This document shows positions 1 through 64,000 of a DNA stretch of 64,000 nt, in pieces. Numbering within the stretch: the stretch's first letter is position 1; each line of letters starts with the position of its first letter. The notes below the pieces were generated by a model, which saw only the letters and a list, made by a program, of their open reading frames with translations, made no database searches and was not told where the DNA came from. This DNA is from an uncultured Gammaproteobacteria bacterium (GTDB lineage Bacteria > Patescibacteriota > Patescibacteriia > Magasanikbacterales > UBA922): positions 85,963-149,962 of the forward strand of contig CAZMHV010000001.1 of assembly GCA_964566225.1 (NCBI GenBank). Reading direction: 5' to 3'. A program made the position numbers and the translations under genes.

Positions 1-2444
1 ATTTTGTAAATTATGCGAAGTCACAGGGTATTGTGGAAACCACTCGTGGATCCGCCGCAGGTTCCCTCGTTTCGTATGTGATGGGAATCACAACTGTGGA
101 TCCAATTCGATTTAAACTTCCATTTGAACGTTTCCTCAATCCATTTCGTCCAAGTGCACCAGATGTCGATACGGACTTTGCCGATGACCGACGTGACGAA
201 ATGATTAAGTATGTGACAGACAAATACGGCGCAGACAAAGTGGCACAAATCATTACGTTTGGAACCATGGCAGCGCGTGCCAGTGTGCGTGATGTTGGTC
301 GTGCGCTTGGGTTTGCGTATAGTTTTTGTGACCAGGTTTCCAAGCTCATCCCTATGGGTGCGCAGGGTTTCCCCATGACCATTGAACGCGCGCTCAAAGA
401 AGAACCTGATCTCAAAAAATTGTATGATTCAAATGCTGATGTAAAACGTTTGCTCGACCTTGCTCGAAAAGTGGAAGGCTGTGCACGTCATACGTCTATT
501 CATGCGGCTGGTGTGGTGATTGCACCGAGTAATCTTACTGACTTTACTCCTGTGCAGTACGAAGTTGGTGGAACTCGTTTGACCACGCAGTATGAAATGA
601 AATCCGTTGAAGCGGCCGGAGTTTTGAAAAACGATTTTCTCGGAATTCGTAATCTTTCTATCCTCGGAAAAGCCGTGGAGATTGTACAAAAAACAACTGG
701 TGAAAAAATTGATATTTATACACTCCCACTTGATGACAAAAAAACATTTGAAATGCTCTCACGAGGTGAAACCATGGGTACGTTTCAGCTGGGTGGAAGT
801 GGCATGACTCGTTGGCTCAAAGAACTTCGCCCTACCAACATTGATGATATCATGGCTATGGTAGCGCTCTACCGTCCAGGTCCGATGGAATCTATTCCCG
901 AATATATTAAACGCAAATATAATCCTGAAACAGTAAAATATTTGGATCCACGACTCGAAGAAATTTTAAAAGCATCGTTTGGACTTTTGGTGTACCAGGA
1001 TGACGTTATGTTAACCGCGATCAAACTCGCAGGATACGACTGGATGGATGCCGACAAATTTCGTAAAGCCATGGGTAAAAAAATTCCCGAAGAAATGGCC
1101 AAGCAAAAAGAACAATTTTATAAAGGCTGTAAAGAATACGGCCATGTGCCTAAAGAAATTATTGATGAACTGTGGACTGCCATTGAACCATTTGCAGCGT
1201 ATGGGTTCAACAAAGCGCATGCTGCGAGTTATGGAATTGTGGCGTATCAAACTTCGTACATGAAAGCGCATTACCCTGTGCAATACATGACTGCGGTTTT
1301 GCAGGCCGAAGCAGGGGACGCAGACAAAGTGGCACCAATTGTGCATGAGTGTATGCGCATTGGCATTGAAGTATTGCCTCCTGACGTGAATGAAAGTTTC
1401 CGTAACTTTGCCATGGTTTCAAAGCCTGGTGAAAAGGGGAGAATTCGTTTTGGACTCACAGCCATTAAAAATGTCGGTGAACATATTTGTAATGAAATTT
1501 ACGAAGAGCGCAAAAAAAATGGACCATACAAAAGTATGGAAGATTTGCTTGAGCGCGTGCAGGACAAAGATTTGAACAAAAAATCTGTGGAGAGTTTGGC
1601 GCAGTGTGGAGCACTCGATTGTTTTGGCATTGATCGAGCCACACTTCTCGCAAGTACTGAACAGATTCTCGGATACTCACGTCGCAACAAAGAACAAAAT
1701 GAAACCAAACAAGATTCACTGTTTGGCGCGCTCGACATGGGACTTTCCAAAAAGATCTCTTACCAAAATGCTACACCTGCAACCATGGAGCAAAAACTCA
1801 AATGGGAAAAAACACTTCTCAATATTTATGTTTCTTCACACCCATTTGCACCCTACGAACCTGCGTTCAAAGGTGTAACTGTGCCACTTGCAGAAATTGA
1901 AAATGCACCGCGTGATTCATGGGTCATTGTGGGTGGCGTCATTGATGCGGCGACCAAAAAAATTACCAAAAAAGGTGACATTATGATGTTTGTGACACTC
2001 GAAGATAAAAGTGGCAACATGGAATTACTCGTGTTCCCCAAGACCTACCAAGTAACCCAAGCTCTGTGGGTTCCGGGAAATTGTATTTGCGTTGTGGGTA
2101 AAACTCCCAAAGAAGAAGGCGACAACAAAATTTTTGTCGAAAATGCGTACGTGATTGATAAAACAAATGCCGCCGAAGTAGCGCGCAGAGTTTCCATTGG
2201 CAAAGCACCAACCGAAGCACCACAAAAAGAAAAAATTGTTTCCATTCAAGTGACCAAAGAAGATTTACAACTCCACGCAGATGAACTCAAAAAGATTTTT
2301 GCAGATCACCCCGGAGAATTTCAAGTATTTATTAAAGTAAATGGCAATACCATTCGTGCTACCACACCAATTGATTGGAATGAAGAAGTAGAAAAGAAAA
2401 TTGCAGATGTGATTGGTGATGGCAAGACACAGGTGTTTCAATAA
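1..2444 (+). CDS. dnaE: DNA polymerase III alpha subunit, C-terminal part (5' end truncated by the window edge)
   Basis: The 803-aa translation carries the DnaE fingers, beta-binding and OB-fold region (motifs such as AARASVRDVGRALG and GFNKAHAASYG). The ORF is open to the window start. Confidence 0.9.
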   Translation, partial: FVNYAKSQGIVETTRGSAAGSLVSYVMGITTVDPIRFKLPFERFLNPFRPSAPDVDTDFADDRRDEMIKYVTDKYGADKVAQIITFGTMAARASVRDVGRALGFAYSFCDQVSKLIPMGAQGFPMTIERALKEEPDLKKLYDSNADVKRLLDLARKVEGCARHTSIHAAGVVIAPSNLTDFTPVQYEVGGTRLTTQYEMKSVEAAGVLKNDFLGIRNLSILGKAVEIVQKTTGEKIDIYTLPLDDKKTFEMLSRGETMGTFQLGGSGMTRWLKELRPTNIDDIMAMVALYRPGPMESIPEYIKRKYNPETVKYLDPRLEEILKASFGLLVYQDDVMLTAIKLAGYDWMDADKFRKAMGKKIPEEMAKQKEQFYKGCKEYGHVPKEIIDELWTAIEPFAAYGFNKAHAASYGIVAYQTSYMKAHYPVQYMTAVLQAEAGDADKVAPIVHECMRIGIEVLPPDVNESFRNFAMVSKPGEKGRIRFGLTAIKNVGEHICNEIYEERKKNGPYKSMEDLLERVQDKDLNKKSVESLAQCGALDCFGIDRATLLASTEQILGYSRRNKEQNETKQDSLFGALDMGLSKKISYQNATPATMEQKLKWEKTLLNIYVSSHPFAPYEPAFKGVTVPLAEIENAPRDSWVIVGGVIDAATKKITKKGDIMMFVTLEDKSGNMELLVFPKTYQVTQALWVPGNCICVVGKTPKEEGDNKIFVENAYVIDKTNAAEVARRVSIGKAPTEAPQKEKIVSIQVTKEDLQLHADELKKIFADHPGEFQVFIKVNGNTIRATTPIDWNEEVEKKIADVIGDGKTQVFQ

Positions 2445-2469
2445 AAATACATATTTCAGAATCAACAGA

Positions 2470-2497
2470 AAACCCCTTTGAAAAGAAGGGGTTTTTC
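2470..2497 (+). terminator. Rho-independent terminator after dnaE
   Basis: Perfect inverted repeat aaacccctt / aaggggttt followed by a T-run, immediately 3' of the dnaE stop. Confidence 0.6.
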
Positions 2498-2499
2498 TA

Positions 2500-2528
2500 T
2501 TGACTTTTTTATAAAATTGTGCTATACT
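2500..2528 (+). promoter_or_regulatory. Sigma70-like promoter TTGACT-17-TATACT driving the high-GC ATPase gene
   Basis: TTGACT at 2500-2505, a 17-nt spacer, then TATACT at 2523-2528. It lies about 40 nt upstream of the ATG at 2571, which has a GGGGGGA Shine-Dalgarno. Confidence 0.5.
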
Positions 2529-2570
2529 CTCGACAATTTATCCACGGACGTCCACACAAGGGGGGACCGA

Positions 2571-3170
2571 ATGAGTATTCCTGTGGTTGCTTTCACGGGC
2601 GCGCCTTGCGGAGGCAAGAGCATGGCCGTAGAGGCGATTCGGCAGCAGTTTGCCGGCAAGGTCGTAGTGGTGCCAGAAATGGCCTCCACCATCCTCGCAG
2701 GCTTTCCGCTGCCTGGTCGGGACCTCGAGTGGTCCTCGGAGTGGCAAGATTGCCTTCAAAGGACCATCCTGCGTGCGCAGCTCGAAGCTGAGGAGGCATG
2801 GCGCGCTGCAGCCATTCACCAGAATGCCAAGATCATTCTGTGTGATCGGGGAGTTCTCGATGGGGCAGCCTATCGGGGTGTGAGTGCTCAGCAGTTCTGC
2901 GTTGAATTCGGCATTGATCTCAACGAGGTGCATGCCCGCTACACGGGGGTTTTGCACCTCCAGTCGCTGGCTGAATTTTCGCCCGAACTCTATACCGCGA
3001 ACATGGCCTCGAACCCTCACCGGTTTGAGAGTGCTGCTCGCGCTCAGGAGCTCGATCGGGCGCTTCTGTTGGCCTGGAGGGGCCATTCGAATCACGAGTT
3101 CATTCCGGCAGATGCCAGTATTGGACGAAAGCTCGACCAAGTCGTCGAATTCGTCCAGCATCTCATCTGA
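2571..3170 (+). CDS. P-loop NTPase, AAA_28-like putative kinase/ATPase, in a high-GC cassette
   Basis: Walker A motif AFTGAPCGGKS at the N-terminus. Codons are GC3-rich, unlike the flanks. The longer ORF from 2478 would run through the promoter and AT-rich DNA, so the ATG at 2571 with its SD is preferred. Confidence 0.6.
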   Translation: MSIPVVAFTGAPCGGKSMAVEAIRQQFAGKVVVVPEMASTILAGFPLPGRDLEWSSEWQDCLQRTILRAQLEAEEAWRAAAIHQNAKIILCDRGVLDGAAYRGVSAQQFCVEFGIDLNEVHARYTGVLHLQSLAEFSPELYTANMASNPHRFESAARAQELDRALLLAWRGHSNHEFIPADASIGRKLDQVVEFVQHLI

Positions 3171-3193
3171 ATAGAGGAACGTCCTCGCGGCCT

Positions 3194-3216
3194 GGGGGTG
3201 TCCGTCAACACCCCCC
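3194..3216 (+). terminator. GC-rich hairpin (ggggtgt...acacccc) after the high-GC ATPase gene
   Basis: Inverted repeat 24 nt after the stop. It has no T-tract, which is the style seen in high-GC organisms. Confidence 0.4.
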
Positions 3217-3235
3217 TTCCAATCTTACTCAACAA

Positions 3236-3272
3236 AAAAGAGACACGTTACAGGTCTCTTTTCTTTTTTTTC
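3236..3272. terminator. Bidirectional intrinsic terminator (agagacacgttacaggtctct flanked by A/T runs)
   Basis: Hairpin with an A-run on its 5' side and a T-run on its 3' side. It sits between the converging high-GC ATPase gene (+) and tsaD (-). Confidence 0.55.
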
Positions 3273-3276
3273 TAAT

Positions 3277-4347
3277 CTATTCACCCAGCTCCCACTGCGG
3301 ATCCGCTTTCACATCCTTCCAAGAAATAAATTCTTTTTTTACGGCCTTATAATATCCAGCAATCGCAATCATGGTCGCATTATCCATGGAGTACTTTGAT
3401 TCTGGAATCAAAAATTTGGTACCAGGAAATTGCTCGTCCACTGCCTGCTGCAACGTCTCACGCAATTTTTTGTTGGCACTCACACCACCACCCAGCACAA
3501 TAGTTTTGGGTTTGTATTCTGCTGCCGCGCGCATAGTTTTAATTACCAGCACATCAATAATTGCTTGTTCAAATGATGCACAAAAATCATTGATGGTAGG
3601 GGACTGTGGCGTCACTCCAAATACTCCTGCAGGCAAATTCAAAGCATTGGTATTCACTGCACTCAACTGATTATCTCGCAGCCAATACAAAGCAGCAGTT
3701 TTGAGTCCAGAAAAACTAAAGTCATAGTGAGCGTCCTTCATCATCGGTCGTGGAAATTGAATCGCACTGGTTTTTCCTTCCATTGCAAACTTTGAAATTT
3801 TTGGTCCACCTGGATAATCAAACCCAAGAAGTTTCGCAGCTTTATCAAAACATTCACCAGCGGCATCATCTACCGTCTTACCAATTTTTTCATATTCCCC
3901 CTGACTTTTCATGACAATCAATTCTGTATGTCCACCTGAAACAATGAGTCCCAAAGCAGGGAATTCAATTTTTGCATTGTTACTATTCAGCTCAACCGAA
4001 TGTATATGCCCCTCAATATGGTTGACGCCCACCATGGGCACATCCCACAAATACGATAATGTTTTGGCTGCATCCACGCCAACGAGCAGCGCAGTCATGA
4101 GCCCTGGCCCACTCGTCACTGCAATCACATCAGGCTTCTCTTGTCCAGCCATCACTTCTTCAACGAGAGGCACAATAAACTCTGCATGCGCGCGAGCCGC
4201 CACTTCTGGCACCACACCACCATATTTTTTGTGAATTTCAATTTGGCTCGCAGTTTTTTCGGCAAGCACAACAAAGCCCACTTCAGAGGCTTCAAGAAGA
4301 GAAACTGATGTGTCGTCGCACGATGATTCAATGCCGAGTATTTTCAT
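3277..4347 (-). CDS. tsaD: tRNA N6-adenosine threonylcarbamoyltransferase TsaD (Kae1/Gcp family)
   Basis: 356 aa with the MKILGIESSCDDTSV N-terminus and the two His metal site (HIEGH). Full-length ASKHA-fold match. Confidence 0.9.
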   Translation of the reverse strand: MKILGIESSCDDTSVSLLEASEVGFVVLAEKTASQIEIHKKYGGVVPEVAARAHAEFIVPLVEEVMAGQEKPDVIAVTSGPGLMTALLVGVDAAKTLSYLWDVPMVGVNHIEGHIHSVELNSNNAKIEFPALGLIVSGGHTELIVMKSQGEYEKIGKTVDDAAGECFDKAAKLLGFDYPGGPKISKFAMEGKTSAIQFPRPMMKDAHYDFSFSGLKTAALYWLRDNQLSAVNTNALNLPAGVFGVTPQSPTINDFCASFEQAIIDVLVIKTMRAAAEYKPKTIVLGGGVSANKKLRETLQQAVDEQFPGTKFLIPESKYSMDNATMIAIAGYYKAVKKEFISWKDVKADPQWELGE

Positions 4348-4411
4348 AAGTATAAATTTGGCTTATTTAAAGCCATTTAATCACAAAAAAATAAAAAATG
4401 CAAGAAAACAA

Positions 4412-4438
4412 AAAACAGTCCATATTTTGAACTGTTTT
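4412..4438. terminator. Hairpin terminator (aaaacagtcc...gaactgtttt) downstream of the ASCH gene
   Basis: Inverted repeat with flanking A/T runs, immediately beyond the stop of the minus-strand gene at 4446. Confidence 0.45.
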
Positions 4439-4445
4439 TATTATA

Positions 4446-4775
4446 TTAATTTTTTGGTGTAATTTTTATTCCCACTACTCCATACGTTAGCTCATCTTCT
4501 TTAGTATAAAATTTATAATAAATTTCGAGTGCCTCTTCAATCGTATTTTTATCTGGAATGACATTTTCTAAACCTGTTTGTTCAATCATTTCTCGAAAGC
4601 TTGAATAAATATTTTTTTCCAAAACTGTGTATTCGACCAAGTCATTAATTTTTAAAATATCTCCAACTTGTAATTCAAAAAATTTTCCTTTGTTGAGACG
4701 TCCCTCGACTGTTTTTTTCCCAGCGAGTATCTGACTGAAATAGGGTTCCTGAATATTAATTTCGATTTTTTTCAT
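4446..4775 (-). CDS. ASCH-domain protein, PUA-like RNA-binding fold (YqfB-like)
   Basis: 109 aa carrying the ASCH signature GKKTVEGR (G-x-K-x-x-E-x-R). The codon usage is AT-rich, matching the host backbone. Confidence 0.7.
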   Translation of the reverse strand: MKKIEINIQEPYFSQILAGKKTVEGRLNKGKFFELQVGDILKINDLVEYTVLEKNIYSSFREMIEQTGLENVIPDKNTIEEALEIYYKFYTKEDELTYGVVGIKITPKN

Positions 4776-4800
4776 AGTATTATTTTAGTAGTATAGCTCT

Positions 4801-4857
4801 GTTTTCAACTCATGAAAAATTTGAGTTCAAAACGGAGCTGGAGTGTGTGGACTCCAG
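4801..4857 (-). terminator. Two tandem hairpins between the GNAT-ASCH gene stop and the ASCH gene
   Basis: gttttcaactcatgaaaaatttgagttcaaaac at 4801-4833 and ctggagtgtgtggactccag at 4838-4857, both inverted repeats just 3' of the minus-strand stop at 4901. Confidence 0.4.
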
Positions 4858-4900
4858 ACCCCCCCTTTCATTTTGTTTGTTCGGCCACACCCGATCTAGG

Positions 4901-6241
4901 TCATCGCATCCTGGGCTCCACCTCCAGAACGTATACCCCGAGACGCTCCTTCTCGGGAGGGTAGATCGTCGTCAGGACTTCGAGCACCTGCGCTTTGACT
5001 TGGCCAGGCACGATTTTGCCCGCGTCTTCCACCTCGAGCATCGACTCGAAGCTGTCATACCGGCGAATCGCACGGACGGTGATGATCCCCGAGGCATCAT
5101 TCGTCTCGAGTTGGATACGTTCACCCGCCCGGATGCTCCGGATGTTGTCGTAGCCGACTCGTACTTCGAGTGTCTTCCTTCCCGACATGATGTCGAGGTA
5201 GAAGCGCCGTTTGACTCGCATCGTTCTTGGCATGATGTCCTCCAGGTAGTAGCCCCATTGCTGGGTGCTGTAGTCTTCGTGGTAGGCCGCGGGCATCATC
5301 GCATCGAGGGACCATCCCCTGCGTTGCAGGACGATAGTTTCCGCGACCGTTGGGACGAGGTGTGTGTAGAGTTTTCTCCCGTACGGCCTCAGATAGTTCG
5401 GCAAGTCAGTGAGCATCGCCGCAAAAGCGTCGGGGTCACTGGCCACACAGGGCATGAGCTTGATGGGCTGCCCCTTTTTGGGAGTAGCCCCTGCCACACC
5501 ACGCACAGTGTTGGTGAGGTCAACAGCGACGAAGATCAGTTTGAACTTGAGGTTCACTTCTCCTGTGCTGCGACGCCTATATCCTTCAAAGAGGGCATCC
5601 ACCCACTGTCGATCGACTCCGCGGAAGTAGTTTGGAAACGTCCCGTCGAGGATCAGCCGATAGACTCCATCGCGGTGGTGCTCTTCGAATGGCAGTACCG
5701 AAATGCTTCGGTTATCCGGCATTTCCTCATCCACTTCTGTTGTGGAGAGGGTTTTGTAGAGCATCATCTCTGTCACTCCGGGTTTGTAGTGACTCTGAGA
5801 TCGCCCTGCGGGGATGTATCCTTTCTTTCTGAAGAAGGAAATTGCCGAATGGTTCTGTTCTGCCACGGTACAGTAGATTTGCCTTGCTCCACGCTCTCTC
5901 GCGTACTGTTCGGCATGTGCCGTCAGTTCACTTCCACAGCCGTTCTGGGCTTGGAATGCGGGAGCGATGATGAGTGGGCTGATTTTCCAGGTGCCCTGTC
6001 GTTTTCGGACGATGTGAATCATCCCGATTTGGGTCGTACCGTCCACGAGGATGAACATCCTCTGCTCGGCAGAGAAGTGTCCTACGTGATCTTTACCTCC
6101 ACAGATGTGCGTCTCGAAGATCCGAGCCGCATGCGCACGGTGGTCGCCATCGTAGTACGGGGCCAGGGCGTTATCCATGAGGTCTGAGACGAACTGGAAG
6201 TCTGTCTCTTGAGCTTCGCGAATTTTTCGTCCTTCTGACAT
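4901..6241 (-). CDS. Three-domain protein: N-terminal GNAT acetyltransferase, central unknown domain, C-terminal ASCH domain (high-GC cassette)
   Basis: The N-terminal ~165 aa carry the GNAT acetyl-CoA motif (QAQNGCGSEL, then ARERGARQIYCTV). The C-terminal ~110 aa carry the ASCH motif SGRKTLEVR and a YqfB-like end (GVYVLEVEP). GC3 is strongly elevated. The mirror ORF on the plus strand (4847..6187) is a compositional shadow. Confidence 0.7.
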   Translation of the reverse strand: MSEGRKIREAQETDFQFVSDLMDNALAPYYDGDHRAHAARIFETHICGGKDHVGHFSAEQRMFILVDGTTQIGMIHIVRKRQGTWKISPLIIAPAFQAQNGCGSELTAHAEQYARERGARQIYCTVAEQNHSAISFFRKKGYIPAGRSQSHYKPGVTEMMLYKTLSTTEVDEEMPDNRSISVLPFEEHHRDGVYRLILDGTFPNYFRGVDRQWVDALFEGYRRRSTGEVNLKFKLIFVAVDLTNTVRGVAGATPKKGQPIKLMPCVASDPDAFAAMLTDLPNYLRPYGRKLYTHLVPTVAETIVLQRRGWSLDAMMPAAYHEDYSTQQWGYYLEDIMPRTMRVKRRFYLDIMSGRKTLEVRVGYDNIRSIRAGERIQLETNDASGIITVRAIRRYDSFESMLEVEDAGKIVPGQVKAQVLEVLTTIYPPEKERLGVYVLEVEPRMR

Positions 6242-6486
6242 TTGGAGCCTTTCTTGGGGTTATGCGAAGAAACGAAATTGTACCCTCATGCTGGGATTAG
6301 CAAATTGGGTTGCCACAGGATAACACCTTGTCAACGGAATGTCAATTTCTCATAGGATTGTTTCAAAATAAAACAATGAATGAAAGGCATCTCACTCATT
6401 GTTACAATTTACAGATGTGAGAGTAAATGGTATCTTATAATAAAAATAATATATTCATTTAAAAAATACCCATAAATATAGGTTAT

Positions 6487-6936
6487 ATGGATTTTATTCG
6501 AAGAATGTTTCGCGGTGATCGATCATTAGATCAAAAGTCACTAATCCCACCAGAAGTAACACAATACAATTTTGATGCTGCTTTAGAAAGATTAAAAACA
6601 GTTGAAGATTTTGAAAGAAATCAGCGAGATGCTTTTGAACTCTATCGAAAATTGACCGGTTATGAAAAGAGTTATGAAGATGTGTTGCGTGAACTTGAGA
6701 GAGGCTTTGCTGGTGATAATGAAACAGTTTATAGAATTTCTGGATCGAGTGTACGAGCGAGATTGTTATTCGAAAAAATAGAGCAAAGTCGAATCAGCGA
6801 GGATCCTCTGTATAATGGTAGTAATGTGCCAATGGTGGCTGATGCTGATAAATTTTTTTTACCTGCATATCATGACTTAGTTCAAAAGTTTTTAAAAGCA
6901 GGGATTGTGATAAAATTTCAAGGACGCGCTCGGTGA
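6487..6936 (+). CDS. Hypothetical protein (149 aa)
   Basis: Intact AT-rich ORF followed by a hairpin terminator. No recognisable motif. Confidence 0.4.
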   Translation: MDFIRRMFRGDRSLDQKSLIPPEVTQYNFDAALERLKTVEDFERNQRDAFELYRKLTGYEKSYEDVLRELERGFAGDNETVYRISGSSVRARLLFEKIEQSRISEDPLYNGSNVPMVADADKFFLPAYHDLVQKFLKAGIVIKFQGRAR

Positions 6937-6942
6937 TAAAAA

Positions 6943-6968
6943 AACTTCCCTTAAGAGGAAGTTTTTTA
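6943..6968 (+). terminator. Rho-independent terminator (aacttcc cttaaga ggaagtt + T-run)
   Basis: Inverted repeat plus T-tract directly after the stop at 6936. Confidence 0.55.
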
Positions 6969-7071
6969 CTGAGTAGAATTTTATTGTTGAAGGTGTTCTT
7001 GAAGCATTTAAGTCAGCTCTTTTGTTGTAAATGTTACGTTATGATTCACTCCAACTAAATGCGCATAATTT

Positions 7072-7332
7072 TTATTCTGCAAGAGATGCTTCTACACTCT
7101 GTACCAATTCTGCGTGAGGTAATTTATAACCTTCCATTTTGAGTACAAGATTTTGTACGTAATCAGGGGCACTGTTAACTGACGTATCTCCTTTTAGAAT
7201 TTCTAAAAGAGTTTTTAAATCTGCTTTAGCTTCTCTTTTTAAATCTTCATCTAAGCGTCTTTTCGCAGATTCTGGACTTTCTGGGGGTACTTTAAATGTC
7301 ATTGCAGCATCAAATGGATGTTCTATACTCAT
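7072..7332 (-). CDS. Hypothetical small protein (86 aa)
   Basis: Only the part of ORF 7072..7551 that does not overlap the tRNA can be coding. The start is taken at MSIEHPFD. Confidence 0.3.
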   Translation of the reverse strand: MSIEHPFDAAMTFKVPPESPESAKRRLDEDLKREAKADLKTLLEILKGDTSVNSAPDYVQNLVLKMEGYKLPHAELVQSVEASLAE

Positions 7333-7397
7333 ATTTTTAAAATTTAAGAATAATATTAAATAGAGTTTTGTTGTATAAACAAAGTTTTTAATTGTTG

Positions 7398-7469
7398 TAG
7401 CACCACGGGGAATCGAACCCCGATTTGGTGGATGAGAACCACCTGTCCTAACCATTAGACGATGATGCC
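7398..7469 (-). tRNA. tRNA-Glu (anticodon CUC)
   Basis: The reverse complement folds as a cloverleaf. It has a 7-bp acceptor stem (GGCATCA/TGGTGCT, two G-U pairs), a GTCTAATGGTTAGGAC D-arm, an anticodon stem GGTGG/CCACC with loop TTCTCAT, and a GGGGTTCGATTCCCC T-arm. No CCA is encoded. Confidence 0.7.
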
Positions 7470-7507
7470 GTATGTGGGGGAAAGTATACGGTTTTTTATC
7501 TTGTTTG

Positions 7508-7888
7508 TCAATGTTTTTTCTTGTTTTTTGAAAGACGAAAAACAATATCAATGAGTTTAAAAATCACCCATACAAAAGGTGAAAAAACAGTAAAAATTAT
7601 ATTTACTATTTTATTAAGAAGAGAAAATTCTCTTTCAAATGGAGTATCTCTATTTAAGACAAAGTCTGTCTCTCTAAAGAGTTTTTCAATCGTTTCTGGA
7701 GTTATAAAACGGACATCGTATACTATTTCAATTTTTTCATCATGAATTTCTACAGAAATATCGGGTAGTAACGAATTTACAAAAGAAAAAAGTTTATTTC
7801 TGTCATATGGGGGAGAAATTTTGTAACACACGAATTTTTTATTTTTATTGGGAAGAGTAATAAAAAACATAAAATAATATAGAGACAC
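7508..7888 (-). CDS. Hypothetical protein (126 aa) with a C-terminal hydrophobic segment
   Basis: AT-rich ORF with no recognisable domain. Confidence 0.35.
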   Translation of the reverse strand: MSLYYFMFFITLPNKNKKFVCYKISPPYDRNKLFSFVNSLLPDISVEIHDEKIEIVYDVRFITPETIEKLFRETDFVLNRDTPFEREFSLLNKIVNIIFTVFSPFVWVIFKLIDIVFRLSKNKKKH

Positions 7889-7892
7889 GCTT

Positions 7893-7937
7893 GCTGGGTT
7901 GGTGAACAGTACTATGAAGTTTGTTCACCAACCCAGC
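7893..7937 (-). terminator. Perfect 16-bp-stem hairpin (gctgggttggtgaaca...tgttcaccaacccagc) 3' of the high-GC lipoprotein gene
   Basis: 16-bp perfect inverted repeat with a 13-nt loop, 25 nt downstream of the minus-strand stop at 7962. It is GC-rich and has no T-tract. Confidence 0.5.
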
Positions 7938-7961
7938 TGAAAGGAAAACGACGAGCCTCAC

Positions 7962-8672
7962 TCAGATGGCGAGGCCGACCATCACCACCGGTGCCGCGAT
8001 TTCCGAGATGACGGCCGCCGTTGCAGCACCAACACCCACGGCCACAGCGATGTTGTAGATGTTGTCTCTCACCCATCGCACGGACGGAGGCTCACACATG
8101 CAGAGGCTGAAAGGTATCACACTCTCGTACACACCGAAGCAGAGTCGTCCGTTCTGTCTGTACTTCATGAAGTGGATGTCGAACACCTGGCGGAAGTTTC
8201 CAGCACGGTTGCTCCCGTAGTTGAGTCGGATCGCGTAGTAGTCCGCGGTCCGAGTACACACGGGGAAGTCGTGCCTTCCTCCCGAGGATGTCAGCCTGTA
8301 TTGCCCGACGGCGACGTCGAGGGGGGACTTCACTTCCGTATACGACAGCGGCTCTGTGGACGTTTCTTCTCTGAAGAGGTTGTCCAGCTCGGTGCTGATG
8401 TTCGGGCCGAAGCTGTACACGATGGTGTAGCCGTTGTTCGAAGCCCAATCGGTCAGACTGGGCAGGTAGGACTTGAAGTCCTCCAGCGTGTTGAACTCGA
8501 TCTTGTCCGGGAGCGTCGCCCTGAACTCACCGTTGGTGTCGGTGTCCACCTCGATGAGGTAGGTCTGCTCCGCCGTGCTGGAGGAGTCGTCGTGGGTGCT
8601 GGCCGAGGAGGGGTTGATCCGCTGCTCACAACCGAGCAAGCACAGAATCGCAAACAACAGTTTGAATTTCAT
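7962..8672 (-). CDS. Lipoprotein of unknown function (high-GC cassette)
   Basis: N-terminus MKFKLLFAILCLLGC has a lipobox LLGC. It is followed by a Ser/Thr/Asp-rich linker and a C-terminal Gly/Ala/Val-rich hydrophobic tail. GC3 is strongly elevated, and the antisense ORFs 8172..8756 and 8092..8448 are shadows. Confidence 0.55.
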   Translation of the reverse strand: MKFKLLFAILCLLGCEQRINPSSASTHDDSSSTAEQTYLIEVDTDTNGEFRATLPDKIEFNTLEDFKSYLPSLTDWASNNGYTIVYSFGPNISTELDNLFREETSTEPLSYTEVKSPLDVAVGQYRLTSSGGRHDFPVCTRTADYYAIRLNYGSNRAGNFRQVFDIHFMKYRQNGRLCFGVYESVIPFSLCMCEPPSVRWVRDNIYNIAVAVGVGAATAAVISEIAAPVVMVGLAI

Positions 8673-8844
8673 GGTTGGACTCTCTCTGTGGGTTGGGGTA
8701 CCTGTTGGAGTACTCAATTTGCGGGGTATTCGATAGATTTTCCTTTCGTTGAATAATTTTGAATGGCCAATGGACACAACATGTGTCCATGAGCACAATG
8801 TCTATAAATAATCATATCATAAGTTTAGATTTTTACAAAAATAA

Positions 8845-8872
8845 AAAAACACCCCATTTGAGCGGGGTGTTT
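8845..8872. terminator. Hairpin terminator (acaccccatttgagcggggtgt) after hup
   Basis: Inverted repeat with flanking A/T runs, just beyond the minus-strand stop at 8882. Confidence 0.5.
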
Positions 8873-8881
8873 TGGCAGAAT

Positions 8882-9196
8882 TTAGGCAGCTGCAACAGTT
8901 TTTTTCTTCAAAATATCTTTCAAACCTTTTCCAGCTTTGAATTTTGGTACCGTCACTGGAGGAATTTGAATTTTTTCTGTTGGGTTTTGTGGGTTGACAC
9001 CAACGCGTCCTGCGCGAGTTTTGGCACTAAATTGTCCAAAACCAGCAATGTTTACTGAGCCACCTTGTTTGAGGGTCATCATGGTGATGTCTACAAATGC
9101 TTCGAGCATGGCTTCGGCTTCTTTTTTGTTCATGCCTACTTTGTCAGCGACAGCCTGAGCAAGAAGGGCTTTGTTGAGATGGAGTTGATTTTCCAT
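8882..9196 (-). CDS. hup: HU family DNA-binding protein
   Basis: HU/IHF arm motifs GFGQFSAKTRAGRVGVNPQNPTEKIQIP. Start chosen at MENQ; a TTG start at 9217 is also possible. Confidence 0.85.
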   Translation of the reverse strand: MENQLHLNKALLAQAVADKVGMNKKEAEAMLEAFVDITMMTLKQGGSVNIAGFGQFSAKTRAGRVGVNPQNPTEKIQIPPVTVPKFKAGKGLKDILKKKTVAAA

Positions 9197-9298
9197 AAAT
9201 ACAATTGTTAAAAACAAATGGGTATATGGCTATACTACACCAAAGTAAAATTATTGTCAATAGAGCCAATTCAGTCAAAAGCATTTCAGATAAAAATA

Positions 9299-9327
9299 AA
9301 AAACCCGGTCAGGTGACCGGGTTTTTG
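9299..9327. terminator. Hairpin terminator (aacccggtcaggtgaccgggtt) after rny
   Basis: Inverted repeat with A-run and T-run flanks, beyond the minus-strand stop at 9335. Confidence 0.5.
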
Positions 9328-9334
9328 AAATTTT

Positions 9335-10852
9335 TTATCGTGCGTATTCAATGACTCTATTTTCGCGAATTACCATGACTTTAATTTCACCAGGGTATTG
9401 CAATTCACTTTCAATTTTGCGAGCAATATCTTTGGCCAAGTTATATGATTGGTAATCATCAATCTGGTTTGGATCTACAAATACACGAATTTCACGACCA
9501 GCTTGAATGGCATACACTTTGTCCACGCCAGGAAAGTCTTTGGCTGTTTTTTCCAAATCTTCCAAACGTCCTACGTATTGTTCATAGGTATCTCGGCGAG
9601 CACCAACACGTGAAGCAGAAATAGCATCTCCGGCCATGACAATTTTGGTGAGGAGGAGTGGTGGGTTGGTATCGTGGTGAGTGAGTGCCACTTGGGCAGT
9701 ATCTTCATCGAGATTAAATTTTTTCAAAATAGTATAACCAATTTGGGTGTGCGCGCCTTGTGTTTCATGGTCAATGGCTTTTCCAATGTCATGAAAAAAT
9801 CCTGCGCGGCGGGCTTTGGCTGGATCAACACCGAGTTCTTCGGCCATGAGAGCAGAAAGGTATCCAACTTCCATAGAGTGGTTCAGTACGTTTTGACCAT
9901 AACTGGTGCGGTATTTCAAGCGTCCTACAATAGAGATAAGTTTAGGATCAAGCCCGACAATTCCCATTTTGTGAACGGTTTCATCACCAACTTTTTTAAT
10001 ATCTATGGCCATGTCACGCTTGGCTTCTTCGGCGTATTCTTCAATCTTGGCAGGTTGAATACGACCATCAGCAATAAGTTTTTCAATAGTAAGTTGACAC
10101 ACACGGCGGCGGATAGGGGAGAAACTTGAGATAAGCAAAATTTCTGGAGTTTCGTCAATAATAAGTTCACATCCAGTGAGCTTTTCAATCGTCTTGATAT
10201 TGCGGCCTTCTTTTCCAATAATTCTTCCTTTCATTTCTTCACTAGGAAGAGTGATGGAGGTAGAAGTAGTTTCAGCAGCGTGGTTGCAGGCAGTACGTTG
10301 CATGGCATTAATCACGAGTTCTTTGGCCTTGTTTCGTACTTCTTCAGACATTTCGTCGTCAATTTTCATCATGCGGTGTACCAAGTCGTCTTTGGAACTT
10401 TCTTCTATTTTGGCAAACAGTTCATTGCGGGCTTGTTCTGCAGTATACCCAGAAATAACTTCCAATTTGGTCATTGCCTGTGCTTTGGCTTCTTCTACTT
10501 TGGCTTTTACTTCATGAACTTGCTGAACTTTTTCTTCGAGTTTGGTTTTTTTGTCTTCAAATTCTGTAATTTTTTGATCAAACATGGACTCGCGTTGTTC
10601 GAGTCTTTTTTGAAGCTGCTGCATTTCTGTGCGGCGGCGTTCTTCTTCTTTTTTGGCTTCATCAATCACTTGAATAGCCTTTTCTTTCGCACTCAAAACA
10701 ATTTCTTGTTCTTTGTTTTTGGCTTCCAACAATTTTTTCTCTGCCAGGGCTTCAATAGAGTTGGCTTGTTTTTGTGCTTGCTGTTTACGGAGCACATACC
10801 CAATGCCAAGCCCTGCACCCAAGGCAAGGAGAGCTATAATAGCATTTAACAT
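9335..10852 (-). CDS. rny: Ribonuclease Y
   Basis: N-terminal TM helix, a coiled-coil region, a KH domain (GRIIGKEGRNIK) and an HD domain (FHDIGK). Confidence 0.9.
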   Translation of the reverse strand: MLNAIIALLALGAGLGIGYVLRKQQAQKQANSIEALAEKKLLEAKNKEQEIVLSAKEKAIQVIDEAKKEEERRRTEMQQLQKRLEQRESMFDQKITEFEDKKTKLEEKVQQVHEVKAKVEEAKAQAMTKLEVISGYTAEQARNELFAKIEESSKDDLVHRMMKIDDEMSEEVRNKAKELVINAMQRTACNHAAETTSTSITLPSEEMKGRIIGKEGRNIKTIEKLTGCELIIDETPEILLISSFSPIRRRVCQLTIEKLIADGRIQPAKIEEYAEEAKRDMAIDIKKVGDETVHKMGIVGLDPKLISIVGRLKYRTSYGQNVLNHSMEVGYLSALMAEELGVDPAKARRAGFFHDIGKAIDHETQGAHTQIGYTILKKFNLDEDTAQVALTHHDTNPPLLLTKIVMAGDAISASRVGARRDTYEQYVGRLEDLEKTAKDFPGVDKVYAIQAGREIRVFVDPNQIDDYQSYNLAKDIARKIESELQYPGEIKVMVIRENRVIEYAR

Positions 10853-11111
10853 AATAAAAAAACTCTTAAAAATTACTCTTCAAGAGTCGCAGAAAAAAGG
10901 CAAGATATATACAAAGAATTTCCACTCCAAAGAGGGAATTATCGATGTTTACTGTTTGTTACGAGAGATGAAAAGGAAAATGATACGAATGGAACGGAAT
11001 TGGTCATACACAGACTTTTCTTTCATTCTTGAAAACACCTTGCCAAAAGTTTCCTGGCGATGCTCAGACGAATAATCTTTTTGTGAATAAGATATTAACG
11101 TGGGCTATTTT

Positions 11112-11172
11112 AGCAGATTTTGGTCTTTTTGTCAAAAATCTGCTTGCCAAAAATACAAATTTCATCTAAAAT
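11112..11172 (+). promoter_or_regulatory. Candidate promoter (TTGCCA-17-TAAAAT) overlapped by an 11-bp inverted repeat, upstream of the flippase gene
   Basis: agcagattttg at 11112-11122 and caaaaatctgct at 11132-11143 form a perfect inverted repeat. The -35 at 11144-11149 and -10 at 11167-11172 sit 11 nt before the ATG at 11184. Confidence 0.35.
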
Positions 11173-11183
11173 AGGGGAAAACT

Positions 11184-12614
11184 ATGTCCCATTCTGTTGC
11201 CAAAAATGCTGCGTTCATGACTGTTGCCTCTATTGCCCAAAAGGTCATTTCTTTTGTGTACTTTACTCTTATTGCTCGTTCTATTGGGGTAGAAGGAACA
11301 GGGAAGTACTTTTTGGCACTTTCATTTACTACAATTTTTGTAGTTTTTGTTGACCTTGGGTTTACCAATGTGCTGGTTCGCGAAGCAGCGAGAGTTCGAG
11401 AACATATTCAAAAATATGTTTCAACTATTTTGTCAGTAAAGCTGGTACTTGGTCTTTTGGCGTATGTTGCTGTCTTTTTGGTCAGTAAAAAATTATATCC
11501 TGATACAGAACTTCGTTTCATGATTTTACTCTCTGGTATTACCATGCTGTTTGATTCCTTTAACCTTACGGTATATGGTGTGCTCAGGGCTATTGGAGAT
11601 TTACGTTTTGAATCTTTGTCTATTACCTTTTCACAATTTGCTTCCCTTATTTTGGGAAGTATTTTTCTTTTTTTTCATTTGCCACTTATTTTTCTTATTT
11701 TGGCTTTTACCATTCCAAGTGCGCTCAATGCGATCTATGCAAGTTATACAGTGTTTCATCGATATCAGGTAACAGCTGTTCCACGGTTTGATGCCCCCAC
11801 TTTTGTGTGGCTTTCCAAAATTACAATTCCTTTTGCTTTGGCAGCTATTTTTGCTCGGGTGTATGGATATATTGATACATTGCTCCTTGGTCACTTTCTT
11901 GGTTCGGAGGCTGTTGGATTTTATAGCACTCCATACAAAATTACTTTTGCATTTCAGTTTATTCCTTTGGCACTCACCGCCGCACTCTACCCACGCCTCA
12001 GTGAATACTTTGTGCACCACAAAGAAAAATTCGCCACAGTTTTGGTGGACTCACTCAAGTATTTGTTGATTGTTGCTGTGCCTATTGCTATTGGTATTGC
12101 TGTGCTTGCACGTCCCATTATTGTGTTGCTCTACAAAGAAGCTTTTTTGCCTTCAGTTTTGCCTTTGCAAATTCTTATTATAAGTCTTATCTTTTCTTTT
12201 GCGAGTTTTCCTGTGGGAGCTGCCTTGAATGCGGGTAATAAACAGGTGACACAAACTACTATTGTGGGTCTGGTTATGGTGATCAATATCATTATGAATG
12301 TGATTTTGATTCCAAAGACTGGTGTGGTAGGGGCAGCTGTTTCTGCTCTTATTGGGAATATTTTGTTGACCGTTATTGGATACTGTTTTTTGTATACGAT
12401 TGTTACTGTCAATCACAAAAAGTTTTTTTTCACCAGTGCCAAGGTTTTGTTGTCTGGAATTATGATGGGACTGGTGGTGTATTTGGTGAGTGATATGTTC
12501 AATTTGGTCAGTGCTATTGTATCTGGTGCTTTTGTGTATACTGGTTTTATTTTGCTGTTTCGTTGTATTACCGTTCCAGAACTTCAAGAGGCTTTTCGTC
12601 TTCTCAAAAAATAA
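11184..12614 (+). CDS. Polysaccharide/oligosaccharide flippase (Wzx/MOP superfamily)
   Basis: 476 aa, polytopic throughout. The N-terminus is of the polysaccharide-biosynthesis-protein type (VAKNAAFMTVASIAQKVISFVY...IARSIGVEGTGKY). Confidence 0.65.
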   Translation: MSHSVAKNAAFMTVASIAQKVISFVYFTLIARSIGVEGTGKYFLALSFTTIFVVFVDLGFTNVLVREAARVREHIQKYVSTILSVKLVLGLLAYVAVFLVSKKLYPDTELRFMILLSGITMLFDSFNLTVYGVLRAIGDLRFESLSITFSQFASLILGSIFLFFHLPLIFLILAFTIPSALNAIYASYTVFHRYQVTAVPRFDAPTFVWLSKITIPFALAAIFARVYGYIDTLLLGHFLGSEAVGFYSTPYKITFAFQFIPLALTAALYPRLSEYFVHHKEKFATVLVDSLKYLLIVAVPIAIGIAVLARPIIVLLYKEAFLPSVLPLQILIISLIFSFASFPVGAALNAGNKQVTQTTIVGLVMVINIIMNVILIPKTGVVGAAVSALIGNILLTVIGYCFLYTIVTVNHKKFFFTSAKVLLSGIMMGLVVYLVSDMFNLVSAIVSGAFVYTGFILLFRCITVPELQEAFRLLKK

Positions 12615-12624
12615 TTTTTTTTGC

Positions 12625-12650
12625 TTGACAGTGAGCAAAAATTTTGATAC
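12625..12650 (+). promoter_or_regulatory. Possible promoter (TTGACA with a weak -10) upstream of the high-GC unknown gene
   Basis: TTGACA at 12625-12630. The -10 is poor (gataca/tacacc). The gene start is TTG at 12724, preceded by a GGAGGAG SD. Confidence 0.25.
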
Positions 12651-12723
12651 ACCATTTGGTAGTGAATGGTGTTTTAACCGTGCCTTCTCATACACAAAGA
12701 AGGCCACTACCATGGAGGAGTGA

Positions 12724-13818
12724 TTGCGAAATCCGCGTCCCATTCAAGTGATGCGTGTTTTTTCTGAACCTGACAAGCCCCTGGAGATTCAGTTCTCCGA
12801 CGTCTTGCCGGGAACCAAGTTCGAGAGCTGGCAGTGGATGGTGTTCACTGGTCAGCTCGGTGTGGCTCGTGAAGTGGGGGACAACGGTCAACCCGTTACG
12901 TTCTTCGCTGTCAAGACCTATGATCTCGATGTGGTGCGCAATGGCAAGCGCATGTACTTCAAGTTTCATGCTCCCAAGGGCATCGAGGACCTGCCGCCCC
13001 TCTTTGTGGAGGCTCATGCGGACACGCGTGTGGTCTCTGACGTCGATGGTCCGAAGGAGGTCACGTCGTTCACACACTGCCTCTGTGCGAGTGTGTGGCT
13101 GCTTTCTTCTTCGGCCAGTGTGGTCGTCTCCGAGAATCGTCTCCGGCAGCGTGCCCACGAAGCTCGGGTCGTCACCGAGCATGCACAGGCAGTCCAGGCG
13201 ATGCGTGATCGTGTAGGCACGCTCACTCCAATGCAGCTGGCTCCCTACATGCAGCTGTGGGGTCAGTTCAAAGGCAAAAAGACCTCGGATTCTGCCAAGC
13301 AGCAGATCGTGCGTCAGGCCATTGGTGCCTGGGCACGGGCTCAGGGTATGCATGAAACCGAGAGTCTGCTCGAGGCAGTCGGTGACCAGCTCTCTGATCT
13401 CGTGAAGGGCCTCACGGATTACTACCAGGAGTACATCTCCGTCGACACGAACGGGCAGAACAAGGATACTCTCACCAAGCTGCTGCGTGCACATCTGCGG
13501 CCGCTTCTCGAAGATCTGCATCATCCGCTGCAAGATCACCATGTCGATGGCATTGTGTCTTGTCTCGTCTCCAACGGTCGGTTCCCTCGCCGGTTTCGCC
13601 GTATGGTGGGTGACGAGATGCACTCGGTGATGGTGGCGGTGAATCGGGCGATGAAACGGGAGTTGGTCTCTGCTGCACCTGCAGCACAATCAACTGCGCC
13701 CGAGGAGAAAGCAACTCCTCCTCGGCCTGTCGCCGCACGCAGGGGAGGGGGCATTCGTCTCAATCCGAAGAGACTCCCTGGTCTCAGGCGGGACACAGCA
13801 CCTCCCCAAGGCGGCTGA
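12724..13818 (+). CDS. Hypothetical protein, 364 aa (high-GC cassette inside the polysaccharide cluster)
   Basis: TTG start with a strong SD (GGAGGAG, 5 nt upstream). Codons are GC3-rich and the composition is balanced. The antisense ORF 12688..13689 is His/Arg-rich and looks like a shadow. No recognisable domain. Confidence 0.55.
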   Translation: MRNPRPIQVMRVFSEPDKPLEIQFSDVLPGTKFESWQWMVFTGQLGVAREVGDNGQPVTFFAVKTYDLDVVRNGKRMYFKFHAPKGIEDLPPLFVEAHADTRVVSDVDGPKEVTSFTHCLCASVWLLSSSASVVVSENRLRQRAHEARVVTEHAQAVQAMRDRVGTLTPMQLAPYMQLWGQFKGKKTSDSAKQQIVRQAIGAWARAQGMHETESLLEAVGDQLSDLVKGLTDYYQEYISVDTNGQNKDTLTKLLRAHLRPLLEDLHHPLQDHHVDGIVSCLVSNGRFPRRFRRMVGDEMHSVMVAVNRAMKRELVSAAPAAQSTAPEEKATPPRPVAARRGGGIRLNPKRLPGLRRDTAPPQGG

Positions 13819-13835
13819 CCACCGCCATTCACATC

Positions 13836-13852
13836 TGCCCCCTGGAGGGGGA
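13836..13852 (+). terminator. GC hairpin (ccccctggaggggg) after the high-GC unknown gene
   Basis: Short perfect inverted repeat about 20 nt after the stop, with no T-tract. Confidence 0.3.
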
Positions 13853-14027
13853 GCAGGACTGCAAGGGGGTAGTTCACTACCTCCGGTTCGCCAAGATTCT
13901 TATGTTAGGAATTTTGGCGAATTTTTTTTCTAGACCAGAGGGGCGGGACGTGATAGAATATGGATACAAAATTATTTATTGTCTATCTGCCTTGCTTCGT
14001 AAGTCAGATACACTCCTTCGTTTATCT

Positions 14028-15164
14028 ATGAAAAAGACATTGGTCATCTCTCTTGAATACCCACCACAGGTTGGTGGCATCGCTACGTTTGTGGATGCCC
14101 TCTCGTCAGCACTGGAACCCGAAAAAACAGTGGTGCTGGCGCCACCACACAAAGAAGCCAAAGAATGGGATGAACAAATGTATTACAAAGTGATTCGTCG
14201 GCCATTTTATTATAGTTTTTTTTGGCCTCGTTGGCTCAAGCTCTACTTTGAAGTCAAAAAAATTGTGAAGCAAGAAAAAATTGAACTGATTATGCTGCAC
14301 CACATTTTGCCAGTTGGCTATGTGGCCTATATGATCAAAAAGAAATTCAATATTCCTTATATTATTTTTTCACATGGTACAGATATTGCGTACGCTGCCG
14401 CAGACAAAAGCAAAAGAAAAAAGGCCCATGTGGTTGCTCGTGGTGCTTTGCAAATCATTACCAATAGTGAATCACTCAAAAAACGTACCATCGATGCTTT
14501 TCCCGATATAGCAGATAAGACAACTGTTTTGTATCCGTGTCCAGATGAAGATTTCATGACGCCTCCTCCTGCAGACGAACTTGAAAAAATGAAAGAGCAG
14601 CTTGCGCTTGAAGGCAAAAAAGTTATTCTCACGATTTCTCGTCTGGCCGAAGGCAAAGGATTTCCACTGCTTATTCGTGTCATGAGTGAAATCTTCAAAA
14701 CAGTTCCACACCTCGTCTGGATTATTGTGGGTGATGGTCAAAAGAAAAATGAAATTATTGAAGATATTCGCAGAAATAATTTGCAAAATGTGGTTCGCTT
14801 TATTGGTGAAGTACCACATGCTAATCTCAAACACTATTATTATTTGGCAGATTTATTTATTTTGCTTACACATCCAGATCCCAAAGGAACCGAAGAAGGT
14901 TTGGGTCTGGTATTTTTGGAGGCTTCTGCTGCAGGACTCCCTATTATTGCGGGACGCAGTGGTGGAGTAGAAGAAGGTGTATTGCATGGTCAAACAGGAC
15001 TCGTAGTTGATGCGTATCAGGGGGTAGAAATTGTGAGTGCTGTGTCACGTATGCTCAATGATAAAGAGTTTGCACAGGGTCTTGGTAAAAATGCGCAAGT
15101 GAGAATTCAAAAAGAATTCAATTGGTACGAGCAACTCAAAAAAATCGTACAGTGGCTCTACTAG
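14028..15164 (+). CDS. Glycosyltransferase family 1 (GT4)
   Basis: EGLGLVFLEASAAGLPIIAGRSGG, the E-x7-E GT4 motif. Start chosen at MKKTLVISLEYPP. Confidence 0.8.
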   Translation: MKKTLVISLEYPPQVGGIATFVDALSSALEPEKTVVLAPPHKEAKEWDEQMYYKVIRRPFYYSFFWPRWLKLYFEVKKIVKQEKIELIMLHHILPVGYVAYMIKKKFNIPYIIFSHGTDIAYAAADKSKRKKAHVVARGALQIITNSESLKKRTIDAFPDIADKTTVLYPCPDEDFMTPPPADELEKMKEQLALEGKKVILTISRLAEGKGFPLLIRVMSEIFKTVPHLVWIIVGDGQKKNEIIEDIRRNNLQNVVRFIGEVPHANLKHYYYLADLFILLTHPDPKGTEEGLGLVFLEASAAGLPIIAGRSGGVEEGVLHGQTGLVVDAYQGVEIVSAVSRMLNDKEFAQGLGKNAQVRIQKEFNWYEQLKKIVQWLY

Positions 15165-15165
15165 T

Positions 15166-15885
15166 ATGCGCCCACTCACGAGTATTATTATTCCAGTGTA
15201 CAATCGTCAAAAAGAATTGATGCTCAGTTTGGATTCTATCGTAAAACAAACGTATCGACCACTCGAAGTTATTATTGTAGACGATGGAAGTGATGAAAAA
15301 GTTGAAACAAAAAAACAAGAAATAATAACAATTCTTCAAGGTATTCCAGTTCAATTGGTACGACAAAAAAATGCAGGCGCACCCGCTGCACGCAATCATG
15401 GCTTTGACCTTTCAAATGGTGAGTTTGTACTTTTCTGGGACGCAGATACTCTTGGCAATACTGATATGGTTCAAAAGATGTTTGAGGCGTTGGAGCAAAA
15501 TTCAGATGCTGCTTTTGCGTATAGTAATCATATTCATGCTGGCAAAATTACGTTTCGAGCACGTCCCTTTGATGTGACAGAACTCAAAAAAACAAATTAT
15601 ATCAATACCACGAGTTTGATCCGTCGAAATGATTTTTGTCGTTTTGATGAAACATTGAAACGCTTTCAGGATTGGGATTTGTTTCTCACTTTGAGTGAAC
15701 ACGGCAAGAAGGGAATTTGGATTGATGAAGTCCTCTATACCTCGGTGCAAACCAAGGGTGGCATTAGTTATTGGCTTCCTTCGTTTGCCTATAGATTTCC
15801 ATGGAAGTATATGCCGTTTTTTTACAAAAAAGTAAAGGCCTACGAAGAGGCCAAAAAAATTATTGCACACAAACATTTGTTCTAA
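15166..15885 (+). CDS. Glycosyltransferase family 2
   Basis: IIIPVYNRQKELMLSLDSIVKQTY...VIIVDDGSDE, the GT-A fold signature. Confidence 0.8.
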   Translation: MRPLTSIIIPVYNRQKELMLSLDSIVKQTYRPLEVIIVDDGSDEKVETKKQEIITILQGIPVQLVRQKNAGAPAARNHGFDLSNGEFVLFWDADTLGNTDMVQKMFEALEQNSDAAFAYSNHIHAGKITFRARPFDVTELKKTNYINTTSLIRRNDFCRFDETLKRFQDWDLFLTLSEHGKKGIWIDEVLYTSVQTKGGISYWLPSFAYRFPWKYMPFFYKKVKAYEEAKKIIAHKHLF

Positions 15886-15892
15886 AGAGGTA

Positions 15893-17347
15893 TCACACAG
15901 CATTGGTACCTCTTTTGTTTTGGAGGTATACCATGAGAAACACAAAGTACAAAATTCCAAATCCCTGAAAGAGTGCCGGAGTAGTAAGGTTCATCACAAA
16001 TAGTGACACTCCACCTGCCGTGAGTCCACGCAGGATGGATTGTTCAACCGTTGACTCGTGGGTGAATTTTTTTTGTAGCAAAAAAAGTATTCTCATCAGG
16101 AAAAAAAGAAATATACTGGTGCCCACAATTCCAAGTTCTGCAATGAGTTCCAGGTATCCCCAGTCAAACTGTGTGCGAGTCACAGGTAAGTGGGTTACCG
16201 GATCAATGTAGGTAACTGTGGTAGCGAGTCCTGATCCAATCCATGGGTGTTGTCGAATCGTACCCATGGCATTATTCAAAATACGAATTCGTGTGTTGCC
16301 ACTTATTTCAGAAATTGGAGTTGTGGCGCCCTGTACACGATTTTGGAGCAGACTCAGTCCAAACGAGTTTCCACGACTGGCCAAAAAATAGAGGGAACAA
16401 AAACAAACAAAAAAACTTACCAGTACCCCAGTGCTTATGGTAAGCCAATTTTTGAAATTATTTTTGTGTACCAGTGCCAGTAGTCCCACGCCAACAGCCA
16501 AAAAATAAATACGTGAAAAGTTGAGTGCCAAAATAAGACAGCAACACAGTACCCCAATCCACCATTTTTTATTTTTTGTATTACTCACAAGTAAAGAGGC
16601 ACAAACCAGCAAAATTGGTACTATAAAAATATGTTCTGGCAACACAATACGAAAAAAATTGTCTCCAAGGTCAGTAATTTTTCCTCCGGCACTGTTTCGA
16701 AACCAGTGGTAATAGGTGTTTTGCAGTACTCCAATGTGGGTACTATACAAAAAAAAGCTCAAGAGTGAAAACAAAGTAGAGGAGATAACAAATGTTTGCA
16801 GGAGTAGAGGAAAACTTTTGTTCAAACGTGGAAAAAATTCAAGTGCAGGAAAGAGAAGAAATAAAAATCCATACATGAGGGCATCTTGGATGATGGCAGG
16901 AGTTTCATGACCAAGTTTCCATCCTTGGAGCAGAGCAAATCCTACAACACAGAATACGGCGAAGACATATTTTTTGAGGAGTGGGTGAAGTTCAAAATTA
17001 ATTTTTTTTGTTTGTATTCTTTGAGTGAGCCACCACAAAGCAAAAATTCCAAGGAGCCACGTTCTGAGCAAGAGTCCTTGAAACTCAAAAAAATGCCCAC
17101 CACTTCCGAGCAAGAGCTCGCTTATCAAAATTGTCCAGCCAAGAGTAATATTTTTTTTACAAAGAGAAAAAAAAGAAACAACCAAAAACGCACCAATGCT
17201 TTGGTTGATCACGGAGTGATGGTAGGTGAAAAGAGAAATGGCACGAAACAAAATAAATGCACAAAGAACAAAAATTGAGATTTTTTCTTTGACAAAAAAT
17301 TGTTGGAGTGCAGTAAAAAAAGGTTTTTTCAAAAAGGAAACAGGCAT
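15893..17347 (-). CDS. O-antigen ligase/polymerase family membrane protein (Wzy_C-like)
   Basis: 484 aa, polytopic, with a periplasmic loop carrying HPWIGSGLATT (compare the HP-x-G-x-G-x-G-x-F motif of Wzy_C). Confidence 0.55.
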   Translation of the reverse strand: MPVSFLKKPFFTALQQFFVKEKISIFVLCAFILFRAISLFTYHHSVINQSIGAFLVVSFFSLCKKNITLGWTILISELLLGSGGHFFEFQGLLLRTWLLGIFALWWLTQRIQTKKINFELHPLLKKYVFAVFCVVGFALLQGWKLGHETPAIIQDALMYGFLFLLFPALEFFPRLNKSFPLLLQTFVISSTLFSLLSFFLYSTHIGVLQNTYYHWFRNSAGGKITDLGDNFFRIVLPEHIFIVPILLVCASLLVSNTKNKKWWIGVLCCCLILALNFSRIYFLAVGVGLLALVHKNNFKNWLTISTGVLVSFFVCFCSLYFLASRGNSFGLSLLQNRVQGATTPISEISGNTRIRILNNAMGTIRQHPWIGSGLATTVTYIDPVTHLPVTRTQFDWGYLELIAELGIVGTSIFLFFLMRILFLLQKKFTHESTVEQSILRGLTAGGVSLFVMNLTTPALFQGFGILYFVFLMVYLQNKRGTNAV

Positions 17348-17362
17348 AGTTTTGTGGAGCGG

Positions 17363-18283
17363 TTAGTTGAGAGTATCGCCCACAAAATTTTGGTATCCAC
17401 TCAAAAATGCTTTGGCATCCACTGCAGTTTTGCCTTCAAGTTGGAGTGTTCGTATTTCGACTGATCCGGTTGTACATCCAATGTACAATTTTCCATTTTG
17501 TGAAATTACTTGTCCGGGCAGTGCCGTAACATCACTTGGTCGCACGTCAGTAAGCTTGAGTCGTTTTTCTCCCCACATGGTCCACAGACCTGGCCATGGA
17601 GTGAGACCTCGATACTGATTGTATACTTCCTGTGCCGATTTTTTCCAGTCTACTCTGCCGTTTTCACGAGTAAGAAGTGTGGTGAGCGTTGCCTCTGCGT
17701 TGTTTTGTGGTTGTTTTTCAAGTGTTCCATCAATGTATAAAGGTATGGCTTCAAGCAGTGCTTTTGCGCCAATTTTGGCCAAGCGAGCATCAAGTTCAAG
17801 GTATGTTTCATCTGAAAGAATATCAATTTCTTTTTGGAGGAGTATTGGTCCTGTGTCCATTCCTTCATCCATTTGCATTATGGTGACTCCTGTTTTTGTT
17901 TCGCCATGCCACAAGGCAAACTGAATTGGCGATGCTCCACGGTATTTGGGCAAAAGAGATGTGTGTACATTGAGGGTGCCAAATTGTGGTGCATCAATAA
18001 TTGATTTTGGAATAATGCGACCATACTGAGCCACCACACTGAGGTCACCTGTCACGGATTCAAAATCAAAATTTTTGAGTGAAGCTGGTTGTGATACAGG
18101 AATATTGTATTTGTCTGCCAAAACTTTGACTGGTGGGGGAGTGAGCACTTGTTTGCGACCTACTGGTTCATCAGGCTGTGTCACCACATGTGCCACTTCA
18201 ATAAACGGAGCATCAATGAGTGCTTGCAAAATTGTAACGGCAAATTGGTGTGTGCCAAAAAAGGTAATTTTTGTTTTGTTCAT
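17363..18283 (-). CDS. fmt: Methionyl-tRNA formyltransferase
   Basis: N-terminus KITFFGTHQFAVTILQAL. The formyltransferase core and the C-terminal tRNA-binding domain are both present. Confidence 0.9.
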   Translation of the reverse strand: MNKTKITFFGTHQFAVTILQALIDAPFIEVAHVVTQPDEPVGRKQVLTPPPVKVLADKYNIPVSQPASLKNFDFESVTGDLSVVAQYGRIIPKSIIDAPQFGTLNVHTSLLPKYRGASPIQFALWHGETKTGVTIMQMDEGMDTGPILLQKEIDILSDETYLELDARLAKIGAKALLEAIPLYIDGTLEKQPQNNAEATLTTLLTRENGRVDWKKSAQEVYNQYRGLTPWPGLWTMWGEKRLKLTDVRPSDVTALPGQVISQNGKLYIGCTTGSVEIRTLQLEGKTAVDAKAFLSGYQNFVGDTLN

Positions 18284-18317
18284 ATTCAGATTGTTCTACA
18301 ATAAAGAGAGATATATT

Positions 18318-18340
18318 TCAATCTCTCCTTGTATACCTTT
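18318..18340. promoter_or_regulatory. Inverted repeat GAGAGAT-N8-ATCTCTC, a candidate operator between fmt and the PadR-like gene
   Basis: 7-8 bp arms with an 8-nt spacer, the geometry of a dimeric winged-helix operator. It lies between divergently oriented genes. Confidence 0.3.
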
Positions 18341-18411
18341 ATCCTATCACAAAAAAGAAACCCTTTCAAGCTAAAAAATTGCTTGATTTCAGTACAATTT
18401 TTTCAAATCTC

Positions 18412-18439
18412 TTGACAAAATATGGGTGAAGAATATACT
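18412..18439 (+). promoter_or_regulatory. Sigma70-like promoter TTGACA-16-TATACT driving the PadR-like gene
   Basis: TTGACA at 18412-18417 and TATACT at 18434-18439, followed by an AGGGGAAAG SD and the ATG at 18475. Confidence 0.5.
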
Positions 18440-18474
18440 TGTTCTACTTTCAAACCAAGGCAGGGGAAAGTTTG

Positions 18475-18783
18475 ATGAGTATCGAGGTGGGGACACTGAT
18501 CCTCTGTGCTCTCACTTCTGGAGAGCGCACGCTTGCTGATTTGATGGAGATTCTTCTGAAGCTGAGTCGTGGCATGCAGGCGTTTTCACCTGCGGCGATC
18601 AATATTCAGCTTCTAGAGTGGAAGAACGCCGGCTTCATCGAGTATGAGGCCAGAAATCCGCTCACCGGGTCCATAGCCAAGCTGAAACCTGAGGGAAGGC
18701 ACTACCTGCTCAAGTCACCCGAGATGGTGTTCGTGCGTACTGCACTGAACCGCCTCGCCGAGGAGAATCAAGGCGAGACCTAG
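18475..18783 (+). CDS. Small winged-helix transcriptional regulator, PadR-like (high-GC cassette between def and fmt)
   Basis: 102 aa. GERTLADLMEIL...SRG...SPAAINIQLLEWKNAGFIEYE fits the PadR pattern (recognition helix followed by a wing and the L-x-x-L-E-x-x-G-x-I motif). GC3 is elevated. Confidence 0.45.
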   Translation: MSIEVGTLILCALTSGERTLADLMEILLKLSRGMQAFSPAAINIQLLEWKNAGFIEYEARNPLTGSIAKLKPEGRHYLLKSPEMVFVRTALNRLAEENQGET

Positions 18784-18808
18784 GCGTTCCCCCTCGAACG
18801 TCGTCAAG

Positions 18809-18835
18809 TGAGACCTGTCCACCGTGTGGGCAGGT
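18809..18835 (+). terminator. GC hairpin (gacctgtccac cgt gtgggcaggtc) after the PadR-like gene
   Basis: 11-bp inverted repeat with one mismatch, 25 nt after the stop. Confidence 0.35.
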
Positions 18836-18854
18836 CAATGTGTTTTTAAACAAA

Positions 18855-18881
18855 AAAGTCTGTTATTCGTACAGACTTTTT
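18855..18881. terminator. Bidirectional terminator (agtctgttattcgtacagact with flanking A/T runs) at the 3' end of def
   Basis: Inverted repeat with an A-run upstream and a T-run downstream, abutting the def stop at 18882. Confidence 0.45.
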
Positions 18882-19394
18882 TTAATCCACATCGTATATG
18901 TCTATGGCTTTGTCAATAAAGAGTATACCATCGAGGTGGTCGACTTCGTGTTGAATAACACGGGCAAAGAATTTTTTGGCTACAAAGTTGAGGGGGTTTC
19001 CATGTTCGTCCATGGCATTGACTTGGATTTCAGTGTAACGTTTTACCTTGCCATATTGTTTGGGAACAGACAGACATCCTTCGGTATCCCAGGCAGTTTT
19101 TTTGCTCAGGCGTTCCCATACTGGGTTGACCAGTACTAAGTCTTTGGTTGCTTTGGATTTTTTTTTGGATTCACCTGGTCGTTCATCCATGTGCACGGCT
19201 TCTTTGCCAATTACACAAACACGAATATTGTGTCCTACTTGTGGTGCAGCGAGGCCAATGCCGTCGTCCCCATACATGGTAGGAATCATATCACGAATAA
19301 GTTTTTGAACATTGTTTGATAACAAAACATCACGATCAATTTCTACTGATCGCTCTCGTAAACTTGGTGTAGGGAGTTTGACGATGGGTGACAT
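18882..19394 (-). CDS. def: Peptide deformylase
   Basis: All three PDF motifs are present: GIGLAAPQ, GCLSVP and QHEVDHLDG. Confidence 0.9.
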   Translation of the reverse strand: MSPIVKLPTPSLRERSVEIDRDVLLSNNVQKLIRDMIPTMYGDDGIGLAAPQVGHNIRVCVIGKEAVHMDERPGESKKKSKATKDLVLVNPVWERLSKKTAWDTEGCLSVPKQYGKVKRYTEIQVNAMDEHGNPLNFVAKKFFARVIQHEVDHLDGILFIDKAIDIYDVD

Positions 19395-19395
19395 A

Positions 19396-21300
19396 CTAAG
19401 GATGTAACAGGGTGTTTGGGTTCAAATCAATTTTCCAACCATTTGGGATATGTGAGTGTAGTTCTAATACAATTTCTTGCCAATTTTTTGCTTCAATTTT
19501 CATTATTATACCATACCACCAACGCCCACGGAAATATTTTGGTTGCATTTCAATTGGGTCAGTGAGTATAGCCTGTTTTTCATATTTTGTCAACACAACT
19601 TCCATCGCACGTTTGACTTTTTTTGCTTCATATAGAGAATTTTGAGCATCTTCTGCACCATAAAAGTATCGTACCAAAAATCCATATGGGGGGTAGTGAA
19701 GTCCTTGTCGACTACTCAAATTTGTCCGATAAAACCGATCTGGTTGAGAGAGAGATTTTATGAGCAGCTGTTTGGTATCCCAGGTTTGAATAATATATTG
19801 ACTTTGGGGTGCACGAATATACTGGAGTTCTTGAATCAGATCCCAGGCATATTCTGAGGCTTTGAATTCGGGCAAAGAAACTTGCCGATCAAGATCAAGC
19901 ATGACAATGCATGAAGTTTTTGTAGGGTCTATATACTCAAACGCTTTTTCTGTGCCAATAATCACCTTGGGCACAGGAGTATTTGGCAACTCGTTTTTAT
20001 CAATTTCTTGTTCTCCTTCAATTCGGAGAATCTGTTTTTGACTTCCTTTGAGAAGTTCTTTTACTCTTTTTTCGACACTTTCTGTCCCTACTCCTTTGAA
20101 CTCCAGGACCACACTCCCACATTGGTTACACGAGAGGGGAACAGGTTTTTGAATTTTGCAGTAATGACAAGACAAAATTTTTTGATCCGCATGATATACA
20201 AAAGGGAGTGAGCAGGTAGGACATTTTTCTTCATAACGACAATCTTTACAAATCATAACAGAACCCGCACCTTTACGGTTGATAAACAAAAAAATATCTC
20301 CGGGTGAGTTTTGTACCAAGGTTTCCACTTCTTCACACAGTGGTGACAGATTCCCTGCTTTTCGTTCGTCACGCATGTCTTTGATTCGTGGTAAAAAGTT
20401 TTTATTAATACTGGTAAATTGGAGAGTTTGCTCTGCATTGGTATTGGCATACCCGCCCTTGTATAGACGATAATAACTCTCCATACTTGGACAATAGCTC
20501 ATGTGAATTTCCGTGGCTCCACTATACTGTGCTATGAGTGGAGTAATATCTTTGATATGAAAACGAGGAGCTTGGTCAGCATTTTTGTGTTCCTTGTGAT
20601 GTTCATAGTCTACAATAATGGTATCAAGTTGCATGAGCGGCAAAAAGGCACCACTTCGAGTAGAGAGAACAATATTTTTTTCTTTATTTCGTATGGCCGT
20701 CCAAATTTTTCGTTGTTCTATTGTTTTGAGCTCACCATGCCAAAACACGGTTTGCTTTTGCATTTCTTTGGGCAAAAAGTCAAATACTGTTTGGAGGTAT
20801 TGTTTTTCGGGAACAAAAATAATGGTCTGACCGTGTATGGACTCAACAATACATTGTTGGTGTTGGAGAGTATTTGAATATTTTTTGTAGAGAGGAAGTT
20901 GTCTCTGGTGTGAACGAGTTGGCAAGGGGGGGACAGATAACTGCGCTGTGGTACGCGGCGTCAAGGAAGGCAGTGCATTTTCACACAGAGTAGAAAGGGC
21001 TACTCCATAGAGTTGGCTTACTTGTTTCAAAAATACAAGGTATTCGCGGGATAAAAATGGTTGTGGAAAAATAATTTGAGAAATTGGTTTTATTTTTGTT
21101 TTTTCTAAGGTATCAGTTTGTTCAAGCGAAAAAATAATCCCCAAGGTTTGGGAATTTCGAAAGGGAATTTGTACGAGTTGCCCAACTTGAAGAGTTTCCT
21201 TCAGTTCAGGCGGCACCAGGTACGTAAAAGTATCAAACGCCTTGGGGAGTCGACGTAGGAGTATGAGAGAAGCCAGCACAGTTTGTATGTTAAAAAACAA
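19396..21300 (-). CDS. priA: Primosomal protein N' (PriA), apparently lacking the Walker A motif
   Basis: Cys-rich zinc-binding insert CKDCRYEEKCPTCSLPFVYHADQKILSCHYCKIQKPVPLSCNQCGS. Motif-II-like LSTRSGAFLP...IIVDYEHH. No GxGKT motif found by eye. Confidence 0.7.
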   Translation of the reverse strand: MFFNIQTVLASLILLRRLPKAFDTFTYLVPPELKETLQVGQLVQIPFRNSQTLGIIFSLEQTDTLEKTKIKPISQIIFPQPFLSREYLVFLKQVSQLYGVALSTLCENALPSLTPRTTAQLSVPPLPTRSHQRQLPLYKKYSNTLQHQQCIVESIHGQTIIFVPEKQYLQTVFDFLPKEMQKQTVFWHGELKTIEQRKIWTAIRNKEKNIVLSTRSGAFLPLMQLDTIIVDYEHHKEHKNADQAPRFHIKDITPLIAQYSGATEIHMSYCPSMESYYRLYKGGYANTNAEQTLQFTSINKNFLPRIKDMRDERKAGNLSPLCEEVETLVQNSPGDIFLFINRKGAGSVMICKDCRYEEKCPTCSLPFVYHADQKILSCHYCKIQKPVPLSCNQCGSVVLEFKGVGTESVEKRVKELLKGSQKQILRIEGEQEIDKNELPNTPVPKVIIGTEKAFEYIDPTKTSCIVMLDLDRQVSLPEFKASEYAWDLIQELQYIRAPQSQYIIQTWDTKQLLIKSLSQPDRFYRTNLSSRQGLHYPPYGFLVRYFYGAEDAQNSLYEAKKVKRAMEVVLTKYEKQAILTDPIEMQPKYFRGRWWYGIIMKIEAKNWQEIVLELHSHIPNGWKIDLNPNTLLHP

Positions 21301-22078
21301 AATGTCCTGTGAGGTATCCTACACCAAAAGGAGCTTCGTAGCAAAGGCGTTTAAATTTGAAGTCAACATTTTTCAAAATTCCAAGCAGTATAAGCAGTGA
21401 TCGGTAGCCACATTCTTCGGCTTTGGCAATCATATCTGGGTTCATTTGAGCAATTCCGAGGGTGTTTCTCGTTTCCAAGAGTGCTATCAACTCTTCGTCA
21501 AATTTTTTTCCTTCGAGACGAAATCCTCCAGGTACTTTTTCATTCAAATGGTGTGAGAGATCTCCCGAGGCAATAACGGCTACTCGTTTGTCTGTACTCA
21601 TAATAACTTCTTTCATGAGTTCTCCAAAGTCCAAGTGTTCTTTGGGGCTGAGTTTGCTATATCCGACGGGAACAATTTTAAAGTTTTCCAAATGTGAAGT
21701 GAGCAGTGAAAGTGGAACACTGGCACCATAGCTGAGTGATGGTTCACTAATAAGGCGAAGTGGAAATGCATGGTTGTTGCCCGCATGACTGAGCTTGGCT
21801 GCAAAGTCTGGACTGCCTTTCCAATTGAATGTGGTAAGTACATCACCAAATCGTTCAAAACGAGCTGTAAAATCTGTATAAGCGTTAATCACAAATGCAT
21901 CTGGGTAAATACCTTCGTGGGGAGAGATAACCAAAATAATTTGTGGTTTGGTCAAATACAGTTCTTGTTCAAGTTCCAAAAATGCTTGTTTGGTCTGGCT
22001 CAGTTCGTTTATATCTTTTCCAATGTTTGGGAGCAAAATTGGAGGGTGGGGTGTAATCGCAGCAAAAGTGAGTGACAT
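21290..22078 (-). CDS. Class III extradiol dioxygenase (LigB/DODA, MEMO-like) family protein
   Basis: N-terminus AITPHPPILLP...VISPHEG has the DODA/YgiD pattern. 262 aa. Overlaps priA by 11 nt. Confidence 0.45.
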   Translation of the reverse strand: MSLTFAAITPHPPILLPNIGKDINELSQTKQAFLELEQELYLTKPQIILVISPHEGIYPDAFVINAYTDFTARFERFGDVLTTFNWKGSPDFAAKLSHAGNNHAFPLRLISEPSLSYGASVPLSLLTSHLENFKIVPVGYSKLSPKEHLDFGELMKEVIMSTDKRVAVIASGDLSHHLNEKVPGGFRLEGKKFDEELIALLETRNTLGIAQMNPDMIAKAEECGYRSLLILLGILKNVDFKFKRLCYEAPFGVGYLTGHFVF

Positions 22079-22081
22079 AGT

Positions 22082-24364
22082 TTAAAAATTTTCCATAGCC
22101 CATCGTGCAATCTTTTCTGGCTCATCAAAGCGATGTGCGTAGTCAGGATTACCCATGGTAATAATAACAAATTTCTTTTTATCAGATTTTCTTTCAACCA
22201 CCATGGCAAGACCTGCGCCTGCTTCGTCAAGGTACCCAGTTTTACTGGTAAGGATCGTAAATGGGAGGCCTGCTTTGTTCATGAGTAAGTTACTGTTTTC
22301 ATCAAAGTGATTTGGTTTTCCATCTTTATCAAGTTTTTCACTGTACTGGTAACTTTTTGCTCCCAAAAATTGTTTTAAGTCCAGTAGGTCAGATGCTCGA
22401 GAAAAAATCTTGAGGTATTCTCGGGCAGTACTTACATTACCAACATCCTCTCCTGTCACATCTACAAATTTTGTTTTCGCAAGTCCAAATGTTTTTACTT
22501 GGGTATTCATTCGTTTAATAAATGCAGATTCGTTTTTTTCAACACTGTCTACCAACATTCGTGACGCTGTATTGATAGAGGATACCAGCATCGCAGACAT
22601 GAGATCTTGATTGGTAATTTTTTCACCACTGGCTACACGAAAAGTTCCATAGGTAGCTTTGTGTTCGGCTGGTGTGTAGGTAACGGTTCGAGTCATTTTT
22701 ATGCCTTCTTGTTCCAGTCGATAGGCTGTCATAACTTTGGTAAAAGAAGCAAGTGGTCTTACAAAGTCAATATTTTTGCCTGCCAAAACTTTTTGTGTGC
22801 CAAAGTCTGCTACCAAGTATGTCTCTACTGGTGTGGTAAATTGTTTCCCCACAAAGCTCAAATCTTTTTCAGGTGTTGTAATCATTTTTTGTCCTGAGTC
22901 ACCGCTTGGTGTTTCATCTCCACTCACTGTTATGGGAACGGTATTGGGTGTGTTTGAAGAAGGTGAAGTGGCAACCATGTTGTCACGTAAAAATATACTC
23001 TGTCCTGTTTTGTGATAGATACCAGTTATAACATCAACGGGAATGACGTTTTTGAATGAAAGCCCCCATCCAACAAACGCTTCGTAACTAATATGACGTT
23101 TTTGTCCATGTTCAATGAAATAAATTTCTGGTGATCCTTCAATTTGGATAAGCGTACCATCTTGAAACAAAATAGGGTCACCCAAAGTAAGTGTGTGCAA
23201 ATAGCTAATAGGTTTTTTTGTTTCAGTTAGTCCTGGATACTGTGTACGAGCAATCGCATTGTGCATAATAGGACGGTATATTCCGTCTTTTACAAAGTAG
23301 AGTTGATTGTTTTCTTGAATACGAACAAGTTCTCCGACTGGTGCCGATGTTTCTGTGGTAATGATACTGCCTGTTTGGAGTCCCACAAGGTCGGCGTCTT
23401 GTACTTGTAAAATTTCATCCGGATTATATCCAAGTTTTCGGACAACTTCAAAACTTGCAAATGGGTGAAGTGTATCGTAATCAAGTAAGTAATAATTTTC
23501 ACCATTTTTTAAGAGTGAATAGTTTGGCAGAGAAATAGGTTCAAGGGTACTATAACGAATAAGCTCAGACTCAGGAGCATTGATAATGAGATTTGGGTTA
23601 TAACGACTTGAAAGTGCGGCCATGCTATTGAATGGACGTTTTTTTCCATCTTGAATAAGGTAAACAGTATTATTGACTACTGATTTTACCAAAGTTCCAT
23701 CAGGGAATACTTGGTCAAACCATTTTTGCCACAGTTTCCAAAAATTTTGGTTTCCTTGGATATGTGGTGTATACGTATACAAAAAAGCAGTGGCCTGTGT
23801 GGCAGGAACAACGGTTTGTCCATCAATGTTATATGAAGTATTTGATCGTTTAATCCAACTTTGGGAAGGTACATTGTCATAATACCAGCGCATAATACCT
23901 GCCGCACTATCAACCTGATTTCCTAAACCTCGGTATTTTTGAATTTTTGGGTCGTCCATGGAGCAGGCATCACACACACCGTATCCGGTGGCCCAGTCAA
24001 GTTGTTTTTGTGTAGGATTGTCTTCGGTGATGAGACTTTGTTCTTTTTGGAGTTTTACCAGTAAATATTTTGGGTTTATTTTATAATTTTGTGCAGCTTC
24101 TTGAATAATTTTTGCTGTACTTTTGGGTATGCCGTCTTTGTCTGGGGTTTGAATTCTGCCAATATAGCTTCGGTGATCATTTAAAAATGCCTGGATGTCT
24201 CCTTCGTTCATGCACTGCCAGTTTTGCATTTCATCGTCACTAATAATGAAGTTTGGATTAAAGTCGGCCGCTGCTGCCAAGGCAAGAGACGGAGAAAGAA
24301 GAGAGAGTATTGATAAAAAAATTATCGAAGTTTTGGTTCGGTAGTTCATAAAGTATAAGATCAC
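22082..24364 (-). CDS. Secreted serine-type D-Ala-D-Ala carboxypeptidase (peptidase S11) with a ~450-aa N-terminal extension
   Basis: Signal peptide present. The C-terminal third has the SxxK (ASFTKVMTAY), SxN-like and KTG (LTSKTGY) motifs. Confidence 0.7.
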   Translation of the reverse strand: MILYFMNYRTKTSIIFLSILSLLSPSLALAAAADFNPNFIISDDEMQNWQCMNEGDIQAFLNDHRSYIGRIQTPDKDGIPKSTAKIIQEAAQNYKINPKYLLVKLQKEQSLITEDNPTQKQLDWATGYGVCDACSMDDPKIQKYRGLGNQVDSAAGIMRWYYDNVPSQSWIKRSNTSYNIDGQTVVPATQATAFLYTYTPHIQGNQNFWKLWQKWFDQVFPDGTLVKSVVNNTVYLIQDGKKRPFNSMAALSSRYNPNLIINAPESELIRYSTLEPISLPNYSLLKNGENYYLLDYDTLHPFASFEVVRKLGYNPDEILQVQDADLVGLQTGSIITTETSAPVGELVRIQENNQLYFVKDGIYRPIMHNAIARTQYPGLTETKKPISYLHTLTLGDPILFQDGTLIQIEGSPEIYFIEHGQKRHISYEAFVGWGLSFKNVIPVDVITGIYHKTGQSIFLRDNMVATSPSSNTPNTVPITVSGDETPSGDSGQKMITTPEKDLSFVGKQFTTPVETYLVADFGTQKVLAGKNIDFVRPLASFTKVMTAYRLEQEGIKMTRTVTYTPAEHKATYGTFRVASGEKITNQDLMSAMLVSSINTASRMLVDSVEKNESAFIKRMNTQVKTFGLAKTKFVDVTGEDVGNVSTAREYLKIFSRASDLLDLKQFLGAKSYQYSEKLDKDGKPNHFDENSNLLMNKAGLPFTILTSKTGYLDEAGAGLAMVVERKSDKKKFVIITMGNPDYAHRFDEPEKIARWAMENF

Positions 24365-24567
24365 AAAATGTAAAGTTAGTATACCATATTGTGACGTTTG
24401 TCAAAAGTTTTTCTTTCTCTCGGTAAACAGATCTTTTTTATGTTGATTTTTAGCGTATTTTTCACTATACTCGCAATTGCGCACAATCCTGGTAGGTGTT
24501 TGGAAGTTTGACAAAGCAATGAAGGTTGCTTTTTTTGTTTGTTTTTGCTAAAATACTTTATATATCT

Positions 24568-25239
24568 ATGGCTGGAACTCTCTCTATTGTCGCCACTCCC
24601 ATTGGGAATTTGGGTGACATAACACTGCGCGCACTTGAAACACTGAAAAGTGTTGATTTTATTTTGTGTGAAGATACTCGCAATACCCAAAAGCTTCTCA
24701 ATCATTTTGATATCAAAACTCCAACCCTGAGTTATCACCAGCATAGTGATTTTAAACGAATACAAGAAATTGAAGCACTCCTTGAAGAAGGAAAAAATTT
24801 GGCACTGGTGACGGACGCAGGCACACCAGGAATATCAGACCCAGGAAATTTATTAATTGAAGAACTTACAAAAAATCAAAAACAAGTAAATATTGTCTCT
24901 GTCCCAGGTGCTTCTGCGGTAGTGGCCGCACTATCTCTGTCTGGGTTTGCAACCGACAAATTTCTTTTTCTTGGGTTTCCTCCTCACAAAAATAAAAGAC
25001 AAAAATTTTTTCAAACCGTGGCACAGAGTGAGTACACGGTAGCTTTTTATGAATCCAATCATCGTATTGCCAAAGCCTTACAAAGTTTGTCTGAACTTTT
25101 GTCAGAAGATCGGCAAGTATGTGTCTGCCGAGAAATTACCAAAGCTTTTGAAAGTACCTACCGTGGAACCATGTCACAAATTTTAGCCATGAAAATTCCC
25201 GAAAAAGGAGAATTTGTGGTACTGGTAAAAGGAAAATAA
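24568..25239 (+). CDS. rsmI: 16S rRNA (cytidine1402-2'-O)-methyltransferase
   Basis: GTLSIVATPIGNLGDITLRALETLKSVDFILCEDTR, the tetrapyrrole-methylase-fold RsmI signature. Start chosen at MAGTL. Confidence 0.85.
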   Translation: MAGTLSIVATPIGNLGDITLRALETLKSVDFILCEDTRNTQKLLNHFDIKTPTLSYHQHSDFKRIQEIEALLEEGKNLALVTDAGTPGISDPGNLLIEELTKNQKQVNIVSVPGASAVVAALSLSGFATDKFLFLGFPPHKNKRQKFFQTVAQSEYTVAFYESNHRIAKALQSLSELLSEDRQVCVCREITKAFESTYRGTMSQILAMKIPEKGEFVVLVKGK

Positions 25240-25249
25240 GTTGTACAGA

Positions 25250-25353
25250 GGACTAAGAATATTTTATTTTTTCAATTTTGATCACCACCCGCGGCGCGGG
25301 CGGTGGTCGAAGACCCCGTTTCAAAAATTGAAAAAATAAAATATTCTTAGTCC
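25250..25353. repeat. Palindromic repeat element, copy A: 31-bp perfect AT-rich inverted arms around a 42-bp GC-rich core
   Basis: Arms ggactaagaatattttattttttcaattttg / caaaaattgaaaaaataaaatattcttagtcc. Core atcaccacccgcggcgcgggcggtggtcgaagaccccgtttc. The core and inner arms recur in reverse orientation at 29391..29501. Confidence 0.8.
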
Positions 25354-25386
25354 GTTGACTTAAAAATAATTTACAGTAAAAATACA

Positions 25387-26901
25387 TTGCAATCTCACAA
25401 AAAACATATGCTCAGTGACTACACAAAATACAGACTCTTTGAAATCTTTCCCGGTTTCACGGTCTGGCTCACCCTCCTTGGCGCGATTGCTTTGTCATTT
25501 TTGAAACCACTCTGGATGATTTATTTTGTTATTATTTTTGATATCTACTGGGTTCTCAAAGCCGTCAATTATTCTTTTTATCTGGTGCTTTCTTGGTTTC
25601 GTTTTAAATTGGTACGCAGTGAAAATTGGAAGCACCGTATACAAAGTGAAGAAGTCGGTAAAAATTTAAAACACATTATTTTTATTACTTTGTACAACGA
25701 ACCTTGGGAAGTAGCTGAACCAAGTATTGCCGCTATGGCAGATGCAGTGTATGACAAAGAAAAATTTGTGGTGGTGATTGCAGGTGAAGCTCGCAAAGAA
25801 GATAATTTCCACGATGTATACAATAGAGCTCACCAAAAATTTGGTGATAAGTTTCATGCTATTTTAGGCACACTGCATCCGGCAACACTGGAGGGAGAAA
25901 TTCCAGGCAAAGCATCAAACCTCCATTTTTCTGAAAAAGAAGTGAATGAATATATTGAGCAGCAAGGTTGGGATAAAACAGAAGTCATTGCTACTATTTT
26001 TGATACCGATGCTATTTGTCACGAACAGTATTTTGCATATTTGGCATACGTATATTCACATCATCCAAATCCAACCAAAAGTTCGTATCAACCAATTCCA
26101 TTTTACAACAACAATTTGTGGGAGTCTGGTCCTATACTTCGTATCATGTCTTTTGGTACCAGTTTTTGGAAAATGGTCTCACTCTCTCGTCAAGATTCAC
26201 TTCATACTTTCTCGTCATATTCAATTAGTTGGCAGGCCCTTTGTGATATTGGATTTCACGACAAAACCGTGATTGGTGAAGATGCTCGTTTGTTTTATCA
26301 ATGTCAACTCAGGTACGATGGCAACTATCAAGTAACCCCATTGTATTTGCCAGTGTTCATGGACACGGTGCGTGACGATAAATGGTGGAAGAGTCTCACC
26401 AATCTGTACGTACAGCAACGTCGCTGGGCCTATGGCGTTGAGCAAATTCCTTTTTTGCTCTGGAATTTTTACAAAAAAAATACCAAAATGAGTTTTTGGA
26501 AAAAACTCAAATGGGGATTCAATGAGTGGGAGAGTAAGTGGTCCTGGTGTTGTTCTGTACTTCTCATTACTATTTTGGGTCGTTTGCCACTGTGGCTGGC
26601 ACCTGAATCTATTCGTGAGACCACATTGTTTTTCAATGCGCCACATGTACTGCAGGTACTCATGAATATTGCCATGTCTGCACTCTTTTTGTCTGTGACA
26701 TTTAGTTTACTGCTCATGCCAGTGAAACCCAAAAGTTACCCAAATTATTATTATATATTTGTTGTATTGCAGTGGCTGCTTATGCCTATTTCACTCGTGT
26801 TCATGGGAGCCTTTCCAGCGATTGATGCGGTGACACGGCTTATGCTTGGTAGATACTTGGGATATAAAGTCGCTCAAAAAAGTAGAGTTACTATTACCTA
26901 A
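25387..26901 (+). CDS. Membrane-integrated processive glycosyltransferase family 2 (cellulose/hyaluronan-synthase-like)
   Basis: N-terminal TM helices, a cytoplasmic GT-A domain, a QQRRW (Q-x-x-R-W) motif, then further TM helices. 504 aa. Confidence 0.6.
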   Translation: MQSHKKHMLSDYTKYRLFEIFPGFTVWLTLLGAIALSFLKPLWMIYFVIIFDIYWVLKAVNYSFYLVLSWFRFKLVRSENWKHRIQSEEVGKNLKHIIFITLYNEPWEVAEPSIAAMADAVYDKEKFVVVIAGEARKEDNFHDVYNRAHQKFGDKFHAILGTLHPATLEGEIPGKASNLHFSEKEVNEYIEQQGWDKTEVIATIFDTDAICHEQYFAYLAYVYSHHPNPTKSSYQPIPFYNNNLWESGPILRIMSFGTSFWKMVSLSRQDSLHTFSSYSISWQALCDIGFHDKTVIGEDARLFYQCQLRYDGNYQVTPLYLPVFMDTVRDDKWWKSLTNLYVQQRRWAYGVEQIPFLLWNFYKKNTKMSFWKKLKWGFNEWESKWSWCCSVLLITILGRLPLWLAPESIRETTLFFNAPHVLQVLMNIAMSALFLSVTFSLLLMPVKPKSYPNYYYIFVVLQWLLMPISLVFMGAFPAIDAVTRLMLGRYLGYKVAQKSRVTIT

Positions 26902-26907
26902 TTTACT

Positions 26908-28353
26908 ATGTTTCGTAAACCTTGGGTGTATATTGCGTTGTGTTTTGTCATCATTATCATTGGCATTGTTGTGTTTGTTCGCCAAACCACACCCAAACAA
27001 ATTTTCAACTTACCTCTGGTCAAAGAAACTTTGGTCAAAAAAACAGGTCCGACGAAAAAAGCTTTGGTAGATTTGCTTCCAACTTTTTTGGGATTTGAAA
27101 AACCCAAAACATATTTGGTATTGTTTGAAAATAATACAGAACTTCGTCCAGGTGGCGGATTTATTGGGACGTATGCTTTGGTGAATGTTGATAACGGAAG
27201 TATTCATCCGCTTGTTGTTGAAGGCACTGAGTCACTCGATAATAGAGTCAAAGATCAAGTCACCGCAATACCTCCAAAAATTATTCAAGAAAAACTTGGC
27301 TTGGGGAAGTGGTATTTTCGTGATAGTAATTGGTCACCAGATTTTGTAGAAAGTTCCAAAAAGGCTTTGGAATTTTATGCTGCCGAAAATGGTCAGTCAG
27401 CCCAAGATATTGATGCGGTGATAGCACTGACTCCTACGGTTCTTGAAGAACTTCTCAAAATAACTGGCCCTATTACGGTGCAAGGGGTTGAATTTAACGC
27501 AAAAAATGTAGTGAATAGACTTGAGTATGAAGTAGAATTTGGTTTTGAACACAAAGGTATTGATTTTGCCAATAGAAAGCAAATTATAGAACCATTTTTT
27601 CATGCAGTGCTCAAAAAAGTTGCACCGGATGCCTTGCTTCATACGAGCAAGTATATGGATTTGTTTGACACTTTGGCCAAACAAAAACAGATTTTGGTAT
27701 ATTTCAAAGATACTGGTATCCAAAAAACCATGCAGGAATATGGATGGACAGGGGATGTCAAAGCAGTAGATGGAGATTTTGTGATGTGGGTAGATGCGAA
27801 CCTGGGTGCACTCAAAACAGATCAGGTGATGCAAAGAAATTTACAGTATATGGTTCAACCCGTTGATGAAAAAAATTCTGAATTTGTGGCTCATGCCAAA
27901 ATGCAATATATGCATACTGGTGTTTATGATAAATTTACCAGTCGTTATCGTACCTATGCTCGTGTTTATGTACCACTCGGAAGTGTGCTCAAGGAAGTAA
28001 ATACTGTTCAAAATAATGGTCAAAAAACTCGTTTGACTACTATTGATCAAGGATTTGAAGTAGGCAAACAATGGTATGGTGTATTTATTACCATTGAACC
28101 AAAAGAAAATAAAGAACTGGAATTTGTGTATACACTCCCACCACGGGTGACGAGTCAAATACATGGCCGTACGTATACACTTTTGGTTCAAAAACAAGCA
28201 GGGCTTACTGACGCCCGATTGACGCTTAGGTTGAATTTTGGTACTAATATTACGTCAGCTAGTCCAGCAGAAGAACAAAAAGAGTGGGGGAATGCTGTTT
28301 ATAATAAAGCTATGAATTTTGACACTGATCAGAAGTTTGAAGTGAAAATGTAA
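26908..28353 (+). CDS. DUF4012-like protein (N-terminal TM anchor, conserved LRPGGGFIGTY motif)
   Basis: The ELRPGGGFIGTYALV motif shortly after a single N-terminal TM helix is characteristic of DUF4012. 481 aa. Confidence 0.5.
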   Translation: MFRKPWVYIALCFVIIIIGIVVFVRQTTPKQIFNLPLVKETLVKKTGPTKKALVDLLPTFLGFEKPKTYLVLFENNTELRPGGGFIGTYALVNVDNGSIHPLVVEGTESLDNRVKDQVTAIPPKIIQEKLGLGKWYFRDSNWSPDFVESSKKALEFYAAENGQSAQDIDAVIALTPTVLEELLKITGPITVQGVEFNAKNVVNRLEYEVEFGFEHKGIDFANRKQIIEPFFHAVLKKVAPDALLHTSKYMDLFDTLAKQKQILVYFKDTGIQKTMQEYGWTGDVKAVDGDFVMWVDANLGALKTDQVMQRNLQYMVQPVDEKNSEFVAHAKMQYMHTGVYDKFTSRYRTYARVYVPLGSVLKEVNTVQNNGQKTRLTTIDQGFEVGKQWYGVFITIEPKENKELEFVYTLPPRVTSQIHGRTYTLLVQKQAGLTDARLTLRLNFGTNITSASPAEEQKEWGNAVYNKAMNFDTDQKFEVKM

Positions 28354-28357
28354 TGAA

Positions 28358-29374
28358 TTGCAGCGTATGTTTATTAAAAAGGTCGCCATTGACCTCGGTA
28401 CAACCAATGTTCTCGTGTATGTTCCCAAAAGGGGTATTGTCATCAACGAACCATCAGTCGTTGCTATCTCCAAAGAAGATGGTAAGGTTTTGGCCGTTGG
28501 TATTGAAGCCAAAGAAATGATTGGGCGTACCCCAGACACTATCGTTGCAGAGCGCCCACTCAAAGATGGTGTGATTGCTAACTATCGTACCACCGAAGCC
28601 ATGCTTCGTTATTTTATCAACAAAGCCTTGGGGGGCATGAGACTGTTTCGTCCAGAAGTAATGATTGCTGTGCCTGCTGGTATTACTTCTACTGAACGCC
28701 GTGCTGTAATTGATGCTGCTATGGCTGCAGGGGCTCGTGCTGCGTATATTATCAAAGAACCAGTCGTTTCTGCTATTGGTGCAGATATTCCAATTGGGAG
28801 TGCCTCTGGCCACATGATTATTGATATTGGTGGTGGCACTGCCGAAATTGCCGTTATTTCTCTCGGAGGTATTGTGTCATGGGGCTCGGTGCGTATTGGT
28901 GGCACACGATTTGATGTTTCTATTGCTGAGTATATTCGTCGTAAATATGGGCTTGCTATTGGAGACAGATCAAGTGAAGAAGTAAAAATTCGAGTTGGTT
29001 CTGCTATGTATATGGATGAACCACTTGCCATGGATGTCAAGGGACGTGATGTGATTACTGGGCTTCCGAGGACCGTAACGATTACTTCCGATGATACCAC
29101 CGAAGCACTGCAACATGATTTAGAAGGATTGGTAGAAGCCATCAAAGAAGTCTTGCACAAAACTCCACCAGAGTTGTCGGCTGATGTGATGGACAAAGGT
29201 ATTATTATGGCTGGTGGCAGTAGTCAGCTTCGCAATTTGGATGAACTTATTGCGCATGCTACTGGAGTTGCTTGTTATGTGGCCGATGAACCACTTTTGT
29301 GTGTTGCCAAAGGAACTGGTATTGCGCTTGAAAATTTGGAAAACTATAAGCGCAGTATTATGTCGACACGTTAG
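28358..29374 (+). CDS. mreB: Rod shape-determining protein MreB
   Basis: Actin-fold motifs IDLGTTNVLVYV, DIGGGTAEIAV and MAGGSSQLRNLDELI. The true start may be at MFIKK (28367). Confidence 0.9.
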   Translation: MQRMFIKKVAIDLGTTNVLVYVPKRGIVINEPSVVAISKEDGKVLAVGIEAKEMIGRTPDTIVAERPLKDGVIANYRTTEAMLRYFINKALGGMRLFRPEVMIAVPAGITSTERRAVIDAAMAAGARAAYIIKEPVVSAIGADIPIGSASGHMIIDIGGGTAEIAVISLGGIVSWGSVRIGGTRFDVSIAEYIRRKYGLAIGDRSSEEVKIRVGSAMYMDEPLAMDVKGRDVITGLPRTVTITSDDTTEALQHDLEGLVEAIKEVLHKTPPELSADVMDKGIIMAGGSSQLRNLDELIAHATGVACYVADEPLLCVAKGTGIALENLENYKRSIMSTR

Positions 29375-29390
29375 AGGATCTGATCTCGTA

Positions 29391-29501
29391 CTTGACGACG
29401 CAGTAAGTTTATTTTTTCAATTTTGAAACGGGGTCTTCGACCGCCGCCCGCGCCGCGGGTGGTGATCAAAATTGAAAAAATAAACTTACTGCGTCGTCAA
29501 G
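29391..29501. repeat. Palindromic repeat element, copy B: 35-bp perfect inverted arms with the same GC-rich core as copy A, in reverse orientation
   Basis: Arms cttgacgacgcagtaagtttattttttcaattttg and its perfect reverse complement. Core aaacggggtcttcgaccgccgcccgcgccgcgggtggtgat, which is the reverse complement of the copy A core with a single mismatch. Confidence 0.8.
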
Positions 29502-29515
29502 TCTAAAATTTTAAT

Positions 29516-30106
29516 ATGATTTCTCTCTCTGCACAAAGTATTCTTCATACCAAAACTGGTGATTGGAAAATTCTCGTCTATACAGAAGAAAAAAAGTTAG
29601 AACATGTGGCTCTTATAAAAGGTGTGGTAGAGCCTGGGAGTACCCCACTCGTGCGTGTTCATTCAGAATGTTTGACTGGTGACACACTGGGTTCACTGCA
29701 CTGTGATTGTGGTGAGCAAAAAGAAGCTGCACTTCAAAGAATTGCCACAGAAGGGAGTGGTATTTTTTTGTATATGCGCCAAGAAGGTAGAGGAATTGGT
29801 CTTGCCAGTAAAATTCAGGCATATGAGTTGCAGCGAGTAGAAGGACTCGATACCGTAGAAGCGAATTTGAAACTCGGGCGTGAGGCAGACGAACGGTGTT
29901 ATTTGCCGGCGTCTTTGATGCTCCAAGATTTAGGAATTACCTCTGTGCGATTACTGACCAATAATCCTGATAAAAAAGTTGGGCTTGAACAACATGGTAT
30001 GATGGTGACTGAACTTGTGCCCACTGAAGTATTTCCAAATGAAATAAACAAAAAATATTTGGAGACCAAGAAAAATAAGATGGGACATATTTTGAAGAAT
30101 GTGTAA
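29516..30106 (+). CDS. ribA: GTP cyclohydrolase II
   Basis: Zinc site CLTGDTLGSLHCDCG and the catalytic region YMRQEGRGIGL. Confidence 0.85.
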   Translation: MISLSAQSILHTKTGDWKILVYTEEKKLEHVALIKGVVEPGSTPLVRVHSECLTGDTLGSLHCDCGEQKEAALQRIATEGSGIFLYMRQEGRGIGLASKIQAYELQRVEGLDTVEANLKLGREADERCYLPASLMLQDLGITSVRLLTNNPDKKVGLEQHGMMVTELVPTEVFPNEINKKYLETKKNKMGHILKNV

Positions 30107-30140
30107 GATTTTTTAACCCTATTATTTAAATTTTTTACTT

Positions 30141-32468
30141 ATGCCAGAAGGTTTTCACCGCGAAGGCCAACCCATGGATGTTACTTTTTCAAGTTCTTTT
30201 TCTGATAATCGTGACGATAGTCCAAAGTCAGCTGAAACTTGGTTGAATCAAGAGAAAACTTTACATGAACAAGAGAATGTTGGTGGACCAGAAACAGGTT
30301 TAAATTTTGTAGATGAAGTGCGAGATGTTGTGGTACGAGGAGAAAAAAGAAAGATGCGACAACAAGGACTTTTTGATAGATTAAAAACGCATTCTCTCAT
30401 GCTTGCTTCTGCTCTCGGTATAAGTGCAGGATCTTTTGCTATGCTTGATTCAGAAACGAGAAATAGTGTCGTTGAAAAGGCTCAAGAACTTATGGCTGTG
30501 GCACAATTTGGGGATAAAGAACAGCAAGAACTTGCGGCACAAGCAAAGCAAGCACTTTCAAAAGATTTAAAAGATATGCAACGTGAAGGCAGTGATGAAC
30601 AATCAGAAGTTGAAAGAAGAAAACAGCTCATTGATGTACATATGAAAGTGTTGGAACTCAAAGGGGGTGTCTCACACGAAGAAACAACTCGAACAAAAGA
30701 ATACATCGAACGACTGGTAACAAAGTATCAGAAGATGAAGAGAGAAGGTTTTGGAAATCACCAAAATTACAAAGAAAAGATGTTTTCTGACCTTTTTGAA
30801 TTATCCAAAGAAACAGGACGTTATGAACCAGGCAAAGCAAGAATTTCTTCTATTGCCAATGATGGAGTAGGGAACTGTGAAGCAAAAGCATTGCTTCGTC
30901 GTCTCGTAGTACCATTTGTGTATCCCGAAAGTGAACTCAAATTTCAGCATTTTGGGCCAGGAGAAAAGACTTCGCCAGATCAAGGTGCTACTGAGAATGC
31001 CGGTCATGTGCGTATGATTATGAGAATTGAAAAAAATTGGTACGCACTTGAAGATGGTGTACCACAAAAACTTGCTCCAAATGATTTGGTAGGAACACTT
31101 ATTACAGATATTGATGTATTTGAAAAATCACTGCTGGGTGAACATGTTGGTGGCAAGCCAGTAAAAAGTGAAGGAGCTGTGGCTCGGGAGTCGACCGCAA
31201 AGACCAATAGTTTATTTGATCTTCAATTTGACACTCCACCAACACGGTCTTTGCCCGGTGGTATTTCGCAAACCGAAACTCTGCAAGAATTTAACAAACG
31301 TCAAAGACTCGAATATACCGCTGCAGGTCAAACTCTGGATCCCGAGAATTTACCTCCGCTCAAAGTGTATATTGGTGAAACACTTGAAGATGTTTCTGCA
31401 CAAATGGGTGGTGGAGAAAAAAAAGAAGATATGCTAAAGCCAGAAGATCCACATGAACTTCCTGAAGACAGGAAGATGAGGGCAATGATTGATGGTGTGT
31501 TGGATTTATCTGGGAAGAACGTATTTTATGATCTTTCTGCTTTGCATGGGGTTGAACTGAAAGCAATATATGGAGGTTATTTCGGAATACGTGGAAAAGT
31601 CGCTGACAAGTATGCACAAGAATTTACAGCACATTTTTCAAAGGTTCCAGAAATCAGTCTGAGTGTAATAGATAAAAGTAGTCAATCCGTAGCTGATGCT
31701 TTCGAAACACTAAAAGATTTAAGTGTGACTCGTCTCGACGGAACAAAAACAGATCTCAATTTTTTGAGGGGCAAAGATACTCTCAAAAGATTTTCTTTGA
31801 TTGGAACAAATGGTACGGTTGATCTTGAACCTCTTGGTGGACATCAGTTAGAAAGTTTGAGATTATCAAATCATGTAACGAAAGAAGGTTTCAAAAATTT
31901 GATTGCCGTTGATACGAGTATGCTTAAGGCTGTATCAATAGATACAATTTTAGTGAATCAAGAAATTGAAAAGTTTATTGCAGGAATATCAGGTGCCAGG
32001 GAATTTCAGCTCAATTTTGAAACTCAAGAAGGTAAAAATTTTAAAATTTTTGATTCTGTAAATGAGTTAAAAACAAAAAATCTTGAAAGATTTACTCTCA
32101 CCATGCTTGAGCGTCCAATTCAAGGGGAATTTACTTTTGATTTGACAAAAATTTCATCGCAACCACTCACAAATTTGGAACTTTGGGGTATTTCGGCAGA
32201 GCGCCTTGAAGCCCTTGAAGGTATGCCATTAGAAAATTTGACTCTAGAAATAAATTGTGAAACCACGGACATCTCTCCACTCAAAAAGCTTCCAAAATTA
32301 CAAAATTTGGAGATTATTTGTAATGGAGAAATTTCTTCAGAGGTTGGGAATTTTGTTCAGTCGCTTCCTGTGAGAGAAAAAAGGGTGAGAAAAGTTGGTG
32401 ACGGTGTTGACGATGACCAAGATTATCTTACACAAAGGAAACTCGGTGTGAGGCCAGCGGGTGAATAA
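30141..32468 (+). CDS. Large hypothetical protein (775 aa) with a C-terminal internalin-type leucine-rich repeat region
   Basis: No signal peptide. The N-terminal ~200 aa are charged and predicted coiled-coil. The C-terminal ~250 aa contain LRR units such as LENLTLEINCETTDISPLKKLPKLQNLEI. Confidence 0.6.
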   Translation: MPEGFHREGQPMDVTFSSSFSDNRDDSPKSAETWLNQEKTLHEQENVGGPETGLNFVDEVRDVVVRGEKRKMRQQGLFDRLKTHSLMLASALGISAGSFAMLDSETRNSVVEKAQELMAVAQFGDKEQQELAAQAKQALSKDLKDMQREGSDEQSEVERRKQLIDVHMKVLELKGGVSHEETTRTKEYIERLVTKYQKMKREGFGNHQNYKEKMFSDLFELSKETGRYEPGKARISSIANDGVGNCEAKALLRRLVVPFVYPESELKFQHFGPGEKTSPDQGATENAGHVRMIMRIEKNWYALEDGVPQKLAPNDLVGTLITDIDVFEKSLLGEHVGGKPVKSEGAVARESTAKTNSLFDLQFDTPPTRSLPGGISQTETLQEFNKRQRLEYTAAGQTLDPENLPPLKVYIGETLEDVSAQMGGGEKKEDMLKPEDPHELPEDRKMRAMIDGVLDLSGKNVFYDLSALHGVELKAIYGGYFGIRGKVADKYAQEFTAHFSKVPEISLSVIDKSSQSVADAFETLKDLSVTRLDGTKTDLNFLRGKDTLKRFSLIGTNGTVDLEPLGGHQLESLRLSNHVTKEGFKNLIAVDTSMLKAVSIDTILVNQEIEKFIAGISGAREFQLNFETQEGKNFKIFDSVNELKTKNLERFTLTMLERPIQGEFTFDLTKISSQPLTNLELWGISAERLEALEGMPLENLTLEINCETTDISPLKKLPKLQNLEIICNGEISSEVGNFVQSLPVREKRVRKVGDGVDDDQDYLTQRKLGVRPAGE

Positions 32469-33612
32469 TTTTTTAGAGAAAGACTTTATTCAAACTATGC
32501 AACAAAAATTTTTTGAACACGCTCTGCAGCTCGCCCAAAAAGCCTTGGGCCATACTTCACCAAATCCATGTGTGGGTGCTGTTGTGGTAAAAAATGGTGA
32601 AATTATTGGTGAGGGGTATCACAAAAAAGCGGGGAGTAAACATGCCGAAGTCGTGGCTATTGAAAATGCCGTCCGCAATGGTTTTTCTGTGGAAGGAGCC
32701 GATGTCTATGTCACGCTCGAGCCCTGTTGTCATGTTGGCAAAACTTCAGCTTGTACTGAACTTCTCATCAATTCCAAAATCAAACGCGTTTTTGTGGGCA
32801 TGAAAGATCCATTTAAACTAGTGAATGGTGGTGGTATCAAAGTATTGAAACGTGCGGGCGTTGAAGTAGAAGTATTACCCAAGTATCAAGATTTGACTGA
32901 ACAAATTCGTTTTATCAATCAGCCATTTATCAAATGGGCGCTTACAGGTTTACCCTATGTCACTTTGAAAGCTGCCGTTAGTCTTGATGGACGTATTGCT
33001 ACGCGTACCAACGACTCCAAATGGATCACGAGTGACGAAGCACGTATTGATTCCAAACGTGAACGAAGCATGTGTGATGCCGTACTTGTGGGCAGTGGCA
33101 CAGCCAAAAAAGATAATCCAGAGCTGGCACCACACGGAAAGTTTACAGAAAAACAACTCAAAAGAATTTTGATTGATCCAGATTTGTCTACACCACTGTC
33201 ATTTCAAATATTTCGTGACAGCAATGTATTTGTAGCGACCACACATCGGGCTGACAAAGAAAAACAAGCAGAATTTGCGACTAAAAATATTCCGGTCGAA
33301 CCACTCGGTGTAGAAAAAATTGAAATTAAACATTTACTCCAGCATCTTGGCAAAATCGGCGTGCAACACCTATTTGTGGAGGGTGGCAGCAGTGTGCACG
33401 GCTCATTTTTTGACGAAGCCATTTACGATCCACTCGTTATTGATCGCATTGTCTGGTACATTGCTCCCAAATTCATCGGTGGCCGTGAAGCCATTTGTTC
33501 TATTAGTGGCACAGGCATTGAAAAAATCACACAGGCACGGAGTATGGAAAATGTGCGTACTGAGCTGGTGGGGCCGGATATTAAGGTGAGTGGGTATTTG
33601 AATGTGTATTAA
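32461..33612 (+). CDS. ribD: Bifunctional riboflavin biosynthesis deaminase/reductase RibD
   Basis: CMP/dCMP deaminase zinc motif HAEVVAI...TLEPCCHVGKT, followed by a C-terminal RibD reductase domain. The true start is probably at MQQKFF (32497). Confidence 0.85.
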   Translation: MNNFLEKDFIQTMQQKFFEHALQLAQKALGHTSPNPCVGAVVVKNGEIIGEGYHKKAGSKHAEVVAIENAVRNGFSVEGADVYVTLEPCCHVGKTSACTELLINSKIKRVFVGMKDPFKLVNGGGIKVLKRAGVEVEVLPKYQDLTEQIRFINQPFIKWALTGLPYVTLKAAVSLDGRIATRTNDSKWITSDEARIDSKRERSMCDAVLVGSGTAKKDNPELAPHGKFTEKQLKRILIDPDLSTPLSFQIFRDSNVFVATTHRADKEKQAEFATKNIPVEPLGVEKIEIKHLLQHLGKIGVQHLFVEGGSSVHGSFFDEAIYDPLVIDRIVWYIAPKFIGGREAICSISGTGIEKITQARSMENVRTELVGPDIKVSGYLNVY

Positions 33613-33694
33613 ATTGTCTAAAATAAGCCATTTTTGACAAAAAATCAACTTTTATATATACTATAAATATAGTTTATATATTAAATTCATATAT

Positions 33695-33943
33695 ATGTCA
33701 GTAGTTAATTTTGCGATCTCGAAACCTCTTGAGGTAAAAATCAATAAAGTTATCAAAAAAGAAGGCTTTGCTAGTAAAGCAGAATTTTTTCGGTTTGCTG
33801 CAATGAACTATATCAGTCGTTTTCGTGAAGACATTTCTCAAGAAGAATTTGAAGAGTCAGCCCGAGAATTTAAAAGTTCCATCGAAAAAGCTGTAGCTAA
33901 GAAAAAATTTCCATCACTCGAAGATCAACTGTCTGATTTATAA
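33695..33943 (+). CDS. Ribbon-helix-helix (CopG/ParD-like) antitoxin
   Basis: 82 aa. The beta-alpha-alpha pattern AISKPLEVKINKVIKKEGFASKAEFFRFAAMNYI is typical of RHH. It ends 5 nt before the downstream toxin gene. Confidence 0.55.
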   Translation: MSVVNFAISKPLEVKINKVIKKEGFASKAEFFRFAAMNYISRFREDISQEEFEESAREFKSSIEKAVAKKKFPSLEDQLSDL

Positions 33944-33948
33944 ATAGT

Positions 33949-34281
33949 ATGTACCAATTTGTTGTCCCTGAGTATTTTAGGAAACAAATAAAAAAGTACG
34001 TAAAAAAACATCGCTCACTTTTGGGTGATGTTATTTTTTGTCTAAAAAATTTTGATCCGGAGAGTCATACAAATTTAGGTGAAGACGTTTATAAAATTCG
34101 GCTCATGGTATCAGATATGAAAAAAGGGAAAAGAAACTCTTTTCGGCTCATCGTTGTTCTTGTTCGTCACAAAGATACATTAATCCCACTCACTCTCTAC
34201 TATAAAGGTGATCAAGATTCAATTTCTAAAAGAGAAATTCAAGAACATTTTAAATTTGTCATGAGGGAACTTTTATTTTAG
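33949..34281 (+). CDS. RelE/ParE-superfamily toxin (HigB/YafQ-like)
   Basis: 110 aa. The C-terminal half YKIRL...GKRNSFRLIVVLVRHKDTLIPLTLYYKG matches the RelE/ParE beta-sheet core. Immediately follows the RHH gene. Confidence 0.5.
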   Translation: MYQFVVPEYFRKQIKKYVKKHRSLLGDVIFCLKNFDPESHTNLGEDVYKIRLMVSDMKKGKRNSFRLIVVLVRHKDTLIPLTLYYKGDQDSISKREIQEHFKFVMRELLF

Positions 34282-34282
34282 T

Positions 34283-34714
34283 ATGTTTTACACCCAACCC
34301 CCCGAAAACTTCACCCCAGACTTTCAAGTCGTTGGCTGTTACCCCGAATACAACGGCAAGTTATTGTTTTTGCTTCGTCACCCGAGCAAGGTACAGGGCA
34401 ACACATGGTGTGTGCCAGGAGGAAAAGTAGATGAAGGCGAAACGTTGGAGCAAGCAACACTTCGTGAACTCACCGAAGAAAGTGGAATTGTGGCTGCACC
34501 ACAAGACGTGAAATTTTTTCAAACCGTTTATAAAGTGACACCAGAGTTTCGTTACACATTTAGTATTTTTTCACTCAAACTTGATTCTCTTCGTGACATT
34601 ACCATTAGTCCAACTGAACATACCAAGTATATGTGGGTGACACTTGAAGAAGCGTTGCAAATGACGTTGATTGAGGACGAAGATAAATGTTTACAGTTGT
34701 TATATAAACTATGA
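34283..34714 (+). CDS. NUDIX hydrolase
   Basis: Nudix box GGKVDEGETLEQATLRELTEESGI (GX5EX7REUXEEXGU). Confidence 0.85.
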   Translation: MFYTQPPENFTPDFQVVGCYPEYNGKLLFLLRHPSKVQGNTWCVPGGKVDEGETLEQATLRELTEESGIVAAPQDVKFFQTVYKVTPEFRYTFSIFSLKLDSLRDITISPTEHTKYMWVTLEEALQMTLIEDEDKCLQLLYKL

Positions 34715-35325
34715 TTACTACCATTTTTTTTGATCTCGACGGGGTACTCACTACCAAAAATAATGGGAGCCTTACCACCTGTGAGTACATCAGCACGCAA
34801 ACAGGCATTCCTTTAGAAAAAGTTTTATCTTCTTTTCGAGGGGAATTTTCCAAACAAGTTTCTTTTGGTGAGAGGACCGATGAAGAATTTTGGCCACTCT
34901 TTTGTGAAGCACTGGGTGTTTCATTGCCACTTACACTTTTAGACGAAGCTTACAAAAGTACTCCACAAAATGAAAGTATGTTTGCTCTCGCTTGTGAACT
35001 CAAAAAAAAATACAAGATTGGTCTTATTACTGATAATGGTCGTAGAAGAATGGAAGTCCTCGGTAGTATCTGGAATTTTAAAGAGTTGTTTGATAGTATT
35101 ACTACATCCTATGATGTCGCGGCATTCAAAGATAATGAAAAGATTTTTCAACTCGCTTTGGAACGATTGCAGGTTTCTGCTGATGAAACAGTTTTTATAG
35201 ATAACGGTGAAAAAAATTTAGTTATCCCTGCACAAATGGGTTTCAAAACGTATTATTTTGATGAAACAAAAAATGATATCGAAAGTCTCACTACGCAGTT
35301 GCGAGATTGGGGAGTAAACATATAA
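34711..35325 (+). CDS. HAD-superfamily hydrolase (subfamily IA-like)
   Basis: Motif I FFDLDGVL at the N-terminus and a motif IV aspartate region near the C-terminus. Overlaps the NUDIX gene by 4 nt. Confidence 0.75.
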   Translation: MITTIFFDLDGVLTTKNNGSLTTCEYISTQTGIPLEKVLSSFRGEFSKQVSFGERTDEEFWPLFCEALGVSLPLTLLDEAYKSTPQNESMFALACELKKKYKIGLITDNGRRRMEVLGSIWNFKELFDSITTSYDVAAFKDNEKIFQLALERLQVSADETVFIDNGEKNLVIPAQMGFKTYYFDETKNDIESLTTQLRDWGVNI

Positions 35326-35328
35326 TCT

Positions 35329-36441
35329 ATGACCATCGGCATCGACGCATCGCGCGCTAACCATATTCAAAAAACCGGCGTAGAATGGTACGCGTATTTT
35401 GTCATACAAAATTTGAAAAAAATTCTTCCGGCAGAAGTGGAGGTGGTGCTCTATTCAGAAGTTCCTCTTCAAGGTGAACTCGCCATACTGCCACCAAACT
35501 GGTCTTCCAAAGTATTGCGTTGGCCACCAAAGCGTTTGTGGACACAGTTTCGTATGAGTTATGAAATGCTTGTACACGCACCAGATGTGCTGTTTATTCC
35601 AGCACACGTATTTCCTCTTATCCATCCCAAAAAAACGGTCATGACTGTGCATGATATTGCGGCTGTACAGTTTCCAGAGAGTTATAATTGGTTTGAACGT
35701 TGGTACTCTACGTGGACTGCCAAGTATGCTGTAAAAAAATTGTGGCAGGTGATTGTACCAAGTCGATTTACTCAAGATGAACTCTGTTCGCTCACACCAT
35801 CAAAAAATATTGTTGTGGTGCACAATGGGTATGATGAAAAGTTTTTGCAACCAGTTTCTACGGACCATAAAATTGAAATTTTTACCAAATACAATATTAC
35901 GGACCAGTACTTGCTGAGCATTGGACGACTCGAAGAAAAAAAGAATACCTACCGAATTATTGAAGCATTTGATCACATAAAAAAACAATCAGAATACAAA
36001 AATTTTCAACTTGTACTGGTTGGTCAACCTGGTTTTGGTTATGAAAAAGTAACAGAGGCCTTGGCCAAGAGTCCTCATGCCAAAGATATTATTCAGCTGG
36101 GTTGGACTGTCAAAGAAGATTTGCCGGCACTGATGCAAGGTGCAGAGGTGTTTGTCTTCCCGAGTTTGTATGAAGGATTTGGTATTCCTGTACTCGAAGC
36201 ATTTGCAAGTCATACACCCGTGGTGGTTTCCAAGGGAAGTTGTCTTGAAGAAGTAGCGGGTGGAGCCAGTGTAGTAGTAGATCCACACAGCAGTGAGAGC
36301 ATTGCTGAGGGTATAGGGCGTCTTCTCCAAGATAAACTGTATCGTGAACAAAAAGTGAACAGTGGTACCATTCGAGTGAAGGATTTTTCTTGGTATACCT
36401 GTGCTGCTCGTATTGCTACTGTTTTGCTCAAAAACCAATAA
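35329..36441 (+). CDS. Glycosyltransferase family 1 (GT4)
   Basis: EGFGIPVLEAFASHTPVVVSKGS, the GT4 E-x7-E motif. Confidence 0.8.
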   Translation: MTIGIDASRANHIQKTGVEWYAYFVIQNLKKILPAEVEVVLYSEVPLQGELAILPPNWSSKVLRWPPKRLWTQFRMSYEMLVHAPDVLFIPAHVFPLIHPKKTVMTVHDIAAVQFPESYNWFERWYSTWTAKYAVKKLWQVIVPSRFTQDELCSLTPSKNIVVVHNGYDEKFLQPVSTDHKIEIFTKYNITDQYLLSIGRLEEKKNTYRIIEAFDHIKKQSEYKNFQLVLVGQPGFGYEKVTEALAKSPHAKDIIQLGWTVKEDLPALMQGAEVFVFPSLYEGFGIPVLEAFASHTPVVVSKGSCLEEVAGGASVVVDPHSSESIAEGIGRLLQDKLYREQKVNSGTIRVKDFSWYTCAARIATVLLKNQ

Positions 36442-36459
36442 TATGGTATTCTATAGCAT

Positions 36460-37290
36460 ATGATTGAAACGTCTGCCAATGAGAAATACGAACAGTTCTT
36501 TACTGATCTCATGAAAAGGGGACTGCTCTCTCATGCATACTGTTTGGTTGGTACCAAAAGTTCCAATATTCGTGAGTTTGCCTTTGCCATAGCGACTCAA
36601 TTGCTCAGTACTGCATCAGATCGTCTGCAAATTCATCCAGATTTTTTATGGGTGCAGCAAGAAATGAATGAAAAAACTGGCAAGACCAAACGTGATATTG
36701 ATATTGAACAAATTAAACAGGTTCGTCAGTTTAGCATGGGTCGTCCATTTCAAGCACAGCACAAAGTAGTTGTTATTGACGAGGCCGAAAAAATGAATGC
36801 GCATTCGGCCAATGCACTGCTCAAAACCCTGGAGGAACCCAAAGGACATACGGTATTATTTTTGCTTACCGAAGACGAAACACAACTTTTGCCTACGATT
36901 CGTTCGCGTGCACAAGTAGTGTATTTGCCATCACCGGTACCGCATGTTTTTGAAAATTCACTGGTAGAACAATTTATCAATCTTTTTGGTGAACCACTCT
37001 ATAAAAAACTTCAAGGAGTAGAAGAATTGTTTGGTGATAAAAAAGATAGTGTGGCAACACGAGAAAATTTGCAAAATATTTTGGATGTATGGGAAGTAGT
37101 GAATAGAGACTATTTGTTGCTGAGTCTTGGTCAGAGTGATAAGTGTGTGCATCAGATTGATGTCTCAAAAAAGTATGGAGCATCTGTATTTATAAATATT
37201 GATAAAAAAATTCGACAAGCAAAAAAATATTTAGAACAAAATATACATCCACGGCTCCTGATTGAACAAATTTTACTTTCAATTCCTTAA
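36460..37290 (+). CDS. holB: DNA polymerase III delta' subunit
   Basis: Clamp-loader AAA+-like fold with HAYCLVG in place of a functional Walker A and a VVIDEAEKMN box. Confidence 0.65.
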   Translation: MIETSANEKYEQFFTDLMKRGLLSHAYCLVGTKSSNIREFAFAIATQLLSTASDRLQIHPDFLWVQQEMNEKTGKTKRDIDIEQIKQVRQFSMGRPFQAQHKVVVIDEAEKMNAHSANALLKTLEEPKGHTVLFLLTEDETQLLPTIRSRAQVVYLPSPVPHVFENSLVEQFINLFGEPLYKKLQGVEELFGDKKDSVATRENLQNILDVWEVVNRDYLLLSLGQSDKCVHQIDVSKKYGASVFINIDKKIRQAKKYLEQNIHPRLLIEQILLSIP

Positions 37291-37341
37291 ATCAATTTAT
37301 TTGTTTTTTCTTTTTTACAGAAAAAACACAACATTTTTTCT

Positions 37342-38424
37342 ATGCAGAAAAAAATTCTTGTCTCTACCCTTATGCTGGGAACATTGCTCTTTACTGGAGC
37401 GGGTTGTTCTTTGGGTGGAAGTAGTTCGGCCCCAACCACTACTGGTCCAGCTGGTATATTTACTTCATCTGATAAAGGTGAAACGTGGAAACAGTCATCA
37501 GTATTCCCAACGGTTGATGGTGTCAAAAGTCTCCAAACCGTGAGTGCGTATGAGTTTATCAATGACCCACTTGATAGTAATACATTTTATTGGGCTTCTC
37601 GTGGAAATGGTTTATTTTATACCACCGATGGTGCTGTGAGTTGGAACCGAGCCCCTGCCCCACTCAACACTGGATTTATCTATAGTGTTGCTGTGCATCC
37701 ACAAGATCACTGTACTGTGTATGCCAGTATTGGCAAAAATGTCTATCGTAGTACAGACTGTTTGCGTTCATGGAGTGAAGTCTATCGTGAAGATCGTACC
37801 GACAGTGTAAGAGCCATTGTTATCAATCCATTTACTCCATTTCAAGTATCTTTGGTCAAAGGAAGTGGAGATATTTTGCAAAGTAACGACGCGGGTGTAA
37901 GTTGGACCGTCCTCGCTAGACTCAAAAAATCAGTGTATACCATGGTAGCCGATCCACAAAAAGAAGGACGTTACTATATGGCTACTGCGACCAATGGGTT
38001 GTTTCGTTCTGATGATGGTGCAAAAACATGGACAGACTTGAGTAAAGCACTCCGTAAATTTCCTGGTGCTCTGACCTATAGAGATATGACCGTTTATACT
38101 GCCAAAGAAGATACCGTCTATTGGATTTCTACCTATGGTATTTTGCGATCTGAAGACGCTGGACAAACTTGGACTCCATTTCAATTGATTACCCCTCCAG
38201 GAAGTGCCAAAATTTACGCTTTTGGAGTGAATCCAAAAAATGAAAAGGAAATTTACTATACAGCAACCATTGGAACACGTTCCAGTTTCTATAAGAGTAT
38301 CAATGGTGGCCAAAATTGGATTACCAAAAAACTTCCTTCTGGACAGATTCCAACCGTCATTCGACTTGACCCAAAGAAGGAAAGTGTAGTATATTTGGGT
38401 TTCACTATCCCCCCACAAAAATAA
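37342..38424 (+). CDS. Lipoprotein with six BNR/Asp-box repeats (Ycf48/sialidase-like beta-propeller)
   Basis: Lipobox LFTGAGC. Six S-x-D-x-G-x-T-W repeats: SSDKGETW, TTDGAVSW, SNDAGVSW, SDDGAKTW, SEDAGQTW, SINGGQNW. Confidence 0.7.
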   Translation: MQKKILVSTLMLGTLLFTGAGCSLGGSSSAPTTTGPAGIFTSSDKGETWKQSSVFPTVDGVKSLQTVSAYEFINDPLDSNTFYWASRGNGLFYTTDGAVSWNRAPAPLNTGFIYSVAVHPQDHCTVYASIGKNVYRSTDCLRSWSEVYREDRTDSVRAIVINPFTPFQVSLVKGSGDILQSNDAGVSWTVLARLKKSVYTMVADPQKEGRYYMATATNGLFRSDDGAKTWTDLSKALRKFPGALTYRDMTVYTAKEDTVYWISTYGILRSEDAGQTWTPFQLITPPGSAKIYAFGVNPKNEKEIYYTATIGTRSSFYKSINGGQNWITKKLPSGQIPTVIRLDPKKESVVYLGFTIPPQK

Positions 38425-38514
38425 AAGCTTTGAGACAACACGTCTTCAGCCTGCCTCTTTTGGCAGGTTGATGCGTCTCATCTATTCAAACTATTGGGGT
38501 TAATTTATTCAAAT

Positions 38515-39054
38515 ATGCAGCACAAACAAGAATTCGAAAAAGCGATTGAACATTTTAAGCAAGATATTTCATCTTTGCGTACTGGTCGTGCGACTCCTGC
38601 CATAGTAGAAGATATACCTGTTGAAGCGTATGGTATTCGACAGGCACTCAAGTCTGTGGCGAGTATTTCAGTAGCCGATGCCAAGACCCTCAACATTGAC
38701 CCATGGGACAAAAGTCTTATGCAGGCAGTGGAAACAGGTCTTCGAAATTCTCCGCTCGGCATCAACCCAGTCAACGATGGTAAATTAATTCGTTTGCCTT
38801 TGCCTGATTTGACCGCAGAACGTCGCGCTGACCTCATCAAGGTACTTCACCAAAAATCCGAAGCAGCTCGCATTGTGATGCGTAAAATTCGTGAAGATGC
38901 TCGCACCGAAGTAGAAATGGCTGCTGAAGCCAAAGAAATGGGAGAAGACGAAAAATTTAAAATGTTTGATGAAATCGAAAAGTTGGTGAAAGAATACAAT
39001 GAAAAGATTAAATTGATTGCGGAAGATAAAGAGAAGGAAATTAATACGATTTAA
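38515..39054 (+). CDS. frr: Ribosome recycling factor
   Basis: Full-length RRF match (HFKQDISSLRTGRATPAIVEDIPVEAYG...). Start at MQHKQ; an alternative start is at 38494. Confidence 0.9.
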   Translation: MQHKQEFEKAIEHFKQDISSLRTGRATPAIVEDIPVEAYGIRQALKSVASISVADAKTLNIDPWDKSLMQAVETGLRNSPLGINPVNDGKLIRLPLPDLTAERRADLIKVLHQKSEAARIVMRKIREDARTEVEMAAEAKEMGEDEKFKMFDEIEKLVKEYNEKIKLIAEDKEKEINTI

Positions 39055-39058
39055 AATG

Positions 39059-39098
39059 ATGAAGCCCCGGGCAATTGCTCGGGGCTTCTGCTTTTTAG
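39059..39098 (+). terminator. Rho-independent terminator after frr (gaagccccg...cggggcttc + T-run)
   Basis: 9-bp GC-rich inverted repeat followed by tgcttttt. Confidence 0.65.
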
Positions 39099-39308
39099 CT
39101 TGACATTCATGAAGAGATGTTTTATAGTGAAAGTATCAAGCCGTGAAGCAGGGTGGCACCTGTGGAGTTTGATAGACATTTTTGCAAAGAGTGTTCTCGA
39201 TATTTCGGGAAAACTTGGGTGGAACCTCCAGTCATATGACCGGACCCAAGACCTTTACCAAAGGGTCTTTTTAATTACTTTAAAATTTGTTATAATTAAG
39301 CAAATTCT

Positions 39309-40679
39309 ATGGATACTATTTCAATGGACAATATAATCTCACTGTGCAAACGCCGCGGATTCATTTTTCCGGGTAGTGAAATTTATGGGGGACTTGCAAA
39401 CTCATGGGACTACGGTCCTTTGGGTGCCCAATTGCGCAAAAATATTAAAGATTTTTGGTGGAAAAAAATGGTAGAAGAACGCGAAGACATGGTTGGTTTT
39501 GATGGAGCCATTATGATGAATCCACGCGTGTGGGAAGCTTCTGGACACGTTGCAACCTTCAATGATCCAATGGTTGAAGATGTAAAAAATCACAAACGCT
39601 ACCGTGCCGATCATTTGCTCGAAGAACATGGTGTGAACCCAACTGGAATGACCCTCGAGCAAATGGGGGAAGCCCTCAAAGAAAACAAAATCAAAAGTGC
39701 TGATGGTAATGAACTCTCTAGCCCACGCAAATTCAACATGATGTTTCAAACCGTAATTGGTGCGGTGCAAGAAGAGGGAAGTACGGTGTACCTGCGTCCA
39801 GAAACTGCGCAGGCCATGTTTGTGAATTTCAAAAATGTTGCCATGACTTCACGCAAACGTTTGCCTTTTGGAATTGCACAAGTAGGAAAAGCATTTCGTA
39901 ATGAAATTACTCCAGGAAATTTTGTGTTCCGCACACTCGAGTTCGAGCAAATGGAAATTGAATATTTTCTCGAAGAAAAAGATTGGGAAGTATTGTTTGA
40001 ACAATGGATTGCTTCCATGGAAAGTTTTGCTACAGAAATTGGACTTGATACATCGAAACTTCATCGATTTGAAGTGCCTGATGAAGATCGAGCACATTAT
40101 TCCAAACGTACCATTGACTTCATGTTTGACTTTCCATTTGGAAACAAAGAATTGTGGGGACTCGCATATCGTGGGAATTTTGATTTGACTCAGCACCAAG
40201 AATTTTCCAAACAAAATCTTGAATTTACTGACCCCGACGATAACAAACGAAAAATTTTGCCTCATGTGATTGAACCTTCACAAGGTGTTGATCGAACGCT
40301 CCTCGCCATGCTGGTGAGTGCATACCACGAAGAAACCGTCAGTGAAGGTGATGTGCGCGTGGTGCTCAAATTTGCACCTCACATGGCTCCATACCACATT
40401 GCTGTACTTCCGCTTATGAAAAAAGATGGTCTTGCAGAAAAAGGAAAAGAACTTTTTAAAGATTTGCTCAAAGACTTCCGTGTGGAATACGATGATGCTG
40501 GAAGTATTGGAAAACGTTACCGCCGCCAAGACGAAATTGGTACGCCATTTTGTGTGACGGTTGATTATGATACATTCACTGATAATGCAGTGACAGTGCG
40601 TGATCGTGACAGTATGACACAAGAACGAGTGAAACTTGAGAATATAAAAAATTATTTACAACAAAAATTTGGTAAATAA
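39309..40679 (+). CDS. glyQS: Glycine--tRNA ligase, class II, dimeric
   Basis: FIFPGSEIYGGLANSWDYGPLG N-terminus, class II motifs 2 and 3, and a C-terminal anticodon-binding domain. Confidence 0.9.
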   Translation: MDTISMDNIISLCKRRGFIFPGSEIYGGLANSWDYGPLGAQLRKNIKDFWWKKMVEEREDMVGFDGAIMMNPRVWEASGHVATFNDPMVEDVKNHKRYRADHLLEEHGVNPTGMTLEQMGEALKENKIKSADGNELSSPRKFNMMFQTVIGAVQEEGSTVYLRPETAQAMFVNFKNVAMTSRKRLPFGIAQVGKAFRNEITPGNFVFRTLEFEQMEIEYFLEEKDWEVLFEQWIASMESFATEIGLDTSKLHRFEVPDEDRAHYSKRTIDFMFDFPFGNKELWGLAYRGNFDLTQHQEFSKQNLEFTDPDDNKRKILPHVIEPSQGVDRTLLAMLVSAYHEETVSEGDVRVVLKFAPHMAPYHIAVLPLMKKDGLAEKGKELFKDLLKDFRVEYDDAGSIGKRYRRQDEIGTPFCVTVDYDTFTDNAVTVRDRDSMTQERVKLENIKNYLQQKFGK

Positions 40680-40681
40680 AT

Positions 40682-41938
40682 ATGTTCGAACAATACCAAC
40701 TCAAAAACAAAGCCAACGTCATCCTCGTTCCTCAACGTGACACTCAGTCCACCACATTTTTGGTGATGTACCCAGTGGGCTCTCGCTATGAAAGTCAAAA
40801 AATGAGTGGCGTGTCTCACTACATTGAGCACCTCATGTTCAAGGGAACTAAAAAAAGAAAAAATACATTGACTCTGACTCGTGAAATTGATCGACTGGGA
40901 GCCGAATACAATGCGTTTACGGGTAAAGAATCAACTGGTTACTATATCAAGGTAGATGTCAAATACACTGAAATTGCTCTCGACATTCTTTCTGACATGC
41001 TCTTTAATTCTACCTTTGATCCCAAAGAAATGGAAAAAGAAAAGCCAGTGATTGTCGAAGAACTCCGCATGTATCGTGACAATCCAATGATGAATATTGA
41101 TAGTGTATTTGAACAAAACATGTTTGCTGGGGCACTTGGCCGAGATATTGGTGGCACAGATGCACATGTGATGGGATTCAAACGTGATGATGTGTTGGCA
41201 TTCAAAAATAAATACTACCATCCGGGTGCCATGACCATTATTGTGGCAGGAAAAATTGATGAAAAAATCAAACACTTAGTAGAAACATATTTTGCTGCAG
41301 AAAAAGCTGGTAAAAAATCAGCATTACACTTGGAACCAGCAGAACTTTGTTCATCCAAAAAGGCAGACCGAATTGTGGTACAGCAAAAGCAAACTGATCA
41401 GGCACAACTTATGCTCGGGTTTCCTGGATTCAATCACACGGCTGATGAAAATTCTGCTGTGTCTGTGCTCAACACCATTTTTGGTGGCTCTATGAGTTCA
41501 CGACTTTTTATTCAGGTGCGTGAACGCAGGGGACTGGCCTACATGGTACGCAGTGGTTCAGATCATTATCGTGACATGGGATATGTGTATGTTCGCGCGG
41601 GCCTCGAAGCCAAAAATATCAACAAGGCCATTGGAGTGATTCACGATGAAATGGAAAAAATTATCAAAAAAGGTGTGACCAAGCGTGAACTTGAAGATGC
41701 CAAAACACATATTCGTGGAAGTGTGACACTTTCGTTTGAAGATTCAAGTACACAGGCAAATTGGTATGCACGTCAGGCCCTCTTTCAACCCGTGATCAAA
41801 ACTCCAGAACAAGAATTGAGAGAGATTGAAGCGGTTACTTTGAGTGATGTTCAGTCCATTGCCAAAAAGATTTTTGATTGGAATAAACTTCGTGTGGGCG
41901 TTATTGGTGATATTGAAAAAGAGAAGATTATTTTTTAG
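40682..41938 (+). CDS. M16-family zinc peptidase (insulinase/pitrilysin-like)
   Basis: Inverted zinc motif HYIEHLMFKGT (HxxEH) and a second M16_C-like half. Confidence 0.85.
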   Translation: MFEQYQLKNKANVILVPQRDTQSTTFLVMYPVGSRYESQKMSGVSHYIEHLMFKGTKKRKNTLTLTREIDRLGAEYNAFTGKESTGYYIKVDVKYTEIALDILSDMLFNSTFDPKEMEKEKPVIVEELRMYRDNPMMNIDSVFEQNMFAGALGRDIGGTDAHVMGFKRDDVLAFKNKYYHPGAMTIIVAGKIDEKIKHLVETYFAAEKAGKKSALHLEPAELCSSKKADRIVVQQKQTDQAQLMLGFPGFNHTADENSAVSVLNTIFGGSMSSRLFIQVRERRGLAYMVRSGSDHYRDMGYVYVRAGLEAKNINKAIGVIHDEMEKIIKKGVTKRELEDAKTHIRGSVTLSFEDSSTQANWYARQALFQPVIKTPEQELREIEAVTLSDVQSIAKKIFDWNKLRVGVIGDIEKEKIIF

Positions 41939-42093
41939 GTCTTTGTTACTTGCAATCTTTGATGTGACTTTGCTCGTATTTTTGTAATAATTAGCTATAT
42001 AGAGCAATTTTTTTCATAAAATCATATCAACAAATAAAAAAAATAAATCAGTGAAAATACTATCTTGACTCTATTTGATTTTTGATGTAAAAT

Positions 42094-42354
42094 ATGGCGG
42101 AAAATCCACTAAAAAAAGCGACAGATAGAAAATATTGGATATTTTCTCTTAAAATTATAGGAGACTTTGGGGTAACTTTGGCCTTGCCAGTGGTTGTTTT
42201 TTCTTCCATTGGACAGCGTCTTGATGCACGATTTTCGTCTTCTCCATGGTTTACTGTGATCGGTTTTGCACTGGCTGCAGTTCTGTCGGCACAACTTATT
42301 TATAAAAAAACAAAAAAATACGCCAAACAATACGAGGATATAGATAAAAAATAA
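42094..42354 (+). CDS. atpZ: ATP synthase protein I/AtpZ-like small membrane protein
   Basis: 86 aa with two TM helices and a basic tail, immediately upstream of atpB. Confidence 0.5.
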   Translation: MAENPLKKATDRKYWIFSLKIIGDFGVTLALPVVVFSSIGQRLDARFSSSPWFTVIGFALAAVLSAQLIYKKTKKYAKQYEDIDKK

Positions 42355-42377
42355 TCTGGCGTTGAATACAATTTTTT

Positions 42378-43169
42378 ATGGCAGAAATTCATATTCCAAC
42401 ACTCGCACCTGAAGTTATCACCCACATTGGACCTTTTGATATTACCAATACTATTATTAACTCTTGGATTGCCATTGCTATTTTATTGGTGATTGGAATC
42501 TTGATTACCAAAAACGCACGTCTTCGTCCAGGTAAATTGCAAAATGCGTTTGAATTTTTTGTTGAATCACTCCTTGGATATTTTGACCAAGTAACTGGAA
42601 GCCGAGAAAAGAGTCGTAAATTTCTTCCTCTGGTTGGTTCTGTCTTCTTTTTTATTCTTCTTTCCAACTGGCTTGGATTGCTTCCTGGAACAGGAAGTTT
42701 GCTTTCTGGTCACTCACCAGTACTTCGTCCAGCCAATACTGACTTGAACCTCACTGTGGCCATGGCACTGGTGTCTGTGTTAACGTCTCACTTGGTTGGC
42801 CTTGCTTCTATTGGATTTTTTGCACATGCCAACAAATTTATCCAAATTGGAACATTTTTCAAAAGTTTGACCAAAGGTCCGGTTGCCATTTTTACCGCAA
42901 TCGTAGAGATTCTTGTGGGTATTATTGAACTTATTGGTGAAGCAGCAAAAGTACTTTCCTTGTCTCTTCGTTTATTTGGAAATGTATTTGCCGGAGAAGT
43001 GCTTATTTCTGTGATTGGTGCACTTGTAGGAGTGTTTGTGCCTGCTCCATTTATGCTGCTTGAAATTTTGGTTGGTCTCATTCAAGCCGCAGTATTTACC
43101 ATGCTCACTCTTGTGTACTTAACGGTCATGTCCGAGGCTCCACATGGAAGTGAAGACGAAAAACACTAA
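42378..43169 (+). CDS. atpB: F0F1 ATP synthase subunit a
   Basis: Conserved Arg-containing TM4 motif (LSLSLRLFGN) and five TM helices. Confidence 0.9.
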   Translation: MAEIHIPTLAPEVITHIGPFDITNTIINSWIAIAILLVIGILITKNARLRPGKLQNAFEFFVESLLGYFDQVTGSREKSRKFLPLVGSVFFFILLSNWLGLLPGTGSLLSGHSPVLRPANTDLNLTVAMALVSVLTSHLVGLASIGFFAHANKFIQIGTFFKSLTKGPVAIFTAIVEILVGIIELIGEAAKVLSLSLRLFGNVFAGEVLISVIGALVGVFVPAPFMLLEILVGLIQAAVFTMLTLVYLTVMSEAPHGSEDEKH

Positions 43170-43186
43170 TTCGAGAAATTATCTGA

Positions 43187-43300
43187 AGTTCAAATTTGAG
43201 ATATGAGTTCTGGCGAACATCGCGAAGGCGCCGTTCGACAGGGCTAATATCTCAAAGTTGAACGCCAGTGCCAAAGTGCACACCAATCGGCGTTCAACAA
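43187..43300. repeat. Two adjacent palindromic structures in the atpB-atpE spacer
   Basis: Arms gttcaaatttgagatat / atatctcaaagttgaac enclose a GC-rich core (ggcgaacatcgcgaaggcgccgttcgac). A second 10-bp perfect inverted repeat, gttgaacgcc...ggcgttcaac, follows immediately. Confidence 0.5.
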
Positions 43301-43387
43301 AACAGATATTATTTATTCAACGATGGAACAGACGAGGTAAAAAATTTCCCCTTTACCCCTCGAGCCAAGTACATCTGTAATGTTTAG

Positions 43388-43612
<225 letters not shown>

Positions 43613-43674
43613 ATTTCAAAGTCAGATCTTTCGAGGTCTGACCCACAAAAGTTATTTCTAGAATTAGATTCTGT

Positions 43675-44226
43675 ATGTCACAAGCTATTGAAAAAGAAGT
43701 TCAAGAACACACAACCGAAGCATCTGGTGATGCGGGTGTTCTTTCAACACTTGGATTAAATGTGGGTCAATTTGCTTCCCAGCTTTTTAACTTTGCACTT
43801 GTCCTGTGTATTGTTTGGTTTTTGATTTTAAAACCACTTACCAAAAAACTTGATGAACGAAGAAAAATTATTGATGAGTCACTTGACCATGCCAAAGAAG
43901 TAGAAACGAATTTACTCATGAGTCAACAAAAATTTGACGAAACGATTGAAAAGGCCAAGAGTGAATCAAGTGCCATTATCCAAAAAGCACATGACGAAGC
44001 AGAAAAAATGTCTACAGACATGAAAGAAAAAACCAAAAAAGAACTTGCCGACCTTATTGAAAAAGCCAAGAAAGTTGTTGCCAATGAAAAAGAAGAAATG
44101 CGTGCAGAACTTCGCAAAGAAACAGTTGAATTGGTGGTGCTCACTGCAGAAAAAATTCTCGGCCAAAAACTCGATGGCAAAAAAGACGAAGAATTTATTC
44201 GTGATATTTTGAAGTCAGTGAAATAA
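43675..44226 (+). CDS. atpF: F0F1 ATP synthase subunit b
   Basis: Single N-terminal TM helix followed by a long charged coiled-coil. Confidence 0.85.
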   Translation: MSQAIEKEVQEHTTEASGDAGVLSTLGLNVGQFASQLFNFALVLCIVWFLILKPLTKKLDERRKIIDESLDHAKEVETNLLMSQQKFDETIEKAKSESSAIIQKAHDEAEKMSTDMKEKTKKELADLIEKAKKVVANEKEEMRAELRKETVELVVLTAEKILGQKLDGKKDEEFIRDILKSVK

Positions 44227-44228
44227 AT

Positions 44229-44615
44229 ATGCCAAAAAAATTATCAGCCAATCAATACGCCAAAGTTCTCTACGAAGTGACCCAAGGTTTGCAAGGGGAA
44301 TCTTTGAGCAAAGCAATTTCTGAATTCACCATTCTTGTCCGCAAAAATCAAGCTTGGAAAAGAATGGCAGAAATTGTGGAAGCATTTCAAAAATATGCAC
44401 GCAAGCAAGAAGGTTGGGTAGAACTTCACGTAACATCAGCCCACGAGCTTTCCGAAAAAATGATTGAAGAAATTAGCAAGCAATTTGGTGGCAAGGCAGA
44501 TGTAACGGTTGCCGAGGATGCAAAGCTCATTGGTGGAATCAAAGTGCAAACTGATAATAAAATTTTTGATGCGAGTGTAAAAACACAACTTCAAAAAATG
44601 AAAGAAACTTTATAA
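44229..44615 (+). CDS. atpH: F0F1 ATP synthase subunit delta (short form)
   Basis: 128 aa OSCP-like protein, placed between atpF and atpA. Confidence 0.7.
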   Translation: MPKKLSANQYAKVLYEVTQGLQGESLSKAISEFTILVRKNQAWKRMAEIVEAFQKYARKQEGWVELHVTSAHELSEKMIEEISKQFGGKADVTVAEDAKLIGGIKVQTDNKIFDASVKTQLQKMKETL

Positions 44616-44626
44616 CTTAATACCGT

Positions 44627-46120
44627 ATGTCATACACAGATCAAGTCGTTGAACTTTTGAAAAAAAATATCGCTTCATTTGAAAAAACCGCTGACGTTGA
44701 AGAAGTCGGTACGGTTATTGAAGTAAAAGATGGTATTGCTCGCATGAGTGGCCTTGAAAAATGTCAGGCACAAGAAATGTTGGAATTCCCAGGTGGTACT
44801 CTTGGTATTGCTTTGAATCTCGAAGAAGAAACCGTTGGTGCGGTTATTCTCGGTGCCTACAAACATATTAAAGAAGGCGACACCGTAAAACGCACTGGCA
44901 AGATTATGTCTATCCCAGTCGGTGACGCCATGATCGGCCGCGTGGTGAATGCGCTTGGACAAGAAATTGATGGCAAAGGCCCAATTAAAACCAAAGACTT
45001 TTATCCAGTAGAACGTGTGGCACCGGGCGTTATTACTCGTCAGGGTGTCAATCGTCCAATGCAAACTGGTATCAAAGCCATTGATGCACTTATCCCAGTT
45101 GGACGTGGACAGCGTGAACTTATCATTGGAGATCGTCAAACTGGTAAAACAGCGATTGCGATTGACGCCATCATCAACCAAAAAGGCCAAAACATGATTT
45201 GTGTATACGTGGCTATTGGTCAAAAAGAATCCAAAGTTGCTCGTCTTGCAGCCAAGCTCCGCGAAGCTGGTGCTATGGACTACACCATTATCGTTTCTGC
45301 TGGTGCTTCTGAACCAGCTCCAATGTCATACCTCGCTCCATACGCTGGTGTCACACTTGCTGAATTTTTTGCAGACAAAGGAATGGATGTGCTCGTTATT
45401 TACGATGATTTGACTCGTCAAGCTTGGGCATACCGTGAAATGTCATTGCTTCTTCGCCGTCCACCAGGACGTGAAGCGTACCCAGGTGACGTATTCTATT
45501 TGCACTCACGTTTGCTTGAACGCGCATGTAACCTCAACAAAGAACATGGTGGTGGTTCTATTACCGCGCTTCCAATTATTGAAACACAAGCCGGAGATAT
45601 TTCTGCCTACATTCCAACCAACGTAATTTCTATTACTGATGGTCAGATCTTCCTTGAAACAGATTTGTTTTTCCGTGGTATTCGTCCAGCCCTCAACGTT
45701 GGTCTCTCTGTATCACGTGTAGGAGGTTCTGCTCAAACCAAACCAATGAAAAAAGTTGCCGGAAGTATGAAACTTGCGCTTGCGCAATTCCGTGAACTCG
45801 AAGCGTTCTCACAATTTAGTAGTGATCTTGATCCTGAAACCAAGAAACAAATTGAACGTGGTCGCCGCTTAACAGAACTTTTGAAACAACCTCAATATTC
45901 ACCATATGCAGTAGAAGACCAAGTGCTTTCTATTTATGCTGCAGGCAAAGGATACTTTGATGATGTTGCGCTCGATATGGTACGCGATGCTGAAACCAAA
46001 ATGATTGCCTTCATGAAAAAAACTCGTTCTGTACTTATGGAACGAATTGCCAAAGGTGAATGGGGTGATGAAGTAGAATCTGAACTCAAAGCTGGAATCG
46101 AAGAATTTAAAAAAGCCTAA
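44627..46120 (+). CDS. atpA: F0F1 ATP synthase subunit alpha
   Basis: Walker A GDRQTGKT and the full alpha-subunit architecture. Confidence 0.95.
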
Positions 46121-46128
46121 CTTATACT

Positions 46129-47076
46129 ATGGCAGTATCAGGAAAAGCAATTAAAACTCGTATCAAATCAGTCAAGAACACCAAAAAAATGACGAAAGCC
46201 ATGGAAATGGTGTCTGCTGCCAAGATGCGCAAAGCAGTTTCTGCAGCTCTTTCAACCAGAGAGTATGCTTTGCTGTCACGTGAACTCTTGAACAATCTCT
46301 CAAAAATGCAAAAGAAGCAAGTTGCCCTTTTGCAAATGCGTCCAGTTCAAAAAATGCTCGTGGTAATGATTACATCAAACCGTGGGCTCTGTGGAAGTTT
46401 CAATGCCAATATTTTGAAAAAAGCTTCCCAGCTTTTGAAAAATACAGACAATGTAGCAACTCACCGAATGGCTGGTGGCAAAGAAATTGCTCCAAACCAA
46501 AATGTTGAAATCGATATTTTGGGAATTGGAAAAAAGAGTGCTTTGTTTGCCAAAAAATTTGGATATAATCTTACCAATGTTTTTGATCACCTCAGTGACA
46601 AACCTTCGTTTGAAAATGTGTTATCCATTACTCATTTGGTAACAGATGCTTTTGTACAAAAAAAATACGACAAAGTTGTTGTGGTATACACTGATTACAA
46701 ATCACCACTGGTGCAAGAAGTAAAAGTACGTCAGTTATTGCCAGTTTCAGAAGTTGATCTTGAAAAAATGATCACAGGAACAACCGGTGAAATTGAACCA
46801 CAATCAGGGAATTCACTCGAAGGATATATTTTTGAACCAAACGTACAAAGTATCCTGACCGATGTCCTTCCTCGATTGGTGGAGATTCAACTCTATCAAG
46901 CCGTACTTGAATCAGCAGCCAGTGAACACAGTGCCCGCATGCTTGCCATGAAAAATGCCAGTACCGCAGCCGGAGAAATGATTGATGCGCTGACCCTTGA
47001 ATTCAACAAAGCCCGCCAAGCAGCGATTACTCGTGAAATTAGTGAAATCGTTGGTGGTGCAGCGGCACTTGAATAA
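46129..47076 (+). CDS. atpG: F0F1 ATP synthase subunit gamma
   Basis: MAVSGKAIKTRIKSVKNTKKMTKAMEMVSAAKMRKA N-terminus and the C-terminal conserved helix. Confidence 0.9.
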   Translation: MAVSGKAIKTRIKSVKNTKKMTKAMEMVSAAKMRKAVSAALSTREYALLSRELLNNLSKMQKKQVALLQMRPVQKMLVVMITSNRGLCGSFNANILKKASQLLKNTDNVATHRMAGGKEIAPNQNVEIDILGIGKKSALFAKKFGYNLTNVFDHLSDKPSFENVLSITHLVTDAFVQKKYDKVVVVYTDYKSPLVQEVKVRQLLPVSEVDLEKMITGTTGEIEPQSGNSLEGYIFEPNVQSILTDVLPRLVEIQLYQAVLESAASEHSARMLAMKNASTAAGEMIDALTLEFNKARQAAITREISEIVGGAAALE

Positions 47077-47101
47077 TTTATTTTGCATAAAAGCTATTTA
47101 A

Positions 47102-48484
<1,383 letters not shown>

Positions 48485-48508
48485 ATTTCACTTTGAAAAA
48501 TAATAATT

Positions 48509-48931
48509 ATGTTACTCAAAATCGTCACTCCAGACGGCATCACCTATGAAAATGAAATCGATCAGGTTTCCGTTTCAACACAAAAAGGTGAAATTACTAT
48601 CTTGCCAAAACATATTCCACTGGTTTCTGTACTGAAAGCAGGGGAGATTCGTATCCTCAAAGCAGGCGAAGAAATTGATATGGCAGTGTCAACTGGAGTT
48701 TTGGAAGTGCGACCAAATAATCAAATTTATATTTTGGCCGACACCGCAGAACGTGCAGAGCACATTGATTTGGAACGCGCCGAAGCTTCACGCCAGCGCG
48801 CCGAAGAGCTCATGGCACAAAAACAATCACTCGAAGATGTACAATTTGCAAGATTGCAAGCAAAAATGGAAAAAGAATTGGCACGTTTGCGTGTAGGAAA
48901 AAAATATCGCAAACTCCCTCCACAAAATTAA
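48509..48931 (+). CDS. atpC: F0F1 ATP synthase subunit epsilon
   Basis: N-terminal beta-sandwich followed by a C-terminal helical hairpin. Confidence 0.85.
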   Translation: MLLKIVTPDGITYENEIDQVSVSTQKGEITILPKHIPLVSVLKAGEIRILKAGEEIDMAVSTGVLEVRPNNQIYILADTAERAEHIDLERAEASRQRAEELMAQKQSLEDVQFARLQAKMEKELARLRVGKKYRKLPPQN

Positions 48932-48949
48932 TAACAAGGTGTATACTAA

Positions 48950-48985
48950 AGCCCTGGGAATTCCCGGGGCTTTATTTTTTACATA
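48950..48985 (+). terminator. Rho-independent terminator after the atp operon (agccctggg aattc ccggggct + T-run)
   Basis: Inverted repeat followed by ttatttttt. Confidence 0.65.
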
Positions 48986-48994
48986 CATGAAACT

Positions 48995-50632
48995 ATGCAG
49001 AATGTGATGAAAAACATAAAAGAAAATTGGAAATCAGGGATAACCGTGTCACTGGTTTCATTACCACTCTCGATTTCTCTTGCCGTAGCGGCCAATGCCA
49101 CACCAGTCATGGGTGTTATCACTGCTATTTGGGCAGGAATTTTTGCAGCTATCCTTGGTGGAAGTCACTTTAACATTGTGGGACCAACAGGTGCACTTTC
49201 TGGACTCTTGGCTACGTATGCAATTTTATATGGAGTGGGCGTACTTCCATTACTTGCTGTGCTCAGTGGTATTATTATTCTTTTATTTTTTGTATTTCAC
49301 ATCGACCGATATATTGTTTTTATTCCTTCAAGTGTTGTTCATGGATTTACACTGGGTGTTGCCTTTATCATTGCACTCAATCAGCTCAATTTTGCGCTTG
49401 GGCTCAAAGGTTTGACCGTTCATGAGAAATTTTTTGAAAATGTTTTAGAGTCTTTGAAACATCTGAGCCAAACAAGTTTTGTGGCTGTTGGTTTATTTAG
49501 TATTTCACTCATTGTTCTTCTTTTATTTACCAAGTTTGTCAAAAAAATTCCAGGAGCTATTGTGATTGCTTTTGTGGGTATCATACTCGGTATGCTGACT
49601 TCCAACGGAATACTCAATTTTCCACTCCAAACTTTGGCCACAAAATTTGGTGAACTTCATCCCACACTTGCGGCCTTGCCACACTTTACGAGTAGCATGG
49701 TAAACATGGATGTGCTCAAAGCTGCTTTTGCTGTGGCACTCATTGCAATTTTGGAAACCCTCATTTCTGGCAAGATCGCTGATGGTATGACCAAAACAAA
49801 ATTTGATCAAAGAAAAGAAGTGATGGGACTTGGTATTGCCAATATATTTTCTGGTATTTGTGGAGGAATCCCAGCCACGGCTGCACTTGCTCGTACCGCA
49901 CTGAACATCAAAAGCGGTGCCACTCATCGCACATCAGGTATCATCAATGCCCTCATGGTTGCCGTGATCGCGTTATTTTTGCTTCCGACCTTCAAGTACC
50001 TTCCACTTCCTATTGTAGCGGCTATTTTGGTGCATGTGGCCATCCGTATGATTGAAGCGGAACATTATAGCCACATGTTCAAACATGATCGATTTGCCTT
50101 TGGACTTTCACTCGTGGTGGCCCTCGTTACTATTGTGGAGGATCCAATTATCGGTATTTTGCTCGGTGCCACGGTTGCACTGCTGTATTTCGTGAATCAA
50201 CTGTCCAAAGCACAAACTGAAATCACCGTGAACAAAAATAAAAAAGTTGTGAGTCGGGTAGTGGGGGACGATGTGAGTCAAATTGAAAAGCTCAAAGGTG
50301 ATGTATTGGTCTATCGTTTTGCGGGACAAATGACCTATGTCAATGCACAGTCGCATATTCAGATGCTCAGACAAATAAAACATGCCAAAACATTGGTTCT
50401 GAGTTTTCGAAATCTTTTTTATATTGATGTGGATGGCATGGATAGTCTCGAAGAAATCATTGACGAACTCATGCAAAAAGATATGGACGTGGTATTGACC
50501 GGTGTGAGTCAAAATATTCTCCCTCAATTTATAAAAACAAAATGGTTCAAGGATCTTCAAAAGAAAGAAAAGGTATTTGAAAGCACTAGTAGTGCACTTA
50601 AAGAAATGGGATTTCACATACCAACTGCATAA
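48995..50632 (+). CDS. SulP-family anion transporter with a C-terminal STAS domain
   Basis: SulP TM core with a C-terminal STAS-like domain. 545 aa. Confidence 0.85.
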   Translation: MQNVMKNIKENWKSGITVSLVSLPLSISLAVAANATPVMGVITAIWAGIFAAILGGSHFNIVGPTGALSGLLATYAILYGVGVLPLLAVLSGIIILLFFVFHIDRYIVFIPSSVVHGFTLGVAFIIALNQLNFALGLKGLTVHEKFFENVLESLKHLSQTSFVAVGLFSISLIVLLLFTKFVKKIPGAIVIAFVGIILGMLTSNGILNFPLQTLATKFGELHPTLAALPHFTSSMVNMDVLKAAFAVALIAILETLISGKIADGMTKTKFDQRKEVMGLGIANIFSGICGGIPATAALARTALNIKSGATHRTSGIINALMVAVIALFLLPTFKYLPLPIVAAILVHVAIRMIEAEHYSHMFKHDRFAFGLSLVVALVTIVEDPIIGILLGATVALLYFVNQLSKAQTEITVNKNKKVVSRVVGDDVSQIEKLKGDVLVYRFAGQMTYVNAQSHIQMLRQIKHAKTLVLSFRNLFYIDVDGMDSLEEIIDELMQKDMDVVLTGVSQNILPQFIKTKWFKDLQKKEKVFESTSSALKEMGFHIPTA

Positions 50633-50703
50633 AAAATTATCCCCATTGAAATTTTATACAATACGATTTATAATTATTTATAGTTATTCTTAATTTATTT
50701 TCT

Positions 50704-50787
50704 ATGCAATGTGATGGATGCACTCAAGAATTTGAAGCCGTTTGTGGCAAATGTTTTATGTGTGATGCTTGCTGCAATTGTCAGTAG
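50704..50787 (+). CDS. Hypothetical 27-aa Cys-rich micro-protein (MQCDGCTQEFEAVCGKCFMCDACCNCQ)
   Basis: ATG-to-stop ORF found manually, below the ORF-track size cut-off. 8 Cys in 27 residues. It lies 100 nt upstream of the ABC exporter and has no obvious SD, though SD sequences are weak throughout this genome. Confidence 0.25.
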   Translation: MQCDGCTQEFEAVCGKCFMCDACCNCQ

Positions 50788-50893
50788 CACGAATACAAAG
50801 CACAATTGAAAGAAAAGGTCGCCCTGTGCGGCTTTTTTCTTTTCAAAATCACTTTTTTCTGTTACTATAGGAGAAATATTTGAACTATTTTGT

Positions 50894-52657
50894 ATGAAAC
50901 GTAAAACTCGTCTTACTATAAAAATATTTCTTGCACATGCTTGGAGATATAAGTCTGCCCTTATTTTCTTACTTTTGTGTATTGTTGCAGGAAGTATTAC
51001 GAACCTCACTATTCCATTTTATTATAAAAAGTTCTTTGACATTCTTTCGCAAGGTCCTTTTTCAGGTGATCGAGCCATGACGCTTCTTTCTGTCTTATGG
51101 ATGATTGCTCTTTTGCAAGTAGTTCAGTGGTTTATTTGGCGTGTTTCAGGGTTTATTGCCAACTATTTTCACCCTCGAGTTATTGCGGACTTGGCCAATA
51201 CGTGTTTTGCCTATTTACAAAGACATTCATTTTCCTTTTTCAATAATAGTTTTACTGGCTCACTGGTCAAAAGAGTAAAGAGTTTTTATCGAGCATTTGA
51301 CTCTATTGCTGAGCGTATTTTTTGGCAGTTGTTCACTTTGATAATCAATGTGACGTTCATTATGATTGTTCTGTTCAAAAAAGATATCGTGCTCGGTCTT
51401 ATTATGGCAGCATGGCTTCTTGTTTTTACCACAGCCAATTGGTTTCTCACCAACTACAAAATGAAATTTGAGCTACAAAAAAGTGAACTCGAATCAACGG
51501 CTAGTGGAATTTTGGCAGATACTATTACCAATCAATCCAATGTCAAACTCTTTAATGGCTATCAAAGAGAAGTGAACTTTTTTGGAGAGGCCATGGAAAA
51601 AGTGCGAAAAATTTCTAAATTTACCTATGACTTAGACAGTATTGCTGACGGTGTTCAGGGATTGCTTACCATTGCCCTTGAAATTGGTATGCTCTACTAT
51701 GCTATTTTGCTGTGGAAACAAGGGCAACTTTCTCTCGGTGATTTTGTTCTTATCCAAACCTTTTTGTTGCAAATTATCAATCATATTTGGGACTTTGGTC
51801 GCATGATTCGCAGTATTTATACAAACTTGGCCGAAGCAGAAGAAATGACTGAAATATTGGATACACCGCATGAAATACAAAATGCACCGGGTGCCAAAGA
51901 TTTGTATGTAAAAAATGGGCAGATCCAATTCAAAGATGTAGATTTTCACTATCATAGTACCAGACCTGTACTCAAAAATTTTAACTTGACCATTGCTCCC
52001 AAAGAAAGAGTTGCTTTGGTAGGACATTCAGGAGCGGGTAAATCTACGGTGATACGTATTTTACTTCGTATGCATGATGTGAGTAAAGGCAGTATTCTTA
52101 TTGACGGTAAAAAAATCTCATCGGTAACACAAGAAAGCCTCTGGCATAATGTTTCACTGGTACCACAAGAGTCAATATTATTTCATCGAACACTCCTTGA
52201 AAATATTCGTTATGGCAGACCAGAAGCAACCGACGAAGAGGTCATTGAAGCTTCGAAACTTGCGCACTGTCACGAATTCATTGACAGTTTGCCAGAGAAA
52301 TATAAGACGTATGTGGGCGAGCGTGGAATTAAACTTTCCGGTGGTGAACGTCAACGTGTGGCTATTGCTCGTGCTATTCTTTGTAACAGTCCAATTTTAG
52401 TTCTGGACGAAGCCACTTCTAGTCTCGACTCTGAATCAGAGATGTATATTCAGCAAGCACTTGAAAATCTCATGAAAAACAAAACTGTTATTGTCATTGC
52501 ACACCGTTTGTCAACCATTATGAAAATGGATCGAATTGTAGTCATGGATCAAGGCAGTGTTATTGAACAGGGAACTCACAAAGAATTGTTGACCAAAAAA
52601 TCTGGTATGTACAAACAGTTATGGGACTTGCAGGTAGGGGGATTTATTACTGAATAG
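50894..52657 (+). CDS. ABC transporter, fused permease/ATP-binding exporter (MsbA-like)
   Basis: Six N-terminal TM helices. Walker A GHSGAGKST, signature LSGGERQR and Walker B LVLDEATS. Confidence 0.9.
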   Translation: MKRKTRLTIKIFLAHAWRYKSALIFLLLCIVAGSITNLTIPFYYKKFFDILSQGPFSGDRAMTLLSVLWMIALLQVVQWFIWRVSGFIANYFHPRVIADLANTCFAYLQRHSFSFFNNSFTGSLVKRVKSFYRAFDSIAERIFWQLFTLIINVTFIMIVLFKKDIVLGLIMAAWLLVFTTANWFLTNYKMKFELQKSELESTASGILADTITNQSNVKLFNGYQREVNFFGEAMEKVRKISKFTYDLDSIADGVQGLLTIALEIGMLYYAILLWKQGQLSLGDFVLIQTFLLQIINHIWDFGRMIRSIYTNLAEAEEMTEILDTPHEIQNAPGAKDLYVKNGQIQFKDVDFHYHSTRPVLKNFNLTIAPKERVALVGHSGAGKSTVIRILLRMHDVSKGSILIDGKKISSVTQESLWHNVSLVPQESILFHRTLLENIRYGRPEATDEEVIEASKLAHCHEFIDSLPEKYKTYVGERGIKLSGGERQRVAIARAILCNSPILVLDEATSSLDSESEMYIQQALENLMKNKTVIVIAHRLSTIMKMDRIVVMDQGSVIEQGTHKELLTKKSGMYKQLWDLQVGGFITE

Positions 52658-52751
52658 TTTTTCGCATATATGCATTGCTGCGCAATCCATATAGGCTCAT
52701 TCGCTCAGGAATAGAAATGTAAGCATTTTCATTCCTTCACTCATTTCGCAT

Positions 52752-53453
52752 ATGAAATTACATAGGTTTATTGATAATTTTGACTTGAAACAAAAAGAAA
52801 TTACTATTACACCGTTTGAAATAGTCCATCAACTCACTCATGTGCTTCGTATAAAAAAAGGAGATCACCTAATTTTGTGTGATGGTGAAGGGAGTGAAGC
52901 TGAAGTTGAAATTGTGGATGTTGGTAAAACAGAGTTGCATGCAAAAGTTTGTAAACTGCATACGAGTATTGTTGAACCACGACATCAAGTAACTTTATAT
53001 GCTGCAATTATCAAAGGTGAGCATTTTGAGTTACTTGCCGAAAAAGCAGTTGAAGTAGGTGTCCACCGTATAGTACCTATTATTACTGCACGCACAGTCA
53101 AGTTGAATCTCAAACTTGATCGTATTCAAAAAATTATGAAAGAAGCGGCGGAACAGTCTGGCCGGGGGAGAGTCCCTGTCATTGATGAACCTCTTTCATT
53201 TAAAGAAGCCCTGGAAGAAAGTAAGGAAAATGATAAGAACTTTTTTTGTGACTTTTCCTCTACATCCTATTCATCTGCTCTTGTAAGTGATGTGGTAAAA
53301 ATTGGTTGTTTTGTTGGTCCAGAAGGTGGTTGGGATGACAAAGAGCGAGAACTCGCAACAAATAAATCTTTGGTACCAATAAGTTTAGGAAATTTTGTTT
53401 TTCGTGCAGAAACAGCAGGCATTATTGTGTCATATCTTTTTTGTCAGGAGTGA
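52752..53453 (+). CDS. rsmE: 16S rRNA (uracil1498-N3)-methyltransferase
   Basis: PUA-like N-terminal domain followed by the SPOUT knot region (GPEGGWDDKE). Confidence 0.8.
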   Translation: MKLHRFIDNFDLKQKEITITPFEIVHQLTHVLRIKKGDHLILCDGEGSEAEVEIVDVGKTELHAKVCKLHTSIVEPRHQVTLYAAIIKGEHFELLAEKAVEVGVHRIVPIITARTVKLNLKLDRIQKIMKEAAEQSGRGRVPVIDEPLSFKEALEESKENDKNFFCDFSSTSYSSALVSDVVKIGCFVGPEGGWDDKERELATNKSLVPISLGNFVFRAETAGIIVSYLFCQE

Positions 53454-53492
53454 GAAAATATGATATTATATATCTATATTTTTTAGTTTATT

Positions 53493-54140
53493 ATGAATAA
53501 AAAACCTTCATTTGTTTTATTGGTACTGGTATTTATTTTTTTACTGAGTCCAAGTATCGCCTTAGCGACTCCTCTTACTGGTGCCAATACTGATGTTGGT
53601 AAATATTTTAAATATGAAGTCGGAGATTTTTATTATGAAGATGATACTACCGATGCAAATGATGCTGACTCATCAAATACTGTTGCCACAAGTGGTTCTG
53701 ATGTAAACTGGTCAGATAATGGTAATACAAAGCATATCAGTATTGGGCATCTTACTTCTAAATTTACAAAAGTATATTTTAATGTAACTGGTACATCAAA
53801 TGATGGGGCTTCTGATTTAGGTATAAAATATTGGAATGGCTCATCTTGGGCAGACTTAACTTTGGATTCTCAAACACATCCATTTAATTCTACAGGTATT
53901 AATTCAATAAGTTTTAGTGCTCCATCAGATTGGGCTACAACCAGTGTAGGTGGAAGTACCGGGTATTATATTCGATTGCAAGGGACTGGTTTTGTAAATG
54001 CAACCGTAATTCAAGTTTCACTCTATATCGCCCCTGTCGTTTCTACTCCAGAATTTTCTGATTTTCTTTCTATTATAATTCTTGTTGGTGCCATCTATTT
54101 TATTCATCAAAAAATTCAAACTGGAAAAAGTTTTGCATAA
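53493..54140 (+). CDS. Secreted hypothetical protein with a PEF/PEP-CTERM-like C-terminal tail
   Basis: Signal peptide MNKKPSFVLLVLVFIFLLSPSIALA, a Ser/Thr/Gly/Asn-rich body, and a C-terminus TPEF-SDFLSIIILVGAIYFI-HQKIQTGK (motif, then a TM helix, then a basic cluster). Confidence 0.55.
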   Translation: MNKKPSFVLLVLVFIFLLSPSIALATPLTGANTDVGKYFKYEVGDFYYEDDTTDANDADSSNTVATSGSDVNWSDNGNTKHISIGHLTSKFTKVYFNVTGTSNDGASDLGIKYWNGSSWADLTLDSQTHPFNSTGINSISFSAPSDWATTSVGGSTGYYIRLQGTGFVNATVIQVSLYIAPVVSTPEFSDFLSIIILVGAIYFIHQKIQTGKSFA

Positions 54141-54191
54141 TCCATTCTGAATTCGCTGTCATAATATTAAAAACATATTGTAAATAACAAT

Positions 54192-55382
54192 ATGAAAATA
54201 AAACAAGTTTATCTCGGTACTTGGTTTCAAAGGACTTCTCTTCATCTCAAAGAATTGTTCCAATTTTTAAAGTACAAAAAGTTTGCGGTTGAACTCGATA
54301 AAAAACGAATGGAACACCTTTGGGAGAGTTTAAAAATAAAAGAAGTTGAATTTATTGGCAACAATGAATTTGATGAAGTTGTTGCTTATTGTCGGAATGT
54401 TATACTGTCTGTAACAGAGGATGGTATTATTCTCCTTACTACCGAAGAAAAAGATATAAAAAAAGCAAAAAAAATATTGGAATCTTTTTATACTGAGTTT
54501 TTGGCACCTGCGCTTACTTTTTTGTTTAGTAAAGGTGCACCACTTCCCAAGATACTTGATCAGGCAAGTGCGAGCTATCCACTCTTGTGTGTGACAGAAG
54601 GAGCCAAAGAGCGAGATATATTGAAATTGTACGAACAAAATAATGATGAACTTATCACTCGGCTGCAAGGAGGTCATTTGCAAGTTTGTTTGGGTGATGA
54701 GATAAGTATTTTTCAAATAGAAAAACCTCGCAAATTTTCTGTGGAACATACGCGAGAGTTGCTCCATTATGTTACTTTTTTTCGAGAATTTGAAAAACAG
54801 CTCAAAAAATATTTATTTCTTCACCGCACCATGTGGGAAGAAATAACTGCTATTCGTGAAGCCGAAGAAATGCTTTACAAAGATTTTCCACGTATTCGAG
54901 AACAAATTTTGCTGCATATGAAAACGCTTTCCTTTGTCAAAGCACGCCTTGCGCAAATGAAAGATATTATGCAGGAACGTGAACATACCATTGATCCGCA
55001 TATTAAAGAAGAACTCAAAAGTTTGGGATTGTTGAAATTTGATCATCTAATTGCGAATCAAAAATATATTACGCACTTGTGGCAAATGACTATTGAATAT
55101 GTAAAGAGTAGTCTGTCATTGCTCGAGTCATTGTACCAAGAAAATACCCAAAAAGAATTGAACGCTATCAAATTTATTACGTTTGGGGCACTGGTCACAG
55201 GTTTTTTTGGTATGAACATTGCTTTTCCGTGGGAAGATCGTTGGCTTGATGCCAAGTGGAGTTCGGTGGTGGTTATTTTTATTATCTTATCACTGATGCT
55301 GAGTTTCTATTATATTTTGAAAATTGCCATTTACAACCGAAATTTTTTGGTGAGCAAAAGAAAGTCGCTTCACGACGAATAA
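54192..55382 (+). CDS. corA: CorA-family divalent cation transporter
   Basis: C-terminal two TM helices with the GMN motif (FFGMNIAFPWED). The N-terminal cytoplasmic domain is divergent. Confidence 0.7.
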   Translation: MKIKQVYLGTWFQRTSLHLKELFQFLKYKKFAVELDKKRMEHLWESLKIKEVEFIGNNEFDEVVAYCRNVILSVTEDGIILLTTEEKDIKKAKKILESFYTEFLAPALTFLFSKGAPLPKILDQASASYPLLCVTEGAKERDILKLYEQNNDELITRLQGGHLQVCLGDEISIFQIEKPRKFSVEHTRELLHYVTFFREFEKQLKKYLFLHRTMWEEITAIREAEEMLYKDFPRIREQILLHMKTLSFVKARLAQMKDIMQEREHTIDPHIKEELKSLGLLKFDHLIANQKYITHLWQMTIEYVKSSLSLLESLYQENTQKELNAIKFITFGALVTGFFGMNIAFPWEDRWLDAKWSSVVVIFIILSLMLSFYYILKIAIYNRNFLVSKRKSLHDE

Positions 55383-55586
55383 TTTGTTTGAAAATGAACA
55401 AGGCCACGGCGCATTGAGTAGATTGCTCGCGCCGTGGTTTTTTTGTCTAAAATAAGCAAAAAACCATATATTATGCTGGGTTATGCCAAAACTTTGACAA
55501 AAAACCTCTTTTCGTGTATACTTATGACTTCTATTACCCACCAGAGCCTTGGCAAAGGAGGGTGAATTAACCCCTTGAGATTTTGT

Positions 55587-57380
55587 ATGCAAATCCGCAA
55601 CATCGCGATTATTGCGCACGTAGACCACGGCAAGACCACCTTGACCGATGCTTTGATGCGCCAAACTGGTATGGTGACTGATGCCACCGTGAGTATGGAC
55701 AGTAATGCCCTCGAGCAAGAACGTGGTATTACTATTTATGCCAAAAATGCTTCTCTTTTTTATAAAGATACCAAAATTAACATTGTAGATACTCCAGGCC
55801 ACGCAGACTTTGGATCTGAAGTTGAACGTGTACTTCGTTCTATTGATTCCGTATTGCTCATTGTCGATGCACAAGAAGGTCCAATGCCTCAAACTAAATT
55901 TGTTTTGAAAAAATCTTTGGAACTTGGTCTCAAACCAATTGTGGTCATTAACAAAATTGATAAACCTGCTGCTCAACCAGATGTTGTGCACGATCAAGTA
56001 CTCGAACTTTTCATGGATCTTGGAGCCAACGACGAACAGCTCAACTTCAAAACCGTGTATGCCATTGGTAAACTTGGTGTTGCCAAATTGAAACTCACCG
56101 ATGAATCAGACAACTTAAATCCACTGCTCGATACCATTCTCGAACACGTGCCACCAGCTCCTGCTGATACCACGGTTCCTTTCCGCATGCAACCATTTAA
56201 CCTTGGCTACGACAACTTTCTTGGTCGTATGGCTGTTGGTCGTATTTACGAGGGAGTTGTGAAAGTTGGTGATAAGGTAATTGTGAAGCAACCAACTGGT
56301 GAAACACGAAATGGTTCAATTACCAAAATTTATAACTTTAAAGGAACGAGTAAACAAGAAGTTCCACAAGCTGAAGCAGGGGATATTGTGATGATTGCCG
56401 GACTTCCAGACATTTATATTGGTGAAACTATTTGTCAAAACGCTGCTCAAGAAGCACTCCCAGCGATTAAAGTTGATGAACCAACTATTTCTTTGAGCTT
56501 TCTTGTCAACAGTTCACCATTTGCCGGCAAAGAAGGAAAATTTGTAACTAACCGTCAAATCAAAGAACGTCTTGAAAAAGAATTGGAAGTAAACGTAGGA
56601 CTCAAGATCGACTTTTCTCCGATTGATCACTATAAAGTTTTTGGACGTGGTGAAATGCACATTGCGATTTTGCTTGAAAACATGCGTCGTGAAGGATTTG
56701 AATTGCAAGTGTCTCAACCACAAGTAATTATCAAAGAAGAAAATGGTGAAAAATTGGAACCATTTGAAGAAGCCACTGTTGACGTTCCAACTGAATACAT
56801 GGGTGTGGTGATTGAAAAAATGAGTAAGCGCAAAGGAACCATGACTCACATGAATTCGACAGGCAACATGACTCGTATTATTTTTGAAATTCCAACTCGT
56901 GGACTTCTCGGTTACCGTGGTGACTTTATCATGGATACTCGTGGTGAAGGAATTTTGGCCTCACGTGTGATTGGATTCAAACCATATGTAGGAACTATTG
57001 AAAAACGTTCAGTAGGCTCAATGATTTCTATGGTAACTGGTAAAGCGCTTGGATATTCACTCTGGAATTTGCAAGACCGTGGAACTTTGTACATTGGACC
57101 AAACATTGATGTGTACGAAGGTATGGTGATTGGAAACACTGCCAAAGGTGAAGAAATGGGCGTGAACCCAATCAAAGGTAAGCAGCTCACCAACATGCGT
57201 GCTTCTGGTTCTGACGAAGCGTTGACTCTTACTCCACCACTCGAACTTTCACTCGAACGTGGTATGGAACTCATGACTGAAGATGAATACCTCGAAATTA
57301 CTCCAATGAGTATTCGTTTGCGTAAGATGTACCTCACTGAAGCCGATCGTGTACGCGCCGGACGAACAAAAAAATCATAA
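55587..57380 (+). CDS. typA: Translational GTPase TypA/BipA
   Basis: G-domain [13 protein letters not shown]...DTPGHADF...NKID, plus the BipA-specific C-terminal domain. Confidence 0.9.
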
Positions 57381-57385
57381 TTAAA

Positions 57386-57421
57386 ACAAAAGCCCGCTGA
57401 TGAAACAGTGGGCTTTTGTAT
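57386..57421 (+). terminator. Terminator after typA (aaagcccgctg...cagtgggcttt + T-run)
   Basis: Inverted repeat with one mismatch, followed by a T-tract. Confidence 0.55.
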
Positions 57422-57503
57422 TCGTCAATTTTTTTGCTCAATGTTGACGAATTCTCTAGTTGTGGTAAGCTAAACATATATCAATTTATTATTAACTCTT
57501 TGT

Positions 57504-58004
57504 ATGGAACACCAAACACCAGAAAAACAAAAAACATCTGCCAAGGATTTCTTCTTGCATTTGCTCTCAATTGTGACACTCTATGTGAGTGCTATAGGTC
57601 TTGGAACCGTGTTGTTTCAAGTTATCAATTTATACATCCCAGATGTGGTTGGAAACAGTTATGATTATTATCCATCGGTTACCAATATTAAAGATACGCT
57701 TCGCAATGCGCTTTCACTTGTAATTGTATTTTTTCCTGTATATCTTGGTACGGTTATGTACCTTTCCAAAATGTATGCACACGAGCCACACAAACGTGAC
57801 CTTCGTGTTCGCAAATGGCTTATTTATTTTACACTGTTTGCTGCTATCATTATTATTTTATCATCACTTGCATCTCTTGTTCATACACTTTTGGGTGGAG
57901 AACTTACCAGTCGATTTGTTTTGAAAGTGCTCACTATTATGGGAATCTCTGCGGGAGTGCTGGGTTACTATGGTATGGATATCAAAAAACACGGAACAGA
58001 ATAA
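57504..58004 (+). CDS. Membrane protein, DUF5671-like
   Basis: 166 aa with four TM helices. Composition and topology match the CPR-typical DUF5671 family, but this is a low-confidence recall. Confidence 0.4.
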   Translation: MEHQTPEKQKTSAKDFFLHLLSIVTLYVSAIGLGTVLFQVINLYIPDVVGNSYDYYPSVTNIKDTLRNALSLVIVFFPVYLGTVMYLSKMYAHEPHKRDLRVRKWLIYFTLFAAIIIILSSLASLVHTLLGGELTSRFVLKVLTIMGISAGVLGYYGMDIKKHGTE

Positions 58005-58031
58005 TCCTTCAGAGTTTAATACAAAATTTAT

Positions 58032-58502
58032 ATGAAATATTTTTTTACTGCGTGTATTGTTTTTGTTGTATTTGCCCTAGGAGTTGGTTTGTATTTTTCG
58101 GGCACACCTGGCAGTGCACGCGCCGAACGTCTTGATGACGTACGCGTTTCAAACTTGGCAAGTATCCAAAATTCGATTTTGAGTTTTTATTCGTCTCAAA
58201 AGAAATTGCCTACAACCATGAGTGAAGTAGTCAAAATTGAAGTAGCCAATTTTTATACTGACCCAGAAACAAAAGTACTCTACGAATATACTAAAAAAAG
58301 TGATACAGAATTTTCACTCTGTGCTACGTTTGCCCGAGAAAGCATGCAAGAGAGCAGTCAATATCCCTACTATTATTCCGAAGCACAAATTTCTGGCATT
58401 GTTGGCAACAACAGTTGGAAGCATGCTGCTGGACGTGTATGTTTTGACAGAGTTGTCGATCCTCGACTTGTTGTGCCTTCACTGATGCCTGTGAAAGGGT
58501 AA
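58032..58502 (+). CDS. Hypothetical protein with an N-terminal TM anchor
   Basis: 156 aa with a single N-terminal hydrophobic helix followed by a soluble domain. Confidence 0.4.
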   Translation: MKYFFTACIVFVVFALGVGLYFSGTPGSARAERLDDVRVSNLASIQNSILSFYSSQKKLPTTMSEVVKIEVANFYTDPETKVLYEYTKKSDTEFSLCATFARESMQESSQYPYYYSEAQISGIVGNNSWKHAAGRVCFDRVVDPRLVVPSLMPVKG

Positions 58503-58514
58503 TTTAATTCCTGT

Positions 58515-59378
58515 ATGATCTCAATTCCAACAAAATCTGCTGGGAGTTTTTCTTTGCCTGTTTTAGGACTTGGCACCTGGCAAATGGGGGGGCGAACAGA
58601 AGTTGATGTAAATAACGATGATAATCGAGATGTACTGGGTATTATAAATGCTGTTAAACAAGGCATCACCCATATTGATACAGCCGAAAAGTATGCTGCT
58701 GGACATACCGAAGAAATTGTTGCTCAAGCACTTCAAAAACTTGAGAGACAACAAATTTTTTTGACCAGTAAAGTTGGTTCAGAAAAATTGAAGTATGATG
58801 ATTTAATTCGTTCGTGCCAAGAAAGTTTACAAAGATTGCAAACCAAGTACCTAGATTTATTTCTTATTCATGGATATAGTAAAACCGGCATAGCTCTGTC
58901 TGAATCCATGAGAGCCATGGACTTTCTTCTCGAAAATGAAATGGTCAAAAATATTGGGGTGTGCAACTTTCACATTCCGTATTTGCAAGAAGCCATGGCT
59001 GCGACCAAATATAAAATTGTAAATAATCAAATTCATTATAGCTTGATTGCTCGAGGCTATGAAGAAAATGGAACGCTGGATTTCTGCGAAAAAAATAATA
59101 TTTTGGTGACAGCATATCGACCCACGGCAAAAGGGGAGTTGGCGCAAAGCGGAAATGCAATTCTCGATGAACTTTCATTCAAATATAAAAAAACACCCGT
59201 GCAAATTGCTATCAATTGGGTGCTCAGTAAACCAAATGTGGTGACGATTGTAAAAACTTCTGATTCAGCGCATTTGCAAGAAGATCTGGGTGCGCTGGGG
59301 TGGAAACTGGAGAAAGAAGATGAAGAACGACTGGATAGAGATTTTGAGAGAGGGGAGACAATTTTACTTCCCACATAA
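58515..59378 (+). CDS. Aldo/keto reductase
   Basis: LPVLGLGTWQMGG N-terminus, catalytic tetrad context (D...Y...K...H) and the IDTAEKYA motif. Confidence 0.85.
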   Translation: MISIPTKSAGSFSLPVLGLGTWQMGGRTEVDVNNDDNRDVLGIINAVKQGITHIDTAEKYAAGHTEEIVAQALQKLERQQIFLTSKVGSEKLKYDDLIRSCQESLQRLQTKYLDLFLIHGYSKTGIALSESMRAMDFLLENEMVKNIGVCNFHIPYLQEAMAATKYKIVNNQIHYSLIARGYEENGTLDFCEKNNILVTAYRPTAKGELAQSGNAILDELSFKYKKTPVQIAINWVLSKPNVVTIVKTSDSAHLQEDLGALGWKLEKEDEERLDRDFERGETILLPT

Positions 59379-59385
59379 AACAAAA

Positions 59386-59446
59386 AACCACCTGGGCCTC
59401 CCCTCAATCTCTCAAAGAGAAACTAAGGGCAGTTTCAGGTGGTTTT
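59386..59446. terminator. Long-loop hairpin with 12-bp arms (aaaaaccacctg...caggtggttttt), possible bidirectional terminator
   Basis: 12-bp perfect inverted repeat enclosing a 34-nt loop that holds a small internal hairpin. A/T runs on both sides. Confidence 0.35.
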
Positions 59447-59657
59447 TTTCTCTGCCCGCTCAAAGGTATGAGCTAGGTGAAGAGAAAAGGGACAATGGCT
59501 GCCAGAAGCAGCGCACTGCCGAGGAGCGCAAAAAACTCAGGGAGAGTAATTTTTTTCATCGCATTCCTTCAAATACTTTGTTTGATCTTGTATAACACGT
59601 ATCCTTGCTTTTGTCAATTCTTTTTGGTACCATCAATACGTATGAATTTATTCTAAA

Positions 59658-62588
59658 ATGTCTCAAAAACCTCTCAACCAAGCCCAAAAACAGGCTGTCG
59701 AATACACCGACGGCCCTCTTTTGATTGTCGCAGGAGCAGGGACAGGGAAAACAACGGTTATTACAGAAAAAATCCTTTATTTGATTGAAGAGAAAAAGGT
59801 AGATCCGGCCAACATCCTCGCCCTCACCTTCACCGAAAAAGCAGCCAAAGAAATGGAAGAGCGTGTAGAGTCAATGCTTGGCCTTGGTATTTATGACATG
59901 CATATTTCCACTTTTCATGCTTTTTGTCAGGAAATGCTCGAAGAATATGGACTGGAGGTTGGACTTCCAAATCAGTTCAAACTCATGACTGATACCGATG
60001 CTTGGTTGCTCATGCGCGAATATATTTATAATTTTGATCTTGATTATTACCGACCACTTGGCAACCCAACTCGCCATGTTCATGAAATGCTCAAGCACTT
60101 TAGTAAGTGCAAAGACGAACTCATTACGCCAGCGCAGTATTTGGAGTATGCGGAAAATTTGAAACTTGATGGTGACGATGTGCATACTGAAGAGAGGAAT
60201 AAATATATTGAAATTGCCAACGCGTATCACAAATATAATCAATTGCTGCTTGATAATAGTGCACTCGACTTTGGTGATTTGATTTTTTATACCATTAAAC
60301 TTATTCAAGAACGGCCTTCTGTCAAAAAGAAATTTCAGGACAGATTCAAATATATTTTGGTAGATGAGTTTCAAGATGTGAACTGGGCGCAGTATGTGCT
60401 CACTCGCTTGCTATCGCAGCAGGCTCAGCTGACGGTGGTGGGGGACGATGATCAATCAATTTATGCATTCCGGGGCGCCTCTGTCTCCAACATTCTTCGT
60501 TTTCAAGAAGATTTTTCAAATGCCAAAAATATTGTGCTCAATGAAAACTATCGTTCAGGCCAAGAAGTGCTCGATATTGCTTATACTTCAATTCAAAACA
60601 ACAATCCAGATCGCTTGGAAGTGAAACTTCAAATTGATAAAAAATTGCAGTCACTCGGCGCAATTCAAAAATCTGAGGTGCAACATGTGCATGCCCCCAC
60701 ACTCGACGACGAAGTAAAATCAGTGGTTCAAGAAATTATCACACTCAAACAAGAAAATCCCGAAACTGTGTGGGACGACTTTGCTATTTTGGTGCGTGCC
60801 AACAGTCATGCCGAGCCATTTATCCGTGGACTTCAAAATGCGGGTATTCCGTACGAATTTTTGGCAGCAGTAGGTCTGTTTAAACAACCCATTGTCATGG
60901 ATGCGATCAATTTTTTTAAGGTTGTTGATTATCACCATGACTCACCAGCCATGTATCGTGTACTGCGCATGCCTTGTTTGCAATTTTCTGAGGAGGATAT
61001 GCAAAAGGTGACCAGCACTGCCAAACAGAAAACTCTTTCTTACTATGAAATTATAAAACGTGCGGCAGAGTTTCACTTGTCACCCGAGGGCATTGAGGTT
61101 GGTAATAAAATTATTGGTCTCATTCAAGAAACTGTCCAAAAAGCCAGAACCGAAAAACCATCCAAACTTTTGCATCACTTCTTTGAAGAAAGTGGTTGTT
61201 CCAAATACCTTATTCAAAAAGAATCAGAGGGCGATAGTACTATTATTCATCAAGTGCACCACTTGCAACAATTTTTTGAAATGCTTGCACGCTACGAAGA
61301 AAATACTCCAGATGCTCACCTGAAAGGATTTTTGGAACAATACAACTACATTCTCGAAGCTGGTGACGAAGGCCGTATGTTTCAGCCAAGTGACACCCCA
61401 GACTCAGTTAACATTATGACCATTCATGGTTCAAAGGGGCTCGAGTTCAAGTATGTTTTTATCGTCAATATGGTGGAAGACCGGTTTCCTACACGCCGAC
61501 GTGGTGAAGCCATTGAACTTCCAGAAGATTTAATCAACGAAAAATTGCCAGAGGGGGATTATCACCTCCAAGAAGAACGTCGTTTGTTTTACGTAGCCAT
61601 GACTCGTGCCAAAGAGCGATTGTATTTTACCAGTGGCAAAAATTACGGGGGAGTGCGAGAAAAAAAACTGAGTCGATTTCTTACTGAACTTGGATACAGC
61701 GATGAATCTACACAAACCTCAAAAGTAAATGATATCCAATTTGTCTCACCTACAATACTCGTTGAACACAAATCTTCGTATCAAATCCCCAAAACATATT
61801 CTTTTTCTCAAATCCAAACCTACGAAGCTTGTCCCTACCGTTACAAACTTGCTAACATTATTAAAATTCCAACCAAGAGTACTGCCAGTTTTAGTTTTGG
61901 GACAAGCATGCATAGCACTCTACAAAAATTTTATCAGCAAGTAAAAGACTTGAATGAACACAAACAAGCAAACCTATTTGATATATCGTCGTCAGTAACA
62001 GAGATACCAACTGGAGTAAAAGTTCCATCATTTGAGGATCTCATGAAACTCTACGAAGAAAATTTTATCACTGACTGGTACAAAGATAAACACCAACGCG
62101 AAGAGTACTTCAAAAATGGCAAAGATATTCTCAAAACATTTTACAAAGCGCACGAAAATAACTGGCGTGTCCCTGTGGCACTCGAAAGTTCTTTCAAAAT
62201 ACAAATAGGTGATTATGTGCTCAAGGGTCGTATTGACCGTATTGATAAATTGATTGATAATACACTTGAAATCATTGACTACAAAACGGGAAAGAGCAAA
62301 GAAAAGCTTACCAGTGACGATAAACAGCAGCTCCTCATTTACCAAATAGTGGCCGAAACTATTCCAGCCTATAAAAATCTTGGAGAAGTGAGCAAGCTGA
62401 CATTTTATTATCTCAATGATAATATACAAACATCCTTTGTCGGCACAGACAAAGAACTTGAAAAGCTTAGAGACAAAATTACGAGTACTCTCGACCATAT
62501 CAAACAAGGAGATTTTGCCCCGGCACCAAATCCTGTTATTTGTGCCAACTGTGACTATCGTGATATTTGTGAATATAGAATGCTGTAA
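59658..62588 (+). CDS. UvrD/PcrA-family helicase fused to a C-terminal PD-(D/E)xK nuclease domain with a Cys cluster (AddA/AddB-like)
   Basis: Walker A AGAGTGKTT, helicase motifs (DEFQD, VGDDDQSIY) and the C-terminal IDYKTGK...CANCDYRDICEY. Confidence 0.8.
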   Translation: MSQKPLNQAQKQAVEYTDGPLLIVAGAGTGKTTVITEKILYLIEEKKVDPANILALTFTEKAAKEMEERVESMLGLGIYDMHISTFHAFCQEMLEEYGLEVGLPNQFKLMTDTDAWLLMREYIYNFDLDYYRPLGNPTRHVHEMLKHFSKCKDELITPAQYLEYAENLKLDGDDVHTEERNKYIEIANAYHKYNQLLLDNSALDFGDLIFYTIKLIQERPSVKKKFQDRFKYILVDEFQDVNWAQYVLTRLLSQQAQLTVVGDDDQSIYAFRGASVSNILRFQEDFSNAKNIVLNENYRSGQEVLDIAYTSIQNNNPDRLEVKLQIDKKLQSLGAIQKSEVQHVHAPTLDDEVKSVVQEIITLKQENPETVWDDFAILVRANSHAEPFIRGLQNAGIPYEFLAAVGLFKQPIVMDAINFFKVVDYHHDSPAMYRVLRMPCLQFSEEDMQKVTSTAKQKTLSYYEIIKRAAEFHLSPEGIEVGNKIIGLIQETVQKARTEKPSKLLHHFFEESGCSKYLIQKESEGDSTIIHQVHHLQQFFEMLARYEENTPDAHLKGFLEQYNYILEAGDEGRMFQPSDTPDSVNIMTIHGSKGLEFKYVFIVNMVEDRFPTRRRGEAIELPEDLINEKLPEGDYHLQEERRLFYVAMTRAKERLYFTSGKNYGGVREKKLSRFLTELGYSDESTQTSKVNDIQFVSPTILVEHKSSYQIPKTYSFSQIQTYEACPYRYKLANIIKIPTKSTASFSFGTSMHSTLQKFYQQVKDLNEHKQANLFDISSSVTEIPTGVKVPSFEDLMKLYEENFITDWYKDKHQREEYFKNGKDILKTFYKAHENNWRVPVALESSFKIQIGDYVLKGRIDRIDKLIDNTLEIIDYKTGKSKEKLTSDDKQQLLIYQIVAETIPAYKNLGEVSKLTFYYLNDNIQTSFVGTDKELEKLRDKITSTLDHIKQGDFAPAPNPVICANCDYRDICEYRML

Positions 62589-62591
62589 ACT

Positions 62592-62888
62592 ATGCCGTTT
62601 TCTTCCATGGCCGATGCGCTCAAAAGTAAAATGGGTACCCAGTCACCACTCCGGGTACAAGTTGAAACTGCTCTTTTGATACAAGCTGCAGAAAAAGCCT
62701 TTCAAGAATTGTTTGGTGAAGAGACCAAACACCTCAAGGTGCTCTATCTCAAAAACCGAACTCTTACGATTACCTGTCACAGTTCTGTCGTTGCCCAAGA
62801 AATTAGGCTGAATCAAGCCAAAATAATCGAAAAATTGAACCAGAGTTTCCCTGGTGCCGGTATAGACCGTATTCGTTACCTCAGCTAA
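62592..62888 (+). CDS. dciA: DciA/DUF721-family protein (putative replicative helicase loader)
   Basis: 98 aa. LKNRTLTITCHSSVVAQEIRLNQAKIIEKLN...IDRIRY matches the DUF721 consensus (tLtv.v.ssawaqeL......i...LN.....i..irf). Confidence 0.55.
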   Translation: MPFSSMADALKSKMGTQSPLRVQVETALLIQAAEKAFQELFGEETKHLKVLYLKNRTLTITCHSSVVAQEIRLNQAKIIEKLNQSFPGAGIDRIRYLS

Positions 62889-62894
62889 CTTGAT

Positions 62895-63317
62895 TTGCAG
62901 GCCAAAATAGGCTACAATTTGTACACTATGAACCTCAGACAATACTTGAGTATTATGGTACTCGCCACGCTTTTATGCCTTTCAGCTTGGGGAATTGTTT
63001 TGTTTAACATTGATCCAGAGCGTGATAGTAATATTGGCCATATATTTTTTTACATTACATTGTTTTTTTCCCTGGTAGGGACGATTTCTTTGCTTAATTT
63101 TGGGTTGTATCGAATGGTCACCAAATCAGATTATCCGTTGTTCCGTTTGGTTCAAAAAAGTTTTCGAAATGGTATGATTGGTTCGACCTTAGTGATTTGT
63201 ATGCTCTGGTTACAAGTATTACATATTTTAAATATTTGGACTGGGGCCATGTTTATTATTTTATTTCTTTCTATTGCGTTTTTTAAACTGTCTACTCGTT
63301 CACACGAAAAATCTTAA
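62895..63317 (+). CDS. Hypothetical membrane protein (140 aa, four TM helices)
   Basis: Hydrophobic ORF with no recognisable motif. Confidence 0.4.
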   Translation: MQAKIGYNLYTMNLRQYLSIMVLATLLCLSAWGIVLFNIDPERDSNIGHIFFYITLFFSLVGTISLLNFGLYRMVTKSDYPLFRLVQKSFRNGMIGSTLVICMLWLQVLHILNIWTGAMFIILFLSIAFFKLSTRSHEKS

Positions 63318-63323
63318 ATAGCT

Positions 63324-64000
63324 ATGAGACAATCACACTTGTTTGGAAAAACTGTACGCGAAACTCCAAAAGATGTTGGAAACAAAAGTACCGAGTATTT
63401 ACTTCGGGGGAGTTTTATTGCTGAATCTGTTGCTGGAAGATATTACATGCTGCCACTCGGTATGCGAGTGCAAGATAAAATTATGAAAGTGGTTGAAGAA
63501 GAAATGAATGCGACTGGCGCTCAAAAAATGATTACTCCAACACTCCATCCACTCGAACTTTGGAAAGAAACCAATCGAACTTCATCGGCTGGTTTTGAAC
63601 TCATGAAAGTAGTTGATCGCAGAGGTGGCGAATTTGCTATTGGTGGAACGGCCGAAGAAATGTTTGTTGATCTTGTTCGCAAATATACCATCAGTTATAA
63701 AGATTTGCCTTTTACACTCTATCAATTTTCTCAAAAATTTCGTGATGAAATGCGTGCTCGAGGAGGGCTTTTGCGTGTGCGTGAGTTTATGATGAAAGAT
63801 GCGTACTCATTTCATGCAAATGAATCTGATTTTCGTAAAGAGTATGAAAGTATGTGGAAAGCGTATTCACGTATTTTTACTCGGCTTGGACTGAGAACCC
63901 TGGTAGCTGAATCTGACAATGGATATATTGGAGGTGAATACTGTCACGAATTTATTGTCGAGTCAGAAGTAGGGGAAAGTAAAATTCTCGCAACAGAAGA
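63324..64000 (+). CDS. proS: Proline--tRNA ligase, N-terminal part (3' end truncated by the window edge)
   Basis: Manual translation from the ATG at 63324 gives MRQSHLFGKTVRETPKDV...GYIGGEYCHEF. Class II motifs are present and the ORF is open to the window end. Confidence 0.8.
   Translation, partial: MRQSHLFGKTVRETPKDVGNKSTEYLLRGSFIAESVAGRYYMLPLGMRVQDKIMKVVEEEMNATGAQKMITPTLHPLELWKETNRTSSAGFELMKVVDRRGGEFAIGGTAEEMFVDLVRKYTISYKDLPFTLYQFSQKFRDEMRARGGLLRVREFMMKDAYSFHANESDFRKEYESMWKAYSRIFTRLGLRTLVAESDNGYIGGEYCHEFIVESEVGESKILATE

Follow-up and report, generated by a model that had tools for sequence, protein, structure and literature searches.

Gene X lies between the riboflavin genes ribA and ribD in the 64,000-nucleotide stretch of DNA analysed here (the window) and encodes a rare protein in which a probable membrane anchor is followed by a domain of the cysteine-enzyme type and by a repeat tail that changes fast. 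We consider X to be a new family and a new architecture inside a known superfamily, and we infer its function below. The family was previously undescribed, is very rare and occurs in small-genome uncultivated bacteria; the bacterium carrying the X subfamily is Peregrinibacteria-like and belongs to the Candidate Phyla Radiation (CPR). The constant module of the family starts with a short basic N-terminal tail, followed by one hydrophobic segment resembling an anchor, by a helical part and by a domain with the transglutaminase fold. The C-terminus differs among members; many of them, X included, have a leucine-rich repeat (LRR) solenoid there. It is plausible that X is a tool acting on the surface of another cell. 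An earlier note on this DNA described X as an internalin-type LRR protein; its observation was confirmed in part, and its interpretation received partial support.

Insertion of X between ribA and ribD

The three ORFs ribA, X and ribD are all on the plus strand (Table 1). The product of ribA matched PF00925 (1.4e-58) and scored above the cutoffs of TIGR00505 (215.8 versus 205.85 bits) and NF001591, while ribD was identified as the bifunctional enzyme by TIGR00326 (5e-98; 328.5 bits versus a cutoff of 156.35). These HMM matches confirmed the flanks of the 775-aa gene reported earlier. The start of X (MPEGF...) was kept in the homologues P0001, P0002 and P0004. The overlap of the X stop with the ribD start described in the earlier note holds only if the GTG is used, which gives an overlap of 8 nt. 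The ATG is the likelier start because nucleotide similarity to ribD of contigs L004 and L007 begins at position 32496, and in this case the genes are separated by 28 nt.

A promoter and terminator scan found no promoter- or terminator-like site in the ribA/X spacer, and none beyond chance expectation within the ribA-X-ribD unit. The best sigma-70-like match of the region is situated directly 3' of the ribD stop, and this consensus match likely marks the end of the unit. As the genes are on one strand with tight gaps (34 nt and either 28 nt or the 8-nt overlap) and no internal signal beyond chance, co-transcription of X with ribA and ribD is plausible from the sequence, as had been suggested. 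The composition of X was host-like, as also claimed, with a slightly lower GC content (0.387 versus 0.406 for the window) and GC3 (0.25 versus 0.30–0.37 for its neighbours).

Of nine related MAG loci of the Peregrinibacteria/Gracilibacteria type, eight had ribA or ribBA directly adjoining ribD, in keeping with the earlier statement that the two genes are normally adjacent. No gene intervened between ribBA and ribD at L008–L012 and L014–L016, and ribBA was a fusion of ~400 aa in L008–L012, L015 and L016, whereas ribA of the window is monofunctional. X was found between ribA and ribD in a small clade only, i.e. in the window and three other contigs (L004, L006 and L007), and is therefore a lineage-specific insertion, as previously proposed. 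The ribA-X-ribD order was kept down to 44 % X identity. In L004 the entire DUF4012-mreB-ribA-X-ribD-GT4-holB block was syntenic with the window, such that the kept order requires no functional reason. No rib genes were present near the X homologues at P0005 and 18 wider-family loci. As nothing found ties X to riboflavin synthesis, X is probably a passenger insertion in the rib operon.

Table 1. Features of the ribA-X-ribD region (positions in the window)
Feature	Position	Strand	Description
ribA	29516..30106	+	monofunctional GTP cyclohydrolase II, 196 aa
ribA/X spacer	30107..30140	+	34 nt, AT-rich
Gene X	30141..32468	+	775 aa plus stop; multidomain, rare unannotated family
X aa 1-83	30141..30389	+	N-terminal tail, poorly conserved, acidic then K/R-rich
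X aa 84-102, HSLMLASALGISAGSFAML	30390..30446	+	hydrophobic, candidate signal-anchor/TM helix
X aa 103-159	30447..30617	+	charged helical stalk
X aa 160-340	30618..31160	+	catalytic-type domain: three-helix bundle and transglutaminase/NAT-like core
Cys246 codon	30876-30878	+	codon checked
His289 codon	31005-31007	+	codon checked
Glu304 codon	31050-31052	+	codon checked
X aa 341-434	31161..31442	+	conserved linker, predicted disordered, pLDDT <50
X aa 435-750	31443..32390	+	irregular LRR-type solenoid, fastest-evolving part
ribD	32497..33612	+	bifunctional deaminase/reductase; alternative GTG start 32461
Best sigma-70-like promoter match of the region	33634..33662	+	11/12, consensus match only

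Family and domain architecture of X

Only five X proteins were found in a database of 5.8 billion proteins. A profile of the central domain (aa 160–340) recovered 55 cluster representatives (E≤1e-3) among 1.84 billion, and the residue conservation and segment counts given here refer to the family set of 56 sequences. No model in Pfam, NCBIfam, PADLOC or PHROG covered this domain.

The AlphaFold model of the central domain (pLDDT 92.9, pTM 0.89) includes a three-helix bundle at aa 161–223, to which the coiled-coil N-terminus of the earlier note largely corresponds. Cys246 opens a helix (246–260), His289 opens a strand (289–296) and Glu304 directly follows another strand (299–303), placing His and Glu on the β-hairpin that follows the Cys helix. 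Cys246 and His289 were invariant (56/56) in sequences that are otherwise 15–30 % identical, and the position of Glu304 was E or D in 51 of the 56. Further key residues of the domain are Asn245 (kept in 51/56), Gln269 (50/56), Tyr228, Trp300 and Arg291. PDB matches obtained with Foldseek included LapG (4fgq), 3isr, TglA (9crn), an N-acetyltransferase (NAT; 2pqt), CPR-C4 (7pjo) and a transglutaminase (4xz7), as well as vasohibins and PeiP/PeiW; the leading PDB and BFVD matches were all transglutaminase-fold Cys-His-Asp/Glu enzymes. No BTLCP (PF06035) or Transglut_core HMM matched the domain. At the sequence-profile level, the His loop of UCH-L3 was matched weakly (E 0.17), with YALE of the family aligned to YELD of UCH-L3, whose Asp is catalytic. 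We conclude that the central domain is a member of the transglutaminase-fold class with an invariant Cys and His. The fold leaves its chemistry unfixed, as this class also holds acetyl-CoA-dependent N-acetyltransferases and the non-catalytic Rad4 and menin.

The transglutaminase-fold cysteine proteases CPR-C4 and vasohibins (7ob6, 7ob7 and 7pjo) matched the fold of the central domain with a probability of 0.96–0.98 (E 3e-3 to 7e-3), and a faint sequence-profile match also covered the Cys-to-His region (E about 1). CPR-C4 is likewise specific to CPR bacteria and has been described as homodimeric, with a Zn site and a Cys61-His93-Leu115(carbonyl) triad (Cornish et al. 2022, PMC9108980). It is about 230 residues long (233–237 aa in the PDB chains). 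X differs from it in having a conserved acidic third residue, Glu304, another spacing (43 and 15 residues versus 32 and 22) and additional domains, and constitutes a separate family.

The central domain, which the earlier note missed, and the adjoining linker are the best-conserved part of X. Linker identity to four homologues was 85/67/58/48 %, and three of these values equalled or exceeded the corresponding identity of the catalytic domain. Its motifs are TNSxF, PPTR/KxY, ETxEE(F/Y)xxRQRLxY and DPxNLPPLKVY, and the wider family also carries TNSxF and E(T/S)xxE(Y/F)xxR.

AlphaFold predicted aa 435–750 as a β/α solenoid with alternating strands (pLDDT 80–93), in agreement with the C-terminal LRR region proposed earlier. 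Instead of the about eight 22-residue units of that proposal there were ~12 irregular strand-bearing units of 21–29 residues with an LxxLxL strand, almost none of which fit the motif with Asn given there. Internalin A and other LRR proteins were the best full-length PDB fold matches (8h64_C/1o6v_A, probability 1.00, E 1e-3), InlF (4fmz) and LMOf2365_1307 (4ezg) also belonging to this group of internalins and SDS22-like bacterial LRR proteins, and several units fit the ~22-residue pattern LxxLxLxxxxxxD(I/L)xPLxxxxx. The sole LRR HMM match in X was LRR_4 at aa 697–729 (E 0.0016), and at 19.1 bits it fell below the gathering score of 27; LRR_4 was significant in 11 of the 56 family members (best 2.4e-23), many others having no LRR HMM match. 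X departs from internalins in lacking an Asn ladder, an N-terminal signal peptide or cap, an Ig-like inter-repeat domain (no Pfam match) and an LPXTG or GW anchor, and in placing its LRR C-terminal to an enzyme domain, so that the internalin-type label was not upheld.

The claim that X has no signal peptide held for the extreme N-terminus but overlooked a conserved hydrophobic segment, aa 84–102, preceded by K/R residues. Residues 1–83, which are probably cytoplasmic, were 60/39/52/21 % identical to homologues in four comparisons; aa 1–75 had a pLDDT <50, with a low-confidence helix starting at aa 56. Six of the 15 residues ahead of the segment are K or R. Its hydrophobicity is marginal (Kyte-Doolittle 19-residue mean of 1.38; summed Hessa-scale energy of about +4 kcal/mol), which leaves room for a cytoplasmic location. 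An equivalent segment reached a Kyte-Doolittle value of at least 1.2 in 41 of the 56 family members and at least 1.6 in 21, with a mean of 4.5 K+R before it and 2.3 after it (more before in 33 members, fewer in 4). These sequence features suggest that the K/R-flanked segment is a membrane anchor of X. The following stalk, with low-confidence helices at 104–118 and 126–147, was 67/46/25/21 % identical to homologues.

Divergence and allele history

The LRR region was 63/31/32/35 % identical to homologues; between subclades it was 31–35 % identical, compared to 53–55 % for the catalytic domain, and its dN was 0.24 versus 0.09 for the linker. dN/dS of X was 0.23–0.38, versus 0.03–0.18 for mreB, ribA, ribD, GT4 and holB, and was below 1 overall. 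Comparison of L007 with the window gave pS values of 0.053 for ribA, 0.34 for ribD and 0.64 for X, a mosaic pattern that comes from a single 3.2-kb metagenome contig, possibly a chimeric assembly. The X allele nearest to that of the window was in L006, although the flanks of L006 are more distant. These data indicate that the history of X disagrees with that of its flanks, by either allele replacement or a chimeric contig.

Possible functions of X

The reading that we prefer, and hold with moderate confidence, is that X is an outward-facing, anchored Cys-His-Glu enzyme that uses its LRR on a variable partner and is a passenger in the rib operon. X would be inserted via the anchor segment with its N-terminus in and its C-terminus out, such that the enzyme and LRR parts would face outward. 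The solenoid would bind a macromolecular partner, and the tethered domain would carry out thiol-dependent acyl chemistry on this partner or on a neighbouring peptide, most likely cleavage of a peptide or isopeptide bond and possibly transamidation. A variable partner is suggested because the LRR is the fastest-evolving part of X and whole X alleles were apparently swapped between near-identical backbones; most plausibly it would belong to the surface of a host or partner cell. Transcription would be borrowed from the ribA-ribD operon, with X having no role in riboflavin synthesis.

IpaH, SspH and SlrP join an LRR recognition domain to a catalytic-Cys NEL domain and are used on proteins of another organism. 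X likewise fuses an LRR with a cysteine-enzyme domain, in the opposite order, and this is an analogy only: the NEL E3 ligase fold is unrelated to that of X, X had no Pfam NEL match, and these proteins are delivered by type III secretion, of which there was no evidence for X. PeiW and PeiP (8jx4, 8z4f) combine a transglutaminase-fold Cys-His-Asp domain with a repeat-type binding domain and cut the wall of another cell. Their fold match to X (probability 0.6–0.7; phage psiM2 PeiP in BFVD) was weaker than that of LapG or NAT. These phage enzymes attack the walls of methanogens, and their binding repeats are unrelated to those of X.

LapG raises an unlikely alternative, in which X is tethered at the surface of its own cell and processes its own envelope components, either releasing or maturing an adhesin as LapG does with LapA or cutting or cross-linking peptidoglycan stem peptides in the manner of PeiW and PeiP, with the LRR binding either the substrate or a regulatory partner. 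In structure, the central domain was closest to LapG/BTLCP proteins (4fgq, 4fgo and 4u65; probability 1.00, E 1e-3, TM 0.41–0.46), which likewise have a transglutaminase-like core bearing a Cys-His-acid triad and whose target, a surface adhesin, is processed outside the cytoplasm. However, neither a BTLCP nor a Transglut_core HMM matched X, and no LapG chain was among its PDB sequence matches up to E 10. LapG itself is small, soluble and periplasmic, has a calcium site and a signal peptide that is cleaved off, and works with LapD and LapA, whereas X is probably membrane-tethered and carries an LRR as well as a helical bundle and a conserved linker; no LapD/LapA-like partner or other conserved neighbour was found across the X-family loci. 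Family members are often near envelope genes, but these are frequent in such small genomes, making the neighbourhood signal weak. A housekeeping self-substrate would also leave the divergent LRR and the apparent allele replacement unexplained.

Somewhat less likely still is a cytoplasmic X whose hydrophobic segment, being marginal, is no anchor, and which acts as a NAT-like acyltransferase or regulatory protease with the LRR as an adaptor to other proteins; at its most speculative, this reading has X act on the amino-pyrimidine intermediates of RibA and RibD, which would explain its position and the kept gene order. NATs (2pqt, 2pfr, 4dmo and 4nv7) matched the fold on a par with LapG (2pqt, probability 1.0, E 2.6e-3; BFVD NAT, E 2e-4), and 4dmo is a NAT with a Cys-His-Glu triad according to its PDB title. 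A helical bundle precedes the catalytic Cys in both, and the Cys-43-His-15-Glu spacing of X resembles that of NATs, which is about Cys-39-His-15-Asp. NATs, which have three domains and are soluble and cytoplasmic, transfer acetyl from acetyl-CoA onto small arylamines; X had no NAT HMM match, and its 316-residue LRR domain and 94-residue conserved linker would be odd for a small-molecule enzyme. Throughout the family the N-terminus keeps its basic-then-hydrophobic pattern, block synteny in L004 accounts for the kept order, and homologues elsewhere are unlinked to rib genes.

Least probable, and in our view improbable, is the internalin-type LRR adhesin or effector of the earlier note, here taken as non-enzymatic and with the central region a mere spacer or scaffold: the predicted solenoid, its internalin A match and the weak LRR_4 match agree with it, but the family is defined by the central domain, with its two invariant residues, that domain and the linker are the most conserved part and the LRR the least, many members have no LRR HMM match, and X has no N-terminal signal peptide, inter-repeat match or known Pfam wall-anchoring domain.

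The envelope genes seen at individual loci were mreB, DUF4012 and a D-Ala-D-Ala carboxypeptidase gene near X in the window, yceG/mltG next to P0005, a class A PBP gene next to P0006 and murB near both P0022 and P0030.

The rib locus and its surroundings

Three ORFs of 196, 775 and 383 aa lie on the same strand within 29516-33612 of the window, a dense housekeeping chromosome segment that uses the standard code and has a GC content of 40.6 %. The first and last were assigned to ribA and ribD, and the middle one encodes a 775-aa protein, here called X. Pfam matches identified a DUF4012 protein and MreB 5' of ribA. The genes 3' of ribD are a small ORF, a RelE-like toxin, a NUDIX hydrolase, a HAD hydrolase, a GT4 glycosyltransferase and holB. 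No second copy (paralogue) of X was found in the window.

The nearest RibD relatives in GTDB species genomes are 42-51 % identical in their best segments and belong to MAGs with the labels Peregrinibacteria, Peribacteria, Gracilibacteria or Patescibacteria. We infer from this that the window stems from a Peregrinibacteria-like bacterium of the Candidate Phyla Radiation (CPR). A complete riboflavin pathway was reported for the class Peribacteria (PMC4736985). In eight of nine related MAG loci, the ninth being cut off, the GTP cyclohydrolase II coding region stops 0-60 nt before ribD with nothing between them. In these relatives the gene beside ribD is ribBA, a fusion of DHBP synthase and GTP cyclohydrolase II (~400 aa, L008 being one example), and the gene order is rpsB-x-tsf-ribBA-ribD. 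The order ribA-X-ribD was found only in four independent contigs, i.e. the window, L004, L006 and L007; the X copies of the latter three are 44, 70 and 44 % identical to that of the window, respectively, and L005 is almost the same sequence as the window. The block DUF4012-mreB-ribA-X-ribD-GT4-holB is common to the window and L004. The earlier note had proposed that X was inserted between otherwise adjacent ribA and ribD, and the comparison of gene orders bears this out. As ribA in the X-bearing clade is monofunctional and follows mreB, and no RibB (DHBP synthase) domain is encoded within the 64-kb window, gene content further indicates that the rib locus was rearranged (ribBA reduced to ribA) as well as interrupted by X.

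The ribA-X spacer is 34 nt. At the X-ribD junction, initiation of ribD at GTG 32461 would give an 8-nt overlap, and initiation at ATG 32497 a 28-nt gap. The ATG is more likely to be the start codon because nucleotide similarity to the ribD genes of L004 and L007 begins at 32496. Thus, the previously described overlap of the X stop with the ribD start holds for the GTG but not for the likelier ATG. A scan of the ribA-X-ribD unit for promoter- and terminator-like sites gave no excess over shuffled sequence, and the top-scoring promoter-like site of the region (11/12) directly follows the ribD stop. Because the spacers are short and internal promoter or terminator sites do not exceed chance, co-transcription of X with the rib genes, as suggested earlier, is plausible. 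A search for an FMN riboswitch 5' of ribA identified only spurious hairpin matches far under the gathering score.

Linkage to rib genes was confined to the X subclade (the window, L004, L006 and L007). No rib genes were found near P0005, the most distant subfamily member (38 %), which sits between yceG/mltG and an ECF sigma factor, or at 18 wider-family loci. Fourteen of these 18 loci were recovered from JGI/ENA metagenomes via a GNCEARAK-coding pattern, one of them being a groundwater contig labelled 'Hain-H41'. As the homologues do not co-occur with rib genes across lineages, a role of X in the riboflavin pathway was rejected. The most economical reading is that X travels as a passenger with the rib transcription unit and has no riboflavin function. 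The LRR gene in a rib operon would then be an insertion of this passenger type, in a rib locus that has been rearranged. No conserved partner gene recurred across the wider-family loci.

Several other features of the region were recorded. Between the stop codon of mreB (29374) and the ATG of ribA, there is a perfect inverted repeat with arms of 37 nt, separated by a GC-rich spacer of 39 nt. As RNA it has a folding energy of -74.8 kcal/mol (z -12.6). This repeat occurs once in the window, has no genuine Rfam family match and is missing in L004, where mreB abuts ribA; L007 contains its right arm. The repeat may act as a terminator or insulator, or it may be a small palindromic mobile element. 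Four genes between ribD and GT4 are also missing in L004, where ribD abuts GT4. The strongest promoter-like site of the region stands 5' of these genes, which form a second local insertion, probably comprising a toxin-antitoxin pair and cargo. Envelope-related genes lie 5' of mreB, and three GC-rich islands in the 40 % GC window may be horizontally acquired genes.

Features of the rib locus and of related loci (window positions unless a contig is named)
Feature	Position	Strand	Description
GC-rich island	4901-6241	-	GC 0.56; 446-aa protein, GNAT acetyltransferase and ASCH
GC-rich island	~8000-9000		GC 0.51
GC-rich island	12724-13818	+	GC 0.575; 364-aa ORF, no Pfam match
Envelope-related genes	22082-24364; 25387-28353	-; +	760-aa protein with D-Ala-D-Ala carboxypeptidase (Peptidase_S11) domain; 504-aa multi-pass membrane ORF without Pfam match; DUF4012 protein
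Inverted repeat	29390-29502
ribA	29516-30106	+	Monofunctional GTP cyclohydrolase II; PF00925 1.4e-58; TIGR00505 and NF001591 over cutoffs
X	30141-32468	+	775 aa
Linker of X	31161-31442	+	aa 341-434
ribD	32497-33612 (more likely start)	+	Bifunctional RibD; TIGR00326 328.5 bits, cutoff 156.35
Promoter-like site	33634-33662
Second local insertion	33695-35325		82-aa ORF; RelE-like toxin (PF06296 1.3e-6); NUDIX hydrolase; HAD hydrolase
ribBA of a relative	L008 6804-8012
P0022	L019 6001-7929		Wider-family member
P0030	L020 6001-8535		Wider-family member
Genes beside P0005	L001 12447-18716		ECF sigma factor; 1889-aa protein

The C-terminal repeat region

LRR proteins contain tandem 20-30-residue LxxLxLxxN/CxL units that form a curved solenoid with a parallel beta-sheet. 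The sole Pfam match of X was to LRR_4 (19.1 bits, E 0.0016), under the gathering score of 27. In the wider family, LRR_4 was significant in 11 of 56 members, with a best value of 2.4e-23; an LRR HMM derived from the P0022 repeats was too narrow to count LRR-bearing members. An AlphaFold model based on a 5-sequence alignment contained aa 435-750 at pLDDT 80-93; over aa 500-750, ~12 short strands follow each other at even intervals, with short helices or loops between them. In a Foldseek search of the PDB, internalin A was the top match and other LRR proteins ranked next (prob 1.00, E 1e-3). The units of X are 21-29 residues long, with an LxxLxL strand and often a D(L/I)xPL turn, and the conserved Asn is largely missing. 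From the model we conclude that X has a genuine but irregular LRR-type solenoid that falls outside the internalin family. The C-terminal LRR region of the earlier note was therefore recovered as a fold, but the HMM match was sub-threshold, the units vary in length and the proposed Asn-bearing repeat motif is largely not kept.

Internalins start with a signal peptide and a cap, continue with regular 22-residue LRRs and an Ig-like inter-repeat domain, and are attached to the cell wall by an LPXTG or GW anchor. In contrast, the N-terminus of X (MPEGFHREGQPMDV...) is acidic and not hydrophobic, its C-terminus (...RKLGVRPAGE) is without LPXTG, its repeats are irregular, and Pfam matches to inter-repeat or anchor domains are absent. 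On these grounds internalin membership was rejected, and the label 'internalin-type' was dropped.

The central domain and linker

An alignment of five subfamily members established that the best-conserved region of X is central, not C-terminal. Identities to X in the four homologues were 77, 55, 55 and 53 % in the catalytic region (aa 160-340), 85, 67, 58 and 48 % in the linker, and 63, 31, 32 and 35 % in the LRR region (aa 435-750). Although the LRR-centred account had correctly pointed to a C-terminal solenoid, it overlooked this domain. A profile of aa 155-472 (central domain and linker) was run on one representative per 50 % cluster of ~15 billion proteins and retrieved 55 proteins at E<=1e-3, 26 of them at E<=1e-10. 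Cys246 and His289 are invariant in all 56 family sequences, which are 15-30 % identical overall. Other conserved positions are Glu304 (E/D in 51/56), Asn245 (51/56), Gln269 (50/56), Tyr228 (53/56) and Trp300 (49/56). One rival explanation, that X is the non-catalytic adhesin of the earlier note, draws on the LRR solenoid, but the invariant Cys and His speak strongly against it.

In enzymes of the papain-like and transglutaminase-like group, the catalytic Cys begins an alpha-helix, which packs against a beta-sheet bearing His and an acidic or carbonyl third member. AlphaFold modelling of aa 160-340 with a 39-sequence alignment yielded a mean pLDDT of 92.9 and a pTM of 0.89. In this model a three-helix bundle comes first; Cys246 then opens helix 246-260, His289 opens strand 289-296, and Glu304 lies just past strand 299-303. 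The modelled layout of Cys, His and Glu corresponds to the arrangement of papain-like and transglutaminase-like enzymes. The top Foldseek matches in the PDB all belonged to this group, at a remote level of similarity (prob 0.93-1.00, E ~1e-3 to 1e-2, TM 0.39-0.46): LapG, the putative protease 3isr, TglA, arylamine N-acetyltransferases, CPR-C4, the bacterial transglutaminase 4xz7, vasohibins and PeiP/PeiW. The same fold classes were obtained in BFVD and among the non-LRR matches of the full-length X model.

Sequence searches placed the domain in no named family. No Pfam family matched it in any of the 56 members (E<=0.01), and profile HMMs including Transglut_core PF01841, BTLCP PF06035, NAT PF00797 and vasohibin gave no match. 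NCBIfam, PADLOC and PHROGs contained no family for X. Searches of the PDB with the X sequence and with the central-domain profile produced nothing significant, only faint matches to UCH-L3, CPR-C4 and TssM. Scans of JGI metagenomes and IMG/VR with the X alignment found no relatives. Cluster look-ups of the examined members returned only unnamed singletons or tiny clusters, and no source names them. PHROGs also had no match for P0005, P0006, P0013 or P0044; the P0022 matches fell within its repeats and covered only short parts of four families without a known function. As the PADLOC, PHROG and IMG/VR scans were without a match for X, a defence-system component and a phage origin were rejected.

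The CPR-C4/vasohibin family has a core of ~230 residues and a Cys-His-Leu(backbone carbonyl) triad (PMC9108980). In the X family the third position is a conserved Glu/Asp, and the triad spacing differs from that published for CPR-C4 (PMC9108980); the central-domain profile matched CPR-C4 at E ~1. Membership in that family was rejected for these reasons, and because triad and spacing differ the X family was counted as new. X thus represents a new family of sequences in a fold class already known, with a putative enzyme chemistry. It adds an unannotated family to the transglutaminase-fold cysteine enzymes, beside CPR-C4. The fold class and the LRR are of known kinds; neither our searches nor the literature yielded a description of the sequence family, of its architecture or of its apparent turnover of alleles in CPR bacteria. 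A literature search found nothing on LRR proteins in Peregrinibacteria.

The strongest rival explanation holds that X is a self-directed envelope enzyme, LapG-like or endoisopeptidase-like, and LapG is among the fold matches. In LapG-type systems the protease is small and periplasmic, its signal peptide is cleaved off, and the partner genes lapD and lapA lie nearby. X differs in being 775 aa long with an internal anchor-like segment, and its neighbours are mreB, ribA, ribD, the toxin-antitoxin pair, NUDIX, HAD and GT4, without lapD or lapA. Given the lack of partner genes and the wrong size and architecture, membership in a LapG system proper was rejected.

The linker was predicted to be disordered (pLDDT <50), yet its conservation equals or exceeds that of the catalytic domain in three of four subfamily comparisons. 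It carries the motifs TNSxF, PPT[RK]xY and E[TS]xxE[YF]xxR, which are found again throughout the wider family. The linker may serve in autoinhibition or autoprocessing, or it may fold onto the enzyme as a strand.

Topology, allele variation and possible role

X has no N-terminal signal peptide, as previously described, but aa 84-102 (HSLMLASALGISAGSFAML) form a hydrophobic anchor-like segment with six K/R residues ahead of it. Most family members have an equivalent segment near the N-terminus, often with an LHxG motif. The 19-residue Kyte-Doolittle mean is >=1.2 in 41 of 56 members and >=1.6 in 21 of 56, X having a value of 1.38; the segment of X sums to ~ +4 kcal/mol on the Hessa scale, i.e. 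its hydrophobicity is marginal. Across the family, K+R over 15 residues averages 4.5 before the segment and 2.3 after it, being higher before it in 33 members and lower in 4. A single-pass signal anchor consists of a single hydrophobic helix of ~19 residues whose cytoplasmic flank is positively charged. The features of the family are compatible with an N-in/C-out signal anchor, a predicted topology that we consider somewhat probable, and rate no higher because of the marginal hydrophobicity. The second rival, a cytoplasmic NAT-like acyltransferase or regulatory protease, would place the domain on the opposite side of the membrane; arylamine N-acetyltransferases are among its fold matches.

Comparison of the window with L006 gave pS values of 0.50 for ribA, 0.50 for X and 0.67 for ribD, with a dN/dS of 0.23 for X versus 0.09 and 0.07 for the rib genes. 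Within X, dN ranged from 0.09 in the linker, the slowest part, to 0.24 in the LRR region, the fastest. The window and L007 are 97.3 % identical in nucleotide sequence over a stretch that starts where the upstream hairpin ends, spans ribA (pS 0.053) and reaches ~codon 20 of X. The similarity then collapses, X being 44 % identical in amino acid sequence (pS 0.64), and nucleotide identity returns to 88.9 % (pS 0.34) at the start of ribD. Thus, the window is nearest to L007 by ribA and ribD, and nearest to L006 by X. Strains may have swapped X alleles through recombination, there being at least four allele classes with mutual identities of 37-46 %; alternatively, L007 may be a chimeric metagenome contig.

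We propose that X would be a tethered modular enzyme consisting of an anchor, a stalk, a Cys-His-Glu transglutaminase-fold domain, a conserved linker and a variable C-terminal recognition domain, riding as a passenger in the rib transcription unit. The LRR would hold a macromolecular target on which the enzyme domain acts, and this target would most likely be extracellular and variable, e.g. a partner or host surface. More speculatively, the family could comprise strain-variable, surface-tethered 'guided' cysteine enzymes of CPR bacteria, in which an exchangeable LRR picks a partner-cell surface molecule, the tethered domain cuts or cross-links it, and inter-strain recombination keeps the alleles diverse. 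We regard this fuller reading as unlikely. If true, X would be a determinant of host range or attachment, belonging to a class of host-interaction factors not yet described for CPR bacteria. To our knowledge, the means by which these ultra-small bacteria recognise and exploit other cells are largely unexplained, and candidate molecules are few. The X family offers a concrete candidate: its fold model is confident, three of its residues have been singled out, a topology is predicted, and its recognisable binding domain differs between near-identical strains.

In two distant members, P0022 and P0030, the LRRs are very regular, with 22-residue units of the DLSPLKGMPI type. Both genes lie after trxB at orthologous sites of different genomes, in the setting murB ... 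infC-rpmI-rplT, trxB, family member, followed by an unannotated ~929-aa gene on the opposite strand. The 1889-aa protein encoded with the ECF sigma factor beside P0005 has alpha-2-macroglobulin (MG2, A2M) and Big_5 matches, as well as matches to Hint/intein-type domains.
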